Shown piece by piece: positions 1 to 64,000 of a stretch of 64,000 bases of DNA. Both the position numbers and the translations under genes were made by a program. Position 1 is the first letter of the stretch. Every line of letters begins with the position of its first letter. The stretch is from Heterodontus francisci (lineage: Eukaryota). The stretch spans positions 13,741,344-13,805,343 of the forward strand of contig NC_090417.1 in assembly GCF_036365525.1 (NCBI RefSeq), written 5' to 3'. Under the pieces are notes generated by a model. The model was not told where the DNA came from, searched no databases, and worked only from the letters and a program-made list of their open reading frames with translations.

Positions 1-469
1 GGACTTTGTGTGAGTTCAGATGCAGGCAGCAGAGTTGTTCATGAGCTCAAATTCATGGAGAGTGAAAAATGGTAGAGCAGAACATTGAAAAGATCATGTC
101 CAGACAGACATGCACATATCGTGTGACAGGCAGCCAAACAGAGGGTCCAGGAGGCGCAAACGTGTTGGGTACCCATTTGGTGCCAATCTGTCCAGAGATG
201 TATGGCGATTAGGAATGGAAATCTGATTGATTTTGCTTCCCCGTATCCTGAGGTCCAACTACTGCTCTGAGATGGGATTAGCTGACTCCGCACTGACCAG
301 GCATTGAATCAAAGCTTTCCGAGCTGGACAAGCTCAGCACCACGTCAGGCAATGACTTCTTATTGCCGAATACTGTATAACTTTAAAACTGGAGCAAGCT
401 TGTCAAAGTTCACAAAGAGAAATGAATGAAGACAGCAGAGCAGAAGGCTTTAAAATAAACAGCAGGGGC

Positions 470-740
470 CATAAATATATCAGTCGCTATGAAATCCACG
501 AGGGAATTCAGGAGAAACCTCTTTACCCAGAGAGTGGTGAGAAGGTGGAAATTTCTACCACAGGGAGTAATTGAGGTGAATAGGATCGATACATTTCCGG
601 GACACGCAGGAGGGAGGAAGGAACAGAAGGATATTTTGATAAAGTGAGATAGAGAGGCATGGCTAGAGGGAGGTTTGTGAAACATAAAGACTAGCACAGA
701 GCAGATGGGCTGAATGGCCTGTTTCTGCGCTATAAATATT
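470..740 (+). mobile_element. CR1 LINE 3' end fragment
   Basis: RRNLFTQRVVRRWKFLPQGV-like ORF2 C-terminus and gatgggctgaatggcct tail. Confidence 0.75.
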
Positions 741-1980
741 TGGGAATAAGAACTTGCCTTTACATTGTACCAGTTGCATGATACATGGAGATGCAGCACA
801 GGAGGAGACCATTCTGTCAGGAATTCATGCAAGAAAACCCTAAACCTCTTCACAGGGTGGAGTCAGGAGAATGGACACCAAGCAGGAAAAGGAGAGTTTA
901 GTCAAAGAGAGACTGCTTTGCAAGGATGAGAGAGCAAGGCAGAGAGGTTGAGGGAAGGAATGCTCAACAGGAGGACCTGGGTGGCTGAAGGTCACAGATG
1001 TCAGTGGTGGGTGAAGGAAAACCTGGAGGGTATGGATATACGCAAGAAGTCAGGGAAATGGAGCACGTGCAATAATTCTGTGACTGACGTATGCAACATT
1101 CTGGTTAAGACTGAACCACTGGATTAACAGTTAAGACTGTAACATCAGTATGTGCAAGCACACCGTCAGACTCACTGTATACTCCTGTAAGTGCTGTGTA
1201 CGCAAAAATGCACAACTGCAATAATATCTGAACAAGTGCAAAATTGGAACAAGGAAAGCTTTTCAAATGATGCAGCAGCAGTGTGTGTGAGCTGTGTAAG
1301 TAGGTCACTGATTGAGTACCTGGCTCTCTGCATGTTGCTGCAGTGAGATTTAACTTCCCACAGTCTCTCTCACCATGTACAGATGGGAAGTTCAGCTCCC
1401 AACTGTAACGCAACAAGTAAAATGTCAATTCATTGTCACACACCATTGTTACACGCTTCTCCTCTTTCCAGTCAGTTCTGTGTTGGAGCAGCACAGTCTG
1501 AGAACCTGAAACCTGATGAGACGCATAATTTCACTGCATCGTTTGAAGATTTGCAACAAGCAGCAACGCAGTTACACAATGCTCTCCAATTCCCTACTCC
1601 ACCATCCTGTTAAATACAGATTTCAGGGAATGACCAGACATACACAAGTTGTCAGCAAACCACAGCACTTTCAGCCATGGTGTAATCAGCCCTTCAGTGC
1701 ACAAACCTCATTAATTACAAATTTCTCCCCTTTCTTCCCCAAGCCCCCACCACTGACAGCACCCGCCGCCAAAGCTATCTCCAAGCAGGATTCCCCCTAG
1801 CCTTACACAGGAATTCAATGTGAACGTAGAGGGGAATCCTGTTGTAGGAAACCTGTTCCCTTATTTATCAAACTACCATTTCTAAACCACACCCAGCCAG
1901 GCAGTAACACAATCTAAAGATTCCAGATAGACAGAAGAAAGTAGGAATAGATTCAAAGATCAGACTGTCACCCACTGTAC

Positions 1981-2044
1981 CTATTCGCCCAGTGTCTGCT
2001 TTCAGGTTGAAATCCCAAACGTTCCGAGGTAGTTTAAGTGACAT
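1981..2044 (-). CDS. ARHGAP25: ARHGAP25 (Rho GTPase-activating protein 25), first coding exon; gene continues left out of the window
   Basis: Translates MSLKLPRNVWDFNLKADTGRI(G), matching the recalled ARHGAP25 N-terminus MSLKLPRNWDFNLK. Kozak-like AAACCATG start, phase-1 GT donor (G|GTACAG), 64 nt. Confidence 0.88.
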
Positions 2045-2599
2045 GGTTTGTCTCTTCTGAAAGACCAGCGACTTCTTGTCTTCAAGTTGCAAGCACTTCT
2101 CTTCTGTAAAGGCTGGTCCCCGACTCAGCCTTTGCAGATGTCTGCCAACCCACATCCTTGTTCCTGTGAAACCCAACTGTGACCAGACACGAACCCAGCA
2201 TGTGTACAAGATAGGAAGGTGGCAGTCCTGCTTTGTGTTTTAGTTCGTATTTAAAATGAAATGATTTGAGTGCGATCTCTGGGGCTTGCTTTTCCGAGCA
2301 TGTAGTTCTCAGTTCCACAGAAACAGCTGCCTGTTGCAATACCTTGAGAAAGTTGCAAAGAAAGTCAAGATTCTTTGTACAAAGAGTGAAGTGGGCGTTT
2401 GTTTCACATCACTGGAGGAAGAGGAGTAGATTTGATCTTAGCAGCTCCATGTGTGAAGCAGAGTGTACTGTGTGTGTGTCGCGTCACCGACGCATTCAAA
2501 TGTTCTTCATTGATTGGTGCCTGTCTCCTGACTCTCATGTCAAATTTCAGAATGATGCCACAAATAATACTGAACGTTAACCAAAGTACAATTGGAACA

Positions 2600-3170
2600 G
2601 TATGATGGAGGGAAGAGAACAGGTCACTGTGACCTATCCCATACACTCGTTGGCCCCCAGCTGGACTGTTGTGTCCAATTCTGGGTACCAGACTTCAGAA
2701 AGGATGGGAATATTGCAGAGAGGGCACAGAGGTCCACTGGAATGATTCTGGGCATGAGGGATTACAGTTATGTGCATAGACTGGAGACATTTTGGTTTAT
2801 CTCCTTGTGGTTGAGAAGGCTAAGAGGAGATTTGATACAGGTGTTTAAAATCATGAAAGGTTGACATCGAGTTTCCAACAGCTGAGGCTTGATAAGCAAC
2901 TGGCAAAGATTTAAGGTCATTTGCAAAAGAATCAGAGGAGACATCCACAAGTGGTTTGGATTTGGAATATGCTGCCTGATCAGCTGGTGACACAGATTCA
3001 ATAAGAGCCTTCAAAATGGAACTGGATCAATACTTGAAGGAGAAAAATATTGCAGGGATTTGGAGAAAGAGAAGGAGAATGGGAATCACTGGATTGTACT
3101 GCAAAGGACTGTAGCAGGCTTGATGGGCTGAATGGCCTCCTTCTGTGCTGTACGAGTCGATGATGCTATG
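2600..3170 (+). mobile_element. CR1 LINE 3' fragment
   Basis: PQLDCCVQFW...[16 protein letters not shown]; typical 3' tail. Confidence 0.8.
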
Positions 3171-3559
3171 ATGCTGAGATTGATGGGCACATCCAGTGTC
3201 ATCCAATTCCAGTCAGTCCGTCCGACTCACTCCAAGCAGCAAGCAGGCTTTCAGAACATTCATCAACCTGATTTTGATCTAACTTGAATTGCAAGCCCTT
3301 ACCTTTTTACTCTCAGCTGAATTAGGATTCTGTCAACATTCACTTCCAAATTCTGGATCAACAGGGAGGCTGAACTGTCAGCCCTGATGGCTTAGTTCCA
3401 GGATGGGAAGCCCAAATTTTAATAGTTTGTTGAATATCACTTCAATTTGGGCTCAGTTGGAAAGATCTGTTTCCTGCCTTGCACCAGGTGTAGGAACAAG
3501 AGGGCACTGCATCCCTTGACCCTCTTCAAGGTTCAGCCTCGTCAAAGTGCATGGGAGCC

Positions 3560-4380
3560 AGTTTATTTCACAGAAACCACTCTGCACGCTGGAGGTAATC
3601 ACTCTTGACACTCAATCAGACCAAAGTCTTGATCTTCCATCCCTGCCGCAAACTCCCTTCCCACCGATTCCAAAGCCATGCTGGCCCTTTGACTCGAGCT
3701 GAACCAGACTGTGCGCAATCTTGCCATCCTCTTTGACCCTGAGCTGAGTTTCCGATCCGAGATCCACTCCGTCACAAAGATTGTCACCTTTTTCCTCCTT
3801 CATATCACCCATCTCTGCCCCTGCCTCAGCTCACCTGCTGCTGAAGCCCTCAGCCATGCTTTTGTCACCCCCAGCACTCTCCGAGTTACTCTCACTTCTT
3901 CCACTCTCAGTAAACTTGAGTTCATCCCAAATTATACTGCCTGTATCCTAACTCCTATCAACTCCTATTTCCCCCTGCACTTCACTGACGAACATTGGCT
4001 CATAGTTCACCAACATCTCAATTTTGAAATTCTCGTCCTCTATGGCCTCGCTCCTCACTAACATGTAACTTCCTCCAGTCTAACAATGCGAGAAGAATTC
4101 TGTGTTCCTCCAGTCCTGACCCGTTGTGCATTCCCCATTTCCTTTACCCCACGATCAGCTGCCTTGGCCCAAAGTTATGGAATTCCCTCTCTGAACCTCT
4201 CAGCCACTCGAGCTCTCTCTCTCTCCTCATCCTTTAAGACCCTCCTTAAAATCTGTCTCTTCGACCAAGTTTTTCGTCACTCCTCTTATTATCTCCTTCT
4301 TTGGCTCAGTACCTCTGTGTATCACCTTGTGGTGTTTTACTGTCTTAAAGGTGCTGACATAAATGGAAGTTGTTGCAGTA
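3560..4380 (+). mobile_element. L2-clade LINE 3' fragment
   Basis: VRNLAILFDPELSFRSEI...EALSHAFVT and FKTLLKICLFDQ, typical of the L2 ORF2 C-terminus. Confidence 0.75.
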
Positions 4381-4748
4381 ACATATGACAGTACAGATGG
4401 ATGAAATGAGGAGATTGCCACTCAGCAGAATGAGCCCTGTTGATTATGATAGTGCTGCATCCTGACACGAGCCAAAAGACTGAACCAAAAACTTTTCTCC
4501 AGCCGTTGTCTCCCAACTGTGTCCAAACTGCACCTCACTGACACAAAGATCTCACTTCACGTGACTCATGGATATTAACTGATCTTCCAGTCACTTAGGT
4601 ACCATATCAAAATAAAAAAAAACAAGATCAGGCAACAAGAAAAGCCGTATCTTCGCAACATCTAACTTCATGTACATCGTACAAATGTCCAAGAGTGAAT
4701 CCTTCAGTTAGAACCAGGGAGTGAGTCACAGATATCAACTTTACCTCA

Positions 4749-4988
4749 CATCTGAACCCCTCCATTAGATTCCAGTCTGTAACTCACTCCCGTGTATCCG
4801 TTATTCGATATATAAACCATCTGAACCCCTCGATTAGATTCCAGTCTGTAACTCACTCCCGGGTATCCATTATTCTACATATAAACCATCTGAACCCCTC
4901 GATTAGATTCAGTCTGTAACTCACTCCCGGGTATCCATTATTCTATATATAAACCATCCGAACCCCTCGATTAGATTCCAGTCTGTAC
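4749..4988. repeat. Tandem repeat, 68-69 bp unit, about 3.5 copies
   Basis: Unit catctgaacccctcgattagattccagtctgtaactcactcccgggtatccattattctatatataaac starts at 4749, 4818, 4887 and 4955. Confidence 0.9.
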
Positions 4989-6039
4989 CTTTGTCCCATC
5001 ATTAAGCTGTTACTCATAATTGCATCTGTTGCTGAGGCCATAACAATCACAGATTCCCCTGTCTTCCTAATATGGTCTAATGGGAGTTTTGCCATAAATG
5101 GCTTGGAGTGTCGGCACTAGAATCTGTCGTTTTTGACCCTGAGGTCAGGGACTTGTACTCGCTGCATAAGTGGCCTTGCAGAAGTGAATGTTTTCGGGAA
5201 TGGAAAACATTGGGAACACCTGTTTGCTAGACCCCACCCATTTCAGCTCAACACCAGAATGACAGCTGTTTATGTTTGAGCTTTGCTGGCAGTAGCAAAC
5301 AACGTCCACTGTGCAGATCATTCTGTCCCTGGAAAAAGACATGTTGGGAAGAGAAGTGGGAGAAACGGTAAATCTGCTTGCCATTTATCCCACTGCTGCT
5401 TCTCCTGAAGGCACTATCTCTTTCTCGACTGTGGTTGTTTGGGCACTGGCCAGCCTCCTGAACTTCACCCATCTGACTATTCTCAAGTGCGTGCCCGGAC
5501 AGTATGGTCAGCTGTTCGTCTGTGACGGCCACGACATCTGAGATCTATCCTGCACTTAAGCAACGTCCACACAAAATGGACCTTCTGCCAGTATTCACTG
5601 ATAGACATCAGGTTCGGGAAGCCTGTCTGGGTGTCTGAGAAGTTGACCTGTACTAGCTCTACATGGACAGGGCATCTAAGCTGACTCGTTTGCACATTGG
5701 GAAGTGCATGAATAAGCCAACGGAGTGTCGTAAAATGTATATTTGTTGAAGGACTTTGAGCGTTAGAGGTAATAAACACCAATGTGTGATTCCGAAGCAC
5801 AATTCTCCACACCCTGGGACAGTTGAGTTTTGAGGCCTGGGGTTGGATTGTCATTCCATCGGGAACCCGATGTCCGGAAGATTTCAGAGTTCTGACCCCT
5901 CTCTGTTTAAACTGAAACATCGCCCAGTAATTTAAGTAATGGGTATCTATTCCATTTTTAAAAATAAGTTTGGTAAACTGCCCAAGACACAGTGTATCGT
6001 ATCATGAGAAGTTGCTATCAAGGTTACATGGAATTACAC

Positions 6040-6480
6040 AGAATTTGCAGCAAAGAAACAGACCATTCAGCCCTACAGGTCCATTCTGGTCTTCATGCTA
6101 CACACAAACCTCCTCCCACCTCAGTTCACTTTGCCCGAACCACATAACCCACTATTCCTTTCTCCCTCATGTGTTCATCCAGTGTCCCCTTAAATGCGTC
6201 TACGCCATTCACTTCAACTAGTCTCTGTGGTGGTGAGTTCCACTTTCTCACCACTCTCTGGATAAAGAAGTTTCTCCTGAATTCCTGATTGGATTTGAGT
6301 GACTATCTTATATTGATGGTCACTAGTTTTGGACTCCCCGACAAGTGGAGACATTTTCTTCCATGTCTACTCTGTCAAAACCTTTTCATAATTTTGAAGA
6401 CCTCAGTCGAACCCCCAACCAGTTTTCTCATTTCGAGAGAAAAGAGTCCCAGCCTGTTCATCCTTCCCTGATGCATTTGA
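6040..6480 (-). mobile_element. CR1 LINE 3' fragment
   Basis: RLGLFSLEMRKL...EVFKIMK on the minus strand. Confidence 0.75.
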
Positions 6481-6494
6481 CCTCGTAGTTCTGC

Positions 6495-7170
6495 TATCAT
6501 CCTTGGCAAGTAACATTTGCGCCACACAAGTGCCAGGCAATGACTATCTCCAACAAGAAAGAATCTAACCATCTCCCCTTGACATTCAATGGCATTCCCA
6601 TTGCTGAATCCCCCACTGTCAACATCCTGGGGGCTACCATTGACCAGGAGCTGAACTGGAGTAGCCATATAAATACCGTGGCGACAAGAGCAGGTCAGAG
6701 GCTAGGAATCCTGAGGTGAGTAACTCACCTCCTGACTCCCCAAAGCCTGTCCACCATCTACAAGGCACAAGTAAGGAGTGTGATGGAATACTCTCCACTT
6801 GCCTGGATGGGTGCAGCTCCAACAACACTCAAGAAGCTCGACACCATCCAGGATAAAGCAGCCCGCTTGATTGGCACACTATGCACAAACATTCACTCCC
6901 TCCACCGCTGACGTGGTGCACTGCAGCAACGCACCAAGACTCCTTTGACAGCACCTTCCAAACCCGCGACCTCTACCACCTCGAAGGACAAGGGCAGCAA
7001 ATACATGGGAACACCACCACCTGCAAATTCCCCGCCAAGTCACACACCATCCTGACGTGGAACGATATCACCGTTCCTTCACTGTCACTGGGTCAAAATC
7101 CTGGAACTCCCTCCCTGACAGCACTGTGGGTGTACCTACCCCACATGGACTGCAGCAGTTCAAGAAGGCG
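6495..7170 (+). mobile_element. CR1-group LINE 3' fragment, second family
   Basis: LGATIDQELNWSSHI...[17 protein letters not shown]-like ORF2 remnant; a similar inverted copy lies at about 52940-53310. Confidence 0.7.
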
Positions 7171-7562
7171 GGATTAATTCAGGGCAAGGATGTCGGTGTT
7201 TTTGGTCTAACCGTCTTCTCCTGGTCTGAAAAAAAAATCATTCTCTTCCCAAAAATGTCACCCCAGCCTCAGTCAGTTGTGACGGTACCACAGTGCCCAG
7301 TCTGTGGTCAATGTCACCTGAACTGTGGGGCTCTCTGGTGGCAATGAGACGTTCCATCAAATATCCCCCCAGAAAAACTGAAACAACAAAATATCATTTG
7401 TAGTCGCAATGCAACGGAAATCAGAATCCTTTGTGTTCAAGGCAGATGGTTGTCGTTTCCCCGCTTATTTCCAGCTCCGTTTTTTACATTTATTGAATGG
7501 TTGGCACCATCTAGTGGTGCTTTTCTGGTTCCAAATTGGAGTCCATTCCAACTACTTGAGAC

Positions 7563-7871
7563 CAGTGGTTTCTCAACCGGGGTCCCTTGACACTTTCCAG
7601 AGGGTCCGTGAATAGAGTGTGGGCGCCACTTTGGGTGGGCTGGCTGTCTCGCCTGGGAGGGAGCTCCTCTGAAGAAGAACTGCCTGCAGCACTAAATGCA
7701 ATACCTGTTATCTTAAAAGTATCATTAAAACAATCTTTACATGCTTCAGTTCATGTTATAAGTTTAATATAGTGTTATAATTAGCTGGGGGTGTGGGGGA
7801 GGGGCGGGGATCCATTACTACTAATCTATTTGAAAAGGGGTCCTTTAACCAAAAACGTTGGAGGGCCACTG
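7563..7871. mobile_element. hAT/Charlie-like non-autonomous DNA transposon (MITE)
   Basis: Imperfect terminal inverted repeats CAGTGGTTTCTCAACC...GTTGGAGGGCCACTG with subterminal GGGTCC motifs; TSD degenerate. Confidence 0.6.
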
Positions 7872-7959
7872 TTATAGTCAGCTTTGCTTCTCATTGAGAA
7901 ACCCAACGAAAGGCCAAAGAACCTGAGCAAGTTGGAGCAGAAGTGGCAGCTAGGTGATG

Positions 7960-9290
7960 CCAACCCTGAATTTTAAGGGACTGTTGAAGGAAGGAGTTCC
8001 CCAGTTTTTGAGGTTTTGCAAAAAAGAGACTGTCGGGTCCAAGAGTGTGAAGGATGATGATCTATTAATCAAGAAATTATTGGAGCTTGGAGCAAAGGCA
8101 ATGTGATAATTGTGGGGGGGCTTCAATCTTCACAAAGACTGGACCAGTCAAATTGACAAAGGTGCTCGAGAAGGCTGGTTTGCAGACTCCTTTCATGACA
8201 CCAACAAAGAATAACTATTGTGGATCCAGCACTTTGCAATGATGCAGGGTTAATTCCGAATCTCATAGTTCAAGATCCACCAGGAAAAGGTGATCGGAAG
8301 GTCATAGAATTCCAGATTTGAAAGAGAAATACTCCAGTCCCAAACAAGAATCTGAAACTTAAACAACGCCAATCGTTAGGTATGAGAGGAGAGCTGGCGA
8401 AAGTAAATGGACTAAAAGTTATGGCGGTTAATGAACAGTGGGAAACATTGAAAGAAACAATTCTAAATATTCAGCAAAAGGGGAAAAAATAGAATCGGCA
8501 AGTAAACTCGCCAGGAATATGAAAACAGAATGTCAGAGTTTTTGCAAGTAGATAAAAATGAGAGTAGCTAAAGTTAACATTGGTCCCTTGGAGGCAAAGA
8601 CAGGAGAAATTATTATGGGAATGAGGAAACGACAGAGACAAGGAACAAATATTTTGTGACTGTCTTCACAGTAGAAGACACAAGTTACATTCCAGAAAAT
8701 AGAGTGAGGAAATCAAGGGAATGAATATGAGCAGATACAAGGACTGCAGAAAGGTGAGGAAAAAAGTAAAATCCAACAAATCCCCAGCACCTGATGACCT
8801 ACATCCGAGGGTTTGAAAGGAGGTAGCTGCAGCGATCATGGGTGCATTGATAATGATTTTCCAAAATATCCGAGGTTCTGGAGCAGTCGCAGTGGATTGG
8901 AAGCGAGCAAATGTAACACCACTATTCAAGAAAGAAGTGATAGAGAAAACAGGGAACCAAGGACAGTTAGCCTGACAGCAGTCGTTGGCAAAGTGTTGGA
9001 ATCTATGATGAAGGAATTAATAATGCACTTCGAGTATCATAGCATGATCAGACAAAGTCAACATGGTTTTGTGAAAGGGAAATCATGTTTGACAAATTTA
9101 TCAGAGTTTGTTGCGGATGTGACAAGCAGGGTACATAAAGGGGAGTCAGTAGATGTAGGATACTTGGATTTTCAAAAGGCATTCAATAAGGTGCCACACA
9201 AAAGATGAATACACATGAAAAGGGCTTGTGGAGTTGGGGGTAATATATTTGCATGGATAGAGGATTGGTTAATGGAGAGGAAGCAAAGAT
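7960..9290 (+). mobile_element. CR1 LINE ORF2 fragment (endonuclease to RT), decayed
   Basis: IIVGGFN; VSLTAVVGKVLES...SQHGFVKGKSCLTNL...[15 protein letters not shown]. Confidence 0.85.
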
Positions 9291-9600
9291 GATGGACATG
9301 CAGCAAACAACCCATTTCGGTGGGGTGTCTTCTCTTGGTACACCATTGCTGATGGCTGTGAAGGCCAATCCTTGAGAGGCAGGTTCTGCCAGAAGTGCTG
9401 CACATGAAGCTGCCACGTGACGCTGTGAATTGTTTTTGACGTTAGTGCCCGTTGCCAAGCTGTTGGAAGCACTGGTGGTCATGGTCGAGCACACCAGTTC
9501 ACAGGATGTGTCGCCATTTCTCTCTTTCATCAGCTAGTGACTCCCAGGTGTGACAGTCGACATTGAGGACCTTGGTGTCACACTTGCAAGCATGGTTGTG
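9290..9600 (-). mobile_element. RTE-clade (BovB-like) LINE 3' fragment
   Basis: WESLADEREKWR...CSTSGRTCLSRIGLHSHQ, the C-terminal zinc-finger-like motif of RTE elements. Confidence 0.7.
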
Positions 9601-10269
9601 AAACATGGGTAACTTCCAGCTACGATTCAAGTACATCCCATTAATCTCGACATCTCTGCAAAGCGTCATAAGCTCTGTGATTTACCAGGGCAAGATCTCC
9701 TGGTAGATGGAGGAAGAAATGGGAAGATAATTTCACTTTTGACTTTTTCTCTGTCAGCGGCTTTAAGTCAAACACGTTTTAGCAGAAGGAACACGGAGAG
9801 GAAAACACAACATCCACTCCAGCACACAAACAGGTCAGTCCGACCAACTGGTGTACATGGCTCACACAAGTCTCCTGCCATCTTACTTCATGTAACACTT
9901 ATCAACATATCCTTCTATTCCTTTCTCCCTCATCTATTTAACTTTCTCTTCAAATGTACTGATGCTCTTCACCTCAACCGCTCCAGGCCAGTTCCACATT
10001 CTCACCACTCTCTTGGTCAAGGAGTTTCTGCTGAATTCCTGACTGGATTTATCAGGGATGATCTTGTATTTATGGTTCCCAGTTTTAGACTCCCTGGTAA
10101 GTGGAAACACCTCTATTGAAGCCCTTCAGAATTTTAGATCAGGTCACCTTCAGTCTTCTGTTTCCCACACTGTTCAGTCTTTGCTGTCATGCTTCGTCTT
10201 TCTTTTCACTTTCTCCGATCCTCTTTCTAACTTTTATCATATGGAGACCAGAACTGTACACGTAATGCC

Positions 10270-10975
10270 CAGTAGATTAAAAAAACCCCGGTCCAGACAG
10301 ATTACATGCTCTCATTTTAAAAGGGAAGAGATATCAGAGGCATTACGACACATTATTAATAATTCATTGGAGAAAGATGTCGTGCCAGAGACTGTTGGAC
10401 AGCTCACATTATATCTATATTTCAGAAGGGAGATGGAACCATATCCAGGGAACTATAGGCAGCTGTGGTTGGGAAAATATCTTTACTAATCTTTACTAAA
10501 GGAGATCATAAGAATATCTAGAAACCAAAAATATAATGATGAATAAATAGTCAGTCGAGATTTCACAAGGGAAAGTCTTGCTTGAACAACAGAGTTGAAT
10601 TTTTTGAAGAGCACAGACGAGGGTAATGTAATTTATCTAGATTTTGGATCAGGTACCACGTGATCGACTCATGAATCAGGTTACCGAATGCAGAGTCAGG
10701 GGGACAAGTAGCAGAATGATGAGTTAGCCAACTGCAAGACAGACTGTCGGGGTAAAGTGTTGTGATTTGGAACGGCAGAAGGTGGGAAGTGGCATTCCAT
10801 AAGAATCAGTTTCCACCTTTGGAATAAAAAACTCAATTTCTAACTTTGCAGATGACACCAAATTGGGGGGGGGGGGGGGAATGGGGGTCAACACGGAGGA
10901 AGACTGTGACAAATTACAAGAAGTCAACAAATGTGCAGAATGGGCAAAAAATGGCAAATGAATTTCAACATGGAT
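10270..10975 (+). mobile_element. CR1 RT fragment
   Basis: PGNYR, FHKGKSCL and FADDTKLG remnants; same subfamily as 20450-21000. Confidence 0.75.
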
Positions 10976-11269
10976 TATATTTTGACAACAGCATCATATG
11001 AATGTGTTAAGCATCTACAAGCTGGCTTGTCAATCAGTTTTCAAAAACAATTTGGTGTGTCCCATGATAATTCCCATTCTCGAATGAAATATTACACAAA
11101 AATTCAGGAGTAACTCAACCTAAAACTGAAGTTGTCTGCTTTGCACGCTCCCCATGAAGGTACTGAACTGAACTGGCATTGGACAACGAATGGATCCCAG
11201 AGATTGGTTAAACCAGAGGATGACAGAGATTGGACAAGTGTTAGTGCATTGTAGAACATCAATTATTGT

Positions 11270-12307
11270 AATCGAAGGAAACTCACAGGGTTTTATAACA
11301 CTCTGTGTGATCAAGGTGAAACTTGTTTAACTGGACGGGTCAAACCGTGACATCACAGAGCAAGTCTGACCCTCACACTGTACATCACAGTGAGATCAGA
11401 CATCACAATCGGTTTGTAAACTGATTTAAATTGAGGCTGGAGGCTGCTCGAGCAGTTTGAGTGAAGGAAAGGGAGCTGCACTGACCGTAACTAACTAACT
11501 GATCTGTCTCAGAGTGAATGTGGTCGGGGAGAAGATCTGAGCAGCTTCACATTTCGCAGAGATCACAAGCAATGTAAATATCATCAGCCAGCTGATCAGA
11601 CAGAAGGTTGAGAGGTTTGAAAAGTTTCTCTGAACCTGTTTATTTTGTAGCATTGTGAAAGTTAGCCGAGTATTATGATTGATATCGGGAGATGATTAGA
11701 GTTCATTTTGTTATTGGTGGATCTCCCATGGCATTGCTCACAGGTAGTCTGGAACCTGGTTAATGATGGTGACTGATTCCCCACCCTCAGCTCTCTCATT
11801 GACCACCAGCTACTCCCAACCCTCCAGCTTGGTCCTCACTCCCTGTTCTGTAAATGTTGACAACTACCGCCCATTAGCAGATCTCCCATGGCATTGCCTG
11901 GGATAGACTGGAGGGTGGGCAAGAGTCACAAATATTTACTGGGTGCCACCAGTAACAGGGGTATTAACAATCCAGACAATGGCATCACTGTCCATCACCC
12001 ATGTCCCTGTTCTGAGAGTCATAAATACCTGGAATCGAAGTAAACTCCAAGAGTTTTGTTACACTCTGTTTGATCAAGGTGAGACTTGTTTAACTGGACG
12101 GGTCAAACTGTGACATCACAGAGCAAGTCTGACCCTCACACTGAACATCACAGTGAGATCAGACATCACAATCGGTTTGTAAACTGATTTAAATTGAGGC
12201 TGGAGGCTGTACGAGCAGTTTGAGTGAAGGAAAGGGAGCTGCACTGACCGTAACCAACTGGCTGATCTGTCTCGCAGTGAAGGTGGTCGGGGAGAAGATC
12301 TGAGCAG
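11270..12307. repeat. Direct duplication of about 275 bp (11270-11544 and 12033-12307, offset 763)
   Basis: Two high-identity copies of ...gatcaaggtgaaacttgtttaactggacgggtcaa...ggggagaagatctgagcag. Confidence 0.9.
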
Positions 12308-13699
12308 TTTTGTGATGGAGAAGACAGTGAACTCAGAGAGGGGAGGGAGGAAGAAAACCTTCACAAGATGGTGTGACTGACAGAGCCAGCTATTGGAGCA
12401 AATAGGTACGTTATCAATCCCTTCCATTCTTTGGTGCTGGAGGTAACATGGTCTGTAGGTAGTCATGTCTTCCAGGGGGTGAGGGAAGGTAATGGTCCTG
12501 TTAAACAGATCATGGAAATATTGCTCGAGTTCCGTTCCGAAAAAGTTTAGATCTTATTTAAAACTGTAAAAAATCTGGAGCTCAGTCTCGGCCTCAGTCA
12601 ATGATACTGAAGGTATCGGTTAGAAACACTTGTCCCAAGTATTTCTGCTGTCCTCTGACCTCATCAATCCCTCGCTCCATGCCAAGGCCCTCCTCCCAGG
12701 TCAGATGCCTCAGGTACTGCCCTCTAAAAGCCTCTCATTGTGTCAGATAAGCTCCTGGTGCCAGTGACCCTGGATCACCTGATGGTATTGCAGCCATTCT
12801 GGAGCTTCACTCTGATTCTGGAGAAGGAATCAACTGATTGACTCCAGAATCTTTAATACTCAGCTAACATCAGAATCTGTGGCCAGGAACATCAGCAGAA
12901 AAGAGACACGTCCATAAGTAATGGTGCACTCTGAATCTGCATTCAGCATTTCCAGGTTAAATGGTTTAACTAGCAGTGGAACTAGAAAATGTCTAGAGAT
13001 GTCTCGTTACAATCCAGTGATTCTGATCTGTTTTTTTCTTCTTCTTCCAGACATACATGGTTGGTGTCAGGATGCGCAAGAGGAAATTTCCATCAAATTA
13101 CTCACAGACTGAAGAAGGTTGAGTATCAAAAGCACAAAGAACAAGTGCATCACGACACAACACAATAACAAGCAGCACATCCTGCCCCAAACCAACTCTA
13201 AATACCACAAAGGAGGGAGCAGTGTCCCTGAAATTCTCCTCACCCCATCCCTCTGTGTTCCATCCATTTCTCAGTGCCAACTCCACATCTTTTCATTTGT
13301 TGGTTTAATTTGACGGCCAATAACAACCCAGCCACTGGTCCATCTAGACACTCCTCCAACGACTGGAGGTGGTGTGAAACCGACTCTCTCTCCCTTCTGG
13401 TTTATTTCCCATTCCCACCAGGTCTATCATCCACACCAGCTCCTCCTAGATTTACTTTGACATCTATTTTTAATTGTTCATTTGGAAATTTGCCCCACAC
13501 CCTCTTCCCCATCTTAGCCCCCAGGCTGGACCTTCACATCCAGCCCTCATGTCCCCGCATCGGCATCAAGCAGTAACCCTGCTCCAACTCCAGGTTCAGT
13601 TTGATATTGCTCAGGACTAACTGCACTGGCACTGGCTAGGACCCAGTCCGTACAGTCAGCTCTGACCAATATCGGCTGGAGCTCCACCTTGGGACTGAA

Positions 13700-16400
13700 G
13701 TTGAAGGTCTCGAGGGGGAACGCTCCGGTTGTTGCCTCGATTGTGTAGAGTGGGACCAGCTGGTTCAGGCCACTCGCCTGCCAATTGCTGCCATCCCCTC
13801 CGCACAATCGGGTGAGGCCCCGGTACCAACGTGTACCGAGACCTCCCAGAATATGAGGAAGAGTCCTCCCCTGGCACCAGCTGGCCCTGAGGAGTCCATG
13901 CTGACTGGTGCCAGTATAAGGCTGGTTCCCCCAAGCGCCACAGCTAGTGTTGGTGGTCCTTCACCAGGGACATCTGTGATGCCCTCTGGTGACACCAACC
14001 CAGCCCTTGGACGTTGGTCTCCAGTTGGCGGCAGCTTATCTGGGGGACACCACCCTTGGGGGACTCGACCCCACTTGGGGTCACCTATGTTGGGGGTGAT
14101 TGCCACTTTGGTGAGAGCAGTCGCAGGTCTCCATTCACTTTTTATAGATCTGTGTCTGCCTCCTCACCTCTGTGGCCTCACCTCCAGCCACTCCCTTCAA
14201 TTCCTAAGGGGTATCTAGGTTCCAAGGGTTCTCCAATACAGGGAGGGTACGTGTGCCTCACTGGCACCTCCCCCGAGTGGCAGGGGATCATGTCTCGAGG
14301 GTTTATCTCCATCGGCCCTCGTGTTCATGAGCTCGTAGCTGATTCAGCCGCCCTCGTCTCTGTTCCCAGAGACTTAGTATTGTCAACCTTCCCTGTCGGT
14401 TGAGCCCTTGGAAGCTTCTTGGAGGCACCTCGCCTCGGAAGCCCAGTTGGGAGCCTGAGTTGGACCACGACCTCCAGTCGTTTAGGCTTTCATGTATTTA
14501 ACACAAGGGTGACCTCGAGTCTGAAACTGTGGCTTCCGGAAGTCCCTTCACTTGGAGGTTTGAGTCCATGCTTGGGGTTTTGCAAAAGGCCACAAGCATC
14601 GACCTTTGCTGGATTCTTTTTCCCTTGATAAGCGTCCTCCAGTTAAGGCCAAGTTAGACAGTATCCATAGGACCTCCAGCACCCTGCTTCACACCTTGCA
14701 GTTTACTGGTATCTGGTCAACTGCAGTCGTGAAGGTATCAGAAGGAAAGTTATCGCCTGGTTCCACCCACAAGTGGGATCTGGCGCAGCTTCCTGCAGGG
14801 TTTGGCACATCTCCGCCAATTCCCCAGTGGATCTTGCAACACTGATTAGTATGGCCAAGCACCTTGGGCTTTCTTCAGGTACTGCAGATGCCCCTTGGTG
14901 CCGAGGCCTTCTTTGGTGAGCAAGTGGAGGAGCTGCTGCGGCAGAACCTTCAGGCATTCCCCAATTGGCATTTAAGATGTGGACACTGCTCACTCCAGAA
15001 CTTAGTCTGTCGGCCCCTTCCATCAACCCACCATTCCACTCACATACACATACACTCACTCTCACCAATCCACTCACCTCCAACAGCCTTTCCCAGGCTG
15101 TATCCGGAACGGAATGTCCTTTGTACCATGCTAGCTCCCTGCATTGCAGATTAGGACCTGGAATTCAGGCAGCTAGCGACACTTCATCTTTGATACCCTG
15201 TCCGGCTGCACCCCCCCAAGCTGTGATCCTGCCTTTGCCAATTGCCGGAGGGTGGATCACTCTTGGGTTAACGAGACCAGAAGTAGTGAGTATCCTCTGA
15301 ATTGGCAGCTTGAGCCTCCATGTTTCTCACAATGTGGTTTGCTTTGATGCTCAGAGGAACCATCTACCAGTGGCCATTCTGGCAGGTGACACCATGGTCT
15401 TTTAGTATTGGGACTGAGAGTCAGGGATAGTTCTCCAGAAGAGAACTGTTGGGGAGATTTCTCCAGGTGAAACTTCTGGATAACTATCCCCACTGCCAGT
15501 AATGTTTCCACAGCTCGCCTTTGTCACAGCATCTGAACTTGAGCTGATGCTTTTGGGGAACACTGTCTTCTCCAGGTTCTTCAGCTAATGCTTTGACAAA
15601 TGGGTGATGTTGGGGGAGGTCACATTCAGGATGAATGGGCTTCCAGGCCAGTGGGCGTGCTTGAGCTCACTTGGCATTTCAACAGGCTCGGTCAGGGTGT
15701 GAACGGTATATTAGGACAGTGTGCACTTTCAGACTCGGGACGGCGGGGTAAGTCAGTGTGTCTGCAGACAGACAATATGACAGTAGTCCGGTATGTCTAC
15801 AGGGTGGGACTCCCTCCTGGGTCCCTCTGTCAAAGCGATGCGTTGCTTCCCATTGGTGCTTGTAGGACGGGGTGACACTTTTGCTGCCACATTTGGCCGG
15901 GGTGAACAACACAACAGTCGACACACTCAGCTGCTGTGTAGTTCACCTTCCGAGTGGATGATCCACACTGAGGTGGTCCAGAATATCTTCAGGACTTGGC
16001 GGGGGGTGGTTACCAGATCGATCGACTTGCTCGTATCACCGGACAATCCCCAATCTGCTGGGGGACCTCAGGCAGTCATGGTGGAGACTGGACTGTCTGT
16101 GGTTCTTTCGTTTCGAGATTCTGTTGCTCAGGGTAGCCTGATCTCCAGGATGCTCGGGAAATTTACAGCAGATGGTGGTTCTGGTTAACCTTTCATTGAC
16201 CTCACAAACCGTCCTCCTACATCCTGGTGTTGAATACTGCCGGTCTGATTTCAGGAGCCCACGGAGAAAGCCAAGTTGTTTGGAGATTGAAGACGACCCT
16301 ACTTTTAGGAAGGGAAACATCAGTTTTCATTCCAGCGTCCTCCACACACGGCTGGACACTGTCCAACTGGTACTCAGAGTGAGAAGGGTGGAACCTGCAT
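13700..16400 (+). mobile_element. Decayed DIRS-like (tyrosine-recombinase) retrotransposon
   Basis: Motifs in DIRS order: gag end (LQMPLGAEAFFGEQVEELL), RNase H (WASRPVGVLEL; CLQTDNMTVVRYVYRVG), methyltransferase-like (SEWMIHTEVVQNIFRTW...IDLLVSPDN; LISRMLGKF), YR start (RRKPS). RT mostly deleted. Confidence 0.7.
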
Positions 16401-17809
16401 GGGAACAGACTCCGGCTCCCAGGACAAGTTGATGAAAGTGAGTGTTATTCATGGGAGCCAGCGCCAGAACCAAACTGGAAGCTGAAGGAGATTTGGGTCT
16501 TTCCAGCTTCTGATTGACGGTCTGGCTGTTCAGATAGAATGCCCATCAGATTAGGGTATAGCAGCAATGTGGCACTCATGGTTGTGATGCTCACTTTTAT
16601 CATGTCTGTCCTTGGTCTCTTTAGCCCCTGTTCACAGACAGGCCTCTCCACCCTCCTCGTCCTCAGCACTACTTGGTTCGTCGGCAGCAGTGCATCGAGA
16701 ATGTCTGAATGATGATCAGCGCCCTTGGAAGCTGATCCTTTGCAAGCTGCTCCCTTGTAAGGTTCTCTTCATTCTCCGAGTGACGTGGCTTTTTCCACCC
16801 ACCTGGGTGCCCCTTGGGAATTGGAGGGGGTGTTTGGTATGTAGTTTCCTCGTTCTGGGTTGTCTTTGGGTGTCAACAAGCTGAGTTCTGGGGTGTGCTA
16901 AAATTGAACACAGCACAGGAGCCGGGGAGGGACGGAGGGAGGGGAAAAGCATGTGGGCGTGCCCTCCACGGATAAGGCATTGAAAAAATGTCTTAAAAGG
17001 GAGGTCACGCCTTACGAAATTTTCCCCAGGGAAATTGTGCCGATGCGTCCCGATAATTAGATCCACATTCCCCCCCATTTGGCCGTCAATATTTCAGAGC
17101 TGATGTTCCATCCAAACATTGCTGGCTATGTAACTCAGTTCCAATCGACTGAGAGCCCAGCACAGACTAAAGGAATGGCATCAGTTCCCAACAAATTCAA
17201 AGATGTCACAGTTAGGACTTTTTTGAGAAAGGATTGGGGAAAGTTTTCGTTCAAGTTGGAACGACACAGAAGTGGGAACCCTGGACAGCCCATCAACTGG
17301 CTTCAAGTCAGTACAGAATGCTGGGCTTGTAGCTGCTATTGCAGAGCTAGAGTGCAGATGGTTGGAGACTAGGCTCTGAGGCAGTGTGTTCAGATAGTGT
17401 CTGGGAAAGCTATTGTCTTGGAAAGCAGTGGCTGAAGAGGGCTAGAGTGATCTCCTGGACTTGTTTCGATCGCCTAAGGGGGTCGGAGAGGAATTTCCCA
17501 GATTTTTTTCCCGAATTGGCCTGGGTTTTTCTGTCTGGTTTTTTGCCTCTCTCAGGAGATCACATGGTCTAGGGTGGGGTGGGGAGTCAATCTGTGTTGT
17601 GATGACAAGGCATCGCCGTTGTGTGGGACGTGCTGGACGGAGCAGACAGGAACCTGTCCATCTGTCAATTCTCTCGATCAAGTCACGTTAATTCAACGAC
17701 TTCAATGTGAAATCTGGAAATAAACGTGAATTCAAATTGGACAAACTTTCTGTGTTTTTTTCTGATTTGTGCGCGGGCTAGAATAAGGACCAGAAAGGGA
17801 TCAGTAACA

Positions 17810-18190
17810 CTGGCGAGGCCAGCATTTATTGCCCATCCCTAATCACTCTTGAGAAGGTGATGGTGAAGCCACCTCCTTGAAGAAAGCTGTGTGGCTTGTG
17901 AGGCTACTTCAGAGGGCAGTGAAGAGTCAACCACATTGCTGAGGATCTGGAATCACATGTAGACCAGACTGAAGGACATTAGTGAGCCAGATGGGTTTTT
18001 ACAACAATCCCCTAGTTTCATGCACACCATCACTGATACAAGATTTTTAATTCCACGTTCTGATTTTATGAATTGAATTGAAATTCCCCAGTTGCCTTGG
18101 TGGGATTTGATCTCGTGTCTCTGGATTATTAGTCCAGCTCTCTGGATTACTAATGCAGTAATATAACCACAATGCCACTGTATTGCCCTC
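17810..18190 (-). mobile_element. tRNA-derived SINE, same family as 41490-41870
   Basis: Shares the aaaacccatctggttcactaatgtcc core and a decayed tRNA-like head. Confidence 0.6.
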
Positions 18191-19149
18191 AAGCTGGGCT
18201 ACTGACTGGGTGAACTTTCTGATACACATACGAGGTAAGACCTCAACTCGATCCCCAGTCTGCGACACAAACATATAGAAAGACTATCAGGTCCATCACC
18301 CCATCCAGTAGAACCTCACGCTCTCATGTCCCACCTGACATATTAACGCTATCTCTTGGAATGGAAAGGACCCTCACCAATTCAGGAAAATCCTCTGGGC
18401 AGCTGCTCTGTCAACACCCTGAGGCTCCAGGAGGACACATCATAATCTAACCTGGCCACTAACTCCATGTAACTCACAATGTCCTCTCAGGACCTTAGCC
18501 AGTTCCTCTTTTAAAGGTCTCTCAGTTGCACGTGTTTGTTCCAGAGGGCGACGAGCCTCTGACAAGTGATGGAGTGGTACAGCACAGAGAATGACCATTC
18601 GGCCCATCGTGCCTGTGACAGATCTTTACCGGAGCCGCACACCCAGTCCCACTGCCCTGTTCCCTCCCAACAGCCCTATCACTCCCAATAACCCCCAGTC
18701 CTCAAGGAGACATCCAATTCCCAGCTGATGGATAGAAATTCTGTTAACCAATTCCCAAAGTTCCTGGAACCAAATCCTTTGGAAGCAAACAGGGAACTTG
18801 GCTTATTTAATGACCGAGGAACCAACAGAATTTTCAGGGAGTTCCTCCAAAGTCTGATTAAACAAAACATTATGGAAAAGAAATCCTGGGGGAGGGGTTG
18901 ATGGCTGAAGAACTGAGTGGGGGAAACTCAAGCCTGACCCAAACACACATTGGTGGGAAGCAAAGAGATATACACTAAATACATGGAGAGGAGGGGATAG
19001 CAAGACAAGGGCAAATATAAACTGGTTCGAAGAGAAGTAAAAAAAAAACACAATTCGGCCAATGAACAAAAGAGAAATATTTTAAATAAACCAATGGAAG
19101 TCTGGATGGGAACAGGGGTATTTAATGATGGACATGATACTACAGCAAC

Positions 19150-20270
19150 AACATATTTATATCATATCGTACAACATCCCAAGGTGTTTCACAGGAGTGA
19201 TAGCAAAAAATATCAGACACTGAGTCACAAAAAGAGATATTGGGGCAAGTGACCAAAATCTTGGTCAAAGAAGTCAGTTTTCAGGAGAGACTAAAAGGAG
19301 GAAAGTGAGATGGAGAGGCGCAGAGGGTTTCGGGAGGATATTCCAGAGCTTAGGGCCCAGGCAGCTGAAGGCACAGACACCAATGGTGGATCAATTAAAA
19401 TCGGGGATGTTGAAGAGGCCAGAATTAGAGGAGTGCAGATATCTGGGAGGGTTGTGGGGCAAGAGGAGATTACAGAGATAGGGAGGGGAGAGGCCATGGA
19501 GGCATTTGATAACAAGGCTGTGAATTTTTAAATCGAGACATTATTTGACTGGGAGCCAGCGTAGGTCAGTGAGCACAGGGGTGATATGGGAATGGGACTT
19601 GGAGCAGCAGAGTTTTGGATGACCTCAAATTTCCGGAGGGTTGTATATAAGGGACCAACCAGGAGTGAGTTGGAGCTGTCAAGTGTAGAGGTAAGGTTTG
19701 GGGAAGGGCAGTGGAAGAGGGTTTCAGTAGCAGATGAGCTGAGACGAGCAGAGTCCAACAATGTTCGGGTGCTCGAAATAGACGGCATTAATCTCCAGGC
19801 ACTGATGTGTGGTGGGAATCTCATCTTGGGATCAAACATGACATCAAAGTCGTGAACAGTCCCGTTTAATGTCAGACTGTTGCCAGGGAGAGGGACGGAG
19901 TCAGTACCTTGGGAATGGAGTTTGGAGCAGGGACTAAAAACAATGGCTTCAGTCTTCCCAATATTTAATCGGAGGAAATTTCTGCTCATCCAGTATTGGG
20001 TGTCAGATAAGCAGCCTGATAATTTAGCAACAACAGAGGGGTCGAGGGAGGTGGTGGTGAGGTAGAGCTGGGTGTCATCAGCGTACATGTGAAAACCAAC
20101 GCTGTGCTTTTGGATGATGTTGTCAACGGGCAGGAAGTTGATGAGAAATGGGAGGGAGCCAAGGATAGATCCTTAGGGAATACCAGAGGTAACTGTGCAG
20201 GAGCAGGAAGAGATGCCATTGCAAGTGATTGTCTGGCTAAAATTAGCTAAGAATGGAACAGGTGGGAACA
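19150..20270 (-). mobile_element. L2-clade LINE RT and 3' fragment
   Basis: MYADDTQLYL...WMSRNFLRLNIGKTEAIVF. Confidence 0.85.
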
Positions 20271-20449
20271 GCCCAAGGATGGAATTTGTGACTTTGATAA
20301 GCAGGTAATGACAGAGAAATCACATAAATATTCAAAAATTACTTGGCTGCAGTATTTGCCAGGCATACAGGACAGGTGGACATGACACCAGATGATGAGA
20401 TGAGAAATGAGATAACACTTTAAATGTGATGATTTAATATTTTAACTCT

Positions 20450-21000
20450 CTTTATTTGAAGAGGATAAAATCCCTGTTAAATCCAGACAGATTACACCTG
20501 CGTATTTTTAAGAATAAATTCAAGGGAAGAGATAGCAGACATTACTACATATTATTCATGAATCATTGGAGAAAGATGTCGTGCCAGAAGACTGGTGGAC
20601 AGCTCACGTTATATCTGTATTTCAGAAGGGAACGAGAACATATCCAGGGAACCATAGACTGGTCAGCTTAACATCAGTGGTAGGAAAGGAGAGAGCAGAA
20701 GAACATCTAGAAACCAAAAATATAATGATAAATAGTCAGCATGGATTTCACAAGGGAAAGTCTTGCTTGACCAAACTGGTTAAATGTTTTGTAAAGGTAA
20801 CACAGAGAGTAGACAAGGGTAATGCAGTAGATGTAATTTATCCAGATTTTTTAAAAGGCCTTGGATAAAATACCACATAATAGACTCATGAATCAGGTCA
20901 AGGGACAAGTTGCAGAATGATTAGTTAGCCGACTGCAAGACAGAAAGCATAGAGTAGAGGTAAAGGGTTGTTATTCAGAATGGCACGAAGTGGGGTCCCA
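20450..21000 (+). mobile_element. CR1 RT fragment
   Basis: VPEDWWTAHVISVFQKG...SQHGFHKGKSCLT. Confidence 0.8.
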
Positions 21001-21039
21001 CAAGGAGTGATCCCAGGACAGAGTGTTTCGTGAACTTGA

Positions 21040-22950
21040 GTGCAAAGTCGGGAGTTTGATGCAGGTGGGAATTTAGCAGAGAGTATGAAGGAGCTGCTGC
21101 TTTTTGTACTTGATGAGTGCTCTTCTGTTGTTTTAGAGCTTGGAGACTGTAACTCATCTCACTAAATGAATAACGCATTGACTAATGAAATGAATAAGAT
21201 TGGACAGACATGGCAGGAATGGTGTTGTGCCTTGACTGCAACATGTGGGAGTCTGCAGAATGCATTGTTACCCCAGACAGCCATATCTGCTGTTCGTGTC
21301 TGCAGCTCGAGCAACTTTGGCTTAGAGTTACTGAACTGGTGACTGAGTTGCAGACATTGCGGACATCAGGGAGCGGAGATTTGCCTGAACACTTTGTTCT
21401 GGGAGGCAGTCACACCCCTTACGTTTGGGAGAACCTGAGGTGATCAATGGTCTGGGACAAAAAGCTGTGAATGCAAGTCCGGCAGCTACGGAGATCCAGA
21501 ATGTAGTGATCAATGAGCCTCATCCCTTGACTTTGACCAACGGTGCAGGACACCATTCAAGTGTGGGGAGTGAAAAGGACTAATCGGGAACAGTATAGTT
21601 AGGGGGATAGATACTTTTCCCTGCAGCTGCGACCGGGAGCTCCGAAGGTTGTGTTGCCTGCTGGGCGCCAGGGTTAAGGACGTCTCCTCAGGGCTGGAGA
21701 TGAACTTGGAGTGGGAGGGTGAGAATCCAGTTGATGTGGTCCACATACCAATGACCAACTCGGAGTAGATTGTATCAGTGTTTACCGAGGAAGAAGAATC
21801 TAACAATCTAATCTTTACCAAGGAAGAAGCCGAGAGAGTCGAGGCAATGGATAAGGTAAAAATTGAGAGGAATGAGGTACTGGAAAGGCTGGATATGCTT
21901 AGCATAGATAAGTCACCGAGTCTGGATGGCTTGCATCCCAGGTTGTTCAAGGAAGTGGGGATGGAGATAGTGGAAGAGATTTCCATAATCTTCCAAATTT
22001 CCCTGGATATGGGTGAGGTGCCATTGGATTGGAGATTGGCAAATGTGACACCCTTCTTCAAGAAAGGGGGTAAGGACATTCCTCACAACTACAGGCTGGT
22101 TAGTTGAACATGAGTAGTGGGCAAAGTTTTGGAAAGAACAATGAAGGGTTCAAAAAAACAGGTCCTTGGAGAGGTTTCAGTTAATTAAGGATAGCTAACA
22201 TGAATTTGTACAAGGCAGGTTATGCTCGAATCATCGAATTGAATTTGTTGATGAAGGAACAGAGAAGGTTGATGAAGGGAATGCAGTGGATGTTATCTGT
22301 ATGAATTTGAGGAAAACATTCGATAACGTACACCATAAAAGGCTGGTTAACAGAAGTGAGGCCTGTGGAACAGGAGGGTCTGTGTCCAATTGGATAAAAA
22401 ATTGCCTTAAGGACAGAATGGTTGTTTTCAGGAGGATGGTAGACAGTGGTGTTCTCCAAGGGTCAGTGCTGGGACCACTGCTTTTTTTTTGGACCTTGGA
22501 ATAGGGTAGAATTTCAAAATTTGCTGCTGATACCAGGAGTGGCCAAGAGTAAGGATAATATGAACTGCCTGCAGCAGGACAGAGATAGGCTCAGAGAATG
22601 GGCAGACAGGTGGCAGATGGAATTTAATACAGTCAAACGTGAGGTGATGCATTTTGGCCGAAGAGATCGGGTGAGACAATAAAGACTTCATGGCACAGTT
22701 CTAAAGAGTGTGCAGAAACAGAGGGACCTGCGGGTGCACGTGCATCCATCTCTGAAGGTGACAGAACATAATCGAAAGAGTGGTTAGGAAAGCATATGGG
22801 ATCTTGGGCTTCATAAATAGAGGCATGGAGTACAGAAGCAGGGATATTATGCTGAACCTTTATAAAGCTCTGGTTAGTCCACAATGAGACTATTGTGTCC
22901 AGTTCTGGTCGCCACACCTTTGGAAAAATGTCGGAGGTGCTAGAAAAGAC
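21040..22950 (+). mobile_element. CR1 LINE with 5' end and ORF1 joined to the RT region (internal deletion)
   Basis: ORF1 zinc finger and zipper CLDCNMW...ICCSCLQLEQLWLRVTEL, esterase IGNSIVRG...CCLLGARVKDV; then ORF2 DKSPSLDGLHPRL...GSVLGPLLF. Confidence 0.85.
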
Positions 22951-23243
22951 AACATTTAGTGCCCACCCTGAGATGAATTGAGAAGGTGGTGTTGAGCCTT
23001 ATTCAACCAATGCCCTTTGTGGTGGTTTGATAGACCTGAGTAGCTTGACAGGCCACTTGAAAGGGCAGTGACGAGTCAACCGTGCTGCTGTGGGACTCTG
23101 TCACATACAGGCCAGACCACGTAAGGATGGCAGGTTTCCTTCCTTCAAGGTACATAGTGAACTGGTTGGGTTTGAAACAGAAGATTAGAGCTTCCTGGTC
23201 TCTGAAAGCACAAGAAACTACTTTGTCATTTCATAAGGTACTT

Positions 23244-23249
23244 TTTATT
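23244..23249 (-). terminator. Candidate distal CDS2 polyadenylation signal AATAAA
   Basis: TTTATT on the plus strand at the edge of the repeat-poor block. Confidence 0.55.
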
Positions 23250-23287
23250 TGCAACATATATAAATAGTGTACTCTTTAACACTGTCA

Positions 23288-23339
23288 TATATATATATAT
23301 ATATATATATATGTATAATATATATATATACACACACAC
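23288..23339. repeat. (TA)n/(CA)n microsatellite
   Basis: Direct reading. Confidence 0.9.
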
Positions 23340-26300
23340 TAAATTTGAAATGTTTAATACAAAAACAGGCACATATAGGGCAACACATGGCAGCAGGTAT
23401 CACTTGAACTGAATGTTTAATACTTCACGCAGACACACAGAAAGAAGCATTAATAAAACAAACAATTTAATCAACCACATCACCTAAATAAAGACTGCAT
23501 TCATCTGTTCTGTAGTCTAACTGGTTCTAAAGTCATGCTGTGCCTGGCCAACGAGAGGTTTAAACATTATTGCAGTTTCCTTCATTTTAATACATTAAAT
23601 ATGCAAGACTGTTGCATTTCTGAATGTGCTTCTTTTGGCCTGTCATGTACAACTCAACGTGTCAGACTAGAAATTTAGCTTATTGCTTTGAAAGCCGTCA
23701 TCTTCAGTATCAGAGCTCACGCTGGGGAGTTCACTCACCTGCTCGGTCCTGCATATGTTAGACACTCGTGGGCTCTTAGGATTTTAGTTCCCACCTTCCC
23801 AGCTTCTGGTCTCCCACACCTCTCTCCGTCTGCCTGTCCCCGTACCCCTCTCCTCGGCTCCCACTCTCTGTGGCAGCACTTGTGATCTAGTCAACGGCAT
23901 TACAATCGCTTGGCAGCCACAGTGACTGATGGGTGTCCTATACATACGTCACAAATGTTACTGGATGTAAAGCACATTTTACACGAGTAGATATTGTCAA
24001 CTGAGCTGTTGCATCCCAAAACTGAATTTATTAGGTCACCAATGTGATTGATGCCAGGAAGATTTTTTTTTTAAGTTTGGCAATTCACGTAGAAGGAAAT
24101 TTTGAAAAAAAATTTGGATGAGCAATGTGTGAGATGATCCAAATTGCACGAACAGGATGCCATACTTGTTTAAGGAGCTGTGCCCAGGTGGCACAAGGCT
24201 TTGTGTCTGCTAATGTCGTGAGTTAAAATTCTGCTCTGGAAGTTGCCATTCTGAACCACATTGAGCAGGAAGACGCTGAGTCGAAGTTCTAGTCTCTCCC
24301 AGCAGGAGGGAGTAAAGCACAGAGTACTGATAAAATTCTTGTGGCCAGCTGTAATGGGCTTTGCAGCCAGCTGTGACTTCAGCGGGGTCAGTCCAGGCGG
24401 ATTTAAAAAAAAAAGAGGCGAATCTTATCCAAGAATATTCCCAGAAAGTAAGAAAAAAGCTGCATCAACATTTTTAATTTTCATCTCCCCTCAAAAGCAT
24501 TCCAGTTAGTTTGGAAGCTTTATTAACTGGATGCAAGTCTGGGAGTCGGAGCTGGGAAAGTCATTCAGTGTCAGCATCTCACAGACCTGGCTCAGAGGCA
24601 AAGTAAAATATCCCTCAACAATTCATCTTAATCCCAAACTCTGAACAGCACTTCATATTGTCCCCACACTTGCTGTCCATGTATCCTCTTCCAACTGTGA
24701 GACTTAAATCAGACGGACAAACTCCAACATCTGCAGAGAGGACCCTCTCTTTATAACCTGCCCCAGCTCCTCAGAGTTACCAGGTGTCATTCCCTATCTT
24801 TAAAGCATCGGCTACATGAGTTAAATTTGTGGCTGTGCTATTTTAACTCATTTATAGCTCTACAGTCGTGTTAAGATATCAGGAACAGGTATTTTAATTT
24901 TGTCAAACAACAGGCCAAGAAGGAGCAAGATGTTGAACCTCCCTTCAGTCAGACAGACACAACACTTACTCAGAAGGTCTTCATCTAATGAATGCCGTAC
25001 AACAGTGCATGGACATTATTTAAGGAATTGAAACACATCACAGAGTTTCCACAGAACAGAAAAGAACATTGCATTCCAAAACCTTGAATTAACACAATCC
25101 CTGAAAGCTCCCTCACGCCCCACACCATTTTTCAATTTAGCTTTTGAAGAAATACCCCCTGAATTTAAAAAAAAACTGAAAGCCATTGACTACTGCTGCT
25201 CTGATTCTGGTTGGCATCTCTCTTGTCGACGTTGGGGTAGGAACAGTGCACTGGAAGCAGGGAGGCAGAGTGAGGGAAAGAATCACTTTAGTGCAAGCCA
25301 CGGGGCCTGGTGACCAGGTACCACAGGAAGTGACGAGGAAGCCAATGTGTTTCGGGTTGTTAGGCCGATATGCAAAAGTCTTAATTCCTGCGGGCAGGAG
25401 CCAATATCCTTCATTATGACAGAGTTGCAGTGAGATTCTGCAGAGAATAGTTAATTATTTTTTCTAATTGAGCATTGCATTGCCATTATCACAAGTGCTT
25501 GCTAAAACTTTTCCTGCATTAATAGCCCAGGTGACAGTAACAGCTTTGGCACTTAGCTCATTTACTTCTGTTTACTGATGGTGTTAGCAGTGGTAATCCA
25601 GCAAGGCCAGTTGCCAGAGTGATCTTCAGAACATTACTTGGTCTAAAGGGTTAATGTGTCCCAGCTACCCGACAGCCGAATTTCCAGATGTGATGCTGAA
25701 ACAGCTCATGTGTCGAGATGCTGCACTACCAATGCAAACAGGATGAAATTTAGCTTGAATTTGGCAGGGCCATGGGATTCTCATCGTTCGAATCAAACAA
25801 GGACTTCAGTTCAATTGTAAAGGGAAGTTTGTCTTTTTAGGCAGTCATTTATACCAGTTTTTTTGAAATAATAGACCAAATCCTAAACAGTCGAACAGCT
25901 TTGTCCTTCATCGAGCTTACAAAAATATACAAGCTGTTTGAAGAACTGATTTTTTTTTTTAACATCACTGATTTTTCAATGGACTTTTTTTTAAAGATTC
26001 TCTCAAAGTTTTCAGGTTTTTGTTGAAAGGTTCAATTTTGACACAGGGATACTGTAGAATTTTCTGGTCTACACATGTGCAGCCACTTGGTCCTGGCCAC
26101 TGTGTCCGTAGGCTTCCACTCTCAAACTAAGCACAAAACTTGATTCAATTATGTTCTGTAGACTTTTAACAATGACTCTTCAATCAAAAGCTAACAATAG
26201 AAAAATTCACAGTCGATGAAAAAATACTGGGAACGTTTTCACGCTGAATATATTTGTGCTGTCATGCAGAAATCCTGCAACAGTAGACAACTGAAAGGAT

Positions 26301-28073
26301 TCAAAGGGAAGGCTACTGCAATACATTTGGGGTTCTAAACCTGCAAGCCCTCGACCAGTTTGCACGGCACAAGAGAAGCTACGAGCTCAGAATTTGTTCT
26401 CCCGCTCAAATCCTTGCTCAGATCACGGCCTGCACTAATTTCCCTGGGCGCTCGCTCCCCATGCAAACAGGGATTGACTCCAAGTCTAGCAACTGGCCAG
26501 AAGCATTCTGAGAATTCTCCAGGTTACAGATCTTGAGAATTCCCTTTGACGAGTCCTACACTCTTGAGCAATTTTAGAAACTTGACCTTTGCTTGATCAG
26601 GGCATTTTAAAAATGATCTCCAGGCAAATGAGCTGGTCTCAGTCAGAATATACATGGAATTCAATAAGCCTGTCATTTGATGCCAAGACCATGTTTTCAT
26701 AAAAGGCATTTTTATTTTCTATTCATTCCAACCAGACATAATTTCTCTCAACAGCGGGAACTACCAGGAAAAAGTCTGGGAAATACTTTACTGTCCTGGC
26801 CCGAATTTTATTTCAGTGAAATTGCCAAATTGATGCTGACTTGTCGACTCCGAGGCACCAGATCCGAGTTGAAACTATCCCAAACTAACTTTATGTAGCA
26901 AGATATCTGCCACTCAACCAAGAGAAATCACAGCATTCTGGGATGGTCTGAAATCCGAGTTTGAGATTTGGCTGGACAATGTCCGACCAGCTGGTTCACA
27001 CTTCAAAGGGAAAAGGGAGCCACACTGACGCTTGTGGCTTTGTCCAAGTGGTTTCAAGATGTTGAGGTGCATCCGCAGTGCAACCTAAGCAATAACGCCG
27101 TTGGTTTACAGGTTGAACATTAATGGCCCTGCCAATAACCAGTCACCCCCTTGCCACTATCACTGAACACTGGCATTCCTGTTGCTGTGACCTGAATTAA
27201 TCAGTTCTATTTCATCAATTTCAAAGCAGGACCTCTCCAAATCAATAAAGTTGTCGTGGCTATCTCAAATGAGTGAAAGTGAACTGGAAAAATAACTGTT
27301 CTGAAAGAAACTTGCACCAGACTGAATCAATACCTGAGTGGTTCGCACTCGTACTGTCCCATCACACACCCACTGACCAATCCCTCCTCACAGCACCCGA
27401 TCCCAACTCATCCACCCAAGAGAAAGCAACTTTCAACCAAGTTCTTAACTCTGGCACAGTGATTCTTCAGACAGCTGCTCCCAATAATTTGCAACCTTCT
27501 TCTGCACTCACGTACACCAAGTCTTTCATCACTTTCACATGCACCTAACAATGCAGCTCTGTAATACAGAACTTTAAAAAAAAAACGCTACTGGAGTGCT
27601 GAAAAGAGAGAAAATAACACAAGCAAAAAGATGCTCATTAATGGCACAGGATATGACAACTTAAAACATGTTTGTCTCCTTTCATTCCCCACTGAACAAA
27701 AGCGCATGAAACTGTGCAGTGAAGTAGACTCCACAGCAGGTCAATCCGAAGGTGTGTGCACTTAACTGTTCAGAAGTGTACCCTGCCTAGTTTACACAAG
27801 GATTGTCGACACGGCATTATCAGAATTGTTCTGGCAGCAATGGCAAAGCCAAAGACAGAAAACTGACCGACGATGGGGATCAACAGAGGAGTTCAGCAAA
27901 ACGGGCCAGGTGACAAGGCAGCTCACGAAAAATATTACTTGGAAGAACGGAATTTCTCGCTCATCCAGCTTTTGTTGGATATCTAATGAAATGATCACTT
28001 GCACAGTCTCCCTGGACTATTTTCCGTCACACAATATTTTCCACCGCTGTCCTGTTTGCTAAGTGGGATTTTC

Positions 28074-28141
28074 CTACACGGCTATTACATCAAATTCTAT
28101 ATCTAATCCACCCTAAACATGTCCGAGTACACCTGACCGCA
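28074..28141. repeat. Junction copy: right end + AAA + left end of the 29172-29408 unit
   Basis: 28074-28117 matches 29365-29408 at 42/44; 28115-28141 matches 29172-29198 at 26/27. Confidence 0.9.
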
Positions 28142-28911
28142 TAATTGAAAAAAAATGTGGCAGTACCTGCCTTTTGGCACTGCACGGTCCTGGAGATGCT
28201 CCCCAAGAAATGGACACCATCCCCACACCACAGTGACCTCCCACTTTGAAGGACGTTGTGAGGTGTACAGCCAAGCAGAGGCTTGCCTGCTTTTGTGCAC
28301 CCCACCCCCACTTCAATGATTAGAGAGAGTTAATCTGATGGCAGTTCTGCAGCCTGTTCTGAACACACTCAGAAGCACGAGACTCCACTGCCCGCCTTTG
28401 GCACAGCATTGCTAATTCAAACCTCCCTGTCCGTAATATATAGTTGAGCTGACTGACAACGTATTAAGATTAATTGAGCACAGATACAGGCCAATTGTAG
28501 AAAATCGGTACGGAGTTAACAGATCCCATCTCGGCTGCAATAGATGCATAACAGTTCATCTCATTGTCCTTGGGTTAGAGGACAGTAGGTTAGCCAGAGT
28601 TCCTGGTAACTGTCCAGTATGTCTGTATGGACACTGGGGATGGAGGGCTGAATCGGCCTTTGCTGTGATGCCCTTTGTAGCAGAGTAGTGCTGACACCGT
28701 CCACTCCTGCCGATGAAGAACAGCCACGAGGCTGAGGTACCAGAGGAAGCCTGCAGCTCTTGGAACCAGCTCAGAAAAGGAATCACTGACTCCCCAAAAG
28801 GTGGACTGAACAAACTCAATTTGCAGTAGTTCTCTTGCCAAACCTTAACATGATGCCTTAGTTAAGATTACAGATAATATCTAAATACTACTCAAGTGTA
28901 TTTACTATTCC

Positions 28912-28915
<4 letters not shown>

Positions 28916-28950
<35 letters not shown>

Positions 28951-28961
28951 ATATATATATA
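28916..28961. repeat. (TA)n microsatellite
   Basis: Direct reading. Confidence 0.9.
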
Positions 28962-29171
28962 GATACTATAGTTCTGTCAAAGTTTACATTTGCCTGACTA
29001 ATTGATGGAGATAGTGTGGTGTGTTTCATGGAGATATTTGTCTTAAAAGGGACCGGATCACCCTTGAAAATTTCAACAGAAACAGACAATGATTTTAGCA
29101 GTGGTACAATGTCACCAAGTTTAAATAATTTGCGATAAACGACATGCCATCTGGGGAATTCTGTCCCTCCG

Positions 29172-29408
29172 AAACATGTCCGAGTACACCTTACCGCAGA
29201 AGATTCTCGAATCTCCGCTCTCCCTGTTGTAATCGCTACTTGTTTCTACTAGTCTCTTCTATCTACTCGAATACAGCCAGTGTAAACTTCATATTCTAAG
29301 CTTCTTCAGCTAGCTCAGGAAGCCCTACTACGAATGCAAATGTAAAACTGCATGTTTTTCAAAACTACACGGCCATGACATCAAATTCTATATCTAATCC
29401 ACCCTAAA
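29172..29408. other. 237-bp AAA-bounded non-coding unit whose joined ends recur at 28074-28141
   Basis: Terminal matches as listed for 28074-28141; all six reading frames contain stops. Confidence 0.75.
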
Positions 29409-29917
29409 GCATACATTCGGGCTCATGAGCAAGTAACTGTGGAAAGTCAGTCAGACCCATCATACGAGACTCCTGTGCTGGTGCACAATAGGCTCAGATT
29501 GGTATGCTACTGGACGAAAATCCATGATTTATGCACAGTTCAGATTCAGCCTCACAACTGCTCAATTGCTTTGCATTTCAAACAGCAATGGTGAATCTTT
29601 TGTTTTAAAAAAGCTATTTGTGTGTATGTGGGTTTGATGGTTAATCATGGACTCAGCACATCAGTGGCCATCACAGCTTTTAACCTTCTAACAACTGGCT
29701 GAGAGCCCATGATTAAACTCAAGCCTACTTAGTAATTATTGCGTCAACCAGTACTTTGCTACTTTGCTTTGTGTCTGAAGGGATTTGGACCTCTTGATTA
29801 CATAAAGAAATTGCTGGTAGGATGCTAGCTTGGACGCACTGTGTTTGAGAGGAAGGTCACAGGCTGGATCAATCCTCAGGCTGTTTCGCTGCAACCGCTT
29901 CAGTGAACTCCCCAGTC

Positions 29918-30041
29918 CTATGCCCCAGCCGGGAGTGCACCTTTTTGCATCAGGTTGGCCTTCAGGCTCTTGTATATCTGTAGCTGTTGGTCCAGGCGGA
30001 GGGCTAGTAGTTGCTGCAGCAGTTTACTGGGATTTGGGCCC
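29918..30041 (-). CDS. CDS2: CDS2 exon 13 coding part ([40 protein letters not shown])
   Basis: AG acceptor after a pyrimidine tract; TAG stop at 29918-29920. Confidence 0.94.
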
Positions 30042-33000
30042 CTATCAAGAAAGAGAGAGATAGAGAGACATATCAACACAGACCCATTCGAAACTCCACT
30101 TCTAAAGGAGTTCTTTTCAAGCTAGACTCACCTAGAGGTGGAAAACGGCCCACTGGGAGAAGAAAAAGACTTGCATATATAGTGCCTTTCACAGGATTTC
30201 CCTCAGCGCTTTACAGCCAATGAATTCCTTCTGAATTATAGTCACTGCTGTAATGTAGACAACGCAGCAACCAATTCGCAAACAGCAATGTGAAAATGAT
30301 CAGTTAATCTGCTTTTTTAAGTGATGTTGTTTGAGGAATAAACACTGGTGAGAACTCCCTTCTGTTATTTAAAATAGTGCCATGCGATCTTTTATTTTCA
30401 GCTCGGAGAGCAGACGGAGCCTCGGTTTAATGTCTTACCCAAAAGGTGGCCTCAGCACTCCGTCGGTTTGCACTGGGAGTGTCAGCTGAGATTTTTGTGC
30501 TCAAGTCTCCAGAGTGGGACTTGAGCCCACATCCTTCTGACTCGAGGGAAGAGTGCAACCAACGGATTCATGGCTGACACCACAGGAGCTCGCAAAGGGA
30601 AACTGCACACATCCCATGATTCATCGTCCACTGATGGGCATGGAATGCAGATGCTCCATTCTGACAGTTGTTACTGCTAGGTATGTTTCAAGCGCAAGCA
30701 GTCGGCCATTGGAAAATTTACCCTCCAATTTATCCAGGCAGTTGCACAGTGCAGAAACACCAACTTGCATTGATACAGGACCTTTATCGTAGGAAAATGC
30801 TCCAAGGAGTTTCACAGGCGCGTAAACAGATGTCTAGAATTGACACGAGCTAACAAAGGTGATATTAAGAGAGGCACCTGAATCATTAAGTAAGGGAGCG
30901 ATCTGATGAAGAGGAGGGGTTTAGGGAAGGGAATTCCAGGGCTTGGGCCCTTGATGGCTGAAGGCACACTCTCAAACAGCAGGGTCAAGAATAAGAGCGG
31001 CACAGTGGCGTAGTGGTTAGCACCGCAGCCTCACAGCTCCAGGGACCCGGGTTCGATTCTGGGTACTGCCTGTGCGGTGTTTGCAAGTTCTCCCTGTGAC
31101 CGCGTGGGTTTTCGCCGGGTGCTCCGGTTTCCTCCCACAGCCAAAGACTTGCAGGTAAATTGGCCATTGTAAATTGCCCCTAGTGTAGGTAGGTGGTAGG
31201 GAATATGGGATTACTGCAGGGTTAATATAAATGGGTGGTTGTTGGTCGGCACAGACTCGGTGGGCTGAAGAGCCTGTTTCAGTGCTGTATCTCTAAATAA
31301 AAAAATAAATAAATAAAGAGGTCAGAGTTGGAGAAAGCGAGATCTCGAAGGATGAAAGCCAGAAGAGGTTACAGAATTAGGCAGGGGCAAGACATAAAGG
31401 ACAGTAACAACTTAGTCATTGCACCCACAACCACTCAACTGACAGCACTGAAAGATGACAGTCCTTTCTCTCAGCACTTCATGGTCGAAGTATGCTTTTG
31501 TTCCACACAGCAATCATGTCCGTTTGAGCACTGGGGTGTTACATAATTGCAAGTTAAATAGATTTACCTAGCGCCTTATCTCAAAACGCCTCACAGCCAA
31601 TGAATTCCCTTTAGAAGGTTAAACCTACCTACTTTGAGTGCTCATTGTCACTACAAGGAGCTGTAGCTCAGAATCAGTGGAAGTCTTTTACCTGATAAAG
31701 CTGGCAATGTAGACATTCACAAAGGTCGCCATAAGATATTGGCAATCGAAGCGGTCCATAATCCCACCATGTCCGGGTATGGTGTCAGCAAAGTCCTGGG
31801 AAGAAAAAAAAAATGGCCAATTCGATCACGCCAATATCACATTTTCCTTGCTGTTACCAGCCATCTGCTGGAAGAATAAGTCATCGGAAGAGCAAGCGCT
31901 GACTGAAATTGTGCAAATGTCTCAGTTTGCTTTTTAAATCGTGAACGACCTATAAAATACATTGTTGTGTTCAAAATTGCTGCAGCAGTCATCGTAGTCC
32001 CTAACTAAATCAATGACTTCTAGCAGGGAGACCTTTGTGAGATCCCCTCCTGCAGATGTATCTTTCAGCCATCTTAACCAAGACTGACTGGCTCCTCCGA
32101 AAGGGTTAGGGATTATTCGAGGAAAAAAGTGGGGTTTTGATAATACAGTGCTATGGAACCATTGATGGGAGCACTCTTGGTTTTCCACGTGGCCATTCCA
32201 ACCCCTGATAGTGGGGCGGATTTCATTCAGCAGTTTTTCACAACATTCTTAAGAAAAGATGCTTTCAGTGTCCAGGTAAACACAAGGCACCTTGAAGAAG
32301 ATAACAAAGAGGAGCAGGAGTTGGCCATGTGACCATACGCTGTGCCATTCAGTAAGATCATGGCAGGTCTTCCACTTCAACTCCCCTTTCCCGCCCTGCC
32401 CCATGCTCCTTCATCCCCTTAATGTCCCAAAAGTTTCAATGATCTCAGTCTTGAATATACTGAAAGACTGAGACTCACAGCCTTCTGGGGGAGAGAATTC
32501 CAAAGATTCACAACTCTCAGTCAAGAAATTTCTCCTCATCTCAGTCCAAAATGGCCGACCCCTTATCCTGTGACTGTGACCCCTCGTTCTCAACTCACCA
32601 GGCAGGGGAAATACCCGAGAAGCATTTATCCTGTCAAGCCCCTTAAGAATTTTATATGTTTCAACAAAATCACCTTTCATCTTCTGAACTCTGGAGACTT
32701 TATAAAATGTTTTGGGAACAGCAGTTGCAATGGAACAGTGTGTACGGTTGAAAATACATGTTACACATACGAGTCAGTACCAGTTACAAACAAGCGTTGC
32801 ATCTGACAGAGATAACATCACAAGTGGTGCCCAGGAACCATAAAGTAGAGCTGTGGGAACTTGTGTTAAGCACCAAGGTGGTGAAATTCTTCCCACTGCT
32901 AATTTTACCAATTGTCAGATTAGTAGTTAACAACAAACCCCACTTTGTACTCGGTTCAACTTCTGTACTTATCGAGATTATCGACAGGAAGGATTTCACC

Positions 33001-36000
33001 TCTCAAGTAACTTTGCCATTTGAGCTCCTCATTAAAAATAATCCACATCATTGCCATGGGGAACTTTTCTCCTCCAAACCACATGCCCTCATCTTCCAGG
33101 CTGAGTGGCATCTATACCAGGAGGGCAAGTGGCTGCTGCTGTTCGGAGGCTCAGGATGGCAGTCCAGGAACAACCCTCTCATTTTCTCTTCATCACTGCA
33201 TGCTCCCATTGCATGGAGCTGGAATATTTAAAAAAGGTAAAATTTGCAGGGCAACAGGGAAAGAGCAGGGAGTGAGACTAATTGGATCACTCTTCCAAAA
33301 GAGACGGCACACACGTGATGGGCCGATAGGGATGAATGAGTTCAATTTGTGGCGAGATCAGAGAATCTTGGACTGTCCTCTTCAGAGCAGAGACAGTGAA
33401 GAGGAAACTTCCTAGAGGTATTCAAAATTATTACAAGTTGTGATGGAGCAAGTCAGGAAAAGTGTTTCCTCTGGCAAGGGTTGGTAGCCTCAAGTCGTAG
33501 ATTGAAAATAACTGGGTTAAGGTATGGAATGCATGAACTGGAAGTGTGGCAGAATCAGATTCCATAGCAACTTTCAAAAGGCAATTGGGCTCATAGTTGA
33601 CTAATTTGCAGGGTTATGAGGAAAACAATTTGGGGGATGGGATCGAACTTTAAAAGAGCCCGCAGAGGCATGACAGACTGCACGGGCTGCCATCTGTGTT
33701 GTAAGATTCTATGATTCTAACGGCCTCTTTGTGTGCTGATGATTTGATGGGTGCATCTCTTGCTGTGCATGGCTGCTCCGAAACGTTGCACCATCTCTCC
33801 TGTTTGCCCCAAACCATAGCCGCCAAGCCAAAGACTAAAAATACCTTGATCTTGAATGCTCTCTTGAAACCACTGGCAAAGAATCCTCCAAATGGGCTGA
33901 TCAGTGAAGCAAAGGTGGAAAGGGCAATGCTGTGAATCTGGAATGGGTAGAGCCGGATAGTTTCCTATTGGAATCAGACAAGAGAAAGCACAAATAATTC
34001 ACGGATAACAATTTTTGCCCTTTCAAGTTTGAATATTTAGCTTTAAGGGGCTGATTTTCTGAGCCTTGTTCACCACACCCACACCCACACCCACACACAC
34101 ACACGAATTTGCAGGCAGGTTCATTTCTGTCCTGTCAGGTTGATGGATTAGAAAAGACTGCCCAGCAGCACAAAGACAAAAGATCAGCCCTCAAAACTTG
34201 ACAAACTGACAAAACTATTGTGCACATACCCAGCCTATAATGGATTGGAGAAGAGAGGGGATTGTGTAATCTTGCAGTTGGAACAGCTCTGGTGGTTCAC
34301 AGTCCACAGTGAAACTGTTTGCATCATTGTTGAACTCAAATGGGCAGACAAAGTATTTGTAACCTGACATCACGTAGGAAAGCTGCAAGAAGAGAGATGG
34401 CAATGAATAAAAACAGCAGGCCAGCATGAAGGTTCAGGAAAAGGCACAGATGTGTTGCAATACCACCAGCTTAACTGAACTAACCCCCCTTCCAACCAGA
34501 GATCCTTTCGTGCCTGGATCCATTTAGTTTCAAGCTGTTTAACAATGGTCTTAACTTGTCTTGAGGCAGGCACGTTAACAGTAGATTGAGTACCGCAAAC
34601 GTGTGACTGTAAGTGACCTAGCCCGACATTGCCTCCTGCGTCATGTATTATACAACCAACCCAGACAAACCTCCTCAGAATCATAGAATGATGAAGCACA
34701 GAAGGCCATTCAGCCCAAGGTGTGTGTCAGCTCTTTCAAAAGCAATCCAATTAGTCCCGCTTCCCCCAAATGTTTCCTTTTTGAATATTTATACAATTCC
34801 ATTTTTGAAAGGTACTACTAAATCTGCTTCCACCACCTGTTCAGGCAGTACATTCCAGATCACAACAACTCACTGCAGAAAAAAATTCTCCTTGTCTCTC
34901 ATTCGTCTACCAATTGCCTTAAATCTGTGTCCTCTAGTCCTGGACCCTTCAGCCAGTGGAAACAGTTTCTCCTAATTTACTCTCAAAACCCGACCTGATT
35001 TTAACACCTCTATTAAATCGCCTCTTAACCTTCTCAGTTCAAAGGAGAACAACAGTTTCTCTCGGCTCTCCATGTAACTGAGATCCCTCATCCCTCAAAC
35101 CATTCTAGTAAATCTCTCCAAGACCTTCCCATTCATCCTGAAGTGTGGACACAGCACACAGCTGTAGCTAAACAGCAATCGATAAAGATTGGGGAAATTG
35201 CAAGTGCAAATCGACAATCCTCTTGTTCAATGGCTCAATATAGCAGCCCCACTGTGTAGCAATACACAACTTGCATTCTGCATGTTCCTACACTGAGCAA
35301 TCACACCTCATTTCGAACCCTTTATGAATTTGCACACCTCTCCTATTTACTTGCTCTGTTCAAAAGAGAACAACCCCAGCAACTCAAGTCCTTCAATTCT
35401 GGTCCCATTCTCATAAATCTCCTCTGCACCCTTTCTAAGTCCCCCTTTTTTTCCCAGAAAAGGAGACTAAATGGTCTCCAGCATTGTCTTTCAAGTCCAA
35501 CTCTTAGCTCGGTGAGTAAGTGACTTGTGCCTATACCTCTCAAAGTGGAAGGGAGAAATTCAGAGAGAAACATTTTCTCCACATCTTCCAAAGCCGATTT
35601 TACTGGCTATGGCATTCTGTGTGTTGTTGCTGCTGCTTTTCTCAGGTACCCGGTTTAACATTGAGACGTCCTGATTAAAAAGGGGCAGTTGAGAGACAGG
35701 ATCGGATAAACAATTGGGAGTGGCTCCATGCTTGTCATTCTGACCCTGTACAAGTGATCATTTTGTTGACTCTCACCAAACCGCCAAATAAAACAGTTGC
35801 GAAAAATCCTCCGATAAATCCTTCCCATGTCTTCTTGGGTGAAAGCTGTAAAAACACAAACACATCTGATAATCAGATCATTTTTACTACAATAGAAAAC
35901 TGAAAGGGTGATAACATTTTGTGACTTGGTCTTTCAAATTCCCATAGTTTAGCAGAAACTGCTTTGCAATCATAAGTGGACACGCGTACCGACAGGAAAG

Positions 36001-39000
36001 GTGAATGTGATGCCACTGTGTCATCCAGCTGTGTGACAGAATGGCCAGACGTCTGGCTGTCCTCTCTCTCCCTCTGCCCTCACACCCACCACGTCTCATC
36101 CTATTTGGTCCCGATCTCGGCCAGGGTGAACCTGAGTTCAGTCACGGCAAGTGCAAAGAAGTGGAGGCCATTCACACCACCTCCGTCACCCCTTCCACAG
36201 AAACCTACGATTCCCTTTACAATAGCATCCAATACTTCTTATATGACTCCAGAACACTTGCCTTCCGCACCCTGGCTGAAAACCATTCAAGTGCTGCGTT
36301 TGTTTGAAATGCTTCCCGACGTCAGTCCTGAACTTGGCTGTTACCGATTTGTCCCTCTGTCTTGTACTCATGGTTGAACCTCAGGAGGATTAATGGGATC
36401 CATTTCACTTAGTATCTCACATGCCTCAAGGAGGTCTCTCAGTTACCTCATCTCAAGGCAGAAAACTTCAAGTTCTTCTAACTTCCCTTTGTGACCAAGT
36501 ATTTCCAGCACAGAAACAGGCCAGTCAATCCAACAGATCCATACTCCACCCCTCTTCATCTCACCCCAGCAACATCTCCTTCTCTCCCTCAAGCTTCCCC
36601 TTAAATGCATCCAGATCATTTGCTTCAACTACTCCATGTCGTAGCAAATTCCATCAGAGTCCTCTCAGACCAGGGATCAGCTTAGTGCTCTTTCTCTACA
36701 CAGTTTCCAGGGCGAGCATTTAGTTGTGTTTCAGTAACTGCTGGCTGCAGCACCAAACACTCTCATCTGGCAATATGCCCTCTCCCCAAGCAAGTTCAAC
36801 ACTTGCCTTTTTTTGCCCCAACCCGAAAAGCCTTGCTCTTAACTATTCTATTTCATGGGCCCACTATTATATTATTTTCAGAGCCTCTGTTACTCCTTCA
36901 CTGCTTCATCAGGTTCTACCAGTTTAGCAGCTGTAAATTTGATCAACTAACATTGCATCATTGGGTGACGACAATTCACATTGCGGCCTGACTTCCGCAC
37001 TGGCTTTTCGATTCATTGTTCGCTGCACAGAGATTTGTTGGAAAGCCATTTACTCTCGTGCCAGCATCAAGCATTCCCAGGTCAAATAGAGAATAATTGT
37101 CACATGAAGCTCTGCCTACTCTACTCCACCACATGCCTCAGTGTTCACCAGAAGAAGACTCCTTCTGTACCTGGGTGCCATTTTCCAGGCCAACTATCCT
37201 GTGGCCTCCTTGCAGTGAAGTCACCAAGTCAATGCAAACTAGTCCTGAAGTGGCTACTTGTATTATTGCTGGAGTTCAAAACAAAAACTCCAAGTTTCTC
37301 TGTGAGATGTGACAGATAATGTCTCGTCGTCTCCCCAACTGACCTTGATGAGTGGAGTTCGCCCGAAGAAGAATCCAAACATGTAGGCCATGATGTCATT
37401 GCAGATCACGCAGGAAATGGGCACAATGAACCTGAGAAGCAAGAAGAATGGTCAAAGATAAAACAACATTTGGGCGACACAAAGACACCTGCATCTTTCA
37501 GCCACTTGGAGCCCAAGCCATTCATCTTGAGCCACCAGAAGCAGCAGCTGATAATTCTATTCTGAATGAGGCAGCACTCTGTGAAGCTCTGTCCATTACT
37601 GTAAACTGCAGCAATCTGTCAATGGAACTCACAACATTTTTATTGTCGGCCTTCAGGTACCAGGACTGCATTACTCAATCGGAGACCCACAACCAAGGCT
37701 GTCCCCAGTTTACCCTGCAGCGGGCTGGCTCCAATGTAAGCTTGCAAGAAAACCAACAGGGGCAAAGGCCTGCATTTGTTCTACCTCCGATAACAGCTCT
37801 TGGGACCCATAATAAGACAGGATCAGGGCTCAACTGGAGGTTTAATGTTCATGTGCCTTATACTGAAGAGTGCCTAAAGACTTATGGCCTTAGAAACAGT
37901 GCTTTAGCAACAAGAATCTTCAATATTTGTTGAGCATGGAGTCCCAGTAATGCCCACATGTGCTGAGACATGGTTTGGTGTTTCCACATAACAGGATAAT
38001 TGAACAATGAAATGTGCTAGTGGGACCTTGTGGTAACATCATTCCTGCAACACCTTTAACGCTTGTGCTTTAAACAAGATGCTCAGCAACAGCCAATCCC
38101 CGAAGTAAAGTGAGAAACTAATATCACTGTAAAGCAAGATGGCTGATTGTGCACAGCTCAAGATGACCAAAGTGCCACGTTATCAGTCAATGATTTCCAA
38201 AGTAATTCATTGTGTGAAGTGCTCGGAGATATATCAACAATGCCATAAGGCTCTACGCAAATGCATACGTTTCTCTTAACACTGATGATGATGTACAAGA
38301 GCTGAAAAATCCCACACAAAGAAAACCCATGATGGAGAAAGGTTGAATTTGGCAAAAGTGTGGGCAAATGAAATTGTGCCAACTGTTAAAATGGCTGACG
38401 TTTACACACACAATTTAACCAAGAATGGACAAACGAAGAAAATACTGAGTTGTCACATACCAAATCATTCCCTCAAAGAGGTTGTGGATGATGAGATGAG
38501 ATTGAGTAACTACAATCAGCAACGTCACATGGGTCCAGCCGAACTGTGAAGGAACAATGGACATGAGGTAAACCGCTGGGGAGGGTTAGAAAATCAGACA
38601 AGCTTACAAATATTTAAACCAATTAAAATTTAAACAAGTGAGAATTGAACAGGCCATAAACTGGGGTTCCAAGTAGGCAACACAGCATCTCAATAAAGCT
38701 GCTACAGGCACTGGGACTGAACCCTGGCAAGACTGATCATCCTTTGAAGGTGGAATGAGTATCAGAACTTAGGATGTAGGAAGGTGCATGAATTAGGCAA
38801 CTGTGCCTGTCTTCTGACACTACTGAATGGTTGGCATGGATACTGGGATCAGCTCCGTGCCCAAGAAACATCGAATGTGGAAGAGAGACTGGTCTTGGTG
38901 GGTGATTATTCTTTCTCACTCTGCCCCATTCCATTACCCCAGCAAAACAAAATCCACTTAGGGCAAGAGTCAGTCAGGTTCGCCTGTGTCCCTCCCCACA

Positions 39001-42000
39001 AATGCAGAACTCCCCTGTATGTCCCAGCTTAAGGCTCATCCAAGATGCTGACCAAACCATCCCAGTTGGCAGATTGTGATGATGTGCAACACAGGGCCTG
39101 GAAGCAGTGGCGGGGGACAGTTCAAAAGCGAATTGAAATTGTGTCAGCAGCTTACGTACCATGTAGAATTGCAGTCGGTAGTGCTTCTTCACCAGGCTCA
39201 GGACAAACATGCAGAATCCTAGGAACAAAACCAAAGGCAAAGTCATTGTCTCGTCTCCTTCAATGGATTTGCCGAAACAATGTTGTCCCATTCAAATGAA
39301 TGGGGAAGGCTGGTTCTCAGGGTGGCTGTCCCTTTGATACACAATTCCCCAATAGTTCAGTTGGTAATTACCCCACCACCCATTGTGGAGCTGCTCTGTA
39401 CTTTCCAGGATGATCCAACATTTGATTCTCTGTCTCCACTGAGACAGCAATTGACAATTATTTTCAGCAATGCTGCACTCGAAAGGGGGCATGAAAAATG
39501 AAATCTACAGCACAGAAACAGGCTTTCAGTCCAACAGGTCTGTGTTGGTGTTGATCCTCCGTGGGAGCCTCTGCCCACCCTTCTTAATCTATATCGGCAT
39601 ATCTACGCTATTCACCTCAACTACTCCCTGTGGTAGGAATTCACATCATTCCCTGGGTCAAGAAGTTTCTCCTGAAGTCCCTGCTGGGTTTATTAGTGAC
39701 TACCGAACAAAATCACTCCTAACTGGTAGCCACATCTCACAGTGAAACTGAGGCCAGGATCAGTCTTGGATGTGATTCCCAGCCATGGTCAAATAGCAGC
39801 CAACATTGCTGAGCTCACATTTGAAAACTGGTCACTTGGGTGGGGTAGCAGAAAGCATTTAGTGCCTGCAGAACACAATCCCAACAAGGGGCAACAGTTT
39901 CAGAAGACAGAAGGAGAAAGGATAAACTTTGGAGACAAGTCCTCTTTCATATTGACTACAACGGTCTTGTTCAGCTCTGCTATCCTGTAGAGTCCTGAAC
40001 TGTAAAACTGCACAAGTTAAATTCATTCTGCTACTTCCCTGGAAAAGCCTGAGCTGTGATCCTCTGCCCCATTGCACGGAGGGAAGTGATAATCTGATTC
40101 AAGAGTTGAAATGACCTCAGATTACAGCCTGCACCCCGAACAGTTGCTGAAGATTATTTGTAATCCAAGAGAAGATTAGCTTTGAATTAATAGTCAGCAT
40201 TTTCTGTCATGGCAGAATGTCACCCAAGTTGGTTTTCAGATAAATTGCGGTACAAAACACATTTAATACAATCCTACTAACAGCTCGCTCCAGTAAAAAT
40301 AGGTGCACATTACAGATTGTTCCAGATGGGACTATACATCACTGATTCAACAATGAAGTATTTGAGAGAAAAGACAAGGCCATGTTGGAAATGTTGGTGA
40401 CAGCCAGTCAGCATCCGAAGGAGAGTTGAAAGCTTCAAGTGGAGACTCTACATTGAAGAATGCACATTCAGACTGGAGCAGTCTCCTTAATAGACTACAA
40501 AGGGGCTGGTTGTCTGTGTGCTTCTCTCAATTCTGACAAAGGATCTCCACTGGAAATGTCATCCTCTCTTCTTTCTTTCCCCTTTCAGATACGGGTGGAA
40601 TTCCTATGACATGAATCACAGCAGCCTGAGCTCTGCAGTACAATGATGCTGAGGGTCAATCTGACCTGGCCCTTCAAAGCAGTTCCTCAAGTCTAAAATG
40701 GAAAATAGAGGTGAACGCCAGACCACAGCTCTTGTGAATTTCAAACCCCACATCAATGGCTGGCTTTCTTTGTTCTGAAGCTGACAAAATGTGATGTCGG
40801 GTGTGTGACGTGGGACACAAGCATCAAAAGCCTTAGCCTTGTGTAGGGTGTGTACTTCCTTCCTGTCATACTTGACGTTTGCTGTCTCGATGCGCCCCAT
40901 ATATATTTGAATGTTCAATTAAATATGCAAAAAAAAATGTTTACCACCAAATCCTGTGTGCCCAGTCAGACAGAATGATGTGTTGCTATTGTTTAATAGT
41001 TTGTTCTCCATTGACTGACAGATTAAGTGGTCCATCCAGTGTTATATTAACAGATTGCAACAAGCAAATAGCAGTACCTGCCAGGTAAAGAGCAAAGGAA
41101 ATGAAGCGATGGTATTTGCTCAAGATCCGCAGGGGCTCCTCTCTCTGAACCAACGCGAAAAACGTGTCTGTAACCGTTTCCCCATAGAAGAAGTAATTAG
41201 CACACAGCAAGAAATACCTTCAAGAGAAAACAGTGCAAACATTTCTATCAAAACTCTTCCAGCAGTAGAAAATCACACCCTTCCGGGACACGAAGAAAGA
41301 CCCTGTGTCAAACACTGAGCCATTCCCTCCTGTGCTTGCTGGCTTACATTGGCTCCTGGTCTGGGAACATGACCATTTTAAAATTCTCAAAACTTGCCCT
41401 TTTCACATCCTCGCATGGCCTCACCATCTCTGCAACTTCTTCGAGCCCCCCAATCCTCTGTGATCACCGAGCTCCTTTGGGGAAGAAAGACAGTGGTGTC
41501 GTGGTAATGTCACTGCACTTGTAATCTGGAAGCCTAAGCTAATTCCCAGGGGACACAGGTTCAAATCCCACCACAGCTATTAATTTATTAATTCATAAAA
41601 ATTTGGAATTGAAAACTAGTTTCAATAATGGTGCCATGGAACTATCCTGGATTGTCATAAAAACCCATCTGGTTCACTGATGTCCATCAGGGGAGGAAAT
41701 CTGCTGTCCTTACATGGTCTGGCCTGCCTGTGACTCCAGATCCACAGCTATGTGATTGACTCTTAACTGCCCTCTGAAACGGCCCAGCAGTTATCAAGGG
41801 CAATTGGGGATGGGCAACAAATGCTGGCCTTGACAGTGACACCCACACCCTGTGAAAGATTGAAAAACATTGAGCATCCTATGCATCCCTGATCATAATG
41901 GCTCTGTGCCTTCAGCTGCCTGGAATTTCCTCCCTACGTCTCTCTGCCTTTCTCTTCTGTATTTTGACAGTCGTTAGAGCCTACCCTCTTGGATCAAGTT

Positions 42001-45000
42001 TTTGGTCCCTTCATAGCTCGGTGTCAAATTGTGAGTGATAATGCTCCTGTACAGCACCTTGGGACATTTTAGTCTGTTAAAAGTGCTATATTCATGTTGC
42101 CTGCTCTAAAAATGGTATTCTGAGCAAATGATGAGGAAACCAACATGGTGAAGAACAACACATGGGGCTAATTAAATAATCAGACGAGGCCAGAAAGTGT
42201 CGGAATAGCACGCAATATAAACTGTCCTGTGTGGTCCGTTTATGTACCTGCAAGTGCAATGTCAGTTCTGTACAAGCTCACATTGGAACTAACTGGACTT
42301 GAGCAACTGAATGCTCTGACTGAGCTAGTTCATCTTCATTGTAGTCCCAGGCCTGTCCAGGGGACCAGAGCTGATAGGACCTGAATGTTTCCAGCAGCTT
42401 GAACATCTTAACTTAGTTAACTTTTCAATGGGAATCATTCAATCAGTTTTTGGTGAGGATGCATTGTCTGCCTTTTGTGTTCGTTGTTCGTCCCTGCTAA
42501 CCATATGAAGAATTATACCCCGGGTTGGGTGAGCTTGCGGGCACGAGCAAAAGACAATCAGAAAGCAAGTTAGAATATTACATTCATAAATTCAAAAAGG
42601 CACAAATTAACTTAGAACAAAGAGAGATTTTTTTTTTGCCAGTTAGCTAAAGTGAATATTACTGCTGTCACCAATGCTTACAAGAACCAACACAACATTA
42701 CAACAAGATAACATTGTGAAAAGTGTTGCAAATCAGCTGGGGTGAAATATGGATTTTTTTTTAAGATAAAGAAACTTAGGGCAGGCCTGAAATCCTTAGC
42801 ATGGCTCACCCTTTTAATGGGGAGGTGAGGGATGTCACTAAGCAAGGGAGCACTCAGCCAGGCTTCCTGATCCATGCCATGATCCAGTCACTACTGTTAG
42901 AATTTGAGAGGACAGGACTGAACACAGCTTTGGGTTCCACTCCCGCTAGCCCACCTCTGCCAGTTAATTTGCTGCTACTTCCTCTCGGGCTGAATTTTGA
43001 GTACCATAGGCCAGCCTGGGTCAGTGAAATGGTACCTTGGTACGAGTCAGCTTCGTCAGGAGAACTGGAGACAAAACTGGAGTGGCAAAACAGAGTCGCA
43101 CTCTCTGATTAAAAACAGAATAACGCCTGTGGCTGTTCCCATGAAGAAATGCATGCATCTGTGTATTAATTTCTCATGATGCTCGGAGCTTAATTTTACA
43201 GCCATGTTTTTCAACCGTGCCTTTCTTCCTGTTTCTACCCAAATGTCTGTCATGTGCTCACCAGCTAAGAGTCCGGAACCATGGCAGATGGTAGGAGTGA
43301 TAAACGTTGTATCCAATGAGAATTATCTCATGAAAGCATTTGATCTGTACACAGAAGACCTAAAGAATTAGAAGAAAAAACAACAAACTGATGAATAGTG
43401 CCTTTTGTTTCAACTTCTGTTCAAGCCCGAGTGCAGGAGGCGTTGTTGCATTGTTGCAACTTATTGTTGCATTGAATGAGTAAAATCAGCACTCTTCGAT
43501 AACAACCATCAATATTTGGTATGCGATAGATATCTAGAGATCTATTATGTAGAGGGAAATACTTTGGCTCCAAGTATATTACGAAGGCTTCACAGAACAC
43601 TCCAGACCACAAATTTCCATCACCCTTGAAACCCACTGTATTAGTGTTCTTGACCGACACACGTGGAGTTGTGGGATCATTTTAATTCCAAGTCATTGAG
43701 CGCACAGGATCACTGACTGACCTCTGATTTGAAATCAAGTGTGTCACAGGGCGTCAGCTTAGAAATGGCACTGTGTGATATTATTGTGCTGAAGCTTAAT
43801 GCATTCAGATCAAATACCCTCTGTCCATGGAGACTTAAAATAAGTGGGTTAGCAGTTGCCTTCAAATTGTGCACAAACCAAGCTGTTTGTAACACCACTC
43901 CCTACGGTAACAATCGCACAACGCCCTTTCAAGCCAGTTCAATTTATTCACTTTAAACTCTGAGCACAAAGCTCAGCTCCGACTTCAGTGTCATGTCGAC
44001 ACTCAGTGTGTCCTGGTCTCTTTTACTATTCCATTATACAAGTATTTGTGTTTATTTGCTGATCATGTTCCTCACTTTTTGGTACTGTTCCGATCTATTG
44101 CTATCTGATCTCACTGTGATTTTAATGTTCATGGTCTGCCCTTCTGCCAACAGACAGAGTTTACAAAAAAATCCGATAAAGTTTGCACCAGGACACCAAG
44201 AGATTGTTTTACTGATGAAAATACACATTTGTGGAACTCCAGTCTGTTGTAGCAGTATTTTTTTTTATTGGGAAACAGTTTTCATTGAAGTATTTTGCAA
44301 TAGCATATGTTTACAGGGTCATACAATTTGCTCATGTATTTTCACTCCCTTCCTAATCTACTGTCTCCATCTTAACCTATGATATCAGATTGAACTCCAG
44401 AAATTAGGTCATAAATTTAGAAGCTCCCTTATGACCTTGCAGTCAAGGCTCTTGCACCTGTCTGGAATGAAACTATACAGAGCAAATGGGCCTGAGTTTA
44501 AAGACTGGTCGCTTCAGAGTTAGCAGACTTCAGATGAAACATCAACTGATGTGATCCAATTACACTTGGTGCATCTGGGCTGACGAGGGACAAAAGCAGT
44601 CAGAATTCCTGCTCCTGGTCACTGACTCATGATGACGTGTGTGTGTACATAGATCAGGCAAGAACAGCAATGGACACCAATGTGATGCTTTTCACAGTTT
44701 AAGCCTGACTGACTGAGGGATAGTCCCGTCTTGGTTCAGCTTGGGCAGCACTATCATCTCTCAGTCAGAAGGTTGTGTGCTCGAGACCCACTCTGGAGAC
44801 TTGAGCATGTAATCGAGGGTGACATTTCAGTGGCGGACTGAGGGAAATGCTGCACAGTCGGAGGTGCTGTCTTTCGGTGAGACCTTAAACCAAGGCCCAG
44901 TCTGCTCTCTCAGGTGGACCGACAAGATTCCAAGGCACTATTGGAAGAAAGAGAACAGGAGTTTCTCCCTGATGTCCTGGCCAGCATTTATCCATTAACA

Positions 45001-48000
45001 ACAGATTATCTGATCATGTATCTCATTGCTGGGAGCTTGCTGTGTGCAAATTAGCTGCTGCATTTCCCTAAATTACAACAGTGACTACTCTTCACAAGTA
45101 CTTCAGGGGCTGTGCAGCACTTAGGGATGTCCTGAGGTCCTGAAAGATGCTATGCACATGCAAGTTACTTTCTTGGGAACGAGGCAGTAAATGGAAAATG
45201 ACATGCAAAGCGAGTATAAATCACCATTTTAGGAGGAGAAGGGAGATGACTGGAATAAAAAGCACTTCCTGCACACATGGGTGCCCAAGAGCTTGACTGG
45301 CTAAACAAAATTCATGGATATCAGTTTTAATAGAGAACCCTCGAGACCAGGTGCACATAGAGCAGAGTAAGCTAAGTGTGGCACTGTAACCTACTATCAT
45401 CATTAGAACCATGGGTCCTAGGTAGATGATGACGAAAAAGAAAGTGATCATGGCCAGCGTGAGGATCCCTCGCACCCACCAGTTCTTCCATCTGTCAAGA
45501 GAGAGAAAAAGACAGCTTTACAATTCCAGCACTGAGGATTCATTCGAAATCACGCACACTGAGTCAATGCATTTCTGTACCTTGTTCACCACGATTCACC
45601 AATAAGTGTCAGCTTGGCACTCCCCTTGAATGGCAAGCCCATGGATTTAACCGCAGTGCAACCGCCACCCCCCACTTCCCCACAACCCCCAAACCCTTCC
45701 AGACTTGTGCCCCGAACGTAGGCAGACTCCTCAGTGCAGTACTGACTGAGGGATTGCTGCACTGCGGCTGTAATGTCTTCTGGATGAGACATGAAACCAA
45801 ATTCAAATACAAAAGTCACTAAAAGTAGCAACACAGGTTAGTAAGACCATATTAAAGCAATAACTGAAAAGCAGAAAAGTTAAGCTTGTATTGAGTTTTG
45901 GTGAGGCCACACTTGGCATATGGTGCAAAGTTCTCATCACGATATTATAAAGAAAGATATAGAGGCACTGGATAAGATGCAAAAAGTATTTACAAGAATG
46001 ATAGCAGAACTGAAAGATCACACCGAGCAGGAAAGATTAAACAGGCTAGAAAAGAGAAGGCTGAGGGGGTGACCTAAAAGAGGTCTTTAAGATAATGAAA
46101 GGGATTGATCAGGTCGATGTAGAGATTTTCCAGTTGTGGGGAGATCAAAACTCTGGGCTATTACTAACAGACAGTCACTAATAAATCCAACGGGGAATTC
46201 AGAAGAAACTTCTTTACCCAGAGAGTGGTGAGAATGTGGAACTCACTACCACAGGGAGTGGATGAAGTGAATAGTATAGATGCAGATTCCTGTCTGCGCT
46301 ATTTTTTTCTGAAACTGTTAACTCTGTTTATTTTTGTTAAAATCACACACACAGAAATCGGATATGAGTTTGTTATTAACCAGTGCCTGAGGAACTCGAT
46401 CCCCCAAAAGGTCTGTTCTTCTGAAATGAAAACTATTCCTCCGATCTTTTTTTTGCTGCCACCTCGTGTGCTGTGGAGCCTTCTGCTGCTGAAGTTGCAT
46501 CGTATTTACAGACCAGAGACAGGTCATTTGGCCCAATGGGTCTACGCTGGTGAAGTTATTGATGAATTTTTCGTATAAGATACAACTCAAGCTGTGACCA
46601 TGCCCTCTATTCCCAACCGCAGAGTGCCAGAGGTGGGAAACAGCAGGCGAGTGGGTCTAATTGGTAGCTCTTTCAAAGGGCTAGCACAGGCCCAAAGGCC
46701 TCCACTGTGCTGTACTGATTGATGAAAACAGTTGAGAGTATTTGTTCACTCCAGCTAGCTCAATTTGAGACAACGGTGAAATGGGGTGTAGGGTGCTCAG
46801 TGGGGAGGTGCGGGGGGGTTGGGGGGGTGATTCACAGCTCACCAGATGGGAATGCCATGGGATCAGGTGCTGCTTCAGTTTAATGGCCAGTAAAACTGGG
46901 CATGAGTATAAAACAAGCTTTGCATCTGATCCCATCAGTTTGCTAACAGGAGAGTTAGCTTAATATGATCCCCGTACAGTTGCCAGGTCATTCCAAGTTC
47001 TATACAAAAGGGACTGACAGCGCCCGATGCCCATACACTTCACAACTTTTTAAACTGTTATCATTGCCAGTAATACTACACCTTGAAGACAGGCCTGACA
47101 GAGCTTTGTTCAGCATCTCTGGGGTGTTATCAACAGAAGAAACAGTGTCCGCACTGACCGAGTCCAGTTTCATCTCGCTTCCAGATGTCGTCGACGTTGT
47201 TTCCTATACACACACACACACAAACAAACAAGAAAATAAAAACGTGGTGGATTCATTGAAAATCTGAATTTATAGCAAAATGCTGCAAGAGCACAGCAAG
47301 TCAGTCAGCATCTGAAAGAGAGAACTTAACGTTTCTGCTGAAGGGTTGCATTTGACATGGGAATCCTATCTTACACTTTCAAATGCTGATCACACTGCTG
47401 TGCATTTCCACCATCTTCTGTGTTTTGTCGTTATGTGTAAGTTCACAACCCAGAGGTAGTTCACCAGAATTTGAAGACACAGTACTTCCCATGACTAACA
47501 CTAGAGACCAGAGTGAGTAAGAGTGTGACTAGTTTGATGCACTGCACAGTATGTTTTTAGTAACGCCTTGCTGTGCTGGGAGTTTTACTGTGTGTGGCTA
47601 AGAGAGACAGGAAGCCTTTATTGCTCCTGATCGGGGTGGCCCTCCTACTTGCTACCCCGGTCCATCTTTTTCAACTGTATCTCTGTGTACCACGCACCTT
47701 TAAGACTACACCCAAAGCTGCTTTGAAACCAGATTCCAGTGGGTGAATGGAAGTTTTGAAAGCACCAAGTGAGAGTGGGAATTCAGAGACATAATAGAAA
47801 CTGGTCACAAAAACCCACGCCGATCAAATCTGAAGTAACTTTATTGCAATGTGCTCCAAGGTTAAATGTTTCCTGCACCAAGAGTGGCAGGATGTATATG
47901 GGAAATGAATCCTCATCACCAGGGGACTGGCCAATAGGGAAAACAATGCTCTGTGCTAACCTTGCAGAGTCATGTGCAGACATCCAAAGGGAGCCGAGAC

Positions 48001-51000
48001 AACAGAATGACTTCGATCAGCAGTTGGGGACAGCTGCAATTCATCCTTTCCAGTTTAGTTTAGTTTAGAGATACAGCACTGAAACAGGCCCTTCGGCCCA
48101 CCGAGTCTGTGCCGACCAACAACCACCCATTTTACACTAATCTACACTAATCCCATATTCCTATCACATCCCCACCTGTCTCTATATTTCCCTACCACCT
48201 ACCTATACTTGTTTGGGGTGTTGAGACAGGTCGAAAGTCTGAAACATTTTCCAACCAGTGGTAAAATAAATGCTTTTTCTCTTCAATCATTTGAATTTGA
48301 AATAACCTCAGCTATCAATGCCTGCGAACATGAGGGGAAATAGTTGATTGTGGTTGAACTGTGTGTGGGAGTCAGAAGATAGTTTCGACTGAGATGGAAA
48401 GTTAAGAAACAGGTGAGCTTCTGAGCAGCTCCACACTGTTTGCTACCACCACTCGGCTTCTATGTTTGTCTCTTCCCATTTCAAGTCGAAAGGTTACTTT
48501 TCCTGCCGATGTCATCTTGCTCAATCTGCCACTCGACATCTGCCTGTGCTCTTTCCTTCTGCACTGATTGGACCCATGCCAAGATGGAATACTTGACTTG
48601 TTTTAGGCTTAGAACTGACTTAACTGGTGACGTTGTGCCAATCAGACGCTTACATTTTGCCTTCTCCCTGTCGGCAACAATAGAGTATCAGGAATGCACT
48701 CTCTTGCCATTACCTAACCCAAGAGGTCTTTGTGTGTGTGTGTGTGTGTATGTGTACACAGTGAATGTCAACAAGCTGATGATGGTGGGCAGTATCATGG
48801 CCAAGGCTCTTCCTGTCCTCATCAAAAGTTCACAAGCCAACGCCTTTCCAGCAAGGAGAATATTCAGTCTGGGCCAACTCAGCAGCCCTGACCTTCCGAG
48901 TCCCTCAGGTGCAATGCCTTGCTGAGCGTCCATCTCCTTTTTACTGCAAACAAGTTGCTTACAAGGCACAAAAATCTTTGCTGTTATCTTAATGTCTTTG
49001 ACCTCTCAGTGCCGTGCAACTATGTCAAATACCGGTTATCAGATACAGTGTCGACTAAATTGCAGATTAAGGACTCCGAAATAAATTTAACAGGAATTCA
49101 GGGGACAGCATGAGACTGGATAAGAAGCTCTGTTTAAAAACAAGAAACACTTTGGAGAGTGAAGAGTTCAGTGTTTCAGCTGCTCAGCTTTGGAATTCTC
49201 TCCTGAAACCCTTGTTCCTCTCTCCTCCTTTTAAGTTGCTCCTTAAAGCCTACATCTTTGGCCAACCTTATGTCACTCCCAAATATCTCTTCAGTACCAA
49301 ATTTTGTTTGATAATGTTCCTGTGAAGCACCTTAGGAGATTTTACCACATTGAAAGCTGCAATATAAGTGCAAGTTGTTTCCACTCTGCATTTATGGTCT
49401 GCATGCTGCACTGACGGAACTTGACAATCCCACAAATTAAAACCAAACTTGCTCCTCCTCAGTCCAGCTTCAGATCCTAGCAACTTCTTTGTGGTGTTTT
49501 ATTTTAACCCCATAAGTGAGGTGGCACATGATCAGGTCTGGGTGACACCCTGCTTCACACAGTACTGCTGACAGCGACACAGTTCAAACACTTATCACGA
49601 GCTCAAATTCAGCAACAATATTGGGTCCAAAATGAGTCAGTGATAAGGGCACTGAAAGTATTTAGAATGCCACCCTTTGGTGATTTTAAGAGGAGTGAAA
49701 CTGAGTGAACAAATTCATGCTTCAAGTTCAAACAGCAGACAGATTAATGCCACACAAACACATCATGTTTTAATTTGCTAATGAACTGAGCCCTTCATTT
49801 CTGTTCAGTGTCTGTTGATTGTTAGAGGAATGTCCAATTAACTTGAACCTCCAATGTGCAGTATGGAGACAGAGGCCAGTGGAATAGATTCCAGTTTTTT
49901 GCTAACACAGAGTGGATCGCCTCTCTCCCCTGCAGTTTTCTGTCTAATGAAGGTTTCTAGCCGTGCACCCTGGACAACAAGTTCGTCGAGTTGGAGCAGA
50001 GGAAATCATGGCAAGCTATTATGCAATGGAGGGTGGAACAGCCGAACCCAAAGTTGCCCTCATTTCATAAATAGCAGCAAATACTGTCAACAGACCAACT
50101 GCAATTGGGACAAACTCTGTTCCAGGTGGTGTTTGAACACAGCACCCTGGATCCCACTCAATCAGCCAGCATTAAAGAAAAAGAACCCTGCTTCAGCCTG
50201 TGTCACCCGTGACTCAGCTGCTCGCACTCTTGTTTCCAATTCACAAGGTTGCGGGTTCAAATCCCACCTCAGAGATCTGAGCACAAAAATCTAGGCAGAT
50301 ATTCCAGTGTGAAAGGAAGTGCTGCACCATCAGAGGTGCCTTCTTTGGATGAGATGTTAAACCAAGGCCATGTTTGCTCCAGTAGCTGGATGTAAAAGAT
50401 CCCATGACACAACTTGGAAAAGGAGCATGGGAGTTATGCCCTGTGTCCCAATATTTATCCCTCAATCAACAGCCTAATGACCGATTATCTGGTCGGTGTA
50501 TCGCATTTCTACGTGTGGGAGCTTGATGTGTGCAAATTGCCTGCTGTGCTTCCTACAACAGTGGCAACACTTGTAAGAGTAGTTTATTAACTGTAAAGCG
50601 CTTTGGGGCATCCTATGGTCGTGAAAGGTGCTACAGAAATGCACGTCTTTCTTTCATCCTGTGCAAGATAAATTGCTTCATTGGCTGACCTTACTAATGC
50701 AAATCGGAGTACAATTTGTTTTCCAGTAAATCACTGTACAATATTAGCATGAGCCACTTTCTTTGACATGTGACACGGTGAAATGAGCGTGCAGGAGGAA
50801 ATTTGAACTCAGAATTTCCATGTAAGGGAGTTGCAAAATAGTTTTGAAAATTTGACCGAAAGCATAATCAGACTGGAAGTTAGCAAATGTAACAACGTTA
50901 CTCACAAATGGACAGAGGGAGAGAGAGACAGGCCAGTCAGCCTGTCATCGGTCATCAGCAAAATGTAAGAATCTATTATTAAGGTAGTCTTAACAATGCA

Positions 51001-54000
51001 CGCAGAAAAGCATTGTATGATCAGACAAAGTCAACATGATTTTACTAAAGGGAAATCAAGATGACAAATTGATTCGAGTTTTTTGAGGATGCAACTGGTA
51101 GGGTAGATGAAGGGGAACCAGCAGATGGAGTATAATTAGATTTCCAAATGGCATTCAATAAGGTGCCACACAAAAGGTTAATAGGCAGGATAAGGAGATG
51201 GGAGTGATATATTAGCATGGATAAAGGATTGGTTAATGGACAAGAAGCAGAGAGTCAGGAGGAATATGGCATTTTCAAGTTGGCAGGCTGTGACTAGTGG
51301 AGTGCTTAAGGATCATTGCTGGGGCCTCAGCTTTTTACAATCTATATTAATGATTTAGACAAAGAGACGGAGAGTGATGTATCTAAGTTTGCTGACAATA
51401 CAAAGTTAGGTGGGAATGTTAGCTGTGAAGAGAACACAAAGAGGCTGCAAAGAAACGAAGACAGGTTAAGTGAGTGGACAACAAGGTGGCAGATGGAGTA
51501 TAAGGTGGGAAAATGTGAGGGTTATTCACTTTGGTTGTCAGAATAAAAAAGCAGAATATTTTTTAAAAAGGCATGCAACTTGTAAATGTTGATGTTCAGA
51601 GAGATTTTGGTGTACTCGCACAATGAACACAAAGTTAGCAGGCAGGCACAAGAAGAAATTCGGAAGGCAAATGGCAGGTTGGCCTTTAGTGCAAGGTCAT
51701 TGGCGTACACGAATAAGATTGTGCAGGGCTTTGGTGAGACCACACTGGAGCAGCGCATGCAGTTTTGGTCTCCCTATCTCAGGAAGGTTATACTTGTATT
51801 GAAGGCAGTGCAGCGAAGGTTGACTCACTTGGTTCCAGGGATGAGAGGGTTGTCCTATGATGAGATGCTGTGCAAAATGGGTCTACACTCTCTGGAGTTT
51901 CGAAGGATGAGCAGTGATTTTGTTGAAATGTGCAAGATTCTGAAAGGGCTTGATCGGGTCGACACTGAGAGGTTGTTTCCCCTAACCGGGGAATCTGGAA
52001 CGCGGTCTCAGGACAAAGGGCCGATCATTTAGGAGTGAGATTAGGACATTACTGCACTCGGAGAATTAGCTGCGAGTCTCTGGCTTGTGGATGCTCCATC
52101 ATTGAGTACATTTAAGGCTGACAGATTTTTGATCTCTGAGAACGTAGGGATATGAGGAGCAGGCAGTAAAGTGCAGTTGAGGGATAAGATCAGTCATGAT
52201 TGTATTGAATGGTGCAGCAGGCGTGAGGGATGCATGGTCTACTTCTGCTCCTATTATCTTTATTCTAACATGTATCTTTGAGAGAGAAATAGAAGCAGCC
52301 AGCAGAGCTCTGTCATCTTAGTGGACAAGTTACAGAGTCACTGGAAATCTGCAAACCTGCCATGATGTTTAGACTGCATTGAATTTGTTTTGGGCTTTCC
52401 CCATCTTGCTGATTTTAAATTTTCTTGTTGGATCACCATTTCACAGGCAGCGGCCACCTTTCGCGGCCTTGCTTGCCCACCAGCTGTTTGACTGCCTCAG
52501 CCTTCAGCCCAAGGGTTGCAGTGATCCTTTTCAAAAGACTCTAGGATGGTTCGGAGAGACAGGATAAGGTGTTGAAATTCTTCCTTTTGCTGCTCATGGT
52601 CTGTCATAGCTCAGAGACAGAGACATTCACAGATCTCTTTCTCTTCCACCGCTGTGGATGATCCTGGAAGCAGCACTGTGATCCTTTCTTTCCTCAATCC
52701 ATTCAATAAATCAGGGGAAGTTCCCAATGACACTGACCACTTGTGAGCCAAATTCGAGCGAGCTTATGAATGTCAAGTCCTTGAGGTGCAAGTTTGAAGG
52801 AGAGGAGGATGCATTGTCTAGACTGGGATAAGAATTTTAAACAGCTTCTACTGAGGTAGGGTGGGGGAGAATGCTCAAGATGCTGATTGGCCTGACTTGA
52901 TAGTGAGGCTCGGACCGAGTGTTAGAGTAGCCCTCAACACCCATCCAGGCAAGTGGAGAGTATTCCATCACACTCCTGACTTGTGCACTGTAGATGGTGA
53001 ACAGGCTTTGGGGAGTCAGGAGGCGAGTTCCTCACCACAGAATTCCCAGCCTCTGACCTGTTCTTGTAACCTCAGTATTTATATGGCTACTGCAGTTCAG
53101 CTTTTGGTCAGGATGTTGATAGTGGGAGATTCAGTGATGGCAATGCCATTGAATGTCAAGGGGCAACGGTTAGATTCTTTCTTGTTTGAGATGGTCACTG
53201 CCTGGCTCTTAGGTGACAAGTAACATACGCGGCACACATCAGCCCAAGTTTGAATGTTGTCCGGGTCTTGTCACATGTGGGCAGGGATTACAATTGAATT
53301 GAACACTGAACTGAGGGAGGGGATTTCAAACACAAAACCCACCTTGATTCTCCTCTGTCTGACCTAGACGGGAATTAAAAATTATTCTAAACTATCCTTT
53401 CAAAAATCTTACCTGATAGAGGTACAGTGGGAAAACTGTACCTCAAAACATAACTCATCCAAACGATCCTGAACCTTAGTCTATCCCAGGTGGACAAATA
53501 TTCGAACCCTGCAGAAACTGCCATTAAATGCAGAAAACTGGAATGATTGCACAATCAGCTTTGCGAGGAATGGAGTCAGTCCTAACAGCACAGGAGGAGG
53601 CCATTTGGCCCATCTAGTACACGCTGGCTCTCTGTAGAGCAATCATATCCATCCCTTTCCCCTTAGCTCTATCCCCTTAGCTGTTCCAATTAAGTCAATT
53701 GTCCCATTAGCCACCCTGGACTTGGCACAAAGCAGAGAGTTATCCATCCTAACGATTTACAGTGAAACAGAGGGGCGCTTTTCTGAAGCATTCTGATATG
53801 CGGCAGGTACCCGACTGCACACAGGTAGTAACAAGGAAAGAAACACTCCCGTCCCCTTCAAGGCAGTGCTGAAAATGAAGTGGGACTATCGAATCAATAA
53901 AAGCATAGCGACAGGGACAAGTCACTCAGCCACTGCAGCCTTTTCCACCAGTTAGATCAGATAGATTCTCCTACCTTACTTTGCTCCATATCACTCCATA

Positions 54001-57000
54001 GCCTGACCGAAAAAGATAATCTATCAATCCCTTGTGTGTGAAGAAGTGCTTCCTGACATCACCCCTGAATGGACTGGTTTGAATTTTAAGATTGTGCCTC
54101 CTTGTTCTGGACTCTGCCATCAGAGAAAATAGTTTCTCTCTATCAAACCATGTAATCGTCTTCAACATCTTAGTTCGATCTGCCCTTAATCTTCGATACT
54201 TGATGGAATGCAAGCCTAGGCCTCGCAAACCGTCCTCATAACTGAAGTCTTTTCGCCTTCAGCGTCTTGCCTCATTATGCAGGTTACACAGCAGTTTCCT
54301 GTTCTTCAGCTGTCAGACTGAACAAATCAGCTCCAGCTACTGCAAGCTAGTTAACAGCAGTGTGAAGAGAAGACACTGCTTGCCTCTTCACTCTCTCATA
54401 TGTAAACCATCCCACAACTCATCCCATCGCCACAGGCATCTCTCCAGAACAGAGAGCAGTCAATTCACACTTTTAACAAACATTGCAAACTCCTTTCGTT
54501 GGATTCAGATTCTCCATTTCCACTTTGGGATTTTTAACAAACAAATAAAAGGTTCAGAAAATGGAAAATACTGAAGGAATTCTCATTAAAAATGAACATC
54601 TAAAGTTCTTAAAAGCAGAATTATTTCAGTTCTTTTTCAGTTCATGTTGAACAAAAGTCAATTGTTATCATGTTTAACCAATTTATTGGAGTTTTCTGAA
54701 GGAGTAACATGCGCTGTGGATAAAGGGGAACCCGTTGGATTTCCAGAAGGCATTTGACAAGGTGCCACATAAAAGGTTATTGCGCAAAGTAGGAGCTCAT
54801 AGTGTAAAGGGTAACATATTAACATGGATAGAAGATTGGCTGGCTGGCAGAAAACAGAGTCTGAATAAATAGGTCCTTTTCTGATTGGCAGGGGTCTGTG
54901 CTGGGGCTTCAACTTTTTATATCAATGGCTAAGATGAGATGAGCAATGGCATGGTAGCTAAATTTGCAGATGACACAAAGATAGGTAGGAAAGTATCTTG
55001 TGAAGAGGACATATGGAGGTTGCAGACCGATAAAGATAGGTTGAGTGAGTGAGTGAGTGAGTGGGCAAAAATCTGGCAGATGGAGTATAATGCAGGAAAA
55101 TGTGAAGTTGTTCACTTTGGCAAGAAGAATAAAAAAGCAGAGTATTTCTTAAACAGAGAACGACTGCAGAATTCCAAGGTGCAGAGGGATCGAGGTGTTC
55201 TAGTGCATGAGTCACAAAGTTAGGATGCAGGTACAGCAAGTAATAAAGAAGGCTGATGGAATGCTATCCTTTATTACGAGAGGAATTGAAAATAAAAGGA
55301 AGGATGTATTGCTTCAGTTATACAGGGCATTGGTGAGACCACATCTCGAACACTGTGTGCAGTTTTGGTCTCCTTATTTAAGGAAGGATGTAAATGCGTT
55401 GGAGTTCAGAGGAGGTTTACTAGATTGATACCTGGAATGAGTGGGTTGTCTTAGGAGGAAAGGTTGGACACATTGGGCTTGTTTTCACTGGAGCTTAGAA
55501 GAGTGAGTGAGAGGAGACTTGATTGAAGTATACAGAATCCTGAACGGTGGATGTGGAAAGGATGTTTCCTCTTGTGGGTGAGTCCAGAACTAGGGGCACT
55601 GTTTTAAAGCCAGAGGTCGCCCTTTTAACATGGAGACGAAGATAAATTTTTTTCTCTGAGGGTGTGCGACTTTGGAACTGTCTGCCTCAGAAGGTGGTGG
55701 AGACGGGGTCATCGAATATTGTTAAGGCGGAGGTAGATAGATTCTTGTTAGATAAGGGAATCAAAGGTTATTGGGGGTGAATGGGAGTGTGGAATTGGAG
55801 ACACAAGTTCTGCTCGGATTTGCCACCTTCAGGGTTGAAAGGGCCAAGCTCATCTGGCCTTTGCCCCTGAACTAGATCCTCTGGCACGACAGTTCACCCG
55901 CATTTTACTACTAGCACCTCCAAAGCCTGCATATCTCCCTCGAGTCCCAGCGACTGAAACCTCACTGGTCCCAGACACACCCTGGATTAGTCTCACATGC
56001 CATCTAATGCCCCAGGCCTACAATGACATTCCGGATCCTGTGGGTACGAACATAGGAACAGGAGTAGGCCATTTAGCCCCTCGAGCCTGTCCCGCCATTC
56101 AATGAGATCATGGCTGATCCGCGGCCTATCTCCGTACACCTGCCTTTGACCCATATCCCTTAATATCTTTGCTTAACAAAAATCTATCTATCTCAGATTT
56201 AAAATTAACAACTGTTCTAGCTTCAACTGCTGTTTGTGGGAGAGAGTTCCAAACCTCGACCACCCTTTGCGTGAAGAAGTGCTTCCAAACATCTCTCCTG
56301 AACGGTCTGCTCCTAATTTTTAGACTATGCCCCCTAGTTTTAGAATCTCCAACCAGTGGAAATAGTTTATCTTTGTCTAGCCTGTCTTTTCCTGTTAATA
56401 TCTTGAAGACTTCCGTCAGATCACCCCTTAACCTTCTACATTCCAGCGAAAACAGGCCTAATTTGTGCAGATCTGAGTGTTGACTTGGGTGTATCTACAC
56501 TGGATGAGGGGTGGCTTGGGCTGGGGGAGAGGGAAGTGTTGGGCGGGTGGGAATGTGTCTGGGGTTTGGGAGAAAGTTTTGGGAAGGTGCCTGGAATCGG
56601 GAGTTTGTGTTGGTAGATGTGTATGAGTGGGGGGGGGGGGGGGTGAGAAATATCTCTGGGATTGAGGATGGAGATTTGTCTGGGATCGGGAATGTGTTTG
56701 GGAAGAGGATTGGGATCAGGAATGTGTTTGGGATGAGGATTGGGGATGTGTGAATGTGTTTGGGATGAGGAGTGGGATTGGGAATGTGTTTGGGAAGGGG
56801 AATTGGGATCGGGAATGTGTTTGGGATGGGGATCGGGAATGTGTTCGGGATGGGGGTCGGGAATGTGTTCGGGATGTGGACTGGGATCGGGAATGTGTTT
56901 GGGATGGGGATCGGGAATGTGTTTGGGATGGGGATAGGGAATGTGTTCGGGAAGGGGATTGGGATCGGGAATGTGTTCGGGATGGGGATCGGGAATGTGT

Positions 57001-57453
57001 TCGGGATGTGGACTGGGATCGGGAATGTGTTTGGGATGGGGATCGGGAATGTGTGAATGTGTTTGGGATGAGGAGTGGGATTGGGAATGTGTTCGGGATG
57101 GGGATCAGGAATGTGTTCGGGATGTGGACTGGGATCGGGAATGTGTTTGGGATGGGGATCGGGAATGTGTGAATGTGTTTGGGATGAGGAGTGGGATTGG
57201 GAATGTGTTCGGGATGGGGATCAGGAATGTGTTCGGGATGTGGACTGGGATCGGGAATGTGTTTGGGATGGGGATCGGGAATGTCTCGGGGATGGGGGCA
57301 GGAGGAGATGGGGCCCCTACCCCGCCCCGCTGAACCCATCCCTTTAATTTAAAGGGGCAGGGTGAATGAAATTTGCCGACCGGCGCCTCTCACCCGCTCG
57401 TCCGTCGTATCCTGCGATTCATCATCGCGGCCCCGGCGCCTCAGATCCGTCAT
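29918..57453 (-). CDS. CDS2: CDS2, phosphatidate cytidylyltransferase 2 (CDP-DAG synthase 2); whole coding span, 13 exons, 1317 nt, 438 aa
   Basis: All 13 exons join in frame through GT-AG introns. Contains the signature [27 protein letters not shown]. The MTDLRRR N-terminus and the PCNA neighbour favour CDS2 over CDS1. Confidence 0.95.
30165..30590 (-). mobile_element. Deu-domain SINE (SacSINE1/AmnSINE1-like)
   Basis: Reverse complement of the family at 44735-45170. Confidence 0.65.
30997..31317 (+). mobile_element. HE1/V-SINE, full length, inserted into an L2 remnant
   Basis: tRNA head with A box TGGCGTAGTGG and B box GGTTCGATTC, V-domain gggtgctccggtttcctcccaca, CR1-like tail, (AAAT)n end. 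Confidence 0.85.
31692..31795 (-). CDS. CDS2: CDS2 exon 12 ([35 protein letters not shown])
   Basis: 104 nt, AG/GT, catalytic HGGIMDRFD motif. Confidence 0.97.
32300..32700 (-). mobile_element. CR1 3' fragment
   Basis: [15 protein letters not shown]...[14 protein letters not shown]. Confidence 0.8.
33845..33964 (-). CDS. CDS2: CDS2 exon 11 ([40 protein letters not shown])
   Basis: 120 nt, AG/GT. Confidence 0.96.
34230..34382 (-). CDS. CDS2: CDS2 exon 10 ([51 protein letters not shown])
   Basis: 153 nt, AG/GT. Confidence 0.96.
35777..35845 (-). CDS. CDS2: CDS2 exon 9 ([23 protein letters not shown])
   Basis: 69 nt, [12 protein letters not shown] motif. Confidence 0.96.
37344..37431 (-). 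CDS. CDS2: CDS2 exon 8 ([29 protein letters not shown])
   Basis: 88 nt, AG/GT. Confidence 0.96.
38461..38543 (-). CDS. CDS2: CDS2 exon 7 ([28 protein letters not shown])
   Basis: 83 nt, AG/GT. Confidence 0.96.
39160..39218 (-). CDS. CDS2: CDS2 exon 6 ([20 protein letters not shown])
   Basis: 59 nt, AG/GT. Confidence 0.96.
41078..41217 (-). CDS. CDS2: CDS2 exon 5 ([46 protein letters not shown])
   Basis: 140 nt, AG/GT. Confidence 0.96.
41490..41870 (+). mobile_element. tRNA-derived SINE
   Basis: A-box-like ggtgtcgtggtaatg, B box ggttcaaatccc, conserved core. Confidence 0.65.
43262..43359 (-). CDS. CDS2: CDS2 exon 4 ([33 protein letters not shown])
   Basis: 98 nt, AG/GT. Confidence 0.96.
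44735..45170 (+). mobile_element. Deu-domain SINE (SacSINE1-like)
   Basis: tRNA-like head, actgagggaaatgctgcac...ggaggtgctgtctttcgg core, L2-like tail. Confidence 0.7.
45395..45491 (-). CDS. CDS2: CDS2 exon 3 ([32 protein letters not shown])
   Basis: 97 nt, AG/GT, conserved sequence. Confidence 0.96.
45800..46290 (+). mobile_element. CR1 3' fragment
   Basis: LVRPHL and [21 protein letters not shown]. Confidence 0.8.
47082..47203 (-). CDS. CDS2: CDS2 exon 2 ([10 protein letters not shown]...[15 protein letters not shown])
   Basis: AG/GT bounded, 122 nt; resembles DDTPEVLNRALSNLSSR. Confidence 0.9.
48053..48210 (-). mobile_element. HE1 SINE 3' half
   Basis: Reverse complement of about 31170-31295, with a (TTTAG)n tail. 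Confidence 0.75.
50205..50650 (+). mobile_element. Deu-domain SINE
   Basis: B box gggttcaaatccc; same core as 44735-45170. Confidence 0.7.
50860..52260 (+). mobile_element. CR1 RT to 3' end
   Basis: [14 protein letters not shown]...[11 protein letters not shown]...QFWSPYLRK. Confidence 0.85.
54655..55800 (+). mobile_element. CR1 RT to 3' end
   Basis: [15 protein letters not shown] and [24 protein letters not shown]. Confidence 0.85.
56048..56468 (-). mobile_element. CR1 3' end, relatively young
   Basis: Well-preserved ORF2 C-terminus and tail on the minus strand. Confidence 0.8.
56680..57295. repeat. G-rich minisatellite (about 24-30 bp variants of GGGATCGGGAATGTGTTTGGGATG)
   Basis: More than 20 units; explains the low-complexity ORFs here. 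Confidence 0.92.
57394..57453 (-). CDS. CDS2: CDS2 exon 1 ([20 protein letters not shown])
   Basis: In a CpG island; GCCACAATG start; GTGAG donor; 60 nt, phase 0. Confidence 0.9.
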
Positions 57454-57624
57454 TGTGGCTCTCCCGCCGCTCGGCGTCCTCCGCGCTTCACTGCCGCTGA
57501 CAATCCACTGGAGAGCGGGGACTCGAGAGGCTCGAAAACTCGCCGCCGCTCAGCAACCGCCGCAGCGCCTCGAACCGAGCAACAACCCTCGCGAGAGCTC
57601 CGGACCGGGACCCTCCCAGCGCAT

Positions 57625-58048
57625 GGGGGCGGTGCAGAGCGCTGGTTCCTGGCGGTCCTCCCAGCGCTAGGGGGCGCTGGTTCCTGGTCCTCCCAGCGCT
57701 AGGGGGGCGCTGGTTCCTGGTCCTCCCAGCACTGAAACCCTGGTTCCTGGTCCTCCCAGCGCTAGGGGGCGCTGGTTCCTGGTCCTCCCAGCAATGAAAC
57801 CCTGGTTCCTGTTCCTCCCAGCGCTAGGGGGCGATGGTTCCTGGCCGTTCCAGCACTGAAACCCTGGTTCCTGGTCCTCCCGGCGCAAGGTGGCGATGGT
57901 TCCTGGTCCTCCCAGCACTGAAACCCTGGTTCCTGTTCCTCCCAGCGCTAGGGGGCGATGGTTCCTGGCCGTTCCAGCACTGAAACCCTGGTTCCTGGTC
58001 CTCCCAGCGCTTGGGGGCGGTGCAGAGCGCTGGTTCCTGGTCCTCCAG
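57625..58048. repeat. GC-rich minisatellite (about 30 bp, core TGGTTCCTGGTCCTCCCAGC)
   Basis: About 13 units with alternating GCTAGGGGGCGC and ACTGAAACCC spacers. Confidence 0.92.
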
Positions 58049-58529
58049 ACTTCAAAAACAGAAGAGAATGCAGTCAGCTTTCTGAGAAACACGAGCCCAG
58101 TGGTTTGAAGCCTTGTCTTGGTATTTTTCCTGCTCTCATTTCTCTCTCCTGTCTCCTTTTGCAAGAATATTTCACATAAATGTCACAATTCATCTGGTTG
58201 GGACAATGTTGCCCAAAATATGAAATTGCTGCATCCTCCCAGTGCAACAAGCCTGACTTCTGGTTGGTTCAGAGAAGTATCAGTTCACACAGCTCTGGGC
58301 AATGATGCATCGAACAGGAAATGTTATCTTTATAAAATGGAGCTAAATTCTTTCCAACAATAACAATTGCAAAAGCATTCATTGCAATACATGAACAACG
58401 TCGACTTTCTTTTTTTTTTGGAGAAATTTTTACAGGAGAATTTGTAAAAATTGTCATGCGTTGAATGGGTTTCTTGTGCAGTCAGAGATAAAATGAGAAA
58501 AAAGAATGCAAGAATCTGGCCTGGTCCAA

Positions 58530-58700
58530 TCTAGACCTCCTTTGTTATCTCTTGTCCCACCCCCACCTCACTTGCTTATAATCTGTGACATTTTTAATAT
58601 TTGTCAGTTCTGAAGAAGGGTCACTGACCCTAAACGTTAACTCTGCTTCTCTTTCCACAGACCTGCTGAGTGGCTCCAGCATTTCTTGTTTTTATTGCAA
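58530..58700 (+). mobile_element. Penelope-like element end fragment
   Basis: tctgaagaagggtcactgaccc..aaacgttaactctg...cctgctgag motif typical of PLE termini. Confidence 0.55.
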
Positions 58701-58826
58701 GAATCTGGAACTGATTCTCTAATGACAGAGTCATTTGCATCTGTCAATTTCCTAGAAATTTCAGTGTTCGTATAGATTGCAACAGTGTCCAAGAGTTTTC
58801 TAGCAAAGTTTGCGAAAGGGTTTTGA

Positions 58827-63538
<4,712 letters not shown>

Positions 63539-63772
63539 GATTGGAGCTTGGATGGTGAAGGCAGTGACCATCACATTGATGTGGTTGAGGCGCAGAGATA
63601 GCTTTGAAGCCTCTGTGAAAGATCTTCCCTGGCCTTGCCTCGGTTATAACTTTCCCCTTAAACGTGCTCACGTTGTTGTCCTTTCTGAAGCTTTTGTAGA
63701 TATTTTATGTAAATATGTTTTCCAACTTTAAATTGCCTTTTGTAAGACGGAGGGTTCAGTGAAACAGCAGAA

Positions 63773-63778
63773 AATAAA
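63773..63778 (+). terminator. Candidate PCNA polyadenylation signal AATAAA
   Basis: About 235 nt after the stop codon, followed by GT/T-containing sequence. Confidence 0.6.
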
Positions 63779-64000
63779 ATGTCTCAGTGATTCTGGTGGC
63801 CTGTCTCTCCAATGAAAGAGAAGGGGACAGAAGGGAAGTTGGGAACTCACCAGTCTTGGTGGAGGAGGGGAACTGAGTGTTTGTAGCTTCTGCTCTGGAT
63901 GAATTCGGGTGAATTGAAGGCAATGCTGAGAAGCTCTTGCCCTGTCAGATGATGGTGACAAGAAACTGGGGTATGGTTGCATAGTGGCTTTGTAACTGGA

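What the first reader, a model, noticed from the sequence alone, without database searches (positions are those of the whole stretch)
28074..29408. A 237-bp AAA-bounded unit and a separate copy of its circle junction inside the CDS2 3'UTR
Seen: the unit 29172-29408 begins AAAcatgtccgagtacaccttaccgca and ends ctacacggccatgacatcaaattctatatctaatccaccctAAA. About 1 kb to the left, 28074-28141 reads right end + a single shared AAA + left end (42/44 and 26/27 identity), and homology stops abruptly on both sides. The arms are therefore permuted: A-core-B at one site and B...A at the other. This is the sequence formed if the unit circularised through its AAA core (234-bp circle; empty site ctccg-AAA-gcatac). 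The unit is non-coding, CpG-rich relative to its surroundings, and matches none of the repeats I recognise here. Established: tyrosine-recombinase retroelements (DIRS, Ngaro) integrate circles through a short trinucleotide core without a TSD and carry a copy of their junction (ICR or split direct repeats). Inference: this may be a non-autonomous circle-forming element with an external attP-like or template copy, an eccDNA reinsertion, or a junction-spanning template for rearrangement carried on the CDS2 mRNA. A double template-switch duplication is the mundane alternative.
Basis: partly seen in the sequence, partly recalled or inferred. Interest (0 to 1): 0.85.

Follow-up and report, generated by a model that had tools for sequence, protein, structure and literature searches.

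The report
Inserted DNA circle with copied junction
A short piece of foreign-looking DNA in the tail of a fish gene seems to have entered as a small circle, and a 68-base copy of its joined ends lies 1 kb away; this is most likely a dead scar of insertion and DNA repair, not a working device.

Summary
The permuted arms are real: 42/44 and 26/27 identity, sharing AAA, with no third copy in 64 kb. One correction: homology does not stop abruptly. The unit's two ends resemble each other over about 15 bp (11/15), matched by only 2 of 3367 other AAA sites (post hoc test). Unit and junction copy are compositionally foreign, and the foreign stretch ends near the AAA termini. Best reading (0.5): a young 234-bp circle, or one turn of a tandem donor, entered through AAA at a look-alike site; the 68-bp copy is a dead repair patch from the same sequence. 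The likeliest donor is a solo-AB-type remnant of a tyrosine-recombinase retroelement (about 0.3 overall), but family tests fail: the copy is direct, not inverted as in DIRS1, lies outside the termini, and no recombinase ORF was found. No RNA structure, ribozyme, protein, phage, plasmid or prokaryotic match. Main rival (0.25): linear insertion with a decayed target duplication plus template switching. Copy number and the empty site stayed unchecked, since no animal genome was searchable. A functional template on the mRNA is unsupported (0.04).

The parts
29172..29408 (.). 237-bp AAA-bounded unit (TTT-bounded on the CDS2 sense strand); young foreign insertion, one turn of a 234-bp circle plus the shared AAA
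   Evidence: G 13%, CpG o/e 0.94, TpA o/e 1.0, 13 CTA
29172..29198 (+). arm A (27 bp), left end of the unit
   Evidence: 26/27 to 28115-28141
29199..29364 (.). 166-bp interior, single copy in the window, no coding or RNA-family match
29365..29408 (+). arm B (44 bp), right end of the unit
   Evidence: 42/44 to 28074-28117
28074..28141 (+). 68-bp junction copy B-AAA-A, direct orientation, foreign composition, no target duplication of 5 bp or more
29164..29171 (+). left flank resembling the end of arm B (5/8 beyond the AAA): left half of a look-alike target, or of a decayed duplication
29409..29412 (+). right flank GCAT, resembling the start of arm A (CAT) with one extra base
28142..29171 (.). 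1030-bp spacer of host-like composition with a (TA)n tract at 28916-28970; probably resident UTR, not part of the element
   Evidence: CpG o/e 0.30, CTA 5/kb over 28142-28910
29918..30041 (-). last coding exon of CDS2 (phosphatidate cytidylyltransferase); context
   Evidence: 13 of 44 candidates, 63-77% identity to bony-fish proteins with PF01148; splice acceptor and stop read
26807..26812 (-). first AATAAA downstream of the CDS2 stop; context for the inferred 3'UTR

Best explanation
Step 1 (inferred): a 234-bp piece of foreign DNA existed as a circle, or as one turn of a head-to-tail donor, whose natural sequence runs B-AAA-A. It entered the CDS2 3' region by one crossover or one priming event inside AAA, at a host site already resembling the junction at 11 of 15 positions, so no true target duplication arose. 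A tyrosine recombinase acting in trans, or mismatch-tolerant end joining that copies exactly one turn, would both give this product. Step 2 (inferred): a break or stalled fork 1.0-1.3 kb away was patched with 68 nt copied across the same junction, either from the circle or from the integrated unit by slipping between its similar ends. Both pieces have since drifted (3 differences in 68) and do nothing. The likeliest donor is a solo AB-type or other non-autonomous remnant of a tyrosine-recombinase element (about 0.3 overall); a satellite monomer or another small circle accounts for the rest. Shown: geometry, end similarity, foreign composition. Not shown: donor identity, copy number, empty site, any circle.
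For: Foreign composition: under order-3 and order-4 Markov models only 0.56% of 237-nt windows score as low, these being the 57.2-57.6 kb CpG island and windows over the unit; 0 of 151 neighbouring UTR windows do. With a model trained on the interior only, both arms and the junction copy score foreign or neutral and all four 100-nt flanks score host-like; 5-95% boundary intervals cover or come within a few bases of the AAA termini (left 29092-29196, right 29368-29452 across four settings). Youth: 8 CpG against 3.1 expected at the host ratio (P 0.013), 21 TpA against 12 (P 0.011); nine other repeats or copies were tabulated and the seven unrelated ones have CpG o/e 0.11-0.54. End similarity: 2 of 3367 other AAA sites pass the same test; 4 differences in 15 are unlikely at the copy's divergence (P 0.0035), so the similarity probably predates insertion. 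Patch junctions carry microhomology: left 5-mer, chance 1.3% (535 of 42654), right 2-mer, chance 13%. Precedent, from passages read: trinucleotide circular junction without target duplication, AAA junction with TTT ends in Xenopus DIRS (PMC3266345); solo AB repeats of Ngaro (PMC8547959); SIRE equals A2+B2 of VIPER (PMC6681497); templated insertions of about 50-300 bp and capture of transposon cDNA at breaks (PMC11724301); mismatched microhomology in Pol theta joining (PMC13015775 section 3).
Against: No second dispersed copy, parent element or recombinase ORF was found. The 11/15 test was defined after seeing the sequence. At 10% divergence, 4 differences in 15 has P 0.056, so a decayed duplication is not excluded. 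The cusum break fits the left end (29170) but its minimum fell at 29534, not 29408; with an order-1 foreign model arm A scores neutral (-0.6 to -0.1 bits). No clear 11-13 bp dyad flanks the core (best 6/13), unlike typical recombinase sites (PMC3212892). The right-hand microhomology of the patch is at chance level. All three CpGs are kept in both copies while three other positions differ, which neutral decay explains less neatly (small numbers).
Confidence: 0.5

Rival explanations
1. A linear fragment inserted with an 11-15 bp target-site duplication that later decayed; the 68-bp copy then arose by three local template switches (into B, back across the duplication into A, home again). No circle ever existed.
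For: All three switch points show some microhomology. Another local duplication, 281 bp at 93%, lies at 11267/12030. Needs no special enzyme.
Against: The duplication would be 27% diverged while the copy is 4% diverged (P 0.0035) and the unit keeps undepleted CpG and TpA. No poly-A tail or A6 run in the unit.
Confidence: 0.25
2. 28074-29408 is one 1.3-kb split-direct-repeat element. On the minus strand the order is A1, B1, B2, A2, with 44-bp terminal repeats.
For: That order was reported for one putative VIPER copy in Bodo saltans, A 83 bp and B 57 bp (PMC6681497).
Against: The 1030-bp spacer is host-like and has no ORF match; the standard order is A1-ORFs-B1A2B2.
Confidence: 0.06
3. The unit is a solo LTR read TGT...CA (29177-29411) and the copy is a tandem or two-LTR junction CA|TG.
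For: The junction reads AAACA|TGTCC.
Against: Needs an extra G in the right end and a mismatched 4-bp duplication; no AATAAA, ATTAAA or TATA box on either strand; does not explain the 5/8 upstream similarity.
Confidence: 0.05
4. A working cassette: the junction copy on the CDS2 transcript splints or recombines with the unit's ends so that 234-bp circles are made, as the internal B1A2 repeat does for Ngaro/PAT elements.
For: [quoted passage not shown]
Against: Three differences have accumulated, whereas SDR pairs of intact elements are 96-100% identical in most rows seen; no fold signal; one copy in the window; no enzyme gene nearby.
Confidence: 0.04
5. A retrozyme or viroid-like circular RNA monomer, reverse transcribed with a partial second copy.
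For: Size fits; non-LTR retrozymes of 51-972 bp occur in fishes including one chondrichthyan (bioRxiv 10.64898/2026.07.22.740005).
Against: No hammerhead: one CUGANGA, with zero stem II pairs; circular fold z +0.05 and +0.68; none of 5 weak Rfam matches touches the unit or copy.
Confidence: 0.02
6. Assembly artefact.
For: Reads could not be examined.
Against: Three differences between the copies, unique flanks on all four sides, no N in the window.
Confidence: 0.03

Closest known systems
Solo AB repeats of Ngaro (PMC8547959, passages) and SIRE of VIPER (PMC6681497, passages)
   Same: Short non-coding unit running from the element's left end to its right end, whose B|A junction exists elsewhere in direct orientation.
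   Different: No parent A1-ORFs-B1A2B2 element or further copy found; the junction copy is only 68 bp and sits alone 1 kb away.
DIRS1-like retrotransposons (PMC3266345, PMC9210276, PMC7192593, passages)
   Same: TTT ends, AAA junction shared once, no target duplication, junction halves of a few tens of bases.
   Different: Their ICR is inverted and internal and they have inverted terminal repeats and ORFs; here the copy is direct and external with neither.
Crypton non-autonomous elements (PMC3212892, passages)
   Same: Circle intermediate, short terminal direct repeats, no inverted repeats.
   Different: Repeats are 4-6 bp in fungal and oomycete forms and absent in the animal forms described; no junction copy; no parent found.
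Small eccDNA and templated insertions at breaks (PMC11879418, PMC11724301, passages; PMC13015775, abstract and section 3)
   Same: Circles under 400 bp formed at microhomology; 50-300 bp insertions with short, sometimes mismatched microhomology.
   Different: Same-locus two-piece insertions in direct orientation were very rare in the yeast data; here the source segment itself looks foreign.

Membership tests
DIRS1-like | same trinucleotide (often NTT) at both ends, shared once at the circular junction | tested here: met
   TTT at both ends on the minus strand, one AAA in the copy; definition
DIRS1-like | junction copy (ICR) inverse-complementary to the termini and inside the element | tested here: not met
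   copy is direct and 1030 bp outside
DIRS1-like | inverted terminal repeats of about 100-150 bp | tested here: not met
   best end-to-end inverted match 12 nt, not terminal; a weak central inverted match p 0.04
Ngaro/PAT/VIPER (SDR) | junction copy in direct orientation | tested here: met
Ngaro/PAT/VIPER (SDR) | order A1-ORFs-B1A2B2 | tested here: not met
   order is B A ... A core B; no further arm in the window
Ngaro/PAT/VIPER (SDR) | gag, RT/RNase H and tyrosine recombinase ORFs | tested here: not met
   0 Pfam families in six frames of 27-30 kb; 85 of 173 ORFs of 11-33 kb scanned, one RVT_1 at 22199-22504 and no recombinase
solo AB / SIRE-like remnant | homology to both ends of an autonomous element and dispersed copies in the genome | not testable with these tools
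   no animal genome collection; whale shark repeat FASTA unreadable
Crypton | 4-6 bp terminal direct repeats, no inverted repeats | tested here: inconclusive
   3 bp exact inside an 11/15 imperfect repeat
tyrosine recombinase site | 11-13 bp inverted arms around a 6-8 bp spacer | tested here: not met
   best 6/13; definition
non-LTR retrozyme | type I hammerhead ribozyme | tested here: not met
satellite monomer | tandem arrays in the genome | not testable with these tools
   none in 22-32 kb; internal sub-repeat not significant, 29 of 400 shuffles
solo LTR | TG...CA ends, 4-6 bp duplication, poly-A signal | tested here: not met
   ends need an indel, duplication mismatched, no signal

The most novel reading that the evidence does not exclude
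The unit is a member of an undescribed family of 234-bp mini-circles mobilised in trans by a tyrosine-recombinase retroelement, and the junction copy, carried downstream on the host CDS2 mRNA instead of inside the element, still templates closure of the circle: a split-direct-repeat system dispersed over a host 3'UTR. The weaker form, a multi-copy mini-element family with a non-functional patch, has about 0.25 probability and would deserve about 0.45.
Probability: 0.04. Interest if true: 0.8.

Novelty: new member of a known kind. Interest (0 to 1): 0.27.

Why it matters
As a fossil it is a rare case where a germ-line insertion and the sequence of its presumed circular intermediate lie side by side, so donor junction and target can be compared base by base, and one genome search would decide between circle entry and template switching. 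If the unit is multi-copy it would define a small mobile element that repeat libraries may have missed. Only if circles are still made from this locus would it be a new kind of system.

Tried and rejected
Longer decayed copy around the junction: a tempting collinear alignment left of 28074 was not significant (p 0.36-0.56 against 780 window segments; right side p 0.59-0.98). Coding remnant: six frames gave 0 Pfam and 0 PHROGs families; one frame against 1.84 billion representatives gave 5 hits, all summed weak repeats with best domains of 6.7-10.2 bits; two further frames gave 0 of 114 and 0 of 29 candidates (each limited in length range); the other three frames were not searched in the large sets. 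Mitochondrial origin: suggested by low G and high CTA, but no Pfam match in any frame; control region and rRNA could not be excluded. Phage and plasmid origin: 7 and 2 records, all E 3-9. Prokaryotic origin: 0 matches for a 22-mer, 6 for an 18-mer against about 17 expected, none extending past 22 bp. Structured RNA: z between 0 and +1.1. Internal periodicity: best lag p 0.06; the internal repeat looked significant against mononucleotide shuffles (0 of 60) but not against dinucleotide shuffles (29 of 400) or the window (26 of 270). Spacer as an insertion with a 27-38 bp duplication: rejected because it is host-like. In print: none of six 15-16 nt motifs occurs in the full-text library; topic searches listed no description of this locus, judged from listings. 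Supplements are not covered by those searches.

Full report
Observation. The right 44 bp of the unit recur at 28074-28117 (42/44) and the left 27 bp at 28115-28141 (26/27), overlapping on one AAA. The match scores 79 against at most 30 in 100 shuffles, and no third copy exists in the window. The claim of abrupt ends needs correction. The 11 bases ending in the left AAA match the 11 ending in the right AAA at 8 positions, and CAT follows both, with one extra G on the right. Only 2 of 3367 other AAA sites on both strands pass that test, which was defined after the fact.

Context. The window is from a fish-like vertebrate. CDS2 runs on the minus strand (Pfam CTP_transf_1 exon; last exon 63-77% identical to bony-fish proteins, 13 of 44 candidates), head to head with PCNA. 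That it is a shark rests on my recall of the SINE and CR1 repeats and comes from no call; one search listed no shark. Both features lie between the stop and the first AATAAA, so the 3'UTR placement is likely but inferred.

The unit is foreign. It has 13% G, CpG o/e 0.94, TpA o/e 1.0 and 13 CTA in 237 nt. Under order-3 and order-4 models of the window it scores lower than all 151 neighbouring UTR windows, and only the CpG island scores lower; at orders 1 and 2, 4% and 1.3% of UTR windows are as low. Trained on the interior alone, a two-state score puts the boundaries around the AAA termini, scores the junction copy as foreign and all four flanks as host. Against this, the cusum minimum fell at 29534 and arm A is neutral under the order-1 model. 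The agreement still means the arms are probably real ends of an insertion, not arbitrary switch points. Undepleted CpG and TpA (P 0.013 and 0.011) suggest it is young.

Mechanism. If young, the 4 differences in 15 between its end regions are hard to get by decay of a target duplication (P 0.0035 at the copy's divergence, 0.056 at 10%). They follow directly if a donor with the junction sequence crossed over inside AAA with a host site that merely resembled it. This step is inferred. The 68-bp copy has no duplication of its own and shows a 5-nt microhomology on the left (chance 1.3%) and a chance-level one on the right (13%), as expected of a repair patch. Sequence alone cannot tell whether the patch was copied from a free circle or from the integrated unit by slippage.

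What the donor is not. No Rfam family touches it, it has no fold signal as a circle on either strand and no hammerhead. No protein homology was found, nor any phage, plasmid or prokaryotic match above chance. No tandem array or significant sub-repeat was found.

Comparison with known systems. It works like the entry step of tyrosine-recombinase elements: a shared trinucleotide and no duplication, with AAA junctions and TTT ends in Xenopus DIRS (PMC3266345 and PMC9210276, passages). It is not a DIRS1 element, because the ICR there is inverted and internal and ITRs are present; here neither holds. The direct orientation fits split direct repeats, but the order A1-ORFs-B1A2B2 (PMC8547959, PMC4157794, passages) and the ORFs are missing (85 of 173 ORFs scanned). 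The unit alone fits a solo AB remnant, known for Ngaro and as SIRE for VIPER (PMC6681497, passages); potential Ngaro sequences were reported in whale shark (PMC8455134, passages; its summary table, does not list them separately; PMC4350176, passages gave general background only). That identity needs a genome search that was not possible: no animal genome was on hand, the whale shark library was unreadable, bioRxiv supplements are closed, and viral and metagenomic contigs were closed. Small circles formed at microhomology, capture of cDNA at breaks and mismatched microhomology are all established (PMC11879418 and PMC11724301, passages; PMC13015775, abstract and section 3), though same-locus direct two-piece insertions were very rare in yeast.

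Verdict. A real and tidy scar: circle-type entry of a young 234-bp unit plus a dead patch (0.5), or linear insertion plus template switching (0.25). I do not file it under DIRS1, Ngaro or Crypton. A functional template on the mRNA is not excluded but has no support (0.04). None of six motifs from the arms occurs in the searched full texts. Interest 0.27.

Noticed in passing
window 11267-11547 and 12030-12310: 281-bp direct repeat, 93% identical, 763 bp apart, 20 mismatches; no obvious TG...CA ends.
   Followed up: partly
window 29208, 29268, 29331, 29394: CGAAT, CGAAT, CGAAT, CTAAT spaced 60, 63 and 63 bp inside the unit; the internal repeat is not significant.
   Followed up: partly
window 29300-29323: 24-bp imperfect palindrome near the middle of the unit.
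   Followed up: partly
window 28384-28409 and 15507-15532: 23/26 match between the spacer and a GC-rich region, E 0.004.
   Followed up: partly
window 23330-30160: About 6.8 kb free of interspersed repeats shared within the window, consistent with a long CDS2 3'UTR; further AATAAA at 26711, 24519, 24027, 23244.
   Followed up: no
window 57200-57600 and 58827-63000: CpG island between head-to-head CDS2 and PCNA; tandem arrays at 56680-57300 and 57612-58046.
   Followed up: no
window 4749-4990: Tandem array with a 69-bp period.
   Followed up: no
window 8798-9208, 19528-20172, 22199-22504: Reverse transcriptase fragments (Pfam RVT_1), CR1/L2-like by recall.
   Followed up: no
window 13500-17100: GC-richer stretch with many long stop-free frames and no Pfam match above threshold; possibly a decayed transposon.
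   Followed up: partly
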